Below, one piece after another: positions 1 to 64,000 of a stretch of 64,000 bases of DNA. Both the position numbers and the translations under genes were made by a program. Numbering within the stretch: position 1 is the stretch's first letter; each line of letters starts with the position of its first letter. The stretch is from the NCBI GenBank assembly GCA_964035545.1, contig OZ037769.1, positions 10,136,633-10,200,632 on the forward strand, in the 5' to 3' direction. The notes under the pieces were generated by a model. The model ran no database searches and was not told where the DNA came from. It saw nothing but the letters and a program-made list of their open reading frames with translations. This DNA comes from Bugula neritina (Eukaryota > Animalia > Bryozoa).

Positions 1-982
1 TAGCATGACCAGTGTGTTTTTATCATAAGGGCACTAGAGAACACAACAAGTCTACCATTAAACATAATTGTGGCCAGTATAATATACTCCTTCCAGTAAG
101 CTAACGTGGCACTAATGGACTTTTAAAGAGAAATAAATGAAGCATTGCAACATTAATCTGTTAGACACTCTGTCCCACAACTTCAGCACTTGGAGGCTAA
201 TATACATAAATCAAAGTGACAGATTTTATATAATGGAGATGATTTTAAAATAATCCAGATACTTAAATTAAGATTAGTCAACAACACAAATGGTAAGGTA
301 AGCATACAGAATGGTGGCTGAAGTGATCACCACCAGCAGGACAATGGAAAACAAATAGGTGGGGAAACTGAGCATAATCTCCTGTTGACAGCTTTACAAC
401 CCCACAGCAACTCTGAAACTCAATGCTATAGTCCAACACTAGATGGGTTCCTAAGTCTTACAGCACAACATATTAAAGAGACCCAGTGCAGACATACCAG
501 ATGTGGAGCAGCCAGCGTCAGCCTCCATGCCCCATATTTGAGAGATGAAGGGGTTAGTGTCTGCAGTAGGATATGGCAACTGGTGGACAGTGCTAGGGTG
601 TGCTTGTGATGGGCCAGGCAGCATTGTTATCTCAGTAGGCCACAAGTCAACATCTACAAAGGGAGTGAGACATAGTAAATGATTCACTTGTCATTGTGTG
701 AGTCACTGCGAATCTTTTGTGGGCAGACACTGTACTATAATAGTCATATGACTCAAGTATATACACTCAACCACTGCATTTCCCCTCGTACACTGCACTT
801 CAAGTAATATAGCTGGTAAACCAAGTATGATGAATTGGTGAAGGTGTATAGAATTCCTATTGGTGCAAGCACGATGCAATAGCTGAACAGTTAGAATAAG
901 GAAGCAACTGAACCATCTAGAGAGGATTATTATAAAAGAGTAGTAGTAGACAGCTGGACAGAGAGGGGAGAGGTAACAATAC

Positions 983-1683
983 CTGGTGGAATGTTGGGTT
1001 GGTCAGCTGTTTGCACAATCATGTCAGCACTATTGTAGTTGGCTTGCTGAGGTTGTATTAGAGGAATATTATTCTGCTGTACTTGTTTCATCTGACAGGA
1101 CATATCAGGTGCCTGCATGTCTCCCAGGAGATAGTCTAACTCAGCAAGCTCTACCAACTCCTTACTCAGGTCCGTCTCTTCACTGAATGTACACAGTGAC
1201 TGAGAGGATGCGGAAGGATCAGGAATTCGCTCCCCCGTCTCTTCATCAATAATGAATCTTTTTGTTTCCTGCAAATTAGCAGCAGAATAATGAATAAACC
1301 ACACTCATGCCAAGCACCATTGTCATTTAACTTTTACATACAAATTATAGAAAATGTTCACCAAATTACAAAAAACATGTATTTCTAAAACGAACACAGT
1401 GAAATAAAAACAGTGAAATCAGTAAATTTTTCTTGAGGACTTCCTGTTGTGAGGTCACTATTTTAAGAAGTAATTCTAGCAAATCCATGCAGATTCAGAA
1501 ATCTCTAAACAAGCCCACAGCAACGCTTACTTGTTGGGCATGTCTCTTTTTGAGTTCTTGAAGCTTATTTTGTTCAGCCTCTTGTTTCTTAACATGCTGT
1601 TCTCTAAGGACTGGATCGTAGAAGTATCTGTCCACTCCCATATCCACATCTTGATCCCAGAGCATGTCCACAAAGCTATCCAT
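983..1683 (-). CDS. NFE2L2: Nrf2/CncC (CNC-bZIP) family transcription factor, N-terminal Neh2 exons: 1531-1683 (DLG motif) and ~983-1268 (ETGE motif). A probable further exon lies at ~499-653. No bZIP exon was recognised inside the window.
   Basis: MDSFVDMLWDQDVDMGVDRYFYD matches the Nrf2 DILWRQDIDLGV motif. Donor CAA|gtaagc at 1530 joins in phase 0 to acceptor tttgcag|GAA at 1268, giving ETKRFIIDEETGERIP. The downstream donor CCAG|gtattg (~982) is inferred. Confidence 0.85.
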
Positions 1684-2639
1684 CTTGTTATCTGTTGACT
1701 ATGTAAATACAAAAACCAGGATACTGGGGGTTCACTTTGTAGTAGGCTAAGCTATGTGTTTTATAAATACGGAACTAAAAAACTATCATTTTATAATACA
1801 AGAAAACCTGAAATGGGACATAAGGCAAATGTTCATGCTTAAAAACATGTAAAAATATTATAAAAAAGACTGTGTAAGTAAATAACAATGCTAATACAAT
1901 ATAAACATAAAGCTTAAAAATCATTATGTTATTAAACGAACATCGAAAATTGAAGCTTGGAAAACCTAGATTGAAATAAGTACAAAATTGCAAAAAGACA
2001 AATTTTATCCCAGAACAGTGAGTCTCCAGCAAAAATAATTTCTATTCTTTGCATAAAGATTGTAACAATCCAAAGTAGCAGCAGAAGGTATTTCAACTAA
2101 TCTTTTTACTAAATCTTCAAATGTATTTAAAATAATTGAAATACCCCCAGAAAAAGTTTTTTTCAACTGTTTATCTGAACTAACATATTTTAAAACTAAA
2201 TTTAAACATATCAATAACATAACATAACATGGTTTTAAAAATTATTAAGTGAATTCTGAGTTGTGAATATTACAGTCAGAATTGTTTATATTAGTTGGAA
2301 CTACAATGGTAATAGCAAGTAAACAGTGAAGCATAGCAAATGAATACTTCATAAAGTTAACTACTATTATTAATTAAATTAAACTAAATAGGAGATTAAA
2401 CCTAATCTATGCCTATATTATATTTTATTACTTATACTTGTAGTAATCAAAACAATAGTTATAAGTATAAACGTGCCTGTAACTATAACACTTGAGATTA
2501 CATTTATCGGACATATCAATCTAAGATTTTATTTACAATTTATAACTATAAGATAATTAATAAATCATGAACCACATTAAAATTTGAATTGTGTACTTTT
2601 TAGCTATGAATGTCAATGTGATTTAAAGTAGTAGCTTTA

Positions 2640-4500
2640 GCTAGTGATAATCACACTATTAACATAACTATAAATAAGCTATTGGGTAGTTACTACTAGG
2701 ATGATGATTATTATTATTATCAGTAGAGATATAACTATAAGAATAACTTTACGCATTTAATATAACTATATAGGCACATGGCATATAACTTATAGTTATA
2801 ACTATAAAGCTATAATAAGAACTAGTGCTATTTATTTATAATATTATGATTGCTACAAGTATAAAAACAGATAATTTTAAGACAATAGATATATTGATAC
2901 TTTTCTTTGAATTACTGTTAGGCTTGTTGTTGCAATGATTAAAACTTAATATTCTATCACTATTTGTATTACTAATATTATTACTTACTGATGTTATGAT
3001 GGCTATTAATACTAGATAGAGTAATACTTCCATATTAATTTCTATTTTGTGATGATGTACGATTATGATTATCAACATGAGTACAACTAAAAGTATGATA
3101 TCAAGTATCAGTATAACTATCAGTATGAATATGAGTATTAGTATCACTATGTTTCAAATTACTAATTAGAATAACAATGGGATTCATTTTGGTAGTGGTT
3201 ATACTTATAATAACCAATATCATGCTTAACTATAAGTTCATGTCACGAACTTCAATTTGACTATTTTTTAATTTAGAGATCTGTGCTCCTGATACTAAGA
3301 CTTAAACCTAAATTTAAAATTGAAGTACTTGGGTTAGATATCTTCATATTCACTGCTTATTGATATCAATATTTATATTGGATTCAAAATCAAAATGAAT
3401 ACCAATGACGATAGTAATACTCATACTGATACTGATAGTCACTTGTAGTAAATTTATAAATTACTGATGTTTATATTAATATTTATTTATAGTAAAATTA
3501 AAAATAAATAATATTGATTATGAATATCATATTAATATTCCTTATCACTATCAGTTAATTTGAATTCAATACAACATCAATATTAATATATTGCATGAAT
3601 ACGAAGATGAAAAATGAAGATCAACGCGTTATAGTCATACTAATAAAGTTATACTAATACTTATGGACAGTCATGGTCATACGAATATTCATAGTCATAC
3701 CCATAGCCATATTCTCAGTATCAAATTCAATATCATACTAATACTTCATAGTGATGGTATTCAGACTCGTGGTGATGGTGATAGTCATTGTGAATATCAA
3801 AGGCAAGTATATAAATAGTAAATACACATAATATCAATATGACTATCATTATCAATATGAATGAAAATGACTAGAAGTAGAAGTATAACTTATTACATTT
3901 AGATTTACTATAACTAATAGTAATAGTAATAGTAATACTATAACATTAACTATAAGTATAACTATAACATTAACACTATTAGTATTAGTCTATTACTATT
4001 AGACTTAGTATTAGTATAAGTATTACTATTTCTATTACAGTATTAGTATTACTAAAAGTAAAAGTTTTAGTATAACTATAACTATTAGTATTAATAAACT
4101 ATTGTCTATAACTTAAACTAAAACTATAAGTATAACTATAACTATAAGTATAACTTACTCTTACTCATACTCATAGTCAATGTCATAGTCACACTGATAA
4201 TCATAATCTTATTCAAACTTATAGTTATACTCATTAAGTTATAGTTATTCATATTGATAATTGTTAATTTTACATTTACTAGTACTAGTAGTACAACTAA
4301 AACATGAAGTTGAACAGTAGTGAGTAGACGACAGTAGACGTATCCCGTACTCGTAGTTCAACTTCAAGTTCAAGTTAAAGTTGTACCTACGCCTACGGTT
4401 ATTACTAACCCTAACAGTAACTAGTACTACGTCTACTAGCTAGTAATTGTTGTTATTACGACTATTAGTATTAGTAGTAGCTAGTGTTACTGTTTTGGAG
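2640..4500. repeat. Cryptically simple 3/6-bp periodic AT-rich tract
   Basis: Mosaic of tagtaa/tactaa/tataac/tcatag/tgatag hexamers. Confidence 0.75.
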
Positions 4501-4553
4501 TAACTGTAGCCTTTAAGCATATGCCATTAGTTTTACAGTATGGCGTCTCTTAC

Positions 4554-4760
4554 CCCGTTCACTATTCCGCTTTCTACTCACTACGTCTACTGGCACTAGT
4601 GATATTTTTCCTCTACTATACTGATATTCCAGGCACAAACATTCTTTTGTAAATTCGCTCTCTGGGAGCGCTTCGAGATAGAACACGGTTTTAATGGTTA
4701 TTTTCTAAATGGTTCAAACAATGCCGTCAAACGCGGCAATGTCCACGTGCTACAACATAA
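4554..4760 (-). promoter_or_regulatory. Candidate non-coding first exon/promoter of the Nrf2-like gene, with a short uORF (4616-4642, MFVPGISV*)
   Basis: CpG-retaining island in CpG-poor DNA, ending in a strong donor GGG|gtaaga at 4553 on the minus strand. Confidence 0.35.
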
Positions 4761-4966
4761 TAATTATAAGTTTTTTACATTATAATATCTCAGAAAGGCT
4801 ATTATATGAAAGCAAACTGTTGACTGATCAGCCAATTATAAATAACTTTGATGTTTTCGAAATCAAGCAGTTGCTTTAGTACCATTTTATATTAACATAA
4901 ACTGAAAATTGCATGTACTTGTATACTAACTAGTTAACACTGACATTTTTTGTCTACAGTTTACAC

Positions 4967-5256
4967 CAGGGATGTCCAACAGGCGGCCCTCAAAGGCATA
5001 ACAAATAGAATTATTTTGTACAGTATACATGAGTTAGAGTGAAAAACCACACTTTAAATGTCTTATTTATATACATGCTACAAAACATACAGTCTGCAGA
5101 AATTATTGAGACTTCATTCATAGGAATTTGAAATAAAGTAATTTGAAAAATACGGATGCTGTAGCCCCCAGCATAAACTAAAGTTTACAATGCGGTCCTA
5201 GCCACCTGAATATTCTCTTTCCGCGGCCTTTGCTTTGAAAAGGTTGGACACCCCTG
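4967..5256. mobile_element. hAT (Charlie-like) MITE, 290 bp
   Basis: TIRs cagggatgtccaac / gttggacacccctg; degenerate 8-bp TSD gtttacac / gtcaacac. Confidence 0.75.
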
Positions 5257-5314
5257 GTCAACACTGTCTTCTTCAAAGATGTGTTGCATTCTATGTCTCT
5301 TTTATACTATAGAC

Positions 5315-5545
5315 CAGGGGTGGGCAACTTCTTGTGCATGAGGGCCAAGTTCAGAAGTCAGCCAAAACGAAATGTCACATAATAATAGTAGTAGACATAA
5401 CAGTAATACACATATTAAAATATGTTATATAATAAAGTAATTTGTCACCAAACCTATTCTATGCTAATCAGAGTGCACATACAAAACATGCTTTACCCAT
5501 CTTGGTCATTAAAAGGACCACTGAAAAATGGGCAGAGGGCAGCTG
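5315..5545 (+). mobile_element. Left part of a hAT-type non-autonomous element; a second copy starts at 39833
   Basis: caggggtgggcaacttc...gttcagaagtcagccaaaacgaa recurs at 39833-39897, and cattaaaagg.ccac recurs at ~42848. The right end was not found. Confidence 0.55.
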
Positions 5546-6969
5546 GTAAAAATGTGCAACCATCTTTAATGACAATTTATGAGAAGTTAAATCAATTAAT
5601 TTTCTTCAGTTAGTTTATTCCAGTCGAAAATTTGGTAAATTATGCTAGATTAATATTTTGCACTTTTTGATTGAGGAGCAAATTTTTCAGAATTGTGCAT
5701 TCATGAATTTTAAATATATATAGTCAAATATAACAAACTTTTGAATTAATACTACAGGCAAACTAGCTTTGCATACACAACATTATTTTTCTCTGGAAAA
5801 ATCTAAATGCAAAACTAACACTCCCCTCCCCTTGCCATGGGGTATGTATGACAATAGTATGTATGTACATATACTATTGTTTAATAATGCAAACAATTAG
5901 GTAAAGAGTGTATAATATTGGGCTTTTTTTGTAAATTTTAGGAAATTTTACAATGCATGAAAAATGGTTGAAGAAACCTTGTTGAAGAGTAAGTTATATA
6001 AATGATTAAATAATACAACAAGAATTATTATTTTTTCACCAATTAATATTATGTTTCATTAAGCTTCTGAATTACAAAAATCCATTTTGAAACTTGTATA
6101 GCATATTAGTACATTCTAGTTATAATTTGGTCATGCATATAGGTACTCTGCATAACTACATGCAGTCATAAATAATGCACAATATGGTTTGTTAGTTCTT
6201 GTAATTATACATAAAGTAAATGCCTGGTATATCCTATAAATACACCCACTTTTAGTACCTAATATATAAGATTAATCTGGGGAGATAAAAACTACCCTAT
6301 ATTATAATTATAATAGGCTGGTAAAGTGCTGCTGCTTAAAAGTAGCTCTCATCAAGCAGAAAACCCTGAGAAGTCGATTTAAATAACGCAGCAAGTCAAT
6401 TCTTTTAGTAGGAAGATTACAATTCTAAATAACAGTACTTTTTATAGGCAGTGTCTGGTGTAAAAATAATAATATTATATATAGTAGATTATAGAGCGGA
6501 TTTATAGATCGCGATTTATAATCGATGCGTTGAGTCGCACTGATGATGCGGATCAATGACTTTAATAGCGGGTACTTTTTTCATATTATTTTTGTCAAAA
6601 TCGTGCCTGAGCGTGACTTTAAGGATATAGTTTGAAGCAACGCAGAGTTTATAGTCACTGAGTGCAGTCGTTAGGTATCGAAGTTGGAACTAGAGGTCTA
6701 AAGATTTATACAAAAATTTGCACTTCATGCTGCATTTAGCGGTTATCAACCCAAGAAATGCAGCTTGTGTAGGCAATTTTGATCTTCCATTGGTGTTTCA
6801 AGTCCTTTTGTATCGCATATTAATATTTTATAACACCTCTAACTTTCTATGTCTAAGCGTTTAGGTGTTTTATAAAAATTATCAAATTGAATACACTGGC
6901 CGTTTCGGTTTATCATTATGATTTGAGATATCTTACCAAATCTACTTCGTCTTTTAGCCCTTGGCTAAG

Positions 6970-7560
6970 CTAATACTAATAGTAATACTAATACTAATAG
7001 TAATAGTAATACTAATAGTAATACTAATAGTAATAGTAATACTGAGTAATAATTATAGTAAATAGTAATACTAATAGTAATTTAAATTACACTTAGTGAC
7101 TTACTCTAACTCTTACTCTTAATCTTACAGTTACTCTTACTTTTAGTTTTAGTCACTTACTCTCAGTCTTACTCTTAGACTTAGAGTTAGTGACTTACTT
7201 ACTCGATACTTACTCGACGTCCATAGTACATTCTGGATCACAAATTGTGCAAAAAAAAGAATGCCTCTACATTTACAGTAACACTAACTGTTAGACTTAG
7301 TCACTAACTTAGTGTTAGTCTGTTACTGTTAGTGTTGGTGTTACACTTACTGTTAGTGTTGGTGTTAATGTTACTGTGCTGGTGTTAGTCTTACTTTTAG
7401 TTTTACACTTACACTTTGACTTTACAGTTACTCTTACTCTTAGTTTTAGTGACTCACACTTACAGTTGGCCATAATATTCTAATTCATTTTCATATTGAT
7501 AAACTTGCAAATAATCATGAAATGATAATCATAATGATAGTGATAATGATAAAAAACTGT
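6970..7560. repeat. 3/6-bp periodic AT-rich tract
   Basis: Runs of tactaa/tagtaa, ttactc and ttagtg. Confidence 0.7.
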
Positions 7561-7869
7561 CAGTGTCATTAAAATTAAAATTGACCGTTCTACTTAATTT
7601 TATAGTTTATTATTCATGTTTATACTAAAAGTAAATGAATAATTTAATAAACAATCATGAGTTAATCTCCTAGTTATTCACGTCTCTGTCATGTAATTGT
7701 TTAACTTGAAGTCATTATATCAGGTGATAATATAATTATTTCTATGACTGACCTTGTAACTCACTTGGGTGGACATAGAACACTCAAAATCAACTTGTCA
7801 TTGTGGTACAGTGTTTGTTCAGTGTAGCAGTGACAGTTGCCTATTGTTGAGTGTTATGTGACCCCAGCT

Positions 7870-9370
7870 TAAGGTCCCTGCTCGGAACGAAGCTGTTGTA
7901 ATATATCCGACTCGATGCATATATTGAAGTTGGTTCTCCTCTGTTTGCAGTTCGTGTTATCAAAGTCGTTTGGCTTCTACTGTTAACCAGGTCACCATAT
8001 GCTGAGGCAAGGGTCGGTGCCTGGTTTCATCTGAGGGTATTCTCATCAGTAATGACAGCCAGTGTGACTTTAGTCTTTCATTTAGTGGTTTAAGCTCTAG
8101 TTGCATTCGACCTTCAGTTATTCCACGCTTACCCTTGATGTTTTTGATAAAGTGAATTACTTAAGACCGTACATGTTCAATAGCATCACAAGTGTTATTT
8201 CAGCTGGGTCCCAAAGGGTATCACCGTATTCAAGGAGTGGTTGGCAGAAACTAGTATACACAAGCAACTTGCCTTTCTTGGTCGCATCAGGCAGAGTGTA
8301 TTTTATACAGCCAATAATTTCAGTTGCGCTCTTGATTTTAGATGTTATATGTTTCTCAAACTTCAAGTTTGATTGCATTTTTACACTCAACACATTCAAG
8401 AGGAGTGTTATTGAGGGAGTATCTTGAATTTGCAGACGGCCCTTTGCTAAATGTAATAACTTCACACCTATCACGATCAGTTTTAAATAGCATGTTCCAC
8501 TTCGTAGACCAATCATGCAATGTGTCAATATTTTTCTGAAAGTTGTATTTATCTTCGTCGTTGTTAACCTCTGAGTACAGTAGGACGTCATCAACATACA
8601 GACTAACACCACATGTTACAGCTTCTGGCAGATCATTTATGTATAGGAGAAACAATATGAGCTTCAGTACTAAGCCTTAGGGCACCCCTGAGGTAACCAC
8701 CAAGTCTGATGATAGCGTTCCTCGCACTACAACCTTCTGGGCTCTCTGAGCAAGAAAACTATGAATCTAATTCACAATGTGTAGATTTATGCTGCCAATA
8801 CTCCGAGTCATTTGCGTCAGTCGATTATGAGGCACTTTGTCAAATGCCTTCCGAAAGCCCAAAACAGCACCATGCACTGTTGAGCCACTTTTTTAAATTT
8901 AGCCAAGTCATGGTATGTAGGACATAATTGGGTTTCGCACCTGAGGCCCTTTCTGAACCCGTGTTGCAGGTTATACAGTTCATTGTCCAGTGTTTCAATG
9001 AGGTAGTGTAGTACAATATTTTTCAGCATTTTGCAATAATAACTATTAATTATATTAATTAAATAATTTGATAGTCTGTGAGGGTTGGTATGCTTATGAC
9101 TTTACATAGATCTATTGTTCTTCATTTATCCATGACCAGTATTGTACCATTATTAACCCTGCGGCTACAAGACTAGCCATGTACTCTCCATTAATTGTTC
9201 AATCGTCTGCACCATAAGAAAGGTTTGGCTTTAGCCATAAAATATCTGTCATGTTTATGATGTTTGTTGGGACAGTTTCATCTTCAATGGGCATTGGGAA
9301 AATAGTTTGGTTGGTTATGGCAAATTGGCTGTTGAAATATTGGTTTTTCTGCCTGGCGGTGTTGCCTAGT
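7870..9370 (-). mobile_element. Degenerate non-LTR retrotransposon (CR1/L2-group LINE) reverse-transcriptase fragment
   Basis: Frameshifted RT motifs QHGFRKGLRCETQL, GVPxG, FLLYINDLP..SLYVDDVLLY and YTSFCQPLLEY..WDP across ORFs 8157-9029. Confidence 0.85.
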
Positions 9371-10320
9371 ACTAAAGGCTATGATTTTTCATAATAAAAT
9401 ATTAGATGCAAATTGAGTCTCATATTGTTGAATCTGATTATCTTCTACACTACTGACAATTTGATAAGCAAAGAAGCCAGGCTGTGGTAAAGATCATCCT
9501 GAGAGCAAGAAATTGAATCTGACTTTGAATGATGATTCCTTTCGAATATGGGGGTTTATCTGAATGATTGATGTCTGCTTCTTGTAGTCTAATTGTAATA
9601 CAAAATATGGATAGACTTTTATTGCAATATAAAAGAAATTTAGACTGTAACTACAGTTCTGTGTGCCATTGAAACTCCATAAAGGGATTTTCTGTGGAAT
9701 ATTTAAAATTTGGAGGTGGCTATAAAGTTTTCGAAAAACTTTGATTTTTTTACTGTATTGTTATTTTACTTTTAAAAAGTATGTGTGAAACAAAATTATA
9801 TTTTAAATACTCAATGGCATAGACCACAGTTGAAGTGAAAGAATGAATGGCTACATTGTAATAATTTCAATAATTGTTCTAAGTTGCTTGTTGCAAGCGT
9901 TATTTGCTCAAACCTTTCTAATTATAGCTGGTTTGCAACAGTGGTGTAATATGGTTTTGACTTGCAAGACACTAGCATAATTGTTCGGACAATGTGCTGA
10001 ATTTAAAGAAGGCATTGGCTATAACTCCATATTTGATTTATTGAAAGTCAAAAGAGTCATAAAATACTTCATATTTTAATTAAGAAGTTATGCAAGTTGA
10101 TAATATTTAGTATTAAATTGCCTTCACCATAATATAGTCCTCTAAGTACTGTAGAAATATATAGATTATTGTTAGTTATTTTACTCAGGCCTAAAGTTTA
10201 CTATTTTGCAGCACAGTTTATTCTCTTTTGCCTCAATTTGGTTCAACTAATTTGTTGCTTCAATTGTAGATTGGGAATTATCTGACCAGGTCAATTGGTT
10301 TTATAAGAATTAGATTCGCC

Positions 10321-12517
10321 ATGGCTTGGCTTGGCTGCAAAAAGTTATTGAATAAATTGTTGCTTCCAGCTACTACTGCTAAAAGGCCTCTTGGGATAGG
10401 TACTAGGGCTATTACAGGAGTAAACTTCACGAGATCATCAGTCCAAATAAAACAATACACCAGTTTCCCCAAAGATTGTATTTCTCATTTCTGTTATAAA
10501 AATCATCCTCTAACATCAACCCCACATGCATCATTGACTTTGCGGTATTGCTCATCAAGTAAGCACAACAATGTAGGGGACACAAATGTGGATGAAACGA
10601 AGTTGACTGTCATGCAGAGGTTTACGCAAGTGTACAAAGAATATGGAAAAACCTTGATTTTAGTTCATGTAGCCAGTTCCATTGTGTGGTATGGAGGATT
10701 TTATGTTCTTGCAAAAAGGTAAATTGATGTACGTGGATTATGTTATCCTTTTACCTGTATTAATCTTTGAAAGTTCTCAAGTTACATTTGTATAATGATT
10801 ACTGCTATTGATATGATTTAGTGGCATTGATCTTCTTCCGTTATTGGTGAAGCTTGGATTGAGTGAAGCATTGCAGCAGAAGTATCTACTGGCAGGCGAC
10901 TTTGTTGTTGCCTATATAATCTATGAGCTCACCAAACCAGTCCGCTATCTCTTCACCCTAGCCGCCACCAGACAAACTGTGAGATATATGAGAAAAATAG
11001 GGTACGATTATTGACGCTAACCTGTATTGTGAGAATTATTCAATTGCATTACAAATTGTACATTTTCTTCTGATAATGGTATCTAAGTTGTGTTGTAAAA
11101 CATTTATTTTTTAATTGGTTTTATTTATGAGCTTATTCCGTTCTGTTACGGTGTTTCTGCATTTCTGTTTCTCTGGTATAATGTGAAACTGAATTAATTT
11201 ATTTGACTATAGTGTTGATGAAAAAATCAAAATTGCCATTTTTTAGATTGTTGTTTTTATTGTACATTCGAAGGCTCCATTCAGGAGATTCCTGTATGTG
11301 GTAATCCTTTAAAGGTCATATTCCTTCTTAGTGCTAACATTTCTGAGGCCATAATGTGCTAACTATGGTGTAATATATTAACAATTTTATAAAATTTGAA
11401 AAAAATTCAAATGTTTCAGATATTTACCCGAACTGAAACCTGAAGATAAATTGAGGAATCTTGCTAAAGATGGCAAAGACAATCTCAAAGACAAATATCA
11501 GGTAGATTACCAATGTCAACACATCAATTTTAAGAATATTTTTTCAAATAGTCATTTACTTTTATTAGGCTTCAATGGCCATAACATGATCTCAAGTTTC
11601 CTCTACATAAAACAGCTGAGAACTTTTAGTATTAATTTTGCTGTCTATAGAAAGGAATAGAAATACAATACGCATTTATACATTTCACCCTTAGTCCTAG
11701 GCAATCTCATCGCCTTTGCTTATGATGCAATTTATATATTTAAGTAGTTCAGTGAAAAGGTAGATTATTTAATTTTTTTAAAAAGGAACTTTTTTTGCTA
11801 ATATTTCGTACATATTTAAGCATACTCTGAACTAACCCTGCATAAATCAATTGCACATTTTGAAATTGTGCCATTTTAATGTTATGCTATTATATTAGGA
11901 GTATTCGTGAAAAAGCAATTCCCAATAATTTAAAGTTAGCATAATTTCTCTAGCAGTTGTCTATTGAGCAGGGGTCAGCATTGTGTTATGACAGATCTAA
12001 AAGTTGTTAAAATTAAGCCGTAGTGTGAGTATAATCCTGCTTTAGTTTTAAAAAGAAGAAATAATTCAACTGATTTTAATTGTAATGCCAATCTTTTTCA
12101 CTTTCAAATATGCCTATAATAGGTTCAACCGATACGCTTTGGGAGGGCACAACTCTTAATTATAAAGGAGATATTGGGACCTCTGAAAAGTGTCTATTAA
12201 TGTTTTACAAAATAACTCTTTCTTTCGGAGCTAAATTATTTCAAATTTTATGTAATATTTAGACTGTCTAATAGGCAAATTATTACCTGCTATTTTAGTT
12301 ACAATCCCTGCTATATTTCATATTCTAAACTTTAAAGGAACAAAAATATGACATGAAAGAGAAGTTACAAGAGCAGAGAGATAAATACAAGGAAAAATGG
12401 CACCACATCCGTAAACAAACTAAATTGAAGCGAGGGTTAGGCTCTCCTCTGCAAAAAAGTCAAGGACCACATCGACCCCCCAGGCCACGTAATGGCAGCA
12501 AATTTCGTGGGCACTAG
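10321..12517 (+). CDS. FAM210A: FAM210A-like (DUF1279) mitochondrial protein, 279 aa; exons 10321-10718, 10822-11001, 11420-11501, 12338-12517
   Basis: Basic N-terminal presequence; RFTQVYKEYGKTLILVHVASSIVWYGGFY-SGIDL...AYIIYELTKPVRY; C-terminal coiled coil. All introns are GT-AG with consistent phases (840 nt total). AATAAA at ~12650. Confidence 0.9.
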
Positions 12518-13440
12518 TTTTCAGCATTAGCCCACTGCTAGATTTTGTAATATTTTAAATTCATGTTAAATAATTATTTTGTATATTTTTCAAAGCCAGT
12601 TTTGTTATGTCGTGATTCCTATTCTTTTCCATCGAAGTGATGTATGATGAATAAATAAATCTGAATATTATTGTTACAATATACTATATAGCATTATAAG
12701 GACTGTCAAGTAGTAAGGAAAACAAAAAGTACATGAAATAAATAAAATCAAAGGAAAATCATTATGTTCAGAAGTTAAGTTTTATTAGATTACATTATGT
12801 GCAAGGTAGTAATTCATACAATTGTTTTAATTAAACAAAGAGATTTAAAAAAGAGTAATCAAAAATACAATTTTCACTCAATTCAAAAATTATGTCTTAT
12901 ATAACTGAAAAGTATGCGACTAGAAAACTATATAGAGCAACAAAAGCTGAGTTAGAGATTTATTAGAAAATGAACACTCATGTTTGGTGTACCATCAAGG
13001 TTAATGATTTATAGAAAACATATATCATTGCAAAATGTAAGTTCAGCACATGTTGATAATAGAAAATGTAATAGATATAAGAAATTATAACTTAACAGCC
13101 ATGCTACAAGACAGTTGCTACCTATACAAACATTTGAAAACAAAATAGGAATATTCTACAACTTTCTTATAACTTTGGTAACTGGAAATTCTCTGTTGAG
13201 TGCTAAAAGCTGAACAGTTTGTAATCGTCAAAGCTAAATTTCAGTTTACAACTTTATCAACAGACAAATCTAAAGCATTCTAACACTGCTTTGTGTTGAA
13301 GTAGAAAAAACAGGTTGCTTGTTTGCAGATAGCATTTGGTAAGTAGGAGTTGTCCCCTTTGAATGTCGTGCATAGTGTCCCTTTAAAATATGATTTAGAA
13401 TTCCACACCAAATGCCTACCAGTTTAAACCTGCTCTGTCG

Positions 13441-14413
13441 TCAACAAGCACACTTCCGAGATGATCCTCCATCATTGGTTAACCGAGTTCCTACAAGTGG
13501 AGCAGAGAATAGAAATGTCAATGAATTTTCCACATTCTAAAGATTTCATAACAGATAAAATGACTTATTTCGGTTTAATTTTAAATTTTTTAGCGTATCC
13601 TTTTAATTGTTATGCTTTAGTGGACACTAGTATAGTCTTAAAGTTTGTGACCTGATTTTGATTTAGTGAGAAATAATATTTATACTTCTAACATAACATT
13701 CTGAATTATACGCCTGCCCACAGATTATGAAAATTTCTCTTTTTTTAACTTAAGATTGCAATTGAAATAATACATTAGAAGAAACATTGCATACTACTTA
13801 TTTATATAAGTTACTCACAATATGTGCCTGTATTTTCTATTATACTGCAGTTGTTGATACGTATTGCAATAGAAAAATATAAATAATCCATATGCAGTAC
13901 CAGACAAATCAGTTATAAGAGATATCTCTTTTTATACACATTTCAAATTTTAACTTATTTAAAGTCTAAGGAGGGAAAAGCAAATTGAAGGTTAATTAAA
14001 TGTCTTTAAGAATTAACATACATTAAAAAATACTTTAACAAGATTGGGCTTTTGCATAATAGTAAACAACAGCCACAGAGATAGGATATTTGATATTCAT
14101 AGTATAAATGTCTGAGTGTCTACCCCAGAGTATGCTAAAGTATCATACAAAAATACATTTACATGATGTATACAGCGATTAGAGTTATATACTCAAGCTC
14201 ACGCAAACTCATGCAAGTTTATAATCGCTATCCCTGTGAGAAAACCCCTGATGGAAAGGGTTTTTGGTAAATTGAGCTAAGGACTTATTAAGATGAGTCA
14301 CAGGAGAAATTATGACTGGATGCTCTTCCTAACATCACCACTGACAAACCCATGACCTTCGTGCTTACTAGGCAAACGCTCTAACCTCTAGACCACGGCT
14401 GCTCCCTAATTAG

Positions 14414-14469
<56 letters not shown>

Positions 14470-17400
14470 TACATAGAGTAATTCTGGCTATACAATAGTA
14501 CATTTGTATTAAACATTTCATAGCACCTAACCTCTATTCGAGTTGGCGTCGGCATCAATACTTTCCTCCATTCTTTTACATATCATGTCTACAAGCCTTT
14601 CAAACACTTGCTTCACATTGACATTGTCTTTTGCTGATGTCTCAAAGAAATCTACCCCTGTATCAATTATTACATATTATCTCAAACAGAAGAGGTAAAT
14701 ACAGTTTTGCAGGTATATGGACCTTATATAATACAGTAATTAATGTCAAGGGAAAATCTAATCATAGCCATGAAATCAGTGAGCTGCACAACAGAAACAA
14801 GCACCTGGTGATACTTGCCTAATGAAGATGCCAGTTGATAGCCTCTCTCTTGACTCACAACTCTTTCATCCTCCAAGTCACACTTATTACCGACTAGTAT
14901 CACTTGGGGACTGTCCCAGGAGTAAGTGCTAATCTGAGTACACCTGTAGACACAGGATATTACATCTATGTGTACTACCAGTCTAATCTATAGACATCTT
15001 AACAATCTAATCTATAGACATCTTACCAATCTAATCTATAGACATCTTACCAATCTAATCTATAGACATCTTACCAATCTAATCTATAGACATCTTATCA
15101 ATCTAATCTATAGACAGCTTATCAATCTAATCTATAGACATCTTACCAATCTCGAGTAGCAGCAAATGACTCTTCATTGCTGACATCGTACATGAGTATA
15201 AATCCCATAGCCCCTCTGTAGTAGGCGGTGGTGATGGTTCTGTACCTCTCTTGGCCAGCCGTGTCCTGCACAGACATGTAATATACCACATTATATGTCT
15301 ACAGGTAGGTGTGGAAACTACTAGACTACAGGTAGGTGTGGAAACTACTAGACTACAGGTAGGTGTGGAAACTACTAGACTACAGGTAGGTGTGGAAACT
15401 ACTAGACTACAGGTAGGTGTGGAAGCTACTAGACTACAGGTAGGTGTGGAAACTACTAGACTACAGGTAGGTGTGGAAGCTACTAGACTACAGGTAGGTG
15501 TGGAAACTACTAGACTACAGGTAGGTGTGGAAACTACTAGACTACAGGTAGGTGTGGAAACTACTAGACTACAGGTAGGTGTGGAAACTACTAGACTACA
15601 GGTAGGTGTGGAAGCTACTAGACTACAGGTAGGTGTGGAAACTACTAGACTACAGGTAGGTGTGGAAGCTACTAGACTACAGGTAGGTGTGGAAACTACT
15701 AGACTACAGGTAGGTGTGGAAACTACTAGACTACAGGTAGGTGTGGAAGCTACTAGACTACAGGTAGGTGTGGAAACTACTAGACTACAGGTAGGTGTGG
15801 AAACTACTAGACTACAGGTAGGTGTGGAAACTACTAGACTACAGGTAGGTGTGGAAGCTACTAGACTACAGGTAGGTGTGGAAACTACTAGACTACAGGT
15901 AGGTGTGGAAGCTACTAGACTACAGGTAGGTGTGGAAACTACTAGACTACAGGTAGGTGTGGAAACTACTAGACTACAGGTAGGTGTGGAAACTACTAGA
16001 CTACAGGTAGGTGTGGAAGCTACTAGACTACAGGTAGGTGTGGAAACTACTAGACTACAGGTAGGTGTGGAAACTACTAGACTACAGGTAGGTGTGGAAA
16101 CTACTAGACTACAGGTAGGTGTGGAAACTACTAGACTACAGGTAGGTGTGGAAACTACTAGACTACAGGTAGGTGTGGAAACTACTAGACTACAGGTAGG
16201 TGTGGAAACTACTAGACTACAGGTAGGTGTGGAAACTACTAGACTACAGGGACATGTATTACTGAAGTCAATGCTATAGAAAGAACAATCACATGTCAAA
16301 CCCTGAGATACTGTAGATTGCTACTATTGCAGCCAGTTCCCAACTTTTATAGCATGTTTAGCAGTAATATGAATGTAAACGGGCAGCAATGTTATTTGAA
16401 CTGGCAACAGCTACTGACACTGCATTCCTGCAAGTGCAGCCCTGAAACTCCCCAGTCTTCATCAAGTTAGTGTGCCTCTGCAGTAGTGCTGCTGTAACTA
16501 CCCCAAGTTACTGTGCCATACTGATCAAAAGGCAGATAACTCCCACTCTGCCCTTATACCATAAACAGCTAGTGTTAGGTGCAGCAAGTGTCACTATAAG
16601 TTGGAAGTTGCATAAATGGAGCAGTTTCATAAATTCATATACTTTTCTCAACCCTGAGCTCAACTTGGTGTTGAATTTCACTAACATCTTGACTGACTTT
16701 AACAACCGTCCTCAAAACAAGAAGCTGACTGAGATAGGTACGTCCTGACCCATCAGGGCAGCAGTCCCTCACTCATGGGCCCAGACTCAAACATCTGGTC
16801 CTAAACTTGGTTTGAGATACTCAGCCAGTAAGATTATTTTTTGCCCTTGATGTTGCAATAAGTTTAGATGTCACATTTGTATTGGTGCTGCTGTTGATTA
16901 CATAATATTTTTTCAGTGACACTGAAATAAATAATTAACAAGTTATTTGCACAATTATTGTAAGAAAACTCACTTGCCATTTTTATACAATGTACATAAA
17001 TTACAAGGGAAATAAAATCAATAGAACTAATACTGCTATGCTGTATGACTTTATTTGCAGTAGAATTCCTTGTATAGCGTTGTGTACTAGAGGCTCACAC
17101 TCTGAAAATGTTAACAACTCCTACCCTAGGGTTTAGTTGTCACATTGATTAGTCAATAGTCTGGTAATACGATGAGACAACTCCAAGGAACATGTCCTGT
17201 ACATATAATTATCACCTGGATTACAAGCCTTTGACACAAATACACTAAATATTCAACAAAACCCAATGGTTGACCTCAAGTTCTCACAAATAACTCATAA
17301 ATCTCCGGATAGTCAAATTCAACTGTCACTACAACCACAAGCGATTAGCTTCTATACTAACATTTTTACTTATTCTTATTATGATAATGTCAGGATGGCA

Positions 17401-19270
17401 CAGTTGGTGAAACACATGACTCTAAGTCAAGGAATTCAGGGTTTGAATGCCAACTGTGCCATTTCTGACAACTCTAGTTACATCCAGTCACACTCACTCA
17501 ACAATAAAGTGCAATGTCAGTAGTAGAATGTGAAAACATTACAAAATATTGGAAACAAGCTTAAAGCTTTCAAGATTGCAATAGGTTGGTTTTTTTTTCA
17601 ACTATATATTATCTACTTTTCAGTTCTGTTCCCCCAAGATTTCACCATGCTAATCAAATATTTAATGTGCAGAGTCAGTTCATTATTTTATATTTATTTG
17701 GCAATTTAAAAGATTTCAATAACTATTATATTTATTTCATTTCCTGTTCTTGCAAAAGACTAAACTGCACCTTAATACCTGAGAACTTAGTAGGAAAGCC
17801 TATTAATATATAAAGGAACAGAGGCTATACACAGTTTAACTACTCCAACTAAGTCTTTCATAAACATTAGTGGACCAAGATATAACTAGAGAAAAAGATA
17901 GTCACAGAAATAAATCATTAGCTATGAATATGAAAATGTTGGTTAATAAACTAATGTTAAATCATTATTGTTTTCATTACATCACGACTGTTATGTAGTA
18001 CTTGGTAGTAGTAGTAGTGTGGCTGCACACTGTCTACACGCTTATCTATGTTTTATTGGGTTATTGCTTTTATCAATAATTTTCAATGAGTTTATAGGAG
18101 GATAAATAGCTTAGGAAGTTATTAAACTTCACGGCCTACTACAGAGTCTACTATTGATTTATATACCTCAACATGGCACAGCAGGAGCTTATGAACTCAG
18201 TCTCTCAATAAACACTAGAATCTGAGGAAGAGAAATTATGACCAACTATTTCAAAACAAATCCAATTAGTTTTTAGCTTATGGAATATTTTTGGAGCAGC
18301 AAAGCAACAAAAGAAGCTCCAGGTTTTAAGTTTGACAGCTGAGAAAGGATGAAATGCACACAGGGTTAAAGTTAAACCCAGACAGCAAGTGCTGAGAGAA
18401 GTTGTATATAGTTACAGCAGCTAGTACCTTCTCAGTAACTTAAAGCAGTGTATAAGAAGTAGACATAGATCATGTGTGTGTAAAATAATTATATGATATA
18501 CTGTCTTCCATCTTAAATCATGAATTTCTTTCCTAGCATATCTTTCCTAAGGTCAAGTGGCAGTGCAGAAACATTGAGCAAAATATTTAAATTAAAAAAG
18601 ACTTGTTATCAATAAACCTCTACAGTGGCTTGCTGCATGTGCCAATGAAAGCCTTCCACCTGTTTCCACACCTTAACACATTATGAGGCAGATGTCCACA
18701 TACAGTACTATCAACAACAGTACTGCAGGTAATACAGTACTGAAGGTAATACAGTACTGCAGGTAGCACAGTACTGCAGGTAACATTAAGCATTACTTGC
18801 AACACATTGCGTTCACACTTTTTATTGTTAGTTCTTTTATTTTGTAAAATGCACATACGCCCGTAACTTGAGACCCCATATAATGCATCAAAACATGTCA
18901 CCAAAAGAACTTCATGATTCAACCTCAAATAATATTAGTGAGTATACAGGTAATACTAGTGAGTATACAGGTAATACTAGTGAGTATACGGGTAATGTTA
19001 GTGAAAGCTACTCACCCATATTTGAAGTTTCACTCTTTTATTATTGTGGCAGACTGTCTTCACCTTGAAGTCTATTCCAACAGTGGACACAAAGGCAGAT
19101 GTAAATGTATCATCTGCATATCGAAACAGAAAACTTGTCTTTCCAACACTTGAATTTCCAATAATTAACAGTTTAAACATATAGTCAAAATTCTGGTCTG
19201 CTGCATCTTCTTTCTTCCACCTTCTGTCAGCATATGTGTTGGCAGACAAGCCATTACCTGCCTGCAACAT
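13441..19270 (-). CDS. RAB3: Rab3 small GTPase, 224 aa; exons 19016-19270, 15147-15265, 14819-14943, 14532-14657, 13441-13490
   Basis: [26 protein letters not shown]|[31 protein letters not shown] and a C-terminal CAC prenylation motif. Phases are consistent (675 nt). Intron 14658-14818 is GC-AG. Confidence 0.96.
14300..14406 (-). mobile_element. tRNA-derived SINE copy, adjacent to a (TA)n tract at 14416-14465
   Basis: Reverse complement gives gcagccgtggtctagaggttagagcg (A box); similar to copies at 21510-21716 and 22238-22350. Confidence 0.6.
14983..15150. repeat. 24-bp minisatellite x7 (ctaatctatagacatcttaccaat) that includes a Rab3 5' splice site
   Basis: Seven tandem units read directly; the last unit overlaps the exon end at 15147. 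Confidence 0.95.
15299..16250. repeat. 27-bp minisatellite x35 (ctacaggtaggtgtggaa[a/g]ctactaga) in a Rab3 intron
   Basis: 35 near-identical units with a single A/G variable position. Confidence 0.97.
18700..19003. repeat. Short minisatellites: 17-bp acagtactgcaggtaat x~4 (~18717-18783) and 21-bp tagtgagtatacaggtaatac x3 (~18936-19003)
   Basis: Direct reading. Confidence 0.75.
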
Positions 19271-19952
19271 GATTCAGTACAATGCAGCCGGCATGGGTTT
19301 TCTCACGTATAGCAGCTCGACTTACAACTCATAGTGTTTATCCCTGTTTAGTCCTTAACTAAACCCTTTAAAGCTGATTAATCATCCATGCAAGCAATAA
19401 TTCATAGCATTGATAAAGTCTATATCTATCTACCTATCTATACTCCCACAGAATGCTGAGTATTTATTTCACGGTCTAGAGCCAACTAAAATGAAGCCAA
19501 CAGGTGAAATAGATGAGACAGGTGACCTAATTCAGCTAACTCGTACACAATCAGTTTATATACAGATTGACAAACCCAGTAATAATAGTTACTGCAACAT
19601 TAAAATTAATAAGAAACAACTCTGAGTAGAATTACTAGACGCAGTGTGCAGATTTACTATAAATCAAAATATAAACTATAAAAGGTAATGCAGTTTGCCA
19701 AACACACACAATATAGTTCTCCCAGCAATTATTTCACAAAACATATCCAGAAGATCAAAAAAGAAAGTTTCCAACTTAATATTTGACTTCGATTGATATT
19801 ATATATAAATTGAATTTAGCTCTTTTTTGTGTTACTGTTGTATATTTGTATTTTTTTGTCCTTTTGTTTTTTTTGATGGAAATAAAGAAAACAAACAAAC
19901 AAACAAATATTAATAATTTAGTTATCTATAGAAACTATAAGCATGCTAAAAA

Positions 19953-20073
19953 CCCCTACATGGTAGACAGCCTATGGTCCTCTACATGGTAGACAGCCTA
20001 TGATCCTCTACATGGTAGTCAGCCTATGAACCCCTACATGGTAGACAGGCTATGGTCCTCCACATGGTAGTCA
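19953..20073. repeat. 26-bp minisatellite x~4.6 (cctctacatggtagacagcctatggt)
   Basis: Direct reading. Confidence 0.85.
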
Positions 20074-21509
20074 AGCTGTAGCGGTGTTTATTTGATTCAG
20101 GTCAAATAGTTAGATGACAGGCATAGTGTTTTTGGTTTAGACAAGACCATTTCCCAACATAATTTACCCAAAGCTAGACCTTAATTCTGTTAACACTAGA
20201 ATTGTAACAATTACCAATAAGCAGTACTTGCATAACACACAATATGACCAGAAACATTGAGATAGGCCCTATCTGGTAGGTTTAAAAATGTTTATTTCAA
20301 CATTTCAGTTTATTACTCTAACAATTTTAATTATCTCAAATATTTAATCTAATTTCACCCATTTAAAGTTCTCAATAGACTGACTCCAGTAGTTGTCATA
20401 CCCACATTATAATAATAATACCAATTATTATTATAATAAAATTAGTACAACATTTATCATACATGGCTGCATTACTATACTGCTAAGTTAGCTGAGAAAT
20501 TTTCCTGTCCTATGTATATCTTTCTTTATTCTCCAATACAATGCATGTTTAAAATCTCTAAAAGCAAAGACAACACAAACAAGTTAATAGAAACACACCT
20601 GAGCCATCCAGTTGACTGTAGTGACAGCTTCTCCCCAATGTGCCTGTATCTTTAATCCTGCAAGTCAGTTTCAACCATTTCAAGTATTGAATAATAGTAT
20701 ATAACTTCTCTATTCTGTGACAATAATGGACAAACTATTTAGAAATACTTGCAAGTTTTGTATTTAATACATTAGTCTAAACTCTATTCTGATAGGCTTT
20801 AACACCTCACGCATATCAACACACACAATAGAATATCATGTACCATCAAACAAATGCTAATGAATATCTATTATATCAAAAGATCATTTTTTTCCAGACA
20901 AATTACAATGCTGTAACCAATTTCTTTAGCAAATAAAAATAAAGATGCAATTTTTAGTTTAAGGTAAGACTGTATTTTAATAGTTCTTAAATATATTTTA
21001 GCTATTAGGATGTTTAATCAAAATAATAGAAAAGTTGATGTATGATAGCAAATTTTTTTCAACTTTAATTTAAAACCTAGGATTTGAAAAAGGGAAATCC
21101 TCTAGAAAAATTAAAAAGTATTTTGAATTATATTAAATCAGTTAAATTATAAACTATTCATTCATAGGTAAATTATAATTATTGTACCAGATTTTAGAAT
21201 ACAGCAATCAACAACATTATATCTAATCATGATAGATAATAAAGTAAATACAGCTAGTTAGGAAGGTTTGTAACAAAAACGTTGTAAATGTCACATCTTC
21301 AATTGTAAAAATTTAACACAATATTATTATTTTTAAGTTTTTAACAGTACTGTTATGTTACTACCACACATCATGTACATTTTGCCTAGTTTACACTTGT
21401 TCAAAGATTTTATTCCTGTGGAACCCCCTAATAGTGCAAGCTTCTAATCTGTCTATGGACTGCAAATTTACAATGTAGGCACATGACTTGAGGGATTTTG
21501 TTGTAACGT

Positions 21510-21716
21510 AAGAGAAATGATGACCAGATGATCTCCGTGACATCACTAATTGTCCCACTAGGACTAGAACTACGTGTCCCACTAGGACTAGAACTACGTG
21601 TCCCACTAGGACTAGAACTACGTGTCCCACTAGGACTAGAACTACGTGTCCCACTAAGACTAGAACTACGTGTCGTACTAAACCTAGACTCTAACCTCTA
21701 GACTATGGCTGCTTCT
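21510..21716 (-). mobile_element. tRNA-derived SINE containing an internal 24-bp minisatellite x5 (21551-21674)
   Basis: Flanks match the SINEs at 14300 and 22238; unit tgtcccactaggactagaactacg. Confidence 0.65.
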
Positions 21717-22237
21717 TGAGCACCTTGCTTAGCAGAGATCTGTTAAATACAAACTAAAAAGCAACCTGCACTCATTAAAAACAATAAGTTGTTAAACCTG
21801 GTATAAATCTTTATATTAATTATAAACTGCCCTAAATGCTAGTCTATTGCTGTGTTTTACTCAGTTAGCTTATAATTGTTTACATATTAGTAAGCAACTC
21901 CCATAATTGTAATATTACAAGAGCAAGACAAGCTGAGCTAATTTGTAGTCTACAGAAATTTGATTATTTAAATTTGAAAATGACATTGAATATTATTCAA
22001 CTAAGCTTATATCTTAAGTTTTGAAACTACGAAAACTTTTTATCCTGAGACTTTAGGGTTGCCTGAAGCTAAGTATCAACTTAATGACATTTTATTAGTA
22101 TTAGTAACAGCTAATTGATTTCAGTGTTATCTAGGATATTTGATCTTTAATACTTATTGCTAACTATTAACTATCAAGTAGCATCTTATATCTTACCTGA
22201 TTAGTTTATTAGACATTGCACCTCAATTTTAAAAGAA

Positions 22238-22350
22238 GAAGCAGAAGTGGTATAGCGGTTAGAGCACTGACCTATTGTGCACTAGGCTATGGGTTTGAAT
22301 CCCAGCAGGGTCATTGGTGACATCAGAAAGATTATCTGATCATAACTGAC
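22238..22350 (+). mobile_element. tRNA-derived SINE copy
   Basis: A box tggtatagcggttagagc and B box gggtttgaatccc, followed by the family body cattggtgacatcagaaag. Confidence 0.65.
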
Positions 22351-23299
22351 ACAGCATGGGCAGCTCACTGTGACAGCCTTACCATCAGCTGATATTATTA
22401 GAGCATATATTAGAAAGATGAAGACTTGAAATAAAATTGAGTTTAATGATTCACATTGATAATAAAAAGGCTAACATAATAGACAGAAACAGGTCCAAGT
22501 TGCAGCAAATTATGGTGAATATTATACACAATGCAGTTACAAATATTAAATACAATTGATATAGATGCTTAGCTTTAGTAATTCTTAAAATCAATACTGA
22601 AGTTAATATTCTTAGAGTTTGTAACATGCGAAGTTTAATTTACTCTAAGCTAAATTCAAATGAATTAGACATAGTTTAAGCTTATTCATAGTAGTAATAT
22701 TATTGTGTCTAGTAGTAATATGCTCAAGTAATAAGTAAACTCAAATATAAAACTGTCTTCAGCTATTGGAGAGTTATGCCTACTAGTTGATACTATATTA
22801 AATATGATCTTTTTACATTTAGAAATATTATTAATAACAAAATAATCAACTGTCTAATTCTGCTGATGAATTTTTGTATTAGAATGGGAATAAAAATACA
22901 TTTAGTTCAGCTTATTGATAAAATTTATGCTAAAACTAAGATTGGTTATATTTAGATTAAGCGATAGATATATCATAATAGTAATAATAGCATTAATTTA
23001 TAATGATACTTTAGTAGCAGATGCTGAAATCACGGTATATATTAATATACTGTGATTTTATCACAGTATATTAAAATACAACAAATGACATCTTTCCCCT
23101 TTATATATGCGTTTAGTGACACCACTCTCAAATCTATAAAAAAGGGTAAATATTATGATGTAATCATGCAGTCCAATCTGTAGTTTAAAAGACCCATTTA
23201 AAATTAACATGTACACAAAATACTATTTATGATGCACCCATGAAAGCAAAATTAGTGGATATTTGAATATGTTCAATTTCATGTTAAGTTATCATTTAT

Positions 23300-24816
23300 A
23301 CTATCTATAGTTAAACTTATAGTTATAATAATATTTATTGCTTATATTCATAGTTGTATATTAGATTAAACTTATAGTAATACTAATAGTATAAATATAA
23401 TTACATTTAATAAAAAAAAGATATGAAAGTGAGGAGTTCCTGCGCAATATGGCTCTGTGAAGAGGTGCTCGGCAGAAATAATTAATCTGATCTGATTACA
23501 TTTACTGTATTAGTATTAGTAATATTAATAGTAAACTAGTGATACTTAATTTTATAGTTAATAGGGCTACAGCTATATGACTATCAGTATCACCATGATT
23601 TCAACTTGTAATTAAATTTATAACCTATGACTAGGCAGGCTATGCCTATAGTAATACAGTAATACTAATACTATTAGTAATAGTAATACAGTAATACTAA
23701 TAGTAAATCATGAATGTAATACTAATACTAATAGTAATAGTAATACTAATACTAATAGTAATAAGTAAATCACTAAAAGTAAATGAAATAATAAAATCAT
23801 AATGATACTGATAGTCATAGTGATAATCATTTAATCATAATCATAATGATAACCATAACGTAAAACTGAATCAAAATGTAGTATTTAAACTTAAAGTTAA
23901 ATAGTTAAAATGTTACACTTTGAATTACAGCTTTATTATTATTAATATTAGAACATTGTGATTGACTTTGAGTTTAAATAAATAAAATAACAAAATGTGC
24001 TGCTAATTTTTGGTCAGAGTCTTCTAAATTTTTAGTGCAATTATAATATTAATAATATTATTATACATAGTTGAGGGTGTTGGTACAGTTTCTAAAAAAA
24101 ATAATGTAAAAGTCAAGTGTGGTATGTGTAGGGTAACTACAAAATAATGCATACAAAGAGTTTAACACTTTCTCGCTAAATTAAAGGTCAAGGATATTGC
24201 AATAGTAGACCTACCAAAACTTTTTTGTATCATCATCATATTATTATGATGGATGTAAATTATGATTATAATTAAAACCTTTAAATAAATGTCCAATAGT
24301 TATAGTCACATTATAATTTAAATTAGCAGTAAGTCACTTGGTAAAATAAACGTAAGTAATGTGTTTCAATTAATTACAAATATTATTACTATAAGTTTAA
24401 GTATAAGTATATTTTAATGGTGTACCTCAGCCAGTACTTTTAGTTTTTCAACTTTTCAAGTTAATCTTCATCTTCATCTTGAACTTGACTCTTGAGAGTT
24501 GAGAATGAGTCTCACTCTCAGTCTTGTGATCACCGATTTATGTTAAAATCAATTATCATATTAAATTTAATATCCATTTCATTATCAACGTAGTTGTGAA
24601 TATGGTAAATATTCAATGTTATTAATATTATTACTATTAGCTCTTACTCTTAGTCTTTCTCTTTGCTGATTACTCAATCGAAATAAATCATTACTCATAA
24701 TCATACTGATACTCATAGTGATAGTCATTAGTCATTACTGATCACTCTCATTACTCATACTCATAGTCATACTCATTCGTGATTAGTCTTAGAAATGTAA
24801 ACACTATTAGTAATAC
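23300..24816. repeat. 3/6-bp periodic AT-rich tract (patchy); continues at 32304-33140 beyond the E1 insertion
   Basis: tactaa/tagtaa/tcatac/tcatag mosaics; (ctactgctagtg)n at ~32416-32530. Confidence 0.65.
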
Positions 24817-25415
24817 TGTTATGTTTTCCAGAATTAGGGTTGATATGCAATCCAGAGAGTCTAATTACTTGCTATAGAACTGCACCAGGATAAGTCGAGT
24901 GAACGAGTATATATTTTAAACACAATAATACATTACAAAAACGATACAAATACATCTGACAATTTACACATCTAGACTATTCAGCACTCTAACTTCGACT
25001 GACTAACAGCGGGAAAACTATTACTGCTGCTAACTAATCCTAAGCCGCTAATTGGCTATCAATTGTTCCGGGTCAATTACACGACCCCATATACTGTGCT
25101 GCTGGTAGCTCCACGAGCCACCACACCGCCCCCACCAGCAGAAAGCCCTCTTTCTGATATATAAAAACATTCATCCTTAACCACATACATCAGTAGACCA
25201 AAAGATAGTACATAACACATATAAAGATATCTAATAGCAGACAGAGTCATTATAACAGCAAGTTACATACAATTGGCCAGCTATAGAGGAGGAATACCGG
25301 CTAGCTGTAGTATTGGACAAAGAGTCGACCTGTCGAGCAGTCAAGCATTTGCATGATAGTCTTGGGTCTCCCAAGAAGGCGAAGTTGTGGATTATTCCGG
25401 GTAGCAGAACCAGAG

Positions 25416-26488
25416 TCAATGTTGGGCACGCCGATGTTTGGCTTGGCATGTACGTAGCTTCCGCTTGATCCGGCCCACTGATCCTTTCAGTTGGAAGAAC
25501 CCCGTCGTGGTGTTGAGCAGGTCGGGTGCTAACTGGGTAAATTCCTCTTGTAATCGGAGGAGACGTTCCTCTACTGTGGCCAGGCGAGCAGGGTCTGGGG
25601 ACGGTGTCCGTCTGCGGCGCAGAGGGGGACTGGGAGACCTGGTTCGTCTCTTCGTCGGGGTAGGGGAGACTTCTCCCTCTTCGGGGTAGGAAAGTTCCTC
25701 GGGGGTGTACGCAATCTGAGGGCGGTCAGATACCAATGGGGATTGTTGCCTGGCATAGTCTAATACGCGTTGGAAGCCCGAGGTCAGGACAGCTAACAGC
25801 ATCGCCTTCTTTACTAGGGGTCGTATCAGAGTGAGGAATTCTGGATAGAGTTTGGCATCTACTACGTAGTTCTCTCCGGAGAAACAGCCTGTTGCTCGAT
25901 GTCGGGTGACAGGGTAGGGGTAGACATCATTGTATCCACAGGGGCAGAATGTGAGTAAGAGATGGGCATTGACGTGTAGCTTCAAGGAGCGGTGAGATGC
26001 ACATTCTTCGCCACAAATCTGGCACCGCGTCCGTCCTCTGGACCCCCAGGCCGTTTCTATCTGCTCCTCTGATTTTGGAGACACCCACCGCCAACGGCGG
26101 CGCAGTGGCTCGGGCCGGTCACCATTGGCATACTCCTCAGGATGCGGAGCGGGAAGTGCTTTATCTCGTACCCTGGTTGTAGCGAGTCGAGTGTAATCTG
26201 AAAAAGTTTCAACAGTGTTAGTATAATACACTGCCGTGTTGTCGGCTTGAATAGCCTGGCAACTCCTCATTCAGTTACCTCGTAGAGATTTATGGTAGTG
26301 AATAGTCAGATAGAACACGTATTGCAATGAGATTATAAAAATCTCCAAGTCAAACTGAGTTCTTACTACGGTATTTCACTAACCTATCTTCAGCTCAATT
26401 GACTCAGTGAGTCGGAGCTGAGCGATGCAATCTAGTTTCCATATTAAGATATAGTTAACTCACCCCACGATCTGTTGTCGTAAGACAT
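25416..26488 (-). CDS. E1 accessory ORF3, predicted spliced (26464-26488 + 25416-26197), 268 aa: C2H2 + C2HC zinc fingers, SP/R-rich linker, coiled coil
   Basis: CQIC-x12-H-x3-H then CPC-x12-H-x4-C; donor G|gtgagt; branch point TACTAAC; acceptor tttttcag|; homologues in E2 and E4. Confidence 0.75.
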
Positions 26489-26512
26489 ACTGAATTTGTG
26501 AAATGGTTTGAA

Positions 26513-29500
26513 CTACTGCTTAGAAACACGTCTACTCCTGACTGCATCAGCGTATGAAAAGATCGAGCAACGTGGTTGGGGTGCGTGATTAAGACTTTGT
26601 GCACCCGGCGGATGAATATTGTTTCCATTTCCGCCGATACAAAAGTTGATATTTTCGTGGTGTTGACAACTCCCACATTTGCTCGATACTTTTCTCGTAC
26701 GGTTTTCCCCTAGACTTTCATACGCGCCGCTTTTAACGCAGTCGCATACGAACTCCTTCAAATATGCGGGGGGTTGCCTCGTACGCTGCCCCCTTTCTAG
26801 GGGGGGTGACACGCTCGCCGGTTTATTAGCAGGGGCCTCTAATGGCGTCTCTACTTCACCGTTAGCGGTCACTTCTTCTTGTTCTCCGGATAGAGCCCCT
26901 CCCTCCGTGGGGGTTTGCACTTCCGGAACCGGCTCGGTTTCCGGAAGTGGTGGAATCAGACTTGGCGGTGGCGGACACGCTTCTGTTAGTAAAAGCGGTC
27001 GCTCATCTCTCATTAATCTTTCTTCCCGCGGTATGACCACTTCATATTCAGGTCCATGCCGCCGTCGCCCGCGCGTTGTTGTCTGCCTCCTGGGCTCTAA
27101 CAACGGGGGGGGGGGGCTTCTCCCACTCCGTCGGGGCTAGCCCAATACGGCTTCAAGCGAGACTCATTCTGGATAGACACCTGTCCTGAGCGCTCAATCT
27201 TGTACGTATGGTTGGGCATAGCCTCGACGATCACGTAGGGTCCCACGAACTTAGGCTGTAACTTAGCCGCCTGTCTGCAACGCCTACGGTAATTGACCAT
27301 CCACACCTTATCCCCTGTTTGGTAGAGGGGTGGTTCCTCGGAATCTTCGTGTCGCACCTTCCACTGTTCACGCAGTATGTCGTGTGCGACCTTCATCCGT
27401 TCCACTAGTTCACTGGCATACTCGTGAATCGAGTTGTCTAGCTCTGGAACGTGGTAGGTGAGATGGTCAGGTACCCGGGTCTCTCTCCCGAGCATCAAGA
27501 GGTTTGGGGTCTCACCAGTACTGGTGTGTGGGGTGCTACGGTATGCACGCATGACCTGCGGCAACACCGTGTCCCATTCCTCTTGACTGCGTCCAAGGAG
27601 GAGACTCCGGAGCGCATCACCTAGCATCCGGTTGTTGCGCTCCACCACCCCATTGCCTTGCGGGTGATAGAAGGTGGTCCTGCTCTGATTTACTCCCCAG
27701 AGGCGGCAAAGGTCGCTCATCAGTTGAGACTGGAATTGAGCGCCTTGATCAGAGTGTATCTGCTCGGGTAGACCGAAATAACAGAATACATGTTGGTCTA
27801 GTACCCTGGCCACTGTTGGGGGCCGATGCATCTGGGATAGCCAGAGCATCCGCCCACCTAGTAAAGTGGTCGGTTAATACTAATATCCAACTATTGCCTC
27901 TGGGGGGTCAGGGGCATGGGTCCGACCAGGTCAACAGCTACCACTTGCTACAGCCTGCCAGCATATAGCCTCCGCCGTCCCTCTTCACCAGGGAGACGGC
28001 CATGCTTGCTGGCCTGGCAGATTTCGCACTGCTTAACTCTGAGCCGGACATCCCACCCCATTTTGGACCAATACCACCGGAGTTGTAGTTTGGAGATCAC
28101 CCTCTTGACCCCTGCGTGGGCCTGTTTGTGAGTGTCCCAGATCAACTCGCGGCGTATGGCACTGGGGCAGACCACCCTTTTCCTCTCCGGGTGTCTGCCA
28201 TTGGCAGCTAGAGAGATGGTCAATAGACCATCCTGCCCGATCCTCAGCGAGTCCCAACTGGCAGAGTAGCCGGAACTCGGCGCATCCCTGCCGTATACGT
28301 TCCTCGCTGGGTCGTCGCCCATCCTTTTTGGCCCGATATATGTCTGCCACTACTCCAGGCAACTCCTCTTGGAGCTTCTGCAGCTCCTGGACATTATCGG
28401 CCAGTACAGGATTGGCGCGGAGGTTCTGTACAACCTCCGGGGACTCGTCAACCTCCTGCCTGAGTTGACCTTGGTCCCAGTCAAACGGTGCTCCGTGGTG
28501 AGCCAATGTCTCCAACTCGCGTCGCGGGGGACCTCCGTCCCTCCTCTCGATGTTGAGACACTGTTTGCAACCTCCATCAGGTCGGCGGCTCAGACCATCC
28601 GCATTGCTGTGTCTCTTGCCCGGTCGATGTTCGATCCGGTACGAGAATTCAGCTAGGATTTCGAGCCACCGGGCGACCTGACTAGAGGGCTCTGCTCTCT
28701 TGCACAACCAGATCAGCGAGGCATGATCCGTACGCAGCCGGAACTTCCTGCCATATAAGTATGGTCTGAAGTGCTTCACTGACTTGATTACTGCCAGCAG
28801 CTCCTTGCGGGTAGTGCAGTAATTTCGTTCAGTGGGTGAGAGAGACTTGCTGTAGTAGGCTACTACTACCTCTCGGCCTTCCTGCACTTGAGACAGCACA
28901 GCGCCAACATTTTGGTCACTGGCATCAGTGTCGAGGATGTACTCCAGAGTGGGGTCTGGGTAGGCCAAGATGGGCGCCGTTAGCAGGCAGCCCTTGAGGC
29001 GGTCGAACGCTCCTTGTTCGACTGGGGTCCACTGCCACGTCACCCCCTTTGCGGTGAGCCGGTTTAACGGCTGTGCTATGCCCGCAAAGTCTGGTATGTA
29101 TTGCCTGTAATACCCTACCAGCCCCAAGAAAGCCCGAAGTCCGGTCAAGTCTTGGGGCGTGACCCAGTCTTCTATTGCTCGTACCTTCTCAGGATCCGTT
29201 GCCACGCCGTTTCGACCGACAACGTGCCCCAGGTAGTTAACCTCTGGCTGCAATAGAGCGCACTTGGAAGGTTTGAGCTTAAGACCGGCACCTCGGAGTC
29301 TCTCAAAGACCTTCCGCAGACGACCGACATGCGTCTCGAAGTCTGGGGAGATCACGATGACATCATCGAGGTAGATCAGCAGTGTCTTCCAATGGAGCCC
29401 GCTGAGGACTTGCTCCATCAGCCTCTGGAAGGTGGCTGGGGCGGAGGTTAACCCGAAAGGCAACACCTTCCACTTCCACAAACCGTCCCATGTGATAAAC

Positions 29501-31063
29501 GCCGCTTTCTCCTGGGCGTCGGGACTCAGAGGAACTTGCCAATAGCCGCTTAGCAAGTCTAACGTACTGAAGTACTTGCTGCCGGCTAGGGCGTCCAATG
29601 ACTCGTCAATACGAGGTAGAGGGTAGGCGTCCTGTATGGTTACGCTATTGAGTTTGCGGTAATCCACACAGAACCGCCAACTGCCGTCTTTCTTCCGGAC
29701 CAATACGACCGGCGAGCTCCACGCACTATGGGCGGGCTCTATGAGGCCGCGGTCCAGAAGATCCCGTACTTGTCGGCTAACCTCCTTCTCTTTTTCCGGC
29801 CCCAGCCTGCGTGTGGGCTGCCGGACAGGGACTGTCCCTGCAGTCAGCGGTATTTCGTGTCTGACAATTCCAGTCAGTCCCACGTCATGATCTCCGCTGC
29901 TGAACACATCACCGTAGTCGCGTAGCAACTTCGCCATAGCTTGGCGTTCTTTGTTACTCGCGCAGCCGCCACAGGCTGTATCATACAAGTCCCGGAGATG
30001 TGTTGGGACTGTCCCTCGCCCTTGAGTAGGGCACCGAGGGAGTGCCTCCGTCGCATCACCCAGCGACGGGCCCACGTCCTCCTCTTGAACAGAGTGAAAA
30101 CGGCCCAGCATAGACCCAGCCGGAAGCTTGACAGACTCGGTAAAAGGGTTGACGCACTGCACTAAGATCTCCCCTTGCTCAGTCAGCTGGTTCAGACTGC
30201 TGGCAAGTTGGATCCTTTCAGACGCGCCTTCAACTACCCCGAGTCCAGAGATCCGGTTATTGTTCACCCTGCAGTGAATGGTAGCCCGGGAGCGGCCTGG
30301 TATGGTACGGTTGCATACCACTTGCACACCTCCCACTAAAGGCCGGCCGAACTTGTCGACGCAGGCGAGTTCTCGCCCGGACATCATCATCGCAGATTTA
30401 CTAAAATCGATGTGACATCCGTGCCGTTTTAGGAATGGCATCCCGAGGATGGCGTCCTCCTTGAGCTGACTGACGATAAACGTCTCTTGGATCGTTTGAT
30501 CGCGGACTCGTCCAGTCAGCTCAATTATACCATAGAAGGGTGCCATACTCCCCCTCGTATGGTTCCATCTCACCCCTGACCCTAGCACTGAGGGTGTCGA
30601 AGAGTTGGCGACTTAAGAGTTTCGTGGTACAGCCTGAATCAATGAGGAAAGTAACAGCCTTGCCTTCCAGTTTACCGGGCAAGAAATAGCTGTTCCCATG
30701 GGGCTGCACCTGAACTCTCTCTTCAGGCCTTACTCTCGCAGGGAGTACCCCCCTCGCTTTGGGTCGTGAAGGAGGTCTCTTGGGATGGTGGTAAGTGGGC
30801 CTCGGGGGTGCCGAGGCTAGATTCCGGGCTACCTTTGTTGGCTCCCATCCAGATTCTTGGGCTTGTAGCCCTGCGAATCTGTTGTGAAGGGGAATGGAAA
30901 AGGTAGCGGCGGGGCGGAGCCCCTTGCTGGTCCGTCGTGGCTGTTGCCACTGTCGGTTTCCAGTACGCGGTACCCGTCTAGGTGACCTGCGTTTCTTCTT
31001 CCCTGGAGGTTTCATCGTCGGCCCGCAGGAGGTGGGAACATCTGCGGGCCGCGGTAGTTTAAC
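26513..31063 (-). pseudogene. pol: E1 pol (protease LIDSG, RT YLDD, RNase H, integrase), interrupted by frameshifts near 30540, 28260, 27830 and 27110
   Basis: ORF pieces 30521-31123, 28033-30588, 27948-28322, 27097-27849 and 26513-27103 are colinear with the E2/E3 pol. Confidence 0.92.
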
Positions 31064-31963
31064 CCCGGAGTTAGGAAGGGACAGTACCTGCGAAAATGTC
31101 CTTGATTTCCGCATTCCCAGCAAAAACTGACTGTTTCTCCCTGTGGCGGCGCTGGTGGCCGTACGGGCTCAGCGGCGGTACCTACTGGGGTTTGGGGTGT
31201 CAGTGTTGCTATCAGTTTGGCCAGCATGTCTGTCAGTTGAGTGACTTTCGATGCCGTCGCTAACTGGGACACGGCAGCCGTGGCGGAGGTTTCCTCCTCT
31301 CGTCCCGCGGCCGTGTCCGCGCGGTCTACCTCCACTTGACGGGAGCTCCCGCGACTTTTATGCATTTGATTAGCTAGGAGGTAAGCTTCCCCCTCAGTCA
31401 GAGCATCTTCAACGGTGGTGACTCCCCTAGCTAGAAACTGGTGGTGGAGACCCAAATCGTCGACAGATGCTATGAAAGCGTCGAGGGTATACCTCTCGCG
31501 GTTGACTGGGGGCAAGTCGCTGTATGCGATCTGTGCCAGCTTCATGACCGCGGCGGCGTGCTCCCGCAGCGGGGTGCGGGGATCACACCGCAACCTCTGC
31601 AATCAGGCCTTGGCATCTGTAGCAGAGAGGCCGAAGCCGGCCCGCAGAGAAGCAAAGATATTATCAATGTCTACGCCCAGCCCATAAGGCTTGGCTTTGT
31701 CCATCAATGCCATTCTAAGCTTCAGCAGGGCCACCCTAGGGGGCCACTGGGCGACGTCCATTACGTCGCTAAACTCTTGGATAAATTGTTCCACCTCCTC
31801 TTCGCCCGTGAAGGTGGGCGCCTTTAACCGGTAGCGGTCTTCAGTTAGTTCTCGCGGAACCCTTCGCTCTTCTACTACATGGTTAACAGGCATTGTCTAC
31901 AGCATTGTCTCTACGCTCACCTTCTACTGCCGGTGGTTGCGTTCCAGCATTTTCAGTCTCCAT
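31012..31963 (-). pseudogene. gag: E1 gag with CCHC knuckle; frameshift near 31890 and in-frame TGA at 31603
   Basis: METENAG.. start matches E2; APTFTGEEEVEQF; CWECGNQGHFRRYC. Confidence 0.88.
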
Positions 31964-34732
31964 CTTGGATGCACTATCCCACCGCTGCCACCACTGTTAT
32001 GTTTTCCAGAATTAGGGTTGATATGCAATCCAGAGAGTCTAATTACTTGCTATAGAACTGCACCAGGATAAGTCGAGTGAACGAGTATATATTTTAAACA
32101 CAATAATACATTACAAAAACGATACAAATACATCTGACAATTTACACATCTAGACTATTCAGCACTCTAACTTCGACTGACTAACAGCGGGAAAACTATT
32201 ACTGCTGCTAACTAATCCTAAGCCGCTAATTGGCTATCAATTGTTCCGGGTCAATTACACGACCCCATATACTGTGCTGCTGGTAGCTCCACGAGCCACC
32301 ACAATACTATTAGTATTACATTTACTATTAGTATTACTATTAGTATTACAGCTACTACTACGTCTACTTACTACTATATTAGTATTACTAAGTCTAATAG
32401 TAATACTAATACTGCTACTGCTAGTGCTACTGCTAGTGCTACTGCTAGTGCTACTGCTAGTGCTACTGCTAGTGCTACTGCTAGTGCTACTGCTAGTACT
32501 ACTGCTAGTACTACTGCTAGTACTACTACTAGTTCTTAGAGTTGGTCTTACAGTTACTAGTATAATATTATTAGTAATACTAATACTTATACACTTACAG
32601 TTATACTTTTATAGTTGAAGTTATACTAATGGTAATACTAATACTAATTGATAGGTATAGGATGAGGATCATGATGATCATACTCATAACATTAATTTTA
32701 ATTTAACTTATAAGAATAAGTCGTACTCATACTCACTAAATACTATCGGTAATTATACTGATGCTCATATTCATACTGTAATACTAATACTCATAGTGAT
32801 GGTGATACAGTAACAGTTACAGTTATATTAATAGTAATAATGATGATGGTGAGGATCTGATAGTCATACGCTAACACAGTTACTGATTACACTTACACTT
32901 TATAGAGGCTCATGTTGATAGTTATTGTCATAGGGACACTGATACTCATATTGGCATTGCTTTTTTGGAATGACTATCAGTATCACTATGAAATTTAATT
33001 TGGCTCCAAGTCTAACTTTGAGATAAACTCTGAGTGTTAGTACCAGTATCAATAAGTGACTATCAGTATGAGTATGAGTATCGCTATCAAAGTCAGTATA
33101 AGTATTGCAATATGAGTAAAAGTATGACTATGAGTATGATTTCAGTTCAGAGAGATGACCTCCAGATAAACGACCATCAATATATTCTACATAGACAACC
33201 CCCCCCCCCCCCAACTGGACGACTTTCATTTAGACGACTTTATAATTTGAAAACACTAAAAATTACTAAAAATAAATTTAATGACATTTGATACTAAGTT
33301 GCATTTATTTTGATTTCATGTGAATCTATGTGCACAGGTGTCTAACTGAAGCTATTTATAGGTGTATAACTGAAGCCATATGCATAATATGACTCATTAA
33401 AACTATTGCTCTAACAGTTTGCTAAAGCCATATCCATAAGATGCCTAATTTTTTTGAAATGATATAATATAATTTTTTAAAACTATTCTTTTACATTATA
33501 TTCGTTCAATTTGAATTTGAATTTGAATATCATCTGCACATATATTTGATAGCAATATTTTGGTAGTCTAACTGGGGGTCATCTATCTGGAATGACACCA
33601 TGAGTATTATGACTATGACTATAACTATCATCGTGATAATGATAAAGCTAGGCATTGGGTTAGGGTGTTTTAGCTCTAAGTGTAGTGAAACTTATTAACT
33701 GTTATGCTAAGCTTAATGTTTATTTAGCTATAGTACATCTGACAATTATAATAGTTATACTTGCAGTAATATTAAGTTAGACCGCAGAATCCGCTTGGTC
33801 AGTTAGTGGTTCTACAATTTTTGTCTAGCAGTAGATGAGGCAATAGAATGCTTGTGTCTATGCTTGGTAATCGCTTTGATAGTAGCGAACCAACATACAA
33901 AGCTGATTTCTCAGATTAAAGATTAGTAATGGAAGTTTATCAACATTTAATTGGTTGGAGCCTCTTTACCTGTTTAAACTTTGATTTCGGTTTGATTTCG
34001 TCCTAGTCAATCTTTGGCTAAAATTGAATAAATGTGATGAAACTACAATCATTTTGTTGACCTAAAGTTTTGTGGGTATTTTATTATTGCATATGATGTA
34101 GGCAAATGTACTTCATAGTCCTGGTTCTTGAGTGAGTGTGTGTGTGCAGGTGTGATGAAAATGAAAGTTTAATAATGCATTGGAAAGATTATGGTGCAAC
34201 AAGTCTAATCTAAAATTTTACCTCATTCAACAATATCTTAGCTGAACTTCCTGTAGTTGAACTTTTGTTTAACTATGAAACTAATTTATACTTATTATTT
34301 ATATATTTATACACATATAACTCAATCTATTGGCAATTTTTATTTGAAGGGTTCAGCTCCTTCTCAGTACATAACAGAGCTATAACAGCTCATGTCGTTG
34401 CAATAGAAGAAACTAATGTTTCTACCAAAACAAATTTGGTAAAAAAATTAGCTATATTACCACACAGTGAACAGGATCTAACTACTCACATTATTCACTA
34501 CATTTGCTGCTGCTACCAGTATACTTGATATCATCAAAACTACCTCTGAAATGTCATCGGAAATGTTGTGATATTTTATAACTAGTAAATGGCACTGTAC
34601 AAGATGAGCTAGGTATCACGTCAAGACACATTAGCAGGGTTATTTACTTGTAGATGAAGCACAGTATCTTCATTGTATCCTAACATCGCCTTCTGTCAGT
34701 ATCATCCAAGTCGACAGTGTTACAAGACTGAG

Positions 34733-37700
34733 ATGTGGGATTTCATTTTCTACCAATGTTCAGTTTTAACCTTCATCTTACTCTACTGGTTTCACAAACC
34801 CAAGGATCAAACCTCATCCCCACCTTCTAATCCAATTAACCAGCAATCTTCATCTGGTGAAAAAGGTAAGTAGCTTACACACATTGTGCTCCAACCATAC
34901 TCCAGTTTACCGTTATATCTTCTTTATTAATCTGTGCTATGAAGCTCAGTGTTGTGAGTCTTATAGCTAATTCAACAATCTAATATAACTTAGGCCTTTA
35001 GCCACAGCTTTATGGTTGTTTCAACTCTAATGTATGACGCTGTTTTCTAACTTTGAGTTCTCAACTATAAACTCAAATGTTGACAGAAGTTTGAGACCAT
35101 CGAATAATCCAACCCAGGATTTAAAGTTCATGAATTTAGCTATAACTATAACAGTGTGACATGCTGATAGCTATCAGCATGTCACACAGTTAAGGTTATG
35201 TACTAGTCCGAAGTGCTGACTTGAATACTTACAAATTTGTGTACTTGTTGACTTGAGTACTGGCTTATCTGTGTACTTGATGTTCCTTGGCTATAAAATC
35301 ATTGACTTGGTTTGTGTAAACTATTTGCTTGGTTTCTCCAATTGCTTATGTTTATATATTTACTTTATGCCGTTGAATTTTTTTCCGAGTGTAGGTCTCA
35401 ACTAGGTCTATTTTATTCCTAGCTTCTATTGCATATATTTAAATAAATTTGCTAAATCATAATTAGATTTTAAGCATAATTTTTTAATGATTTTTCAATG
35501 AAAGTTCAAAAATTTAAATAATCAGATTTATTTGGAATGTGAGAGCGATTTATTGGCTATGTTATTATTAGACGTTATTGTCATTGTTGCCTATCTACAT
35601 GATGGACATTTCTTATTTTATTTTAAACATGTTTAAAACATACTAGTTTAAAATATCTGAAACTAAAGCTAACCATTAATTTATTGTCTTTTTAGCTGCT
35701 CAATTCATGTAAACAACCACCAGTTTTGCTAAGTTCATGTCAATTTTCAAATGAGCTGTGCAAACTATGTTAAATTGATCAAATAGTTGCAAGTCATTCT
35801 TCAACTTATGTGCTTGTAAATTTATATCATTGCCGAACTTGACTCTGCTGTGATTTAGTTTTTTTTGAGCTCAGGTCATTACTTAATATGACTTGATAAG
35901 CTGTAAATATGACTTGAATTACTCTCACTTCTACCTACAGAAATGATTGAACAGTGCATGTTACTAGACAGTAGGGTAGTCTCAAACTCTATCTTTATTT
36001 GAAGTACCTATTTTCTGAAGCTGTGTTATTAAAGTACATTATGCAATTTAATCTTATTAGGGATCTAATATTATGCACTTAAAGTCAGGGCTATTGCAAT
36101 GTTTAATTTTAGTCACATTTATTTTGCCCAGACTATCTTCTTTTATTTGTTCAAAATTCAAGCTCATAATTGTTAATAAAGTAACTAAACTTGTTCTCAC
36201 ACTATACTATATATAAACTTGTCTGCTTTATTCATGTCTAATAAAGGATTGTGCCCTCCTGTTTTCTCAATGAATTTGATCTTATGTTTTCTTCGTCATG
36301 GCTTCTATCTTAACTACTTGCTAGTTGGTTTATTCTAAGATTCACTCATAGAACCATCAGTAATGTAAATCTACGTAAATAGTCATAATTTTCTTTAAAC
36401 AGCCCCTAATTTAAATTTTCGCAACTTATCGTTGCATACAAAGCCTCACATATTTTGTACATTGTGATAACAAGTGTGCTTGTTTTATGGGGGCATACCA
36501 TTGTGTGAAACTGCATAATAGTAATATGTAGAGTTAGTAAATGAATTGTTTTTAAAAAACAAATGTTATTTTGCTTTTCTGGTAATTCTAAGGTGATGTT
36601 TGGAAATCAAGAATTAACCTTTTCCCTTATTAGTTATCTTCTTTTTGTAAATGTAAAAACGTAGAGCAGTGCTAATATTAGAGTGGTGCTAACATAGAAT
36701 AGTGCTAACATAGAATAGTGCTAACATAGAATAGTGCTAACATAGAATAGTGCTAACATAGGCTCTCTGAAATTAATTGAAAGTTCTTCACATTTTTATT
36801 TTATGACACAGTCACCAACTTCTCCCTCAAATGGTTTCAGTTGTAAGAAAAATAAAGACGTTTTGTTGATATTACTATAGCTAAAGTTTATGTGATGAAA
36901 AAGTAACATGCTGATAGTGGGTTTTGAACCCCCACAGGATTTTAGATAGGTTCATGTTTTATTCTCTTTATTAAAGCATTTATGTTATTAAGATAGTTTA
37001 TTATTGTTATTTATTTATTATTTTATTGTATTTATATAACAGTTGGTCACTAAAGCTTGCACTTAGATCTAATTTGAGTAGTTGGGTTCAAACTAAATGT
37101 TAATTGAATTGAGTTTAATATTTTTTTGGAAATGCTGATAATCCAAAGCATAGCATAAAAGCAGTTGACCTCAATTACTGTAAACATTTCAATTTGCAAA
37201 ACATATTTTACAAATTTGGAAACTTCTGGTGACAGTAAATAGTGTTCAGCCAATTTTGTTTATTTCAGTTATGCTGTATGCAGATAGAATTTATACTATG
37301 AGTTATAATATATGATGAATTGATTGTTTCAGACCAACTTCTCACATCTAAGTCAGTGGAATCAGCCGAGATCGATGCTAGTCTAAAAACAAAGGCACGA
37401 CAACGTCTAACAAGTTTTCGTCGGAGAAAGGACCTGGTTGAGCATGAAATTATACTTTCCCTGGGGCTGAATCCTGACGAAGAAGGGTTTGAAGCATTTT
37501 GTGACAAGTTTAGCACTTTTGAATATGTTAGCGAAGCTCTGGTTAAGGCTGGTTTCTGTTCATGTGACATGATAATTGGCATAGATTTCACGGCGAGCAA
37601 TGAATGGCAAGGAAAACGTTCTTTCAGCAAAAACAACCTTCATAAAATCAATGGCTCAAAAATATTCAACCCGTACCAGAAAGTTCTGCAGATTGTTGGG

Positions 37701-38273
37701 AAGACCTTGTCATTTTTAAGTAGTGATCATGTGATTCATTGTTATGGGTTCGGTGACGTGGAAACCAAAGACCACTCTGTGTTTTCTCTACAGGATAAGA
37801 CAACTCATTGTACTGATTATAAAGAAATTATAGACGCCTACACTCAAACAGCAAAGCATATTCAGCTAAGCGGTCCTACTAACTTCGCCCCTATGATAAA
37901 CAAGGGGATAGAATATTGTGAGATAACGGGTAAATATCACGTACTCATTATGATAGTGGACGGTCAGGTATCTTCTAAATCTGAGAAACAGACTGTTGAG
38001 GCCATAGTCAGGGCCAGTGACTACCCACTCAGTATTATTGTCATCGGTATAGGTGACGGACCTTTTGGCACTATGTTTGAGTACGATGATGGACTGCCCA
38101 AGAGAAAGTTTGACAATCTGCAGTTTGTTAACTTTCATCGTACAGTTACTAAAAGTAAACACGAAGCTGCTTTTGCTCTACACGCATTAATGGAGTTGCC
38201 TGATCAATACAAGGCAATCCAGCAATTGGGGTATTTACAAAATCACACTGTAGCTGATAAGAAGAGAGTGTAG
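34733..38273 (+). CDS. Copine/RGLG-type vWA-domain protein, ~357 aa, with N-terminal hydrophobic segment; exons 34733-34865 and 37333-38273
   Basis: MIIGIDFTASNEWQG, NPYQ, YGFGD, LSGPTNFAPMI, DGQV, ASDYPLSIIVIGIGDGPF, RKFDNLQFV and ALMELPDQY. Phase-1 donor AAAG|gtaagt fits acceptor tttcag|AC. Exon 1 is less certain than exon 2. Confidence 0.85.
36686..36761. repeat. Short minisatellite x~4.5 (gtgctaacatagaata)
   Basis: Direct reading. Confidence 0.8.
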
Positions 38274-39139
38274 GTTGCTAGGATTAATAGTTGTTGGTTA
38301 AAAGACATAGTCGATACAATAATCTAACATTTTAGTAAACAAAATATGTTTTTATATTCATTAGCTTTTAATTAGACTTGATTTTTGTTGGTGAGCCTCG
38401 TGATAGTACGTTAGTTTAGACAAATTTTCTCTGTTCTGTTATACATTCATATATTTCACTCTATATGCACTGTGCAGTATAATTATTACTGTTTGCAAAA
38501 AATATTCCATTTTTCAAATTCTCTGTTACTTATTTAATATGAATTGTTATAAATGTCAGCTGGTACCTGTGCTGTTCGCTTTTTATTATAAACACAATCT
38601 GTTACATCCATTCCACTAGCTTGTGCTAATTTTTACTTTTCTACAACTCTTCTATTTTCTTATGATGAAACTTATCTAGTTGAGAGTTTATATCAAACTA
38701 AAAATAATCATGTTAACATTTTCTACTAAAGTTTATAGCAGTTCTATAAGCAATATTGTGATTTAAAATATAATTTGTGCTCCTCTATAAAATTATACTC
38801 TAAACAATAAACATAGATGTGTCATTCTCTTGATTGCATGAAATTCAATCTTTTACAACATTTATAATCTGTCATTTTAAAATATGTACATTACACAATA
38901 CAGTATACACTATAATATACTATGTAATGTACATACAAGTATGTAATGTACATGGTATTGAGGCATTTATTGATTTATTGCATATCACAGACATGACAAC
39001 ACAGTTGCGAAATTCTGTGTAAATACTGGCTATAATATAAGTAGGCATGAACAAAAATGAAAGAAAAAAATTCAAAATTGTTGGATTATTTAAAATAGAA
39101 GCTCATTTGAAGTATTTACAAGATGTCGCATGAAGCTAT

Positions 39140-39750
39140 CTTTGCCCCATGCCCCTCTATATTTGATGGTTCAATATCTTCCAGAGGGGCATTGACTCAG
39201 AAAGTTATATAATTAAAATTGTCATCGTTTATTATATATTTGATGGCAAGTTCTTTAGTGAGTTTCTGAATGTGCAAATCAATGTTTAGATACTCAATCC
39301 CAAGTTTTGAGCAATCTTTAAACACCTTTTGGATAGCCTTTTTATCACTGGCATAGATACAAGTAAAAAAAATAGGTAGACAATAGGAGATGAGGGACAT
39401 GATGAAACTTTTGAATAACATATTTGCTAGAGGTTGAGAGCTAAAATACACAAAATTCTTCACAATATATGTTCTTCTTGATACTGTTGTAACTACTGAT
39501 TGTACATGCTCATGATATCTTAAATTCTGATCCACTAACACACCAAGTATCTCACTTTTTCAGACAGTACAATGTTAGTTCCATTCAATACGAGAGTAGG
39601 GGTATGAGGTTTAGCACGTTGGGTTGAGAACATCATATTTTTTGGGTCTTATAGATTTAAATCATCACATTGTTTAGAAATTCTGTTAATCTCATCACAG
39701 TAAAGATTTAGATCAGACTGTTTGCCAATGCAGCCAATAATACTATATTG
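39140..39750 (-). mobile_element. Degenerate LINE 3' fragment (RT C-terminal region)
   Basis: YLGVLVDQNLRYHEHV..FKSFIMSLISYC resembles the LINE ORF2 thumb region; frameshifted. Confidence 0.65.
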
Positions 39751-40113
39751 CATACCATGTACATGGTTGGTTTGTTAGAAATTAACCAAATGATGCAACA
39801 ATTTGGCAAAAATGTTTTCTTGGAGTCTTGACCAGGGGTAGGCAACTTCTATTGCATGAGGGTCACGTTCAGAAGTCAGCCAAAACGAAGGGCCACATCA
39901 TTGTACACATATTGTTGTAGTTTTCCGTACTACTAGTTTGGGTCCTACTGCGTGCTGGCAATTACTACATATCTACTGTGAGGTTATGTGAAGAACCGAA
40001 CTAGTTGATCTTCTAACAAGATAGCTGTATTGTGAAGCAATTACACAGGATTAAAATAAGCATAAGTATAAAAGAGAAAAACATACAGCAGTCGAAGCAA
40101 TTACATACGATAA

Positions 40114-40799
40114 ACCCCCTATTCACACTTACCGTACCGTACGCCGTAACAGCAAATTTTAGCGATTTTTTTTTAACATCCGGGCTAAATCGTACTCCGG
40201 TATACGTTGCGGCGTTGATCAAGCAGTGCTTGATTAAAAAAATCACGGCGGGCTCCTATTGGGTAGAGTTGATCTGGCACTAAAATTTAAAGAACATTTT
40301 CGCTAGTTTATTTTAATCGCTTATTTTTGATTTAATTTAACCAATTCAAAAGTTTTAAAAGATTAAAAAATTTTTATCCGGCTTGTTTGAATTGAACTCA
40401 GCTTAAAAATCTAGCTTTCCCTAATCACAAAATCAAGCAAACCAAAAACTTAAAAATGATTTGGACGGCTTAAATATTCATTATTTAAATTAGTTTGCAC
40501 AATTATTTTAAAAACGAATATATTTAAAAAGAAGATTCTTTTCATGTAATTGCTTTTATTTAGTAAATAGCATTTATATAACATCTTTTGATAAGAATGT
40601 TGCGAATAATTTGTAAATAATATTCAAAGGCGTTCAAATCACTGCAGACAAGAGTTGGCTTTATTATGATTGGTCACAGCTCAACGTCATGCATTGTACT
40701 TTTACGGCAATGTGTGAACACCCGTTGACAAAATGCAACAGCGTCGCCATTTTGTTTTTGCTGTTACGGCGTACGATACGGTAAGTGTGAATAGGGGGT
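40114..40799. mobile_element. MITE with ~40-bp terminal inverted repeats, PIF/Harbinger-like
   Basis: accccctattcacacttaccgtaccgtacgccgtaacagcaaa versus tttgctgttacggcgtacgatacggtaagtgtgaatagggggt; TAA-like flanks. Confidence 0.75.
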
Positions 40800-41045
40800 A
40801 AGGCCGACTGTGGGCGCCGGAAAGCATTGCTTATAAATGGAGTTGTCGACCCTGATTGGTCGACACAGATTTCTGTAGTATTGTCCGCAGTTGCTGGCGA
40901 TGCCGCCTCATTTATTAGCGGGCACGGCATGTAGAGACGGCATGACTTGGAGTTGCTGTTCCTGACCATAATCTATTGCATTATGTTTACCAGAGGACAC
41001 TGGGGGGAGGGGGTATACTTCCACTGACCATTACAATGTTACATT

Positions 41046-42765
41046 CAGGGATGTAGTGGTACCCATACGGTCCCATACGCCGTATGGCCTAGAAGAAAAT
41101 AGACTGTTCTAGGCCATACGCCCGTATGGGCATAATATTTTTGAAAGATGATTAGTGCACAGGATAGTTAGGGCATCCTCACTAAGAATATCATAAATTT
41201 CGCTCACAATCTAGTTTAAGTTCTTGTTATGTTAATGCTATGTGGGTGGCATGCGTGTTGCCTACTTGTGATTGTTTAGCCTTCTCATCTTTACGTGTTC
41301 ACTGAAGCGCGAAGTGCTGTGCATTGGTGATTGCTAAGGAAAAATATTTTATTTCAGTGTATAAATCACTAATTTGCAGAAAATCTATGAAGGCTATTGA
41401 AAGGATCAAAAAATTTGCTATGCATAAATTTCTCAGGTTTCTGACAGTGTTTGTTTTATTCTAATACCATACTTTCCTGCTGAGATATTTGGCAGATTTT
41501 GAGAAATAAACTTTCAGATAAAATTAGCCAAAATTAGTAGTTTTTTGGCTATAACTTTGCAAAAAGAAATATTGAAAACTTGCAAAAAGCAGGTGCTCTG
41601 TGGAACAGGAAGATCTACAACATAGTTTTTGAATTCTAATTCTAGCACAATTAGGCAGTGACAGCTAGAAGGTTGCCCTTATCTATCTTGTGTGGACTTG
41701 TATTTTGTCAATAAGCAATGGAATTTTAAAAAACCAACATGAAATCCAGAAATAAAATCAAAATGTCTTCAAGAAACAGTACCAGTTGTGTAGGAGAGCT
41801 TAACGAAAATTTATCACTGAGGTCTACAGGTACTATGTCCACATTTTGCTCAAAAACCTAGCGTTATTGCATGTTAATTATCAATGCAATGAGGTTTTGC
41901 AAACTGTACACCACCATAAGTAACCGTTTATGTTTGATTGTACTAACTAACATCTGGCTTTATATTTAATCATCTTCTAGGTTAACTCATATTAAACCTG
42001 TCAATTTTTTTCATTTGGGGTATATTTCCTTGATGTGTCTAGTGAAAGTTCAGGGGTTTTGTTTTAAAACCAAGTTAACATACTCTTCTTGGGTGTGCTT
42101 TATTGTGTGTTAGAAGGTGTGTTGGTATCTCCTTATGGATTAGACTAGTACTCCAATAAACTCCAATTAGGTTTTTAACCAATTTCTGCTTGCCAATGAG
42201 TTATCAATTCAAATTGCTCTTTATAAATTACAAATTCACACATTTTCTGACTTGCAATCTGCTTCTCTTCTGATCTATAATTCTTTTTCTGGGCACTTGG
42301 CCTATTAGTTATTAATAAAGTAATCAGGTTGCATTTGGAGAGCACTTGTTACCTGCCTCTATCCTTCCATCTTTTTGTGATCTTCAGCAATTTTTCTGTA
42401 CAGTTTGGACTTGGTGCATGTCAGAACAAACCTAACTGCAGTTGAGTAAGACTTTACATTTAAAATTACAGTCAACAAGTGTGGGACAATACTGAATATT
42501 TATATAGTTTGCAGCAATGCTCAGTCGTCATGTAGCTGGTATGGTATGAAAATAATAGTGAGGTGCACATTTCAGCACATATTTTTTCAGAAGAATTAGA
42601 ATTCACAATGGCTTTAAATTGCATAAATTTGCATCAGAAGAGCTCTGAGGGCTTCGGCGGCCGGGGCGCTGCCCCGGACCCCGCGGGGGGGGGGCGGGGC
42701 TGGGCGGCCCCCTGGACCCCTGACCTGAGAGTATGGCCTAGAATATTTTTGCCACTACATCCCTG
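41046..42765. mobile_element. Non-autonomous hAT DNA transposon, 1720 bp
   Basis: Perfect 14-bp TIR cagggatgtagtgg / ccactacatccctg; perfect 8-bp TSD gttacatt; subterminal gtatggcctaga repeats. Confidence 0.92.
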
Positions 42766-42863
42766 GTTACATTACATTGTGATGAAGTAACTTTTTATCA
42801 AACTTATACTGTGCTAGTTACAATGCATCCAACAGTTCTTACTTGTGCATTAAAAGGGCCACC

Positions 42864-44983
42864 TGTGATGGATTTTAATAGTTGTCGTCACTATGTTCTG
42901 AAAGTTCTAGTTTATATAATAATTACTATAATTGACTTGGCGTAACTTTTTGAATGCTGTTAAGTGTTGTAATTATAGCTAAGCTCTTAGCGTAGTGAAT
43001 AGCGTAATGATTGTGAATTACCCTTCCTAGTTTTGTTTGTTATAAAATACTGTAATAACTTTTGTTAAGCTATCTTCCCGCCTATTTTTTCATTTTTTTT
43101 GTAAATAGATCTTTAAGTCAGTCTACCACTCGACCAATGCACATCTAGAAGACAATAAAGAAACTTTTTATTTCCAGATCAAGAAGACTTTTATTATCAC
43201 AATAGTAATAAGGCATGCAGATTGCTTCATCTATTTCATAAATACTCTACAAGTTACTACATGGGGGGCAGCGGTGGGATATAAAATAAACATGCAAGAC
43301 AGGCAGCCATTACTAAAGAAGAAGAAGAAAGAAGAAGGACAAAGAAAGAAAAATAGAGATGGGGAGAGAAGGAAGAGAAAAAGAACCTCTCACCATGGAG
43401 ACACTCATTACTGCCCTCCGAGAAGTCAGTGGGGCTGGGCAGGCGCCACCTGGTGACAGGCATCAACTTAGGCCTCCGATTTTCGGAGATGAGGGGGATG
43501 TAGAACAATTCATTAGGGAGTTCGAAGAGGTAGCCAACGTCGCTGGATGGCCGGCCCAGACATGCCTCCTTCAACTCCAGACCTGTTTTACAGATCAGGC
43601 AAAGAGTTACAGCCTCGGTTTTAATGTTGGCCATATCTTTCAGGCCCTCAGGTCCGGTTTCGAGATCACCGCCCGTGCTGCCAAAGATCGCCTAAGAAGT
43701 ATACAACAAAACAGGAAGACGTCGCTCCAGGACCGCGCCAATGCTATAGAAGCACTGGCACAAGTGGCCTACAGCGATGTCGATCCGGAAGAACGACGAA
43801 GCTTGGTATACGAAGTATTCTCCCATACCATCAACAATGCCATGTTACGTTATTACTTGGCGACAAAAATCACCACCATTGGGGAAGCCCTGGCCATTGG
43901 AGAGGCGTACTACGAAGTAGAGGGATTCCAGGGAGCGCACTTCACGGCCAGCCAGGTAGAGGAGCAACCTGAAGCAACAAAGCCGGTCCACTGAGCCCTC
44001 AGACTGCTGCACCTTCACCCAGCCAACTCACCGTATTGATGGACATGATGAAGGGCTTACAAGCAGAGATAAAGAAGATGCAGCAAGAACAAGCTAATAG
44101 GCGAGCACCCAGGTCTTGGGGCGAACTTATCGGCTCTTCACATCTCACCTGTTAGAGGAGGGATGTGGCACCATGGGACATGTGCGTAGGCAGTGTTCTC
44201 AAGAAGGAAGGATGTCTTTAAACACCCGAGGCTCACGGCAACTTCCGCCAACCGTGGGCCCCAAGCCAACCTCGTCGGAGTTGCCCGAGGAGGGTGTGGA
44301 AGAGAATGCAGCTTACTCGCAAGAGTTTCCCAAGCTACTTTCACAACCTCAGAAAACCCCCGGTGTCTGTAAGACGAAGAGGGGGCCCGCTGTAAGAACT
44401 CAAGAAGTGTCTCCCTCAAAGACTGACCGCTCCAGGAACACCCAGCCGTACAGAAGCAGCTACTTTCTGCCTGGAAAAATTTCGGGTAAAGCTGCCACCT
44501 CCCTGCTAGACACCGGGTGCAATACAAACCTGCTGAGTCGGCGTCTCTTTGACACTCTTGGTGCCCGAGAGTGGGCAAGCCTCGAGCGGCATGAGGGTGC
44601 ACATGGCACATTGGCGGACGGATCATGTATTCCTTCTTACGGCATCATTACACTACCTGGACGCGTCTGCGATCAGGAAAATCCCCCTCGTACCAGTCGA
44701 GGAGCAGTCCTGGAGCACTTGGCTGATCTGTATGGTGAAGCGTGTGACAACTGTACGAGTAGTACTGAATGCCAAGTACTGGCTCAACTACTTATGGAGT
44801 ACGGTGATGGTTTCAGTCGCGAAGACAGGGACATGGGGCTGACCAAGGTTATCTCTCATGAGATACTCCTGGCAGCCGGCACCACCCCTATCAAACAGCC
44901 AACCCGACATCTAGGCTCGGAGAAGGAGGTAAGCCGGCAGGTGCAGGATCTTCTCAACCGGGACCTGATTGAGCCTGCTCACA
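42864..44983 (+). mobile_element. E0: 5' fragment of a related Gypsy element (LTR ~42864-43261, degenerate tRNA-Leu PBS, gag, internally deleted protease and RT start)
   Basis: PBS-like ggcagcggtgggat ending at 43280; gag 43359-43994 is similar to the E3 gag; protease LLDTG; similarity stops after DLIEPAH. The LTR start is inferred from TGTGATG. Confidence 0.85.
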
Positions 44984-46054
44984 AAATGTGGGAAACTGTG
45001 TAGCTTTAGCGAGTTTTAATTTTGGTAGCTCAAGAAGAGCGGTAGATTATTAGTTGTTTGTTTGCAACAAACTGCGTAGAGACAATAATTTAACAGTATT
45101 GATTCGAATAGTTTTATAAGCAGCTCCAAGTTAGGGGTGACTGCGTGCAGTAGTTTGCGGTTCTCGAGTTTAAGGTTTAGGGTTTATTGGAACTCCTATT
45201 TACAAAAAGCCCGAGAACCGCAAACACTGCGCTTAGTTCTTCCCAACTTGACGCAGTGTGGTATATTTAGGAGTGTTGACTTTAAACCATGAAAAATCAT
45301 AATGCCGCTATTGGTACCGCGAGTTTATATAAGTTATAAAAGAAAAATTTTGTCACTTTTGTGATTTTATTTTTTTTTAATTTTATGTGTCTATTTTTTT
45401 TAATTTTGTTTATTAGTAAAGTTTTTAAACATATTTTCAATGCATATAAAATTAAAAAAAAAATTAAAACTCAATCACGTGTTATAATTTTCAGATTTAG
45501 GGTCGATGTGCCACCAAGAGAGTCTATTTATCACTAGAGAAACTTCACCGAGTTAAGTCGAGTAGATATCGTTATATTTTAATACAAGAATACATAATAA
45601 AATCTAATGTACAACAGTAATGATACGCACGTCTATTTAATTTACAGCACTATCCTCAACTGAGCTAGTAGCGCGAAGCTGCTACTATTACTCATAAAAC
45701 AGCCTAGCTAATTGGCTAATGCATTGTTCCGGGTCAATACGCAACCTTGCGTATTGTGTTGCTGGTAGCTCCACGAGCCACCACACTGCCCCCTCCAGCA
45801 GAAAGCCCTCTTTCTGATAAAAATAAAATTCACATAAAAAAACGTATACTTCGTTGCGGGGGGAAGAGAACAGTATAAAAGTATATACAAAAAAACAAAC
45901 AACCGATAAAATATACAGGTATATATAAAACGTGCAGAATAAGTAATAAGTAAGAGAAGGTCCTATCTACATGTAGAGTACGTGCCACCATAACGGTAGG
46001 GAATGCCACAGAGAGGTAGGGGAAGAGTAGTATGGAGTTGGAGATAGACTCAAG

Positions 46055-47184
46055 TTAACTGCGGGCCGCACGCTTCATGCGTTTAATAGACTCCTGTAAA
46101 TATTTGAGTTCACTGGATGCAGCCTGCACCCGCGGGGCCAGTCTGTACACTTCTTGCTCCAAGTCGTGTGCCCTAGCTTCTACTTCACGTAGGTTGCGGG
46201 CCCAGGGGGACGAGCGAGAGGAAGTCGGCTGTCTGTGTCTTTTCCGCTCTGAGGATGGAAGGGGAGGAGGAAGTGTATACGCATTCGTGTCTACCCTCTG
46301 TAGTACGACACGAGGAAAGGTATGCGGTATGCGTAGAGGACTGTGAGGTGGAGAGTTAGTAGACTGTATAGGTTTATCTGTGGCTCCAGAGATGATGGGT
46401 CACGGGGAAGGGAAGCCTTGCTCCAGGCGAGATAGCCGAGCTGGGTCAGTGATGAGTGGTTTGATGGCGTTGAGAAATGCAGGATAGGATGATTCGTCTA
46501 CTTCATAGACATGTCCTTGATAACACTGCATAGTACGTTGGTGACGCAGTAGGTAATCACGATTGTAGCTATATTCTCCGCAAGGGCAGAAAGTGGTGAT
46601 GTAATGTTGCGGCAAGTGTACTTTCAGTCTGCGGTGGGTTGTAAATCGCTGCTGGCAGAGGTTGCATTCGCAATTACTTTCACCTCCTTGATGAGTCCTA
46701 ATCTCTCTCTCTGTGGCAGGGGTAATCCAGTTGGAGGTTGCTTCCAACTGGGGTGGCAGTTGCCTGGTTGTAGAAGTTGTTGGGGCCGGCTCTGGGTCCC
46801 ACGCCATCTCTAGAGAAGGCATGCCCGGAGAGACGGGCGCGAGTGTGTCTACAAAAGTAGAATTATTGTTAGATTGCGGTGGATCTTTACAACATAATTC
46901 TAGTGACTGTCGACTGTTGCTAGCCTGAGAGTCACAGCTTTTGGAATGCACTCGAGGAACCGATGAATCATGTGTGGACTGACCAAGAACAGTGTCTAGC
47001 TCCAGGTCTAACAGACCATCGGCCATTACAGTGTCTTCATCGTCATTCACATGAAACGTGGTTCCCAGTAATTCTGATTCAATCTGCTGAATTAGTTCAG
47101 AATTTACTGGCATCGAGCCCGTTTCCATGAATAGGAATACAAGACTTATACTGGCTTACCTGGGAACTCGGTATTAATGTCCAT
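46055..47184 (-). pseudogene. E2 accessory ORF3, predicted spliced (47160-47184 + 46055-46848), with a single in-frame TGA at 46400
   Basis: CNLC-x12-H-x3-H and CPC-x12-H-x5-C. Reading through the TGA gives the homologous coiled coil ARNLREVEARAHDLEQEVYRLAP..SIKRMKRAARS*. Confidence 0.75.
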
Positions 47185-50100
47185 ACTCAACGTTCTTGGT
47201 AAGATTGGAGCTGGTTGTGAGATACGTCTGCCTTTGGCGATGTCAGCATAAGAAAAGGCTGAGCATCGTTTCTGAGGCACGAGGTCGGAACTATTTGCTT
47301 TACGCGCATTAATTCCTCCCACTATTCCGCACTCGCAAAAGTTGATATTTGCGTGGGGTTCACAACTCCAACATTTCATCGTACGGTTTTCCCCTAGACT
47401 TTCATGTGCGCCGCTTCTAATGCAGTCACATACGAAGTCTTTTAAATATGGTGGGGGTTTCCTCGTACGCTGTCCCCTTTCTAGGGGGGGTGACACGCTT
47501 GCCGGTTCGTTAGTAGGGGCCTCTAATGGCGTCTCTACTTCACCGTTAGCGGTCACCTCTTCTTGTTCTCCGGATGGAGCCCCTCCCTCCGTGGGGGTTT
47601 GCACTTCCGGAACCGGCTCGGTTTCTGGAAGTGATGGAATTAGACTTGGCGGTGGCGGACACGCTTCTGTTGGCAAAAGCTGCCGCTCCTCTCTCACCAA
47701 GTTTTCTTCCCGCGGTATGACCACTTCGTATTCAGGTCCATGCCGCCGTCGCCCGCGCGTTGTTGTCTGCCTCCTGGGCTCTAACAACGGGGGGGCTTCT
47801 CCCACTCCGTCGGGGCTAGCCCAATACGGTTTCAAGCGAGACTCATTCTGGATAGACACCTGTCCTGAGCGCTCAATCTTGTACGTATGATTGGGCATAG
47901 CCTCGACGATCACGTAGGGTCCTACGAACTTAGGCTTCAGTTTATCAGCCTGTCCGCGACGCCTACGGTAATTGACCATCCACACCTTATCTCCCGTTTG
48001 ATAGAGAGGTGGTTCATCGGAATCTTCGTGCCGCACCTTCCACTGCTGTTGGCGCAGTATATCGTGTGCGGCCTTCATCCGTTCCACTAGTTCACTGGCA
48101 TACTCGTGAACCGAGTTGTCTTGCTCTGGAACGTGATAGGTGAGATGGTCAGGGACACGAGTCTCCCTCCCGAGCATCAAGAGGTTTGGGGTCTCACCAG
48201 TACTGGTGTGTGGGGTGCTACGGTATGCACGCATGACTTGCGGCAACACCGTATCCCATTCCTCTTGACCTCATCCAAGGAGGAGACTCCGGAGCGCATC
48301 ACCTAGCATCCGGTTGTTGCGCTCCACCACCCCGTTACCTTGAGGGTGGTAGGGGGTGGTCCTGCTCTGATTTACTCCCCAGAGGTGACAAAGGTCGCTC
48401 ATCAGTTGAGACTGGAATTGAGCGCCTTGATCAGAGTGTATCTGTTCGGGGAGCCCAAAATAACAGAATACATGTTGGTCTAGTGCCCTGGCCACTGTTG
48501 GGGCTGATGCATCTGGGATAGCCAGAGCATCCGCCCACCTAGTAAAGTGGTCGGTTAGTACTAGGATCCAATTATTGCCTCTGGGGGTCAGGGGCATGGG
48601 TCCGACCAGGTCTACAGCGACTACTTGCCAGGGCCTACCAGCATATAGCCTCCGCCGTCCTGCTTCACCAGGGGGGCGGCTATGCTTACTGGCCTGGCAG
48701 ATCTCACACTGTTTGACTCTGAGTCGGACATCACGCTCCATTTGTGGCCAATACCACCGGAGTCGTAATTTGGATATCACTCTCTTGACCCCTGCGTGGG
48801 CCTGTTTGTGAGTATCCCAAATCAACTCACGGCGGATGGCCGTGGGGCAGACTACCCTCTTCCTTTCCGGGTGTCTGCCGCTGGCAGCTAGGGAGATGGT
48901 GAGTAACCCATCCTGCCCGATCCGCAGCGAGTCCCAACGCTGACAGTATAGCCGGAACTCGGCGCATCCCTGTCGTATGCGTTCTTCGCTGGGTCGTCGC
49001 CCTTCCCTTTTGGCCCGGTATATGTCTGCCACGACTCCAGGCAGCTCTTCTTGGAGCTTCTTCAGCTCTCGAACATTACCGGCCAGTACAGGGTTGGCGC
49101 GGAGGTTTTGTACATCCTCCGGGGACTCATCAACTCCTTGCCTGAGTTGACCCTGGTCCCAGTCAAACGGTGCTCCGTGCTGAGCCAGCGTCTCCAACTC
49201 GCATCGCGGGGGACCTCCATCCCTCCTCTCGATGTTGAGACACTGTTTGCAACCTCCGTCAGGTCGGCGACTCAACCCATCCGCATTGCTGTGTCTCTTG
49301 CCCGGTCGATGTTCGATCCGGTATGAGAATTCAGCTAGGATTTCGAGCCACCGGGCGACCTGACTAGAGGGCTCTGCTCTCTTGCACAACCAGATCAGCG
49401 AGGCATGATCCGTACGCAGCCGGAACTTCCTGCCGTATAAGTATGGTCTGAAGTGCTTCACTGACTTGATTACTGCCGGCAGCTCCTTGTGGGTAGTGCA
49501 GTAATTTCGTTCAGCGGGTGAGAGAGACTTGCTGTAGTAGGCTACTACTACCTCTCGGCCCTCCTGCACTTGTGACAGCACAGCGCCAACATTTTGGTCA
49601 CTGGCGTCCGTGTCGAGGATGTACTCCAGAGTGGGGTCTGGGTAGGCCAAGATGGGCGCCGTTAGTAGGCAGCCCTTGAGGCGGTCGAACGCTCCTTGTT
49701 CGACTGGGGTCCACTGCCACGTCACTCCCTTTGCGGTGAGCCGGTTTAACGGCTGTGCTATGCCCGCAAAGTCCGGTATGTATTGCCTGTAATACCCTAC
49801 CAGCCCCAAGAAAGCCCGGAGTCCGGTCAAGTCTTGGGGGGTGACCCAGTCTTCTACCGCCCGTACCTTTTCGGGATCCGTTGCCACGCCGTTTCGACCG
49901 ACAACGTGCCCCAGGTACTTGACCTCCGGCTGCAATAAAGCGCACTTGGAAGGTTTGAGCTTAAGACCGGCACCTCGGAGTCTCTCGAAAACCTCCTGCA
50001 GACGACTGACATGTGTCTCGAAGTCTGGAGAGATTACGATGACATCATCGAGGTAGACCAGCAGTGTCTTCCAATGGAGCCCGCTAAGGACTTGTTCCAT

Positions 50101-51243
50101 CAGCCTCTGGAAGGTGGCTGGGGCGGAGGTTAACCCGAAGGGCAGCACCTTCCACTTCCACAAACCGTCCCGTGTGATAAACGCCGCTTTCTCTTGGGCG
50201 TCGGGACTCAGAGGAACTTGCCAATAGCCGCTTAGCAAGTCTAACGTACCGAAGTACTTGCTGCCGGCTAGGGCGTCCAATGACTCGTCAATACGAGGTA
50301 GAGGGTAGGCGTCCTGTATGGTTACGCTATTGAGTTTGCGGTAATCCACACAGAACCGCCAACTGCTGTCTTTCTTCCGGACCAGTACGACTGGCGAGCT
50401 CCACGCACTATGGGCGGGCTCTATCAGTCCCCGGTCCAGAAGATCCCGTACTTGTCGGCTAACCTCCTTCTCTTTCTCCGGCCCCAGCCTGCGTGTGGGC
50501 TGCCGGACAGGGACTGTCCCTGCAGTCAGCGGTATTTCGTGTCTGACAGTTCCAGTCAGTCCCACGTCATGCTCTCCGCTGCTGAACACATCACCGTAGT
50601 CGCGTAGTAACTTAGCCATAACTTGGCGTTCTCTGTTACTCGCGCAGCCGCCACTGGCTGTTTCGTATAACTCCCGGAGATGTGTTGGGACTGCCCCTCG
50701 TCCCTGAATAGGGTGTCGAGGGGGTGCCTCCGTCGCGTCATCCAGCGACGGGCCCACGTCCTCTTCCTGGACGGAGTGGAACCGGCCCAGCATTGACCCA
50801 GCTGGGAGCTCAATGGGCTCGGTAAAGGGGTTGACACACTGCACTAAGACCTCCCCCCGCTCAGTTAGTCGGTTTAAACTACTGGCGAGTTGGATCCTTT
50901 CGTGCGCGCCTTCAACGACCCCGAGCCTGGCTATCTGGTTGCTGTTCACTCGGCAGTGGATAGTAGCTCTGGAGCGTCCGGGCACGGTGCAGTTTCGAAC
51001 TACCTGAACACCGCCCACCAGAAGACGCCCAAACTTATCCACACAGGCGAGTTCTCGCCCGCCCATCAGCACCACCGACTTACTAAAGTCTATTCGGCAC
51101 TGGTGTTGCTTCAAGAAGGGCATTCCGAGGATAGCATCTTCCTCCAGTTGGCCTATGACAAAGGTCTCCTGTACAGCGTGGTCTCGGACACGCCCAGGGA
51201 GCTCGATAATACCATAAAAGGGAATACATGACATCTTCGACAT
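47146..51243 (-). pseudogene. pol: E2 pol (partial PR, RT, RNase H, integrase) with one nonsense codon at 48271
   Basis: ORFs 48271-51243 and 47146-48249 are in the same frame, separated by a TGA where E3 has CGA. Confidence 0.93.
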
Positions 51244-51814
51244 CTTCCGACCCAGTAAAGGTGGGAGCTTTCAAGCAATGTCTATAAGCTTCTTCTCCCT
51301 CACGATTCACAGGATTAACAGCATTTCTACGCTCACCTTCTACTGGGGGTGGTTGCATTCTAGCATTTTCAGTCTCCATCTTTGATGTACACTATCCCAC
51401 TGCTGCCACCACTGTTGTAATTTTCAGATTTAGGGTCGATGTGCCACCAAGAGAGTCTATTTATCACTAGAGAAACTTCACCGAGTTAAGTCGAGTAGAT
51501 ATCGTTATATTTTAATACAAGAATACATAATAAAATCTAATGTACAACAGTAATGATACGCACGTCTATTTAATTTACAGCACTATCCTCAACTGAGCTA
51601 GTAGCGCGAAGCTGCTACTATTACTCATAAAACAGCCTAGCTAATTGGCTAATGCATTGTTCCGGGTCAATACGCAACCTTGCGTATTGTGTTGCTGGTA
51701 GCTCCACGAGCCACCACACATGCACGTAAATACAAAGCTATAAAGTTTAAGCTTTGCTGTGATTACAACGTGAATATGAATTGAATAATACTTGCAATAA
51801 CCATTTTACACAAA

Positions 51815-52392
51815 ATACGTTACAGTTGCTATAAATGTAAGACTAGTAAATTGGATGCAAATAGGCACGGTAATACTACTTAATATATATGCTATTTTTG
51901 AAATTTGTAGTAAATATTTGGCATGTATTATATATATATATATATATATAATAATAATATATTATATATTGTTATATTATATATTATAATATATTATATA
52001 TTATTATATTATATTATATATATATAATAATATCATATATAATATATTATTATATTATATATTATATTATATATATATAATAATATCATATATAATATAT
52101 TATTATATTATATTATATATAATATATATATATTATAATAATATATTATACATTAATATATTATATATTATATATATAATAATATCATATATAATATATA
52201 TATATATTATAATATTATATTATATATTATATTATATATGTATATTATATATATATAATAATATCATACATAATATATATAATATACTATTATATTATAT
52301 ATTATATATATATTATATATATATAATATTATCATATATAATATATTATTATATTATATAATAAATTATATTTATTATATATATAATAATAT

Positions 52393-52438
<46 letters not shown>

Positions 52439-52517
52439 GCCAAATATTTACTACAAATTTCAAGAATAGCATAGCATCCAATTTACTAGTCTTACATTTA
52501 TAGCAACTGTAACGTAT
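51815..52517. repeat. Fold-back structure: inverted arms (51815-51927 / ~52433-52517) around ~500 bp of nearly pure TA low-complexity DNA
   Basis: atacgttacagttgctataaatgtaagactagtaaattggatgc..tgaaatttgtagtaaatatttggcatgtat is the reverse complement of the right arm. Confidence 0.85.
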
Positions 52518-53578
52518 TGTAGTAGTTTTGTGGGTGATAGAATGAAATCAGGCAGAGAACATAACTCCTTGTTATAGAAGAGACAAGAGAGAGAGGTTGC
52601 CGTGTGCTTGCAGTACTTTATTGTAGCAGTGAGAAGTGTCCAGTGTGAGCTCCAGTCCGCAAGTGACTGAAGCTCTAAAATGCGTGTCCTTTTATACTGG
52701 TAGAACAAAGGACCTCTAGAACCTTCCACCGACAGCGGGCCGATGTTCGGCAGGGGATACCGACATGACGAATGTCGGTAACTGACACTGGAAATATCGG
52801 TAACCGACATTCGGTCTGCCTGCATCCACCTGCTAAAATCGGTCCAACTGTCGGTTTACATGAATCAACAAAAATGAACCCAACCAAGTGTATGCGTATT
52901 GTAACTTGTAATTGGGGGAAAGGGGATTAACTATTTACTATGTTAAAAGCTCAACATTAGCCATAGTGTTTAAGGTATTAGAAAGTTACGCTACATAATT
53001 AACTATGATTACAGTATTTAGAAAAATAACCATAAGTAATGTGTCAAGGGGGATAACTCTTAATATTTACCACACACACCCCCTATCAGAAAGTACAGTT
53101 TCTGATACAAAAACAGAGGGTAAATATAACAACGTAAATCAACTGGCCAAGGGGCATGAGGAGTAGCATGAGAATACAGGGCTAGGCCACTGGGAATACA
53201 GAAAAATAATAATAAAAAAAACTTGGTTGAGGTTCAGGTTCTAGAGAAAAATGGTATAATACTGATAAATGCTAATAATAATAGTAAAATATAAAAAAAC
53301 TTTGATACTGCAATGCACACTATTGTTCACACACATATTTGTAGTAATACTTATAACACACTAATAAAAGTAATATAAAGTCTCATCTATCACTCCTTAG
53401 CAAAGCCTGAATGTCTCCTTCGAAGAGGTCTCTTGAGTCTCCAGATATCTCCTTCGTGTGGGCAGGGACAGGTAGGCTGGTTGCGAGTGGGGGGGGGGTA
53501 GAGCGCAGTAAGTGGATGATGAGTGAGAGGTGGTGGTGGATAGGTCGAGGTCTCTTCTTAGCCTTGGGCAGGTTCTGG

Positions 53579-56500
53579 CTACTGTCGTCTATCGTGGCCA
53601 GCACGACCCGTAAGTACGTTTGGTAGCGTCAGTGTTCTCCGTCCTGGTCCGTCGAGGTCTATCCAGACAGCCCAACTGCCCAGAGTCACTTGCGCTTCTT
53701 CCGCAGGGAGTTGAGCTTCTTCAGGTAAAGGAAGCTCCTCTAAAGCAGTGGGGGCAGACTGGGCCAGAGAGGGGGAACCCGTCGGGCCGACTGGAGCCGA
53801 GCCAGGGTTCCGGATAAAGGGGAAGTCGGGTTGAATCGCTTCGTCTACTCCAGTATCCATGTGGTTGTATGACGACTCTGGCTGCGGGAGAACCATGTCA
53901 TCGTCTGTTTCATCCTGATTGTTGTCAGAACCTAGTGAGGGGTCAGTATCTGCCGATTTTGGGTACGTGAACTCAATTTCAGTATCACGCCCCGGGTATC
54001 TAGGCCCACAGAGATGGAAGTCTATGCCTGTGCTAGGCGAATTAGGTTCTATTGGGGTTAGATTCACGGGTCCCACGTGATAATCGGCTAGATACCCTGG
54101 GGGTCTCCTACTTCTTGACTGTCTCTCCAACTCCACAGGTGCCTCAGGCTGGGGTGGAAGTGTGATAGGGGCAGGGGTCCCTGGGTCACTTCCTTCAGCG
54201 TGAGGTGCACCTCCTGGCACCGGGGCCGGCGCTGGGGCCGGTGCAACTGGTGGACCAGGTGGAGGAGGAGGTTCTGGTGTCCGGTCCGCTTCTACTGGGT
54301 CTTGGACTGCAATCTCCCACTCTCTGGGCCGAGCCACCCGTCCTCTGGAGATGGGCTGGCGAGCCGGCTCGAGTAGGGGAGGTGCCTGCCCCGCAGCGTC
54401 TGGGCTGCCCTCATAGGGTTTCAACCGCTGCTCGTTTTAGACTGAGACCTGCCCTGAGCGTTCCACACGGTATGTGTGGTTCGGTAGAACCTTTATGATG
54501 CAGTAGGGCCCCAAGAACTTGGGCTGAAGTTTAGCCGACTGTCTGTGTCGCCTACGGTGACTCACCATCCATACCCAGTTTCCTACTTGGTATAGTGGGG
54601 GCTCTTCGGAGTCTTCCGTCCTTGTCTGCCACTGCTGCTCGCGCAGGGCTTCATGAGCCTGCTCCATCGTCTCGATAAGCTTCCCCACGTACTCATGTAC
54701 GGGGGCCTCAGGCGCAGGAACATGATATGTTAGGTGCTCCGGGATGCGAGTCTCCCGACCGAGCATCAGGAAGTTTGGGGTTTCCAGGGTACTGGAGTGT
54801 GGTGTGCTGCGGTAGGCCCGCATTATCTGGGGCAGCACCACGTCCCATTCTTCCTGTCCTCGGCCTAAGAGCAGGCTTCGGAGGGCATCTCCTAACATCC
54901 TATTGTTCCTCTCGACGACTCCGTTCCCTTGCGGGTGATATGGGGTCGTCCGGCTTTGGTTCACCCCCCATATCCGGCAGAGGTCTCCCATTAGCTGGGA
55001 CTGGAACTGGGCCCCCTGGTCAGTGTGAATCTGTTTGGGAAGCCCGAAATAGCAGAACACTTGCTGATCCAGGGTCCGGGCCACGGTGGGGGCTGATGCA
55101 TCTGGTATAGCCAGGGCATCAGCCCACCGAGTGAAGTGGTTCGTGAGCACCAGTATCCAGGTGTTCCCTCTGGCAGATAACGGCATAGGTCCGACTAGAT
55201 CCACGGCCACTACCTGCCATGGCCGACCAGCGTATAGCCGGCGTCGACCCGTGGTCTCGGTAAGGCGGCCATGTTTGCTAGCCTGGCAGACCTCACATTG
55301 CCGTATCCGCAGTCGCACGTCCCGAGTCAGTCCGAGCCAGTACCAGCGCAGTCTCAGACATCTGATGACCCGACTGGCCCCTGAATGGGCCTGTTTGTGG
55401 GTGTCCCAGATTATTTCCCGCTGGAGGGCACGTGGACATACGACGCGTTCCCTCTCACGGCGGTTATCTGCTGCGAGTGTAATGGTGAGGAGGCCGTCCT
55501 GGCTGACCTTGAGGGAATCCCAGCGGCTACAGAGGTGTCGGTACTCGACGTCCCCTTGTCGCTGCTGTTTCTCGGTAGGTCGGCGGCCCTCCTTTTTGGC
55601 CCGGAAGATTTCAGCCACCGCTCCTGGTAGTGTCTGCTGGAGCCGACTCAGCTCCTGGACGTTTTGATACAGCATGGGGTTGGCCCGTAGGGCATTGACG
55701 GTATCCGGTGGGCGTTCGGACCGAAGCTGGCCGCCTTCCCAACTGTGGACGTCGTCGCTCCCCAGCTCTCTCTCTACGTCCAGGCGAGCGGGTCCTCCAT
55801 CTCGCTCCTCGATGTGCAGACACTGCTTGCAGGCCTCCTCCGGCCGTCTGCTCATCCCATCAGCATTCCCGTGCTTCCCCCCAGCACGATGCTCGATCCT
55901 GTATGAGAATTCCGCAAGAATCTCCAGCCATCGGGCCACCTGGCTCGAGGGCTCTGCACGCTTACACAGCCATATTAGAGATGCATGGTCTGTTCGCAAC
56001 CTGAACGCTTTCCCATACAAATATGGCCGGAAGTGCTTCACCGCCTTAACTACTGCCAGGAGCTTCTTTCTGATGGTGCAGTAGTTCTTCACGGCGGGGG
56101 AGAGGGTCTTGCTGTAGTAGGCGACGACCACCTCAGCTCCACCCTGAACCTGTGACAGAACAGCTCCCACGTTGTGGTCGCTGGCGTCGGTGTCCAGGAT
56201 GTATTCCTTGGCTGGGTCAGGGTACGCCAGAATAGGCGCCTCTGTTAGCCGACTTTTGAGGTGGTCAAATGCCTGTTGCTCCTCCTGTGTCCACTGCCAC
56301 CGGACCCCTTTAGCTGTTAGCCGATTCAATGGCTGTGCAACTCCTGCAAACCCGGGGATATACTGCCGATAGTACCCCACCAGGCCCAGGAATGCGCGTA
56401 GCTCTGTGAGGTCTCGGGGGACAGTCCACTCCTCCACAGCCCGTACCTTCTCCGGGTCGGTAGCGACGCCGTGACGGCCAACCACATGGCCTAGGTACTT

Positions 56501-58441
56501 CACCTCCGGCTGTAGGAGTGTACACTTGGAGGGCTTTAGCTTCAATCCGGCGGTCCGAAGACGGTCAAAGACCTCCCGCAGACGACTGACATGAGTCGCA
56601 AAGTCTGGGGAGATTACTATGACGCCGTCCAGATAGATGAGCAAAGTCTTCCAGTGTAATCCACTGAGGACCTGCTCCATGAGTCGCTGGAAGGTTGCCG
56701 GGGCGGACGTTAGTCCAAATGGCAGAACCTTCCACTTCCAGAGCCCATCGCGGGTGATGAACGCTGCCTTGTCCTGTGCATCGGGACTGAGGGGCACTTG
56801 CCAGTACCCACTCAGCAGGTCCAAAGTACTGAAGTACTTGCTTCCCGCGAGGGCGTCTAGAGACTCGTCTATCCTGGGAAGAGGGTAAGCATCCTGGATG
56901 GTGACACTGTTGAGTCTGCGGTAGTCCACGCAGAACCTCCAGGTACCATCCTTCTTCTTGACCAAGACCACGGGAGAGCTCCACGCACCGTGGGCAGGCT
57001 CAATCAGGTCCCGGTCAAGAAGGTCTTGCACTTGTCTGCTTACTTCCTTCTCCTTCTCCGGACCTAGCCGTCGTGTAAGCTGCCTGATGGGGGTGGTCCC
57101 GGCTGCCAAGGGTATCTCAAGACACACCACCTTGGTCAGCCCCATGTCTTCATCTCCGCGACTGAAGACGTCACTGTAGTCCACCAGTAGTCGAGCCAGT
57201 GCTTGGCGATCGGCACTACTGCTACAGTTCCCACAGGCTCCATCATATAGGCCAGCCACATGCTCCGGTATCGCCGTCCGTCCGGCCCGAGGGGGAGCAC
57301 CCGGGGCGTCGGTCACTGTCTCCAGTGCTGGCCCCACATCCGATTCCTGGATGGAGTGGTACTTCCCCACCAGGGCGCCTGCCGATAGCTTGATCGGCTC
57401 GGTGAAAGGGTTGATGCACTGTACGAGGAGTTCTCCCTGGCAGTCTAGCCGATTTAGGCTGTTTGCCAACTGGATCCCTCCTGGCATTCCTTCTACCAGT
57501 CCCAGTCCAGCTATCCTCTTGCAGTTGACCTTGCAGCGGAGGGTAGCCTGGGACCGTCTGGGTACAGTGCAGTTGTGCACTATTTGGACCCCACTTACCA
57601 AGGGTCTACCGAACTTGTCGACGCAGACAAGTTCCTTGCCAGCCATCACCAACGCAGAATTCTGGAAGTCTATGCGACACTGGTGTTTCTCCAGAAACGG
57701 CATGCCCAGAATTGCGTCCTCCTTCAGATGGCTGACAATAAAGGTCTCGTGGATCGCCTGATCCCGGACCTGTCCATGTAGTGTAAGGACGCCGTAGAAG
57801 GGAATGCATGATCCGTCCGCCAACGTACCATGCGCCCCCTCATACGGCTCGAGACTGGCCCTCACGTGGGCCCCAACGGTGTCAAACAGGCGCCGACTCA
57901 GCAGGTTGGTAGTACAACCGGTGTCCAACAGGAAGGTGGCAGCTTTTCCCGCAATCTTCCCGGGTAGGAAGTAGCTGCTTCCATATGGCTGGACACTTTT
58001 AGGCTGGTCGGCCTCTGTGGGTGACACCTCCTGGGTTACCACGTGGGGTCGCCTCCTTGTCTTCGCGACAGCGGGGGTTTTTAGAGGTCTAGAAGGTAGC
58101 TTGGGAAACTCTTGCGAGTAAGCTGGATCTTCTTCTATGACCTCGTGGGTTAACCCCGCGAACCGGTTGTGGAGTGGCCAGGCAGGAGGTTCGGGAAAAC
58201 CTTGCGGTCTCCGAGGTCTCCGGGGTGCCTGCCACCCCGTGTCAGCTGGCTCCCTCCGAGTACTGCTTGGCATGGCTGGAGGTCTAGGTGGGCCTCTAGG
58301 CCCCCTTCTCTGAGGACTAGGCCGTCTGAGGTTGGCCGCTTTGTCCATCGTTCCTCCAGATGCGTCCAGTGTACTCCTGGGTGGGAGGTTTGACCTGGGC
58401 TCACGGTTGGCGGAATCTACCGTGAGCCTCCGGCGTTTAAA
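53579..58441 (-). pseudogene. pol: E3 pol with RT active site mutated to YLDG, a nonsense TAA at 54437 and a long Pro/acidic tail
   Basis: The 1342-aa ORF plus the in-frame ORF 53579-54424; LLDTG protease; HHCC and DDE integrase. Confidence 0.93.
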
Positions 58442-59308
58442 GGTAGTTTTCCCTTTTGGGGACAACGCCGCTGGACGTGACCCAAGGCGCTACACCCCCA
58501 GCATGTGGGTTGGTTCAGCCTGGTTGGGTTAGTCCGAGTATCGGTCGTCCTCCTGCCTCCCTGTTGCTGTTGCAGACTCGCTACTTCCAGTTGCAGGCCT
58601 TTCACCATGTCTACCAACATGGTGATCTGCGAGGAAGAGGGTGCAGGGTCAGCAACAGTGGCAACTGTGGCTTCTTCTTCTTTGGCCGCCTCTTCCCTCT
58701 TCCACTTGACTTGCTGTGAAGTCGGCTCTGTGGGGGTTGTCTACCTGATAGTAGGACCGGCCCATCGCTAGAGCTTCCTCGATCGTGGAAATCTTGGCGG
58801 CCAGGTAATGCTTCTGTAGAGCGCTGTCATTGATAGTACTGAAGAAGGCCTCGTAGACTAGCTCCCGCCGCTCATCTAGAGCGATTCGGCTGTATGCTAT
58901 CAATGCCAGTCTTTCAATGGCGTTAGCATGGTCTTGAAGCGAGGTCCTTCTGTCCCTCTTCATGTTCTGAAGTTTGGTTCGGGCTTCTCTAGCAGTCAGA
59001 CCGAACCGTGTCCGGAGTGCCTGATAGATCTGCCCAACATTCTCCCCGACAGCGTAGTTCTTAGCTGATCCAGTCAGGCATGACCGCAGCTGTAGAAGAC
59101 GTACCGGTGCCGGCCATGCGGCGAGGGTAGCAACATCTTCAAATTCTTTGATGAACTGCTCTACGTCGCAGTCCCCTCCAAAAATCGGCGGCTGAAGGCG
59201 ATACCTGTCGAGAGGTAGTGCCGGGTTAGCCGGGCCGATTGCCCGGAGGGCGGTTACTAGGCTCTCCAGGGTGAGAGCCTCTCCTCCATTTTCTGGTGCC
59301 CTTGACAT
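58417..59308 (-). pseudogene. gag: E3 gag with a 1-nt frameshift near 58696; knuckle CWGCSALGHVQRRC
   Basis: ORFs 58649-59308 and 58417-58620. Confidence 0.88.
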
Positions 59309-60365
59309 CTGGCTAGCTCCTTGTCTCTTCCAAGGGCTGCCTGACTATTCTGATCCCACCGCTGCCACCGATGTAGTAGTTTTGTGGGTGATAGAATGAA
59401 ATCAGGCAGAGAACATAACTCCTTGTTATAGAAGAGACAAGAGAGAGAGGTTGCCGTGTGCTTGCAGTACTTTATTGTAGCAGTGAGAAGTGTCCAGTGT
59501 GAGCTCCAGTCCGCAAGTGACTGAAGCTCTAAAATGCGTGTCCTTTTATACTGGTAGAACAAAGGACCTCTAGAACCTTCCACCGACAGCGGGCCGATGT
59601 TCGGCAGGGGATACCGACATGACGAATGTCGGTAACCGACACTGGAAATATCGGTAACCGACATTCGGTCTGCCTGCATCCACCTGCCGAAATCGGTCCA
59701 ACTGTCGGTTTACATGAATCAACAAAAATGAACCCAACCAAGTGTATGCGTATTGTTGTGAGTTTTAGCACAATTATCAAGCGTGGATTGTCTGCGTATT
59801 TAGTTTCAATTTAACTAGCAACTACTAACAGAGCTTGCGTACGATAACCTTTATTTAATTCGATAAACATAATTATAACAGTATGTCAAAACCACAATAC
59901 ATCAATCAATTATAAACACGTCTAGCTACTACGAGCCCCTGCTCTCAACAACATGGTTTCTGCTAACTAACCCGCGAACAGTCACTTGACCGGAACCTTG
60001 CCTTCCGGTCCTTCTGATTGGTTGGTAGAACATAGTTATAAGTATTCCAATGCAGGAGGAGACAAATGCATTATTATGCTACGTAATCCCATTACACCGC
60101 CCCCACCAGCAGAAAGCCATACTTTCTGATAAAAACAGAAATAGTATAATAATGCAAAAATAACATAAGTCAAGAAAATCCACAAAGAGAAAGAAGAGAA
60201 ATACCAAATGTATGATAATATAAGTAAGATAACGGATGGCCAGCGTACCACTGGCCAGCTATAAAGAGAGAGTCCTGGATCGTAGGTCTTTAGCAGTCAA
60301 GCATTTGCATGATCACAACGTAGTATCCCGGGAACATGCGGGGTGGAATTGCCAACTGTCAGCTC

Positions 60366-61393
60366 CTATTTTTGTAGGGACTGGATCCGGTGACGTGCTT
60401 GCCGTGCACGTAGTCTACGCTTAAGGCGTCCCACTGAGCCCTTTAGTTCATTAAGGCTCACTGAAGTGCTGAGTAAGTCGGGAGCCAACTGGGTGAATTC
60501 ATCTTGCAGCCGTAAGAGTCTTTCTTCAATGGTTGCTAGCCGGGTAGGTCTGGGTGGAGTTGGCGTCGCCTCCTCTGGGGAGTCTGATGCTTCCATAGGG
60601 GTATTATCTAGCCGCGGTATGATTGCGGCGACCGTTTTCACCATAGGGGACTTCTGACGGGCGGCTGTTAGCAATGTATAAAATCCGGAGGATAATGCGG
60701 CCCAGGTTAAAGCCTTCTTAACTACTGGTTTGACCGCTTCTAGGTATTTATCGTAGTTGTCCGCGTCTACTACATAGCCTTCGCCCGCGAAACAGTCCAT
60801 CATATGAGCCACGACGGGGTATGGGTACACGTCGTGAAATCCACACGGACAGAACCGTAGCAGGAAGTGTGCATTCACATGCAGCCGTAGTCCTTGGTGT
60901 GAGGGAAGCTCTTCGTAACACATGTGGCAGGTGTTTTGTGACCTACTCGGTCCCCAGGCTTCTTCAATCTGCCGCTCCGTTCGTCGCGACACCCATCTGT
61001 GTCTTCGACGCAGCACCGCGGGCAGTCCGTTGTCCATTTCCGGTCCGTTATCCAAGGAGGAGAGAGAGTGTAGATCCTGTGACCCAGAGTTGGTCGATCG
61101 AGTGTGATCTGCAAGAGTATAACAGTGTAGAGTGTACACTGAGTACAACCGGCGTATACAGCCTGGTGGGTACTTAACTCAATTAGACACTCGTGAGACT
61201 CAGTTAATGAATAGTTGATCGAAAACACACACTGCTGTAACAGACTGTTAAGTCTTAGAGTCAATGTGAATTCTCACCACTAAAAATCATTACCGAGTCT
61301 CCAGCTTACTCTATTATAGTTAAGCTGATTAATACAGTTTAGCCCTCGTACCAAAAACATAACTAACTCACCCCTCGATTCTTGGCAAGCCAT
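60366..61393 (-). CDS. E4 accessory ORF3, predicted spliced (61372-61393 + 60366-61108), 254 aa zinc-finger/coiled-coil protein
   Basis: CHMC-x12-H-x3-H and CPC-x12-H-x3-C; RLATIEERLLRLQDEFTQLAPDLL; donor G|gtgagt; acceptor ctcttgcag|. Confidence 0.75.
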
Positions 61394-62140
61394 TGTGAAT
61401 GAGAGTGGTATGTTTATGAATTCTACGTACGTCTACTCAAAGCTGTATTAATGTGATGAAAGAGCGAGCAGCGTGGTTGTGAAACGTGACTATGACTTAT
61501 TACCTCCGGCGTATGAATCTTATTTGAATCTCCGCCGAGGCAAAAGTTGATATTTTCGTGGTGCTCACAACTCCCACGCTCTGCTCTCTTCTCCTCGCGG
61601 CTTCTCGTAGGACGTTTGACCGCGCCCTGAACGGAACGTGGTAAGTCCTTGCGATACGCGGGGCCTGGCTTAGGACACCGTTTCCAAGGTGTCGTCACTA
61701 ACCAAGGCGGTTTACGCACCCGTGGACGGTCACGTCTCTTGGGTGGTGCTTCCAGCCAGTTTGTGACAAATGGAGCTTTCCTAGCATCTCCGTTCGGAGC
61801 CTGGGGAAGTGTTATCTCTAGCCATGGTGGTTTACGCACCCGTGGACGGTCACGTCTCTTGGGTGGTGCTTCCAGCCAATTTGTAACAGATGGAGCTTTC
61901 CCAGTACTTCCGCACGGAGCCCCTCCCTTGGGGGGTTTTTGCACTTCCAGGTCGGTTCCTGACCTAGGAAGTGGCGGTGGCGGCTTGCACGCTAACGGCG
62001 GTGAGCGCACTTCCCTGGACGGGGGTGGCTTTTCCTGCCTCGCCACTGTTTTGGGTTGCATCCTAGGCGGTTTGTCAACCAGGTTAGCAGTCTCCGTCTG
62101 CCCGGGTTTTTCTGCACTTTGCCTTCGCCGCCCTACCTCC

Positions 62141-63610
62141 TCAGTAGGGGGGGCCGTGCTTACTGACCCGGCAGACTCCGCACTGCCCAACGCTGTGTCG
62201 TACATCACGCTCCATGTGAGGCCAATACCACCAGAGTTGTAGTTCGGTAAACACCTGTTGGGCTCCCCCATGAGCCTGTTGGTGTACCTCTTCTATCAAC
62301 TCTTGGCGGATGGCGGCAAGACAGAGGGTCCTCTCCTGGTCTGGCTGGTGGTGGTTATCGGCCAAAGATATGGTCAGTAGACCATCCGGCCCGATCCGCA
62401 GTGCGTTCCACTGTCGGCAGTACAGCTGCCACTCAGGGCAGCCCTGCTCCCGTTGTCTGTCACTGGGTCGTCGCCCTTCCCGTTTCATTCGATAGACGTC
62501 GGCTACCACCCCCGGAATAATTTCCTGGAGGTGTCCTAGCTCCTTGACGCCATCGGTTGAGACAGGTTTGGCGGGGGGGGGGGGGGGGTCCCGTGCCACC
62601 TCTGGGGGCATGTCAGGATTCCCAAGGTGAGGTGTAATCTCGGTTTTGTGTATTGACGTGGCCGTTTCCGGGCGCTGTTCGTCATCCACGCAACCGGCTG
62701 ATGTTCTCCCACGGGTCTCCTGGCTGTGGGGTGAGGCAGTCCTTCGCCCGTAGGGCGGCTTCTCTAGAGGACTTTTCATCGAGGTTTCCCGCGATGGCCT
62801 GCTGTTATCTTCTTGAACAGAAGGAGTACAGCTTGGTGGAGAGGTGGGTGGTAGGCTCACTGGTTCAGAGGGGGAGTGGAGGCATGGCACCGGGGTCTTT
62901 CCTTTCCGTGTCAGCTGGTTAGAGCTGCGGACAGGTGGGACTTTCGGGTGCGCGCTCTCTACAGCTCCCGGCCTGGAGGTACGGCCACCGTCTACCTTGC
63001 GGTGGACGGTGTCCCGGGAGTGGCCAGGCATAGTGCAAGTACGTACTACCGGCTCTTCTCCCGTTAGGGGACGGCTATGGACCTGCCGCGAAGGGGAAGA
63101 CGGCGCCCCGTACGGCGTCTTCGTCTTCTCCCTCGCAGTGTCTGAGGTCGACAGCCCATCGAGTCCGTCTCGGAGTGGCTCCCGGCGGTGCGGCTTGGGT
63201 CTAGTTTCCCTTCGAGGCTTCTTCGCCGGCCCGCAGGGTGCGGGGGCCGTGGAGGGCTCCATGTCCATGGTGGAGATGCCAAAACGGGCCCGCAGGGAAG
63301 CGAAGATACTGGCCACGTCAGTTCCCTCGCCGCATGGCTTGGCCTTGTCCGCCAACGCTGTCCTAAGCTTGAGCAACGCCATTCTTGGTGGCCACCGTGC
63401 AAAATTCCGCAGATCTTGAAAAGTTTGAATGAATTGTTCTACTGATTCTTTACCTGTAAAGGTGGGTGTCTTCAGCCGATATATAGTCTCCTCGAATCTT
63501 ATAACAACTCTCACCATATCCCAGACTGCGGGGTCTACAGGCGTGACAATGTCATCTTCCTCCTCTTCACTTAGTGGCATGAGTAGTTCCGTAGCTCTTT
63601 CTTTTGCCAT
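62141..63610 (-). CDS. E4 chimeric ORF, 489 aa: Gag N-terminus + Pro-rich out-of-frame pol remnants + pre-integrase region and HHCC domain
   Basis: KTPTFTGKESVEQF..RARFG (gag); PGVVADVYR..HQQAHGG..CGVC (pol). Confidence 0.6.
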   Translation of the reverse strand: MAKERATELLMPLSEEEEDDIVTPVDPAVWDMVRVVIRFEETIYRLKTPTFTGKESVEQFIQTFQDLRNFARWPPRMALLKLRTALADKAKPCGEGTDVASIFASLRARFGISTMDMEPSTAPAPCGPAKKPRRETRPKPHRREPLRDGLDGLSTSDTAREKTKTPYGAPSSPSRQVHSRPLTGEEPVVRTCTMPGHSRDTVHRKVDGGRTSRPGAVESAHPKVPPVRSSNQLTRKGKTPVPCLHSPSEPVSLPPTSPPSCTPSVQEDNSRPSRETSMKSPLEKPPYGRRTASPHSQETRGRTSAGCVDDEQRPETATSIHKTEITPHLGNPDMPPEVARDPPPPPAKPVSTDGVKELGHLQEIIPGVVADVYRMKREGRRPSDRQREQGCPEWQLYCRQWNALRIGPDGLLTISLADNHHQPDQERTLCLAAIRQELIEEVHQQAHGGAQQVFTELQLWWYWPHMERDVRHSVGQCGVCRVSKHGPPY

Positions 63611-64000
63611 TCTGATATACGCATAATCCCACCGCTGCCACCACTGTTGTGAGTTTTAGCACAATTATCAAGCGTGGATTGTCTGCGTATTTAGTTTCAA
63701 TTTAACTAGCAACTACTAACAGAGCTTGCGTACGATAACCTTTATTTAATTCGATAAACATAATTATAACAGTATGTCAAAACCACAATACATCAATCAA
63801 TTATAAACACGTCTAGCTACTACGAGCCCCTGCTCTCAACAACATGGTTTCTGCTAACTAACCCGCGAACAGTCACTTGACCGGAACCTTGCCTCCCGGT
63901 CCTTCTGATTGGTTGGTAGAACATAGTTATAAGTATTCCAATGCAGGAGGAGACAAATGCATTATTATGCTACGTAATCCCATTACAGTATTGTAACTTG

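Follow-up and report, generated by a model that had tools for sequence, protein, structure and literature searches.

The locus and its Ty3/Gypsy elements

The window analyzed here is a 64,000-nt stretch of AT-rich animal DNA from Bugula neritina, and it holds four Ty3/Gypsy LTR elements, all on the minus strand, to which the coordinates of their genes and parts given below also refer. E1 (24817-32303) is an LTR retrotransposon whose gag and pol are disrupted by frameshifts and stops; its LTRs (24817-25125 and 31995-32303) are identical and are flanked by a 4-bp target duplication. E2 (45480-51718) has lost most of gag, and both its gag and its pol are broken. E3 (52518-59756), used as a comparator, has neither the finger ORF described below nor a gag-leader donor, and its 5' LTR is interrupted by E4 (59754-63987), a 4.2 kb non-autonomous element with most of pol missing. 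A domain search found the order protease, RT, RNase H, integrase complete in E3, and RT, RNase H and integrase in E2; the same region of E1 is 90% identical to that of E2, and the pol of E3 is related to the others' at about 70% DNA identity. Paired TG..CA LTRs, target duplications of 4 bp (with one mismatch in E2), a primer site that we read as tRNA-Leu and a polypurine tract are all present, as in Ty3/Gypsy elements generally. The LTR pairs differ at only 0-3 positions over the lengths compared, so the insertions are young.

Several other features were seen in the window. A small AT-rich, MITE-like element with perfect 45-nt inverted ends (51814-52518) hosts E3, in whose 5' LTR E4 is nested in turn. 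On the plus strand, 43317-45003 holds the decayed remnant of a fifth Gypsy element, with a gag like that of E3; tblastn finds no finger ORF in it. The insertions of E1, E3 and E4, three of the four, share an ATAC/GTAT target flank (24813-24816, 52514-52517 and 59750-59753; for E3 one flank lies in the window), which suggests that integrase prefers certain sequences whether or not the finger gene is present. The pol tail of E3 is a long, acidic, proline-rich ORF of 285 aa (53400-54436) with no Pfam match, and it occupies the position that the finger gene has in the other elements. Directly before the polypurine tract, a hairpin with a CAGAAA...TTTCTG stem and a variable loop is present in each of the four elements, even in E3 with its lack of a finger gene (25126-25170, 45787-45830, 53073-53115 and 60097-60142). 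A host ORF with a Copine vWA domain (PF07002, E 2e-56) is found on the plus strand at 37302-38273, and a 27-bp tandem array of about 37 copies (15127-16320) is open on both strands, over 397 and 369 codons.

A third gene behind pol

E1, E2 and E4 carry a sense-strand third ORF after pol, and this ORF is a real gene. It occurs in these three elements only; the rest of the window gave tblastn matches no better than E 0.13. Its main exon spans 25416-26197 in E1 (259 codons after the splice junction) and 60366-61108 in E4 (246 codons), and is intact in both. The E2 copy (46055-46848) has an in-frame stop at 46400-46402, which ends it after 148 residues at a point where homologues continue as a single ORF; the original prediction does not mention this stop.

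The gene is under purifying selection as judged from comparison of its copies. Over 237 codons, E1 and E4 differ with pN 0.33 and pS 0.75 (95, 70 and 149 differences at the three codon positions), and for the C-terminal helix alone pN is 0.19; between E1 and E2, the finger core gives pN 0.47 and pS 0.74. Synonymous sites are saturated, so these ratios should be taken as estimates of the upper-bound kind. For run X1, 40 of the 357 variant rows were listed; ten of those 40 fall in the main exon, and eight of the ten are synonymous. The accessory proteins of E1 and E2 are only about 29% identical despite 90% identity in pol (26640-30540 versus 47336-51222), and the E1 gene is nearer to that of E4 (53%) than to that of E2; the accessory module seems to have been swapped between element families. 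About 60 nt past the stop codon, the 3' UTRs of E1 and E4 share an identical 22-nt stretch holding ATGCAAAT, which we take to be an octamer motif (25347-25354 in E1, 60303-60310 in E4); this identity persists although their synonymous sites are saturated.

The encoded protein and its relatives

The two predicted finger motifs, the YxVD block, the S/P-rich linker and the heptad helix were all found in the product of the main exon. In E1, the two-finger domain (25719-26120; 134 aa) has the pattern C-x2-C-x12-H-x3-H followed by C-x-C-x12-H-x4-C, with flanking helices, and the C-terminal heptad/basic helix (25422-25592) covers residues 202-258 of the exon. Finger 1 is canonical and gives the only PDB sequence matches, the best at E 3e-7 over 23 residues. 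Finger 2 reads C-x-C-x12-H-x3-5-C across the family and is linked to finger 1 by five hydrophobic residues. In an alignment of 50 rows picked for diversity, C33, C36, H49, H53, C59, C61 and H74 are kept in 48-50 rows, W12 in 47 and C79 in 35. A heptad signal (shuffle p under 0.05) is present in 22 of 29 C-termini, chosen as long and apparently complete. All seven proteins inspected have basic clusters and no transmembrane segment, with a best 19-residue hydropathy of 1.51 or lower, from which the protein is judged to be soluble; it is further predicted to be nuclear, nucleic-acid-binding and oligomeric.

In the predicted model, which has a pLDDT of 95.5 and a pTM of 0.87, the two fingers form a single packed domain of 134 residues. 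The model of the whole exon is poor (pLDDT 61), and a fold search with it came back empty. With the domain model, no fold match at E <= 0.001 was found in PDB or BFVD (best Foldseek E 0.86) and none with Z >= 5 among 48161 chains (best Z 3.7), which does not in itself prove a new fold; an Atlas structure search gave only matches under 0.9. The weak structural neighbors of residues 23-83 are DNA-binding C2H2 finger arrays.

The original statement that the protein matches no described family has held up: none of the searches returned a named family or a significant Foldseek match. It has no Pfam family of its own, only generic C2H2 matches in nine of the 50 rows; the window copies fall under the Pfam cut-offs (best 16.9 bits) and P0154 passes PF13894, and an NCBIfam search returned nothing relevant. 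Relatives are nonetheless numerous. A word search gave 74 among 1588 candidates, none of them named, and 114 clusters, defined at 50% identity, came up in a profile search at E <= 0.001. Of 20 distant clusters examined, four bear a species name, in every case Watersipora subatra or Bugula neritina, and all four are annotated as "uncharacterized" or "hypothetical". The link of the domain to Gypsy elements holds beyond the window, since RNase H, integrase and the finger domain share a single ORF in P0206 (1460 aa), the Pol of which is 58% identical to that of E2, and P0110 and P0190 join pieces of pol to the domain. When alignment A4 was used to look for longer fusions, none turned up in 7977 candidates; this was a weak search, as the existence of P0206 indicates. 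Scans of metagenome contigs, viral contigs and prokaryote genomes for related DNA yielded no usable locus, the two metagenome-contig loci that came up matching over only 19-30 residues at about 50%, probably by chance.

Probable splicing from the gag leader

The junction proposed in the original prediction has all of the parts described for it. Mini-exons of 25, 25 and 22 nt lie in E1 (26464-26488), E2 (47160-47184) and E4 (61372-61393), with donors G/GTGAGT, G/GTAAGC and G/GTGAGT and introns of 266, 311 and 263 nt; a branch-like CTAAC is present in E1 and E2, with none in E4, and in all three a YAG acceptor creates a junction Asp codon in frame with the main exon. By a crude score, this acceptor is a good one without being the top site of its element: it ranks 7th of 223 YAG sites in E1, 6th of 191 in E2 and 12th of 103 in E4. 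It is very probable that some splice to the acceptor behind pol would be in use.

A second candidate first exon lies at the start of gag. In E1 (31921-31963) and E2 (51337-51379), 14 codons and 1 nt of gag are followed, 43 nt after the gag ATG, by a phase-1 donor AAG/GTGAGC, the phase of which fits the finger-exon acceptor. In both elements this donor is stronger than that of the mini-exon; in E1 it is the sole donor scoring at least 8/9 in 6.9 kb, in E2 it is one of two scoring at least 8/9, and finger-less E3 has no such donor near gag. The gag start of E4 (63454-63610) has no GT at the codon-15 position, and another phase-1 donor, CAG/GTAAAG, is found at 63454.

One database protein, P0027, appears already joined in this way. 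Its N-terminus consists of 14 Gag-like residues ending in Glu, followed exactly by the junction Asp; the remainder is 191/246 identical to E4, to which it is sister in the tree. Among the 2118 ATG-started 15-mers of the window, the best match to its leader is the gag start of E4 (score 32, next 21), and in an unanchored six-frame scan E4 gag comes second (30), behind an unrelated opposite-strand match (31). We interpret P0027 as coming from a spliced transcript, or from a copy derived from such a transcript, and its leader, joined at the junction Asp, points to env-like splicing. A genomic deletion could also mimic the join; P0027 is the one joined protein behind the Gag splice, and E4, nearest to it, has no GT at the leader position. 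Three other proteins considered as splice products, P0110, P0190 and P0048, are joined away from the acceptor and were set aside as deletion derivatives. Of the joints in run X1, which is not on record as RNA, none of the 15 listed (123 in total) falls at a predicted splice, which is uninformative either way. The gag leader is likely to be the main first coding exon of the accessory gene in E1, and splicing of the LTR transcript would probably join the gag-leader donor to the finger-exon acceptor. The top-scoring acceptors in E1 (26796) and E2 (47480) lie in the pol tail, in phase 1 in the pol frame; joined to the gag leader, they could give further isoforms with the cysteine-rich end of the tail.

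The mini-exon and a possible long form of E2

The mini-exon of E1, an ATG and 25 nt with a phase-1 donor, is in the frame of pol and lies 24 nt behind the pol stop; it is a plausible alternative first exon, giving a second route to the protein. Its counterpart in E4 is homologous, with a 3-nt indel, and differs in frame from the pol tail, and that of E2 lies within the last 12 codons of the pol-tail ORF (donor CAG/GTAAGC). The spacing of ATG and donor is identical in E1 and E2 while the surrounding bases match at just 10/36 and 4/21, which argues that these features are beyond chance. Upstream, the end of the pol tail holds a shared 149-nt block (E1 26528-26676, E2 47224-47372, E4 61429-61577), in which the differences between E1 and E4 are spread evenly over the codon positions (14/11/10 of about 50 each). 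Conservation without codon bias fits an internal start, or a recent exchange of the block, and the block is a candidate for an internal promoter or RNA element.

The accessory gene could be a separate two-exon gene, with the mini-exon as its main first exon and a promoter of its own inside the pol tail. Foamy virus Tas, a regulator of a complex retrovirus, is made from an internal promoter, and gene 23 of Grande is reportedly an analogue for such a separate gene. The kept ATG-donor spacing and the evenly spread differences of the upstream block speak for this arrangement, as does E4, which has kept the mini-exon and has no donor at the gag-leader position. On the other side, none of 44 aligned homologues of the E1/E4 type starts with the mini-exon peptide, the only joined one has the Gag leader, and the E2 intron is coding. 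As the main route it seems unlikely, though it can coexist with the gag-leader route. The two-exon model of the original prediction is supported only in part: the single spliced-looking product, P0027, has a Gag leader in place of the mini-exon, the E2 "intron" has the character of coding DNA, and in a distant relative the domain follows integrase in frame.

The short introns are of two kinds. Those of E1 (26198-26463; 266 nt) and E4 (61109-61371; 263 nt) have four and ten stops in the frame of the main exon and gaps of all sizes between them, and only one of the 44 aligned homologues reaches 80 residues upstream, all of which argues that the E1/E4-type intron is non-coding. The proposed intron of E2 is instead open for 102 codons in the frame of the main exon, the other two frames having nine and ten stops. 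Such openness was reached in 47 of 20000 shuffles, on which a reading as plain non-coding DNA was rejected. From an ATG within it, an N-terminal extension of 93 codons (46849-47128) is about 60% identical to homologues and acidic, with 12 D/E and no K/R in its first 50 residues. The region is covered by six of 11 homologues, five of them 59-65% identical and the closer P0083 82%, in a search limited to long proteins and so favoring open frames; P0126, P0132, P0166 and P0170, found independently, carry it as well. Its identity resembles that of the finger domain and is above the 29-41% of the linker. Acceptor-like bases are kept in these long-form homologues (Ser, Val or Leu before Asp or Ala), so spliced and unspliced forms may both exist. 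Splicing may in fact not be needed, given in-frame Met codons upstream of the fingers: at main-exon residues 24 and 9 in E4 and E2, at an ATG within the intron of E1 (26270), and three codons before the junction in 12 of 44 homologues. That both a mini-exon product from an internal start and an unspliced long form of the E2 type, with an acidic N-terminus, would add to the gag-leader product is an even call.

Possible functions of the accessory protein

The reading favored here, with about as much confidence as doubt, is that a third gene spliced from the gag leader would encode a dimeric nuclear regulator that binds the DNA of its own element and keeps it transcribed. The C-terminal helix would pair two copies of the protein, so that a target site in the LTR or in the interior of the element's DNA could be contacted by four fingers; host factors might be recruited by the acidic or S/P-rich parts, giving trans-activation or relief of silencing. 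DNA-reading C2H2 fingers typically have Asp at helix position +2, Val/Ile at +4 and Arg/Lys at +6; in the helix of finger 2, Asp is present at +2 in 33/50 rows, Val/Ile at +4 in 45/50 and Arg/Lys at +6 in 27/50. Finger 2 of the E1/E4 type has prolines in place of the Asp/Arg pattern. The helix pattern, together with a layout of acidic region, fingers and pairing helix as in transcription factors, suggests a DNA-binding regulator, an identification that falls slightly short of even; the combined step of a four-finger dimer on element DNA and host-factor recruitment is a serious prospect of similar, not quite even, standing.

With the same gene and the same splicing, the protein might instead act on RNA, binding structured, unspliced genomic transcripts and exporting them from the nucleus in the manner of CERV or Rev. 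An element with strong splice sites would need such export, the protein has arginine-rich stretches, and the precedent is better than for DNA binding: CERV, the accessory protein of C. elegans Cer1, is reported to have a spliced, Gag-shared N-terminus, a cysteine finger and a leucine zipper, and a requirement in export (PMC10309623). The short introns of E1, E2 and E4 fold stably (z -3.0, -3.5 and -3.7); scanned over 25126-31992, 45787-51410, 53073-59371 and 60097-63644, the intron is the most stable of 25 windows in E4 and of 27 in E2, and the E1 and E4 introns align at 169/253 positions though synonymous sites are saturated. Such folding is not specific, however, with 21/50 windows in E1 and 9/31 in finger-less E3 at z -3 or lower, a background too high for the intron fold to serve as evidence of a response element; covariation comes from two sequences only (6/45 pairs), an Rfam search gave no match, and the helix residues resemble those of DNA-reading fingers. 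An export factor is a less likely reading, though one to be kept in mind. Across most of gag-pol the sense RNA is more stably folded than shuffled sequence (median z -1.4 to -2.6), which is not the case for the finger exon (z +1.7 to -1.9).

The finger domain could also be a targeting or tethering module attached to integrase, comparable to the chromodomain of chromoviruses, with removal of the short intron fusing it to Pol. P0206, with RNase H, integrase and finger domain in one ORF, has just this arrangement, and the E2 donor is in frame within the pol tail. In E1, however, the end of pol precedes the ATG of the mini-exon by 24 nt, the frames do not agree in E4, non-autonomous E4 retains the ORF without an integrase core, and E3, lacking the gene, shares the ATAC target flank of E1 and E4, all of which makes targeting improbable. 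Least probable by far is that the ORF is a fragment of a host gene carried as passive cargo with no benefit to the element. In its favor, annotations of Watersipora subatra and Bugula neritina list homologues among the host genes, E3 lives without the gene and the E2 copy is broken; purifying selection between copies with saturated synonymous sites nevertheless largely refutes it. Of the 133 proteins that have a full domain, 52 were used for a tree, with 54 domains between them (99 columns, weak root); in it the pol-linked rows are widely scattered, and the genes annotated as host genes occupy three different positions.

Relationship to other accessory genes

The original prediction had seen nothing comparable in animal Gypsy elements, which does not hold in view of CERV (PMC10309623) and of the third ORFs of bdelloid rotifers (PMC5408684). 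CERV of the Gypsy/Ty3 element Cer1 is a spliced nuclear accessory regulator that has its N-terminus in common with Gag through splicing, acts in export of genomic RNA, is dispensable for transcription, and has no reported homologues outside nematodes (PMC10309623). As a known spliced, Gag-sharing cysteine-finger regulator, it makes the present family a variant of a described kind. The differences are substantial: CERV is described as 517 aa long and encoded by five exons, and it has a C4-type loop besides its H, M and G-protein-like domains (PMC10309623), whereas the bryozoan protein has about 250-370 aa, a C2H2 and a CCHC-type finger and a C-terminal helix, and no G-protein fold is listed among the matches of its domain model. 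Just 14 Gag residues would be shared, and export, proven for CERV, is here a prediction.

The env gene of Drosophila gypsy is likewise a third ORF in the same position, expressed from a spliced subgenomic RNA without gag and pol (PMC4276936). Unlike it, the present gene encodes a soluble finger protein with no fusion-protein features, and an env identity was rejected on the lack of a transmembrane segment and of any viral fold match. The non-env ORF3s of bdelloid LTR elements are modular and exchangeable, with a description as spliced units of their own, and one non-autonomous family retains its ORF3, as E4 does; they encode a GDSL esterase, a DEDDy exonuclease, or coiled-coil or transmembrane proteins, and the word "zinc" is absent from the accessible text (PMC5408684). 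Additional ORFs of plant LTR elements, such as gene 23 of Grande, similarly lie before the 3' LTR, and for some of them a nuclear location and a regulatory role have been found or proposed; the nuclear ones are antisense, unlike the gene described here, and "zinc" is again absent from the part of the review available (PMC7264820). Classical C2H2 proteins of the ZBTB, SALL and CTCF types have the same spacing in finger 1, and differ in that the present protein has a C-x-C...H...C second finger, a linker of five hydrophobic residues and no repeated canonical fingers. Their arrays have TGEKP-type linkers. No description of the finger ORF was listed in full-text literature searches, a scope outside which Repbase, Dfam, GyDB and most subscription journals lie; "zinc" and "splic" do not occur in the accessible text of PMC13524379, the element tables of which, and of PMC8220671, could hold relatives.

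On the sequence comparisons made here, the family appears to be undescribed, widespread and selected in Gypsy elements of marine invertebrates, and likely to be gag-spliced like env and CERV. A bolder proposal, and a doubtful one, is that a broad marine-invertebrate Gypsy lineage is "complex" in the retroviral style, expressing its own zinc-finger transcription factor by Gag-leader splice, mini-exon and integrase fusion, with the module swapped between families and repeatedly handed to bryozoan hosts. If true, elements would possess a counterpart of their own to the zinc-finger proteins with which hosts silence retroelements. Animal LTR retrotransposons with a characterized accessory regulator other than env are few, CERV being the one found in the literature searched; the present family would add a different protein, structurally well defined by its model, and it numbers over 100 clusters. 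Here, young elements that have the gene are neighbors of one that lacks it, which allows a direct test of whether a simple retrotransposon can encode its own trans-activator or export factor.

The analysis further points to an element origin for some of the zinc-finger genes that bryozoan annotations treat as "host" genes. The finger domain is present in the bryozoan proteins P0107/P0197 (Watersipora XP_067940964/3), P0154, P0198 and P0199, which are annotated as products of host genes and are possibly domesticated. The domain occurs twice in P0107, P0197 and P0154, and two Bugula genes that carry it have adjacent locus numbers.

What the first reader, a model, noticed from the sequence alone, without database searches (positions are those of the whole stretch)
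46055..47400. ORF3 + LTR behave as an exchangeable 3' module on a near-identical pol backbone
Seen: E1 and E2 are nearly identical in DNA through RT, IN and the IN tail up to ..ESLGENRT (~26697 / ~47381). They then diverge sharply, with only distantly similar ORF3 proteins and LTR interiors. E1 ORF3 is much closer to that of E4 (shared HVNAH, DVYPYPV, EERLLRLQ.EFTQLAPDLL) even though E4 has a different LTR. Inference: template-switch recombination shuffles the accessory cassette, or it evolves fast under host conflict.
Basis: partly seen in the sequence, partly recalled or inferred. Interest (0 to 1): 0.7.

Follow-up and report, generated by a model that had tools for sequence, protein, structure and literature searches.

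The report
Swappable zinc-finger cassette in Gypsy retrotransposons
Two neighbouring Gypsy-type jumping genes in an animal genome share a nearly identical enzyme core but carry two very old, different versions of an extra zinc-finger gene, likely exchanged by recombination without their end repeats and likely made from a spliced RNA as the element's own regulator.

Summary
The breakpoint is real, but the module is misdrawn. E1 and E2 differ at 63 of 509 four-fold sites from RT to the IN tail and at 26 of 40 in ORF3; the switch lies at 26682/47378. Against E4, the LTR, gag start, IN zinc finger and IN tail group E1 with E2; only the stretch from the pol end to the polypurine tract groups E1 with E4. 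So the ORF3 cassette moves without the LTR. ORF3 falls into two old clades, A (E1, E4) and B (E2), which rules out recent fast evolution. In 20 outside pol-tail proteins both cassette types sit on the same backbone groups (at least 3 changes, AU p 4e-7). A second breakpoint near the protease/RT border suggests that RT-IN is the most recently shared block. ORF3 is a two-finger zinc domain plus a coiled coil, not an envelope, and is likely spliced: in-frame donors and acceptors, plus one outside protein with the predicted join. Its function and target are inferred, not shown. Recombination of 3' genes is known; this protein family was not found in the searches.

The parts
45480..51718 (-). E2, Ty3/Gypsy element; LTRs 45480-45785 and 51413-51718 (1 difference in 306); most of gag deleted; target-site duplication CATG/CGTG
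47378..50631 (-). RT-RNase H-integrase block recently shared with E1 26682-29949
   Evidence: 63 of 509 four-fold sites differ; max-chi2 peaks at both ends
45818..47378 (-). E2 3' cassette, type B: pol C-terminal Cys/His peptide, mini-exon, predicted intron, ORF3, 3' UTR
46055..47155 (-). E2 ORF3 frame (type B), own Met at 47128, one in-frame stop at 46400-46402; predicted acceptor before 46848
47160..47184 (-). E2 predicted mini-exon (ATG, 25 nt, phase 1, donor CAG|GTAAGC)
   Evidence: prediction
51337..51379 (-). E2 gag-start exon (43 nt, phase 1, donor AAG|GTGAGC), in frame with the ORF3 acceptor
   Evidence: prediction
45799..45817 (-). hairpin just before the polypurine tract; right-hand anchor of the cassette, present once in each of the four elements
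   Evidence: 4 matches, 0 in 100 shuffles
24817..32303 (-). E1, full-length Ty3/Gypsy element; LTRs identical (309/309); pol broken by frameshifts; target-site duplication GTAT
25158..26682 (-). E1 3' cassette, type A; ORF3 open 25416-26270; predicted mini-exon 26464-26488, intron 266 nt, acceptor before 26197
31921..31963 (-). E1 gag-start exon (43 nt, phase 1, donor AAG|GTGAGC)
   Evidence: prediction
59754..63987 (-). E4, non-autonomous element (gag and IN remnants, no RT hit), LTR pair with 1 difference in 343, barely alignable to E1/E2 LTRs; nested in E3's 5' LTR
60130..61590 (-). E4 3' cassette, type A; ORF3 open 60366-61178; predicted mini-exon 61372-61393, intron 263 nt, acceptor before 61108
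52518..59756 (-). E3, related element (pol about 74% aa to E1/E2) without the zinc-finger ORF3 and without its two donors; natural control

Best explanation
E1 and E2 are Ty3/Gypsy retrotransposons whose RT-to-integrase block is nearly the same while the 1.5-kb cassette between the end of pol and the polypurine tract belongs to two old lineages (A and B), likely exchanged by homologous recombination, probably template switching during reverse transcription, at conserved anchors on either side and independently of the LTR. Shown: breakpoints, three tiers of divergence (RT-IN young; LTR, gag start and protease older; cassette oldest), two ORF3 clades, and both cassette types on the same backbone groups. 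Inferred: at least two exchanges separate E1 from E2, and A- and B-carrying lineages keep trading pol. Inferred: ORF3 is made from a spliced subgenomic RNA, from a 14-codon gag-start exon or from a mini-exon after pol, both joining one phase-1 acceptor. Inferred: the product is a nuclear, nucleic-acid-binding regulator of the element (two zinc fingers, basic Ser/Thr-Pro linker, coiled coil) whose type-specific target most likely lies in the cassette that travels with it rather than in the LTR.
For: Four-fold sites E1/E2: RT+RH 25/230, linker 12/81, IN 19/138, tail 7/60 differ; protease region 32/82; ORF3 26/40. Three-way sites (only E1=E2 vs only E1=E4): LTR 90/29, PBS-gag start 44/19, IN finger 117/20, IN tail 42/6, then post-break 24/52, ORF3 core 50/86, coil 13/48. 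ORF3 tree of 54 rows: A one side of a branch (SH-aLRT 99), B one side (94); core identity within A median 64% (minimum 48), within B 67% (minimum 51), between 30%. Of 120 listed pol-tail homologues (235 found), 20 reach the post-break peptide. With E1 and E2 added, its tree splits A/B once (100/100) while the upstream backbone tree needs at least 4 changes; AU rejects one A clade, p 2.5e-55, and p 3.7e-7 with 3 changes without the window rows. Splicing: G|GTRAG donors at homologous places in E1, E2 and E4 after pol and in E1 and E2 at gag codon 15, none at those places in E3; all five donor-acceptor pairs are in frame; A-type homology starts at the acceptor, where 18 of 19 A and 41 of 42 B homologues have residues compatible with YAG|; P0029 is a 14-residue peptide resembling E4's gag start followed directly by the acceptor residues. 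Protein: Cys/His ligands conserved in 68-73 of 73 rows, no strong membrane segment; model core 51-176 at pLDDT about 90 and a helix 227-283; best solved-structure hits are C2H2 fingers, E 0.008. E4 keeps ORF3 open although it has lost RT.
Against: No DNA of other whole copies was obtained: no genome is held, and the one metagenome scan returned 21 loci, none of this family, so LTR and ORF3 trees could not be compared beyond three elements. The outside test rests on 115 backbone and 43 post-break columns; the A/B label was read from that peptide itself, and its link to ORF3 type is seen only in E1, E2 and E4; hosts of these proteins are unknown. The 5' breakpoint is weaker (chi2 18.6 against shuffle maximum 15.8) and its regions were chosen after seeing the profile. 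The three ORF3 acceptors missed my strict filter (11 of 14 pyrimidines), G|GTRAG occurs 2-4 times per element on the sense strand and 4-7 times antisense, no listed joint matched a predicted intron, and P0029 is one predicted protein without its DNA. In type B the 'intron' is an open frame of fixed length (Met 88 residues before the junction motif in 24 of 42 rows), so B may be read unspliced. No fold match reached E 0.001; binding to DNA or RNA is untested. A short motif GACC(C)GGAA is in the LTRs of E1, E2 and E4 but not E3 (pattern chosen after inspection), which leaves an LTR target open.
Confidence: 0.7

Rival explanations
1. ORF3 and the LTR form one exchangeable 3' module, each ORF3 activating its own LTR.
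For: E1/E2 LTRs (71%) are more diverged than their RT-IN block (88% at four-fold sites); two zinc fingers plus a coiled coil suit a transcription factor.
Against: LTR groups E1 with E2, ORF3 groups E1 with E4; E1 and E4 share type A with barely alignable LTRs; the LTR's divergence matches the gag start and protease tier, not the cassette tier.
Confidence: 0.1
2. No exchange: ORF3 diverged quickly after the E1/E2 split under host conflict.
For: Types A and B differ at the putative contact face of finger 2, as a conflict surface might.
Against: Synonymous sites are saturated in ORF3; non-coding intron and UTR do not align between E1 and E2 but do between E1 and E4; both types are old, diverse clades.
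Confidence: 0.03
3. Same mosaic, but made by DNA-level gene conversion or ectopic crossover between integrated copies, the recombinant being copied later.
For: The RT-IN block has two ends inside the element, as a conversion tract would; copies lie close together in this window.
Against: Repeated A/B changes along the backbone tree and shared primer-binding site and leader fit co-packaging; recombination in reverse transcription is documented for LTR elements (PMC6894440, first seventh read). Sequence alone cannot separate the two.
Confidence: 0.2
4. ORF3 is a Rev/CERV-like factor exporting unspliced genomic RNA through an RNA element in the cassette, rather than a DNA-binding regulator.
For: Strong donor at the gag start makes the genome an intron-containing RNA; predicted product shares the gag N-terminus, has Cys fingers, a basic Ser/Thr-Pro linker and a zipper, as CERV does in outline (PMC10309623 sections read); E1/E4 keep a 22-nt identical box in the 3' UTR although synonymous sites are saturated; finger 1 has a hydrophobic +6 residue, unlike typical DNA readers (rule recalled).
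Against: No sequence or fold link to CERV was seen; nearest structural hits, all weak, are DNA-binding C2H2 arrays; a consensus fold of three sequences gives no reliable RNA structure.
Confidence: 0.3
5. E2 is an assembly chimera.
For: E1 and E2 carry breaks that other contigs of run X1 do not share, so the assembly has private changes or errors.
Against: Each element has a matched LTR pair and target-site duplication; an X2 contig spans E1's breakpoint (26561-26921); outside B-type tails occur on the E1/E2 backbone (P0271 76% to both).
Confidence: 0.03

Closest known systems
env swapping in endogenous retroviruses (BaEV, RD-114, SERV; PMC10536682, abstract and section 3.2.1 read)
   Same: A 3' gene from another lineage on a shared gag-pol backbone, attributed to template switching.
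   Different: The cargo is a soluble zinc-finger/coiled-coil protein, not an envelope; two types recur on one backbone group in an invertebrate Gypsy lineage.
CERV of C. elegans Cer1 (PMC10309623, abstract and two sections read)
   Same: Accessory protein of a Gypsy element from a spliced RNA sharing the gag N-terminus, with a cysteine-rich region and a leucine zipper; nuclear regulator.
   Different: CERV exons lie in the gag region's reading frames as described there, it has a C4-type loop and a G-like domain; ORF3 lies after pol, has C2H2 plus C2HC fingers, and no homology to CERV was found or tested directly.
Variable ORF3s of bdelloid LTR retrotransposons (PMC5408684, abstract and sections 3.3-3.4 read)
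   Same: Non-envelope third ORFs (including coiled-coil types) shared between element lineages.
   Different: Those are GDSL esterases, DEDDy exonucleases, membrane or coiled-coil ORFs, family-specific; here two paralogous types of one protein family alternate on one backbone.
Oikopleura Tor3b/4b elements (PMC4402516, passages read) and foamy-virus tas/bet (recalled; search listing only)
   Same: A 3' gene expressed from an internal promoter, one reading of the ATG-bearing mini-exon after pol.
   Different: Tor's third gene is an envelope glycoprotein; no internal promoter was shown here.
Recombinant centromeric retrotransposon subfamilies of grasses (PMC4079200, abstract and outline read)
   Same: Inter-element recombination creating mosaic subfamilies that then proliferate.
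   Different: Plant chromoviral lineage; no exchangeable accessory gene is named in the parts read.

Membership tests
Ty3/Gypsy LTR retrotransposons | pol order protease-RT-RNase H-integrase | tested here: met
   Pfam hits in that order in E3 pol and RT-RH-IN in E2
Ty3/Gypsy LTR retrotransposons | TG...CA LTR pair, target-site duplication, primer-binding site, polypurine tract | tested here: met
   (ends, 4-bp duplications); PBS TGGCAGC(A/G)GTGGGA and G-rich tract seen; tRNA-Leu assignment recalled
Ty3/Gypsy LTR retrotransposons | placement in a named clade (Mag, CsRN1, Gmr1, Tor and others) by RT tree | not testable with these tools
   no reference element library held
env-carrying Gypsy elements (errantivirus-like) | third ORF is a membrane glycoprotein | tested here: not met
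   maximum 19-residue hydropathy 1.51, 0.97, 0.99; above 1.6 in 4 of 86 long homologues; zinc domain plus one long helix
classical C2H2 zinc-finger transcription factors | CxxC-x12-HxxxH finger | tested here: met
   33 of 58 A and 46 of 53 B hits, fragments included; Pfam only below cut-off
classical C2H2 zinc-finger transcription factors | tandem canonical fingers with base-contact residues; DNA binding | tested here: inconclusive
   second finger is CxC-x12-H-C; +6 of finger 1 is L/V; finger 2 keeps R,D,R/K in B and distant rows, P,Y,P in A; no significant fold match
CERV / Rev-like export factors | made from a spliced element RNA | tested here: inconclusive
   in-frame sites and P0029; no spliced read seen
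CERV / Rev-like export factors | binds element RNA and is needed for export of unspliced RNA | not testable with these tools
   needs experiment
inter-element recombinant | breakpoint with switch of nearest relative and incongruent trees | tested here: met
inter-element recombinant | formed during reverse transcription | not testable with these tools
   needs extrachromosomal cDNA

The most novel reading that the evidence does not exclude
A Gypsy lineage of marine invertebrates runs a complex-retrovirus-style regulatory system: a spliced zinc-finger regulator that travels with its own cis target as a plug-in cassette, kept in two ancient, functionally different types (differing at the finger-2 contact face) on one continually re-homogenised pol pool, like envelope subgroups but for a nuclear regulator, and captured more than once as a host gene.
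Probability: 0.25. Interest if true: 0.8.

Novelty: new variant of a known kind. Interest (0 to 1): 0.56.

Why it matters
Regulatory accessory genes are the mark of complex retroviruses and few are described in LTR retrotransposons (CERV is one). This is an undescribed zinc-finger family (305 representatives at E up to 0.001; no Pfam family above cut-off) with two natural types on an almost constant backbone, plus a relative that lacks it (E3). That is a ready-made comparison for asking what such a gene does and why two types persist. It also shows that RT-based classification hides the regulatory type of an element.

Tried and rejected
No genome was held. The hairpin pattern gave 0 loci in viral contigs and 21 in metagenome contigs, none matching the family by tblastn or blastn. 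The ORF3 alignment found no viral locus (161 pattern hits, 0 confirmed). Summed contig depth falls at both breakpoints in run X1 but is no copy number and is not used. One RNA-library contig covers E2 46128-46401 and almost none cover E1's ORF3; DNA carry-over was not excluded, so this is not taken as expression. A 13-letter loose end at 47379 looked like a reciprocal recombinant, but the 12-nt stretch is missing only in E2 and is present in B-type relatives, so it was rejected. Joint 46874-47182 in X2 does not fall on the predicted splice sites. Foldseek gave nothing at E 0.001 in PDB or viral models; the wide structural search did not complete. Atlas hits were all under 0.9, C2H2-like, leads only. 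A three-sequence RNA fold of the post-break region was uninformative. Self-association of ORF3 was not modelled and stays open. Paper searches (listings) showed no description of this ORF3 family; Repbase and Dfam could not be searched and supplements were not read, so a catalogue entry may exist. Earlier-finding look-ups by place and sequence were empty.
Full report
Anatomy. The window holds four minus-strand LTR elements and one plus-strand fragment. E1 24817-32303 is full length with identical LTRs and a pol broken by frameshifts. E2 45480-51718 lacks most of gag. E3 52518-59756 has a long pol and no zinc-finger ORF3. E4 59754-63987 is non-autonomous and sits in E3's 5' LTR. LTR pairs differ by 0, 1, 3 and 1 bases, and E1, E2 and E4 show 4-bp target duplications, so all are young insertions. 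Domain order PR-RT-RH-IN makes them Ty3/Gypsy. The host is an AT-rich animal (copine gene at 37302); the only named ORF3 homologues are bryozoan (Bugula KAF6040922.1, KAF6037488.1; Watersipora XP_067940963/4, XP_067944745), so a bryozoan-like host is an inference.

Observation. E1/E2 DNA identity is 89% over pol and falls to 62-65% after ESLGENRT. The strongest breakpoint is 26682/47378 (chi2 37.0, shuffle maximum 15.8). ORF3 identities are E1/E4 52.5%, E1/E2 29.5%, E4/E2 27.5%. The LTR claim needs correcting: E1/E2 LTRs align throughout at 71%, E1/E4 barely.

Three tiers of divergence. At four-fold sites E1 and E2 differ at 63 of 509 from RT to the IN tail, 32 of 82 in the protease/linker region and 26 of 40 in ORF3 (Fisher p 9e-8 and 4e-13, regions picked after seeing the profile). 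A second, weaker breakpoint lies at 29949/50631. LTR (66-71%) and gag start (75%) belong with the middle tier. Selection on protein cannot saturate synonymous sites, so fast evolution does not explain the ORF3 gap.

What is exchanged. With E4 as third taxon, LTR, gag start, IN finger and IN tail group E1 with E2; the post-break stretch, ORF3 core and coil group E1 with E4. The predicted intron and 3' UTR align above shuffles for E1/E4 but not E1/E2. E1 and E4 are about equally far apart everywhere (gag 57%, IN finger 54%, ORF3 52% aa), so their ORF3 likeness needs no exchange; E2's cassette is the odd part. The unit runs from a conserved motif at the pol end to a hairpin before the polypurine tract found once in each element. 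It excludes the LTR.

Outside evidence. Searches with E1 and E2 ORF3 gave 58 and 53 proteins with no overlap. A tree of 54 chosen rows (19 A hits, 18 B hits, 8 of a third group, 6 distant, 3 window) gives A and B as separate sides; the outgroup was not one clade and long branches meet, so the root is unsure. Because contexts were unavailable, linkage was tested inside single proteins: pol's last 45 residues lie beyond the breakpoint. Of 120 listed pol-tail homologues, 20 reach it. The post-break tree splits A from B once (100/100; P0271 left out as frameshifted there), the backbone tree needs at least 4 changes, and holding A together is rejected with (p 2.5e-55) and without (p 3.7e-7, 3 changes) the window rows. 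Within the E1/E2 backbone group, A members cluster with E1 and B members with E2 on the post-break tree while interleaving on the backbone tree. This suggests two cassette lineages that keep trading pol. Limits: short alignments, label read from the peptide itself, unknown hosts.

ORF3. A core of about 125 residues with CxxC-x12-HxxxH and CxC-x12-H-x4/5-C ligands conserved in 68-73 of 73 rows, then a Pro/Ser/basic linker and a 57-residue helix. It is not an envelope. Pfam, PDB sequence, Foldseek and Atlas give only weak C2H2 leads. Finger 2 keeps R, D and R/K at putative contact positions in B and distant homologues but has P, Y, P in A.

Expression (predicted). A donor follows an ATG mini-exon after pol in E1, E2 and E4; a second follows codon 14 of gag in E1 and E2; E3 has neither. 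All join a phase-1 acceptor in frame. A-type homology begins at that acceptor, and 18 of 19 A and 41 of 42 B homologues have residues compatible with YAG there (two internal false matches dropped). The exception, P0029, is E4's nearest ORF3 relative (79%) and begins with 14 residues resembling E4's gag start, as a copy of the spliced RNA would. Against: the acceptors missed a strict filter, no spliced joint was listed in four runs, and B keeps the 'intron' open as coding sequence.

Mechanism. Most likely, co-packaged RNAs sharing primer site and leader recombine in reverse transcription (documented generally, PMC6894440, first seventh read); crossovers can fall only in shared sequence, so the cassette moves whole. 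DNA-level conversion remains possible (about 0.2). ORF3 is most likely the element's own nuclear regulator; since its type is uncoupled from the LTR and coupled to cassette non-coding sequence (22-nt identical UTR box in E1/E4), its type-specific target probably lies in the cassette, as an internal promoter or an RNA element. None of this function is shown.

Comparison and verdict. It works like env swapping in endogenous retroviruses (PMC10536682) and like the mobile ORF3s of bdelloid elements (PMC5408684), with a cargo that resembles CERV in outline (PMC10309623) but is not shown to be related. Eight paper searches listed no description of this family; element catalogues and supplements were not seen. 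Two earlier notes on third ORFs in other genomes were unchecked leads and did not change the reading. New variant of a known kind; interest 0.56.

Noticed in passing
window 59754-63987: E4 is nested in E3's 5' LTR with a 4-bp ATAC duplication; flanks of E1 (GTAT), E2 (CATG/CGTG) and E3 (ATAC) suggest a purine-pyrimidine target preference.
   Followed up: partly
window 25156-26653: A contig joint in runs X2 and X5 skips the whole ORF3 cassette from the pol-end motif to the pre-PPT hairpin with 22 other letters between: a possible ORF3-less form; only 28 letters on the short side.
   Followed up: no
window 25066, 45727, 59988-60010 and LTR twins: GACC(C)GGAA lies in the LTRs of the three ORF3-bearing elements and not in E3's; pattern chosen after inspection.
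   Followed up: partly
window 53579-54436 and 52518-53074: E3 has a different pol extension with no Pfam hit and an LTR with repeated ACCGA/TCGGT motifs.
   Followed up: no
P0384, P0115 (Watersipora XP_067940963/4), P0158: Annotated host proteins with two tandem copies of the ORF3 zinc domain; possible domestication.
   Followed up: partly
window 62141-63655: E4 keeps a 504-codon open frame stitched from decayed gag, linker and integrase-finger pieces.
   Followed up: no
window 43255-45003: Plus-strand fragment of an E3-like element (PBS, gag, protease, RT start) ending about 480 bases before E2.
   Followed up: no
window 51814-52518: AT-rich fold-back sequence between E2 and E3.
   Followed up: no
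window 14952-16250: 24-bp and 27-bp tandem arrays; the 27-bp array is open on both strands for about 370-400 codons.
   Followed up: no
window 37302-38273: Copine-domain open frame of 323 codons, a host gene.
   Followed up: no

Follow-up and report, generated by a model that had tools for sequence, protein, structure and literature searches.

A recently inserted Ty3/gypsy element of Bugula neritina without catalytic motifs retains an open zinc-finger gene, possibly as a regulator of its own RNA

The window analysed here is a stretch of 64,000 nucleotides of Bugula neritina (GCA_964035545.1, OZ037769.1:10136633-10200632), in which four LTR elements, E1-E4, none of them intact, share the minus strand in a 40-kb span; the plus strand carries a fifth fragment, at 43.3-45.0 kb. 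E4, a Ty3/gypsy derivative of 4.2 kb, is bounded by a 5' LTR (63645..63987; minus strand, as are all further features unless noted) and a 3' LTR (59754..60096), each of 343 nt with TG...CA ends, which differ at a single position (60004 T versus 63895 C, 1/343 nt), a divergence of 0.29% (95% range 0.007-1.6%). The target-site duplication GTAT, for which no strand applies, flanks the element on the left (59750..59753), within the 5' LTR of E3, and on the right (63988..63991), beyond which the E3 LTR continues, with the final 13 nt of the window matching E3's other LTR; E4, nested in this LTR, is the youngest insertion of the nested pair. The 5' LTR is followed by an 18-nt primer-binding site (PBS; 63626..63643), presumably of tRNA-Leu type and near-identical in E1-E3, and a G-rich, imperfect polypurine tract (PPT; 60097..60107) lies just ahead of the 3' LTR, with a short hairpin ahead of it (60110..60131) that is present in E1-E4. 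These features agree with a preliminary description of near-identical LTRs, a perfect duplication, PBS and PPT, and its claim of recent mobility and non-autonomy is supported by the LTR near-identity, the duplication, the nesting in E3 and the loss of catalytic motifs. Within the window, the E4 LTR is unrelated to the LTRs of E1-E3.

Ty3/gypsy membership is indicated by these hallmarks (TG...CA ends, PBS, PPT and short duplication) and by the pol order of E3 (protease 176-265, RT 510-669, RNase H 733-861, integrase 1019-1186), onto which the pol remnants of E4 map in the same order. Across all three minus frames, E4 has none of the catalytic motifs of protease, RT, RNase H and integrase core, nor the Gag zinc knuckle (0/6), against 6/6 in E1, 4/6 in E2 and 5/6 in E3, so that cis signals are retained with the catalytic domains gone, as in a non-autonomous element. 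The earlier statement that no enzymatic domains remain holds for these motifs, but not for an integrase zinc-binding (H2C2) remnant (62156..62311; PF17921, E 1e-10), behind which the integrase core is absent. ORF-A (62141..63610, 489 codons) fuses in frame to pol remnants the N-terminal part of Gag (63263..63610), whose C-terminus and zinc knuckle are gone and which shares 68% amino acid identity with E1 over 73 codons, with synonymous sites saturated; a degenerate protease-RT spacer (62660..63073) is likewise an open frame. The ORF-A frame is broken near 62147-62153 in the window copy, and the relatives P0188, P0191, P0192 and P0211 read through there. ORF-B, the pol C-terminal tail (61423..62292, 289 codons), contains an internal duplication of 113 nt (61689-61801 / 61809-61921) and stops 29 nt ahead of a mini-exon ATG and 51 nt ahead of its donor. 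TRIM and LARD elements possess an internal region without coding capacity; assignment of E4 to this type was ruled out by ORF-A, ORF-B and the 246 codons of a third frame, ORF3.

E4 is not a fresh deletion, because database proteins at 47-83% identity to it carry the same deletion joints: E4-type joints occur in five of the six proteins matching ORF-A (P0188-P0192; P0193 is of full-pol type), and half of the eight Gag-start matches read across the E4-type Gag joint, the remainder comprising two that stop before it, one with another deletion and one of full-Gag type at 49%. Shared joints are listed in P0188-P0192, P0203-P0206 and P0211, with P0192 joining the first RT residues to the RNase H-IN linker, and X2 and X4 contigs bridge joints; several lineages with common joints indicate transposition after the loss, and E4 shows further, stepwise loss. 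The single-copy case that the preliminary description had set out as fatal to its reading, taken as a recent deletion, is thereby contradicted, and E4 very probably belongs to a non-autonomous, multi-copy family. Uncalibrated contig depths, ~1240 for near-identical X1 contigs versus 47-120 at the joints of divergent relatives, give no more than a hint. A one-off deletion of an active element, its ORF3 intact for lack of decay time, would fit the low LTR divergence and the neutral simulations, in which ORF3 at 85% identity stays stop-free in 14% of runs, but is highly improbable given the shared joints, the stepwise extra loss and pol remnants that are 35-57% identical to E1-E3 where E1, E2 and E3 are mutually 57-82% identical.

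Pairwise dN, computed by hand, is ~0.5 on the E4 branch versus 0.04 on the E2 branch in the spacer, and 0.24 versus 0.07 in the integrase zinc region; where spacer columns are common to E2 and E3, E4 retains 27/65 and E1 69/77. Differences between E4 and its kin in the spacer and integrase remnants hit conserved and variable columns equally (p>0.4 in 7/7 comparisons). Neither remnant contains a stop, for which neutral simulations give a probability of 0.045-0.063 (spacer) and 0.078 (integrase), and several ORF-A relatives end early or exit the frame (P0189, P0190, P0203-P0207, P0209). The pol remnants of E4 drift neutrally yet stay nearly in one frame.

Exon 2 of ORF3 (60366..61108) is open for its 246 codons, as had been reported. 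The product carries a C2H2 finger (C60, C63, H76, H80; residues 60-80, C-x2-C-x12-H-x3-H), a C2HC finger (C86, C88, H101, C105), and a basic coiled coil in a long C-terminal helix (residues 189-245). Searches returned 113 homologs (79 cluster representatives), of which those named are bryozoan, 46 are near full length and 10 have frameshift-like tails; both fingers are retained in 38 of the 58 that span them, and the eight zinc ligands are invariant or nearly so across 44 aligned sequences. Among PDB sequences, C2H2 fingers match best (profile search, E 7e-6), the matches being zinc fingers and coiled coils, and E4's own protein falls below the Pfam cut-off for a C2H2 finger. A structure model (pLDDT 85; an earlier one from 38 close sequences was poor, at pLDDT 50) places a strand-strand-helix at the C2H2 finger; Foldseek with this model returned no match at E<=0.001 and weak Kaiso fingers, and VIA-align, which barely tested the finger domain, only coiled coils at Z<=6. 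An env-bearing errantivirus type of ORF3, which would have a transmembrane anchor and homology to viral fusogens, was rejected on the lack of a transmembrane stretch (maximum KD19 0.97) and on the classes of PDB match. ORF3 is somewhat more likely than not a nuclear regulator acting on element RNA. The related element E3 lacks ORF3, and the ORF3 of E2 contains a stop near 46400.

Gene annotations of Watersipora subatra and Bugula neritina also include proteins with the ORF3 domain, some of them carrying two domain copies. This, together with the clustering of E1-E4 on one strand with none intact, could indicate that retention of ORF3 serves the host or works against other elements, as a co-opted or restricting factor (dominant-negative or repressor), with the LTR-rich cluster a possible piRNA source. 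Such a role is very unlikely: E4 is the youngest of the nested pair with a clean duplication, the family is diverse with many copies decaying, as mobile genes do, and the fifth fragment lies on the plus strand.

A mini-exon (61372..61393), comprising an ATG, seven codons and a phase-1 donor in the same layout in E1 and E2, precedes a predicted small intron (61109..61371) of 263 nt (266 in E1, 311 in E2), whose donor and acceptor are canonical GT/AG in phase 1 in all three elements; the E2 mini-exon is the in-frame end of pol. At 61110, where the acceptor lies, a contig of X8, presumably an RNA run, diverges from the window, with a depth of ~137 over exon 2 versus 2-13 over the intron. E1 and E2 additionally possess AAG/GTGAGC in phase 1 after Gag codon 14 (at 31920 and 51336), a donor that E3, without ORF3, does not have; the homologous site in E4 (63563..63566) has no GT, the other phase-1 GTs of its leader being at 63570 (weak) and 63453, with phases hand-counted from the ATG at 63610. 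The claim of intact ORF3 splice sites consequently stands for the small intron and fails for this Gag-leader donor, which, judged by the residue at that site, is missing in six of eight Gag starts. The only spliced form seen begins in the Gag leader: relative P0004 fuses ORF3 to the first 14 Gag residues (12/16 match to P0207, E 1e-5), so that here ORF3 is made from spliced element mRNA, in the manner of Rev or CERV. Against the window alone the P0004 start matches weakly (271/10000 shuffles, tied with two other places), the link coming from the Gag relatives. This join and the matching donors of E1 and E2 point to an LTR-driven long splice as the normal ORF3 route; no spliced RNA of E4 type was found among the 15 of 27 joints listed, and no RNA sample was listed as containing E4. 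A three-exon route through a conserved in-frame acceptor in the pol tail was discarded as a general mechanism: E1 offers no such acceptor, E4 has two of poor quality, and only E2 has many.

Upstream of the mini-exon, a block of the pol tail is shared with E1 (61429..61577; 114/149 nt identical), a candidate cis element and module-swap boundary that is also pol coding sequence. Within it lies the HENINFC 20-mer (61541-61560), which, as previously described, is identical in E1 and has one change in E2. Its distance to the mini-exon ATG (61393), upstream of which it sits, is 148-167 nt; it has no match elsewhere in the window, E3 included, at <=4 mismatches. Block identity peaks at 84% versus a background of ~60%, and E1/E4 differences by codon position (14/11/10) show no third-position excess, so a purely coding cause was rejected as the sole one, synonymous sites elsewhere being near saturation. 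A conserved RNA fold is unsupported, the structures differing between E4 (z -2.9), E1 (-1.0) and E2 (-1.6).

The preliminary description had proposed the block as a candidate internal promoter. In a fuller form of this idea the block, as in foamy viruses or Tor elements, would drive a short mini-exon transcript whose ORF3 product transactivates the LTR, with E4 dependent on it; partly compatible with the explanation preferred below, this is on balance rather unlikely. The block identity is consistent with it, as are an ATG and phase-1 donor in all three ORF3 elements and not in E3, relatives that retain the block and donor region and differ between them (joints 61378-61410 to 61531-61534), the missing leader donor of E4, and the precedents of Tor3b/4b env (PMC4402516) and foamy virus tas (PMC12789967). 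However, the 23-nt identity run has p ~0.04 in shuffles, the E4-type relative P0211 differs at 4/7 HENINFC residues, with a likeness of 64% across the block versus 61% across ORF-B, and the block contains neither a TATA/Inr pair at proper spacing nor any motif longer than 9 nt in common with its own LTR. The E2 mini-exon and the Gag-leader start of the sole spliced form also count against it, as does the homology of E1 and E2, 90% over 3.9 kb, which ends exactly at the end of the 20-mer; the ORF3s beyond are just 33% alike, and module swaps therefore happen there.

Such swaps bear on the main rival to a benefit for the carrier, re-capture of ORF3 from a helper: ORF3 would be useful only to full-length elements, and E4 RNA, co-packaged, would re-acquire the 3' module (block, ORF3, PPT and LTR) by template switching, so that ORF3 would look selected without benefiting E4. 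This possibility, unlikely but the weightiest of the alternatives, draws further on the similarity of E4 to E1, which begins just above the block, on three X1 contigs that leave E4 at 61574, on the missing leader donor, and on a presumably expressed relative in X8 contigs, whose ORF3 (~87%) and LTR (~88%) resemble those of E4. Against it, every close Gag relative of E4 (73-85%) whose joint can be read is of a deleted type (4/4), at the same divergence as the close ORF3 relatives (77-90%); X2 and X4 contigs cover both ORF3 and the backbone with its deletions at 95-99% identity, the two diverging jointly by 1-5%, with X2 depths alike (39-55); and the P0004 start is equally close to deleted-type and full-type Gags. 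ORF3 kin and deleted backbones are known from separate protein records, not joined on one contig, P0191 and P0112, both from 2920-nt contigs, having been excluded as linkage. Three listed ORF3 pieces clear of the 3' UTR and at least 97% alike show no gap.

Changes in ORF3 between E4 and its kin tend to avoid columns conserved in the family (3-10% versus 15-42%; 5/8 comparisons at p<0.05), a result that falls to one of eight when conserved columns are taken from E1 and E2 alone; the pooled p of 1e-6 is inflated by the kinship of the sequences. Since synonymous sites are saturated between E4 and E1/E2 (pS 0.75-0.77), dN/dS is undefined there. A metagenome locus scan passed 1 of 212 pattern matches, a chance 29-residue coiled-coil match in DNA of 67% GC with no pol. 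Sequence-level evidence supports selection on ORF3 across the wider family and, with less confidence, among the closest kin of E4; that it acts within the deleted lineage is marginally favoured, and a benefit of ORF3 to its E4-type carrier is plausible but unproven.

Precedents exist singly for a satellite keeping ORF3, for in-frame fusion, for a leader splice and for an internal promoter. TelKA2n of Adineta vaga (PMC5408684) is a precedent whose ORF3 is env-like, with mostly neutral within-genome variation, unlike the zinc-finger/coiled-coil protein of E4, which has no transmembrane stretch. In the non-autonomous mouse IAP 1-delta-1, an internal deletion fuses gag and pol in one ORF, and the fusion is reported to aid retrotransposition in cis (PMC6466679); there a single 1.9-kb deletion yields a conserved protein, whereas E4 combines at least four deletions, neutrally drifting pol remnants and an accessory gene. 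The gypsy-class element Cer1 of C. elegans produces CERV, an accessory protein made by splicing, whose N-terminus is that of Gag, with a Cys-rich finger and coiled coil, which is nuclear and on which export of unspliced RNA depends (PMC10309623); CERV has 517 aa, is encoded largely inside gag and carries a C4-type loop and a G-like domain, while ORF3 is behind pol with C2H2/C2HC fingers, the likeness being one of layout. Oikopleura Tor elements reach a third ORF by a donor near the gag start (Tor3a) or an internal promoter situated within pol or downstream of it (Tor3b/4b), with Env as product and the two routes in different elements (PMC4402516), whereas E1 and E2 each hold both donors. The foamy virus 3' regulatory ORF is reachable from the LTR and an internal start and encodes Tas, a DNA-binding activator (PMC12789967); foamy viruses are Retroviridae with env and proven promoter activity, that of E4 being only a candidate, and here too the likeness is one of layout. 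A search of titles and abstracts of openly accessible papers found no C2H2 ORF3 in gypsy elements or comparable bryozoan elements, and the searched passages of PMC13524379 mention neither a zinc finger nor non-autonomous forms.

The explanation preferred here, with prospects just short of even, is that an old deleted lineage gave rise to E4 as a young insertion, likely copied by a helper, with ORF3 likely kept as a regulator of its own RNA. An internally deleted Ty3/gypsy lineage that had lost all catalytic domains would have inserted E4 recently; having no copying enzymes, E4 must borrow them, and a related helper would provide them, along with particles, in trans. In full-length elements ORF3 would arise by a long splice of the LTR transcript, whereas E4, without the leader donor, would use the mini-exon or a different phase-1 donor. 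The Gag-pol fusion may be kept open because its translation makes the RNA more stable or promotes packaging in cis, in line with what is reported for IAP 1-delta-1. ORF3, a predicted nuclear zinc-finger regulator, would aid transcription or export of its own RNA, exporting intron-containing genomic RNA like Rev or CERV or transactivating like Tas, and the pol-tail block is a candidate for the response element on which it would act. Among the observations that run against this explanation, E3 does without ORF3 and ORF-A is broken near 62147 in the window.

Non-autonomous elements shed what can be borrowed, and the parts they retain therefore mark cis-acting or limiting functions; in E4, the start of Gag, an open frame and the zinc-finger gene are such parts. 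A more speculative and doubtful extension is that of a bryozoan gypsy lineage with a zinc-finger regulator having two alternative first exons, in which the satellite contributes the switch, be it activation, export or anti-silencing, and the helper the machinery, the long-lived satellite having dropped all enzymes and the leader donor while its Gag-pol fusion stays open up to the mini-exon and it continues to produce the regulator. Should ORF3 prove Rev- or Tas-like, E4 would represent an invertebrate gypsy retrotransposon with the layout of a complex retrovirus, for which CERV is the nearest parallel found in the portions of the literature covered, and the satellite/helper arrangement, if true, would amount to a division of labour between retroelements.

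E4 (59754-63987), the non-autonomous one of four minus-strand LTR elements (E1-E4), features the hallmarks named in the preliminary description: 343-nt LTRs with a single difference, a perfect GTAT target site duplication, a PBS of 18 nt and a PPT rich in G. Its insertion site falls within the 5′ LTR of E3 (52518-59753), whose LTR sequence resumes after 63991, and E4 is younger than E3 because it is nested within it; the LTR pairs agree (1/343 versus 3/382 differences), with overlapping ranges. The PR-RT-RNase H-IN order of E3 pol assigns the elements to Ty3/gypsy. Comparison of the E4 LTR with those of E1-E3 recovered no relationship, so the helper is absent from the window; E1, E2 and E3 are each broken themselves.

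E4 (60110-60131) and, at matching places, E1-E3 each carry ahead of the PPT a hairpin whose arms read CAGAAA/TTTCTG, even though E3 and E4 have LTRs unrelated to the others, and the target sites (ATAC 24813-24816; GTAT 52514-52517; GTAT 59750-59753; CAYG for E2, its copies unequal at one base, CACG/CATG) indicate a 4-nt alternating purine-pyrimidine preference. E2 (45480-51718) represents a second deletion type, having lost most of gag and protease while retaining RT, RNase H and IN (stop near 48271). E3 has neither ORF3 nor the pol-tail block, carries the RT motif YLDG, and lies at an arm of an AT-rich palindrome (51814-52518) whose inverted arms match perfectly over 45 nt; a related truncated plus-strand gypsy fragment (43250-45003) includes a PBS-like site, Gag, a protease remnant and the RT start. 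Elsewhere, the scanned ORFs include a single clear host gene, a Copine-domain frame in one long exon (37302-38273; PF07002, E 2e-56), and long tandem arrays at 14952-16320, built of 24-nt and 27-nt units with 37 in-register copies, yield open frames on both strands.

The reported loss of enzymatic domains from E4 holds, with 0/6 catalytic or knuckle motifs in any minus-strand frame. ORF-A (from 63610, minus strand, 489 codons) joins the Gag N-terminus, pol start, PR-RT spacer, RNase H-IN linker and a still-present integrase zinc domain; ORF-B is the tail of pol. The reading frame changes near 62147-62153 in the window copy; four relatives (P0188, P0191, P0192, P0211) stay in frame across the homologous place and the X1, X2 and X4 sequencing-run contigs covering it all differ from the window, which makes the break either specific to this copy or a fault of the assembly. 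The deletion is not unique to this element: its joints recur in 5/6 proteins found with ORF-A and 4/8 found with its Gag start, at 47-83% identity to E4, and contigs of three DNA-like runs match at 95-100% across joints and ORF3. The deleted lineage is old, and retention in P0192, P0188 and P0190 of a stretch from the RT start that is gone from E4 indicates stepwise erosion. Another relative, P0208, has a different deletion, the Gag start being joined to the zinc knuckle with the Gag middle gone.

The pol remnants have drifted, with replacements per site by branch (pairwise dN) of about 0.5 in E4 versus 0.04 in E2 for the spacer and 0.24 versus 0.07 for the integrase zinc region; among kin, conserved and variable columns of both remnants changed equally, the Gag N-terminus being better preserved (22/25 conserved columns kept). 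Both remnants are nonetheless stop-free, an outcome reached in 4.5-6.3% (spacer) and 7.8% (integrase remnant) of 600 runs of neutral decay to the same level, and the frame is preserved across four deletion joints, three of them observed in E4 and the fourth judged from relatives. Together, these observations point to selection on keeping the frame open, not on the encoded protein, although many ORF-A relatives end prematurely or shift frame, which may reflect post-insertion decay.

ORF3, the third frame, behind pol and predicted to be spliced, is uninterrupted as described, its exon 2 (60366-61108) being open for 246 codons with 60% identity to E1 and 31% to E2 in aligned codons; synonymous sites are saturated. 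One search recovered 113 homologs and a second one 79 cluster representatives, with named relatives from Bugula neritina and Watersipora subatra, which makes a bryozoan host likely. A Pfam search with the E4 protein returned no family; a 44-sequence profile matches C2H2 fingers of the PDB. The E4 protein carries C-x2-C-x12-H-x3-H at residues 60-80 and C-x-C-x12-H-x3-C at 86-105. The predicted model (pLDDT 85) features helices up to residue 152 and a single long helix at 189-245 that ends rich in arginine; no transmembrane stretch was found, hence ORF3 is not Env. ORF3-type finger domains also occur in gene annotations of Watersipora and Bugula (P0122, P0164, P0178, P0197; two copies in the first two), a possible case of domestication.

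Eight close kin differ from E4 at 3-10% of the 31 columns conserved in the family and at 15-42% of others (5/8 at p<0.05; 1/8 under a cruder definition using E1 and E2 only). Decay is common, 46/113 homologs being near full length and 10 having frameshift-like tails; the ORF3 of E2, a distant type, has a stop near 46400. ORF3 is thus under purifying selection in the wider family. The proposal that ORF3 benefits its carrier is plausible; selection inside the deleted lineage is only likely, since no record links an ORF3 to its backbone beyond ~5% divergence. Hitchhiking of the 3′ module is the chief rival and is considered less likely.

ORF3 would usually be expressed by an LTR-driven long splice, as argued by the ORF3 relative P0004, in which 14 residues matching Gag starts of E4 relatives join the first codon of exon 2; by strong phase-1 donors after Gag codon 14 in E1 (31920) and E2 (51336); and by run X8 (RNA by guess), whose contig departs from the window at 61110 with depth of about 137 at the 5′ part of exon 2 versus 2-13 in the intron. 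No such donor was found in E3, which has no ORF3. CERV (PMC10309623) and Tor3a env (PMC4402516) are produced in the same way. In E4 the position corresponding to this donor holds no GT, and the glycine forced by such a donor is missing from 6/8 related Gag starts; E4 retains a phase-1 GT at 63453 and the mini-exon, whose plan (ATG, 7-8 codons, phase-1 donor) is common to E1, E2 and E4. An internal promoter could feed the mini-exon, or ribosomes restarting past the pol stop, which lies 29 nt upstream of the mini-exon ATG in E4 and 24 nt in E1; E2 pol continues in frame into it. No spliced E4 RNA was seen among the 15 of 27 contig joints listed. The pol stops of E4 (61423) and E1 (26513), 51 and 49 nt upstream of the internal donor, sit at the 50-55 nt limit of nonsense-mediated decay.

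The suggested internal promoter in the pol-tail block (61429-61577) is favoured by E1/E4 likeness (114/149 nt) exceeding prediction from saturation elsewhere, with differences evenly distributed over codon positions; a shared run of 23 nt was reached in 811/20000 shuffles. Against it, P0211 differs at 4/7 residues of HENINFC, encoded by the 20-mer at 61541-61560, and no motif >9 nt is common to the block and the element's own LTR; nor is any RNA fold shared. The excess likeness suggests a cis element or recent exchange, and the block may serve as promoter, response element or crossover hot spot. E1/E2 homology stops at the 20-mer: the two are 90% identical over 3.9 kb with related LTRs, identity ending exactly there, where ORF3 cassettes were exchanged (26640 / 47336). 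The internal-promoter version, which overlaps with the reading favoured below, is rated rather unlikely.

Literature searches for a zinc-finger ORF3 family with two first exons, and for such a combination in an old satellite lineage, yielded no description among the papers listed. TelKA2n is a non-autonomous family retaining ORF3, as does E4 (PMC5408684); IAP 1-delta-1, for which selection on an open frame instead of the protein is likewise reported (PMC6466679), CERV (PMC10309623), Tor (PMC4402516) and foamy Tas (PMC12789967) each cover one further feature. The favoured reading, held with slightly less than even confidence, is that particles and enzymes would come from a helper element, E4 contributing RNA with PBS, PPT and LTRs and a translated junk frame likely acting in cis, while ORF3 would be a regulator that likely increases output of intron-containing element RNA.
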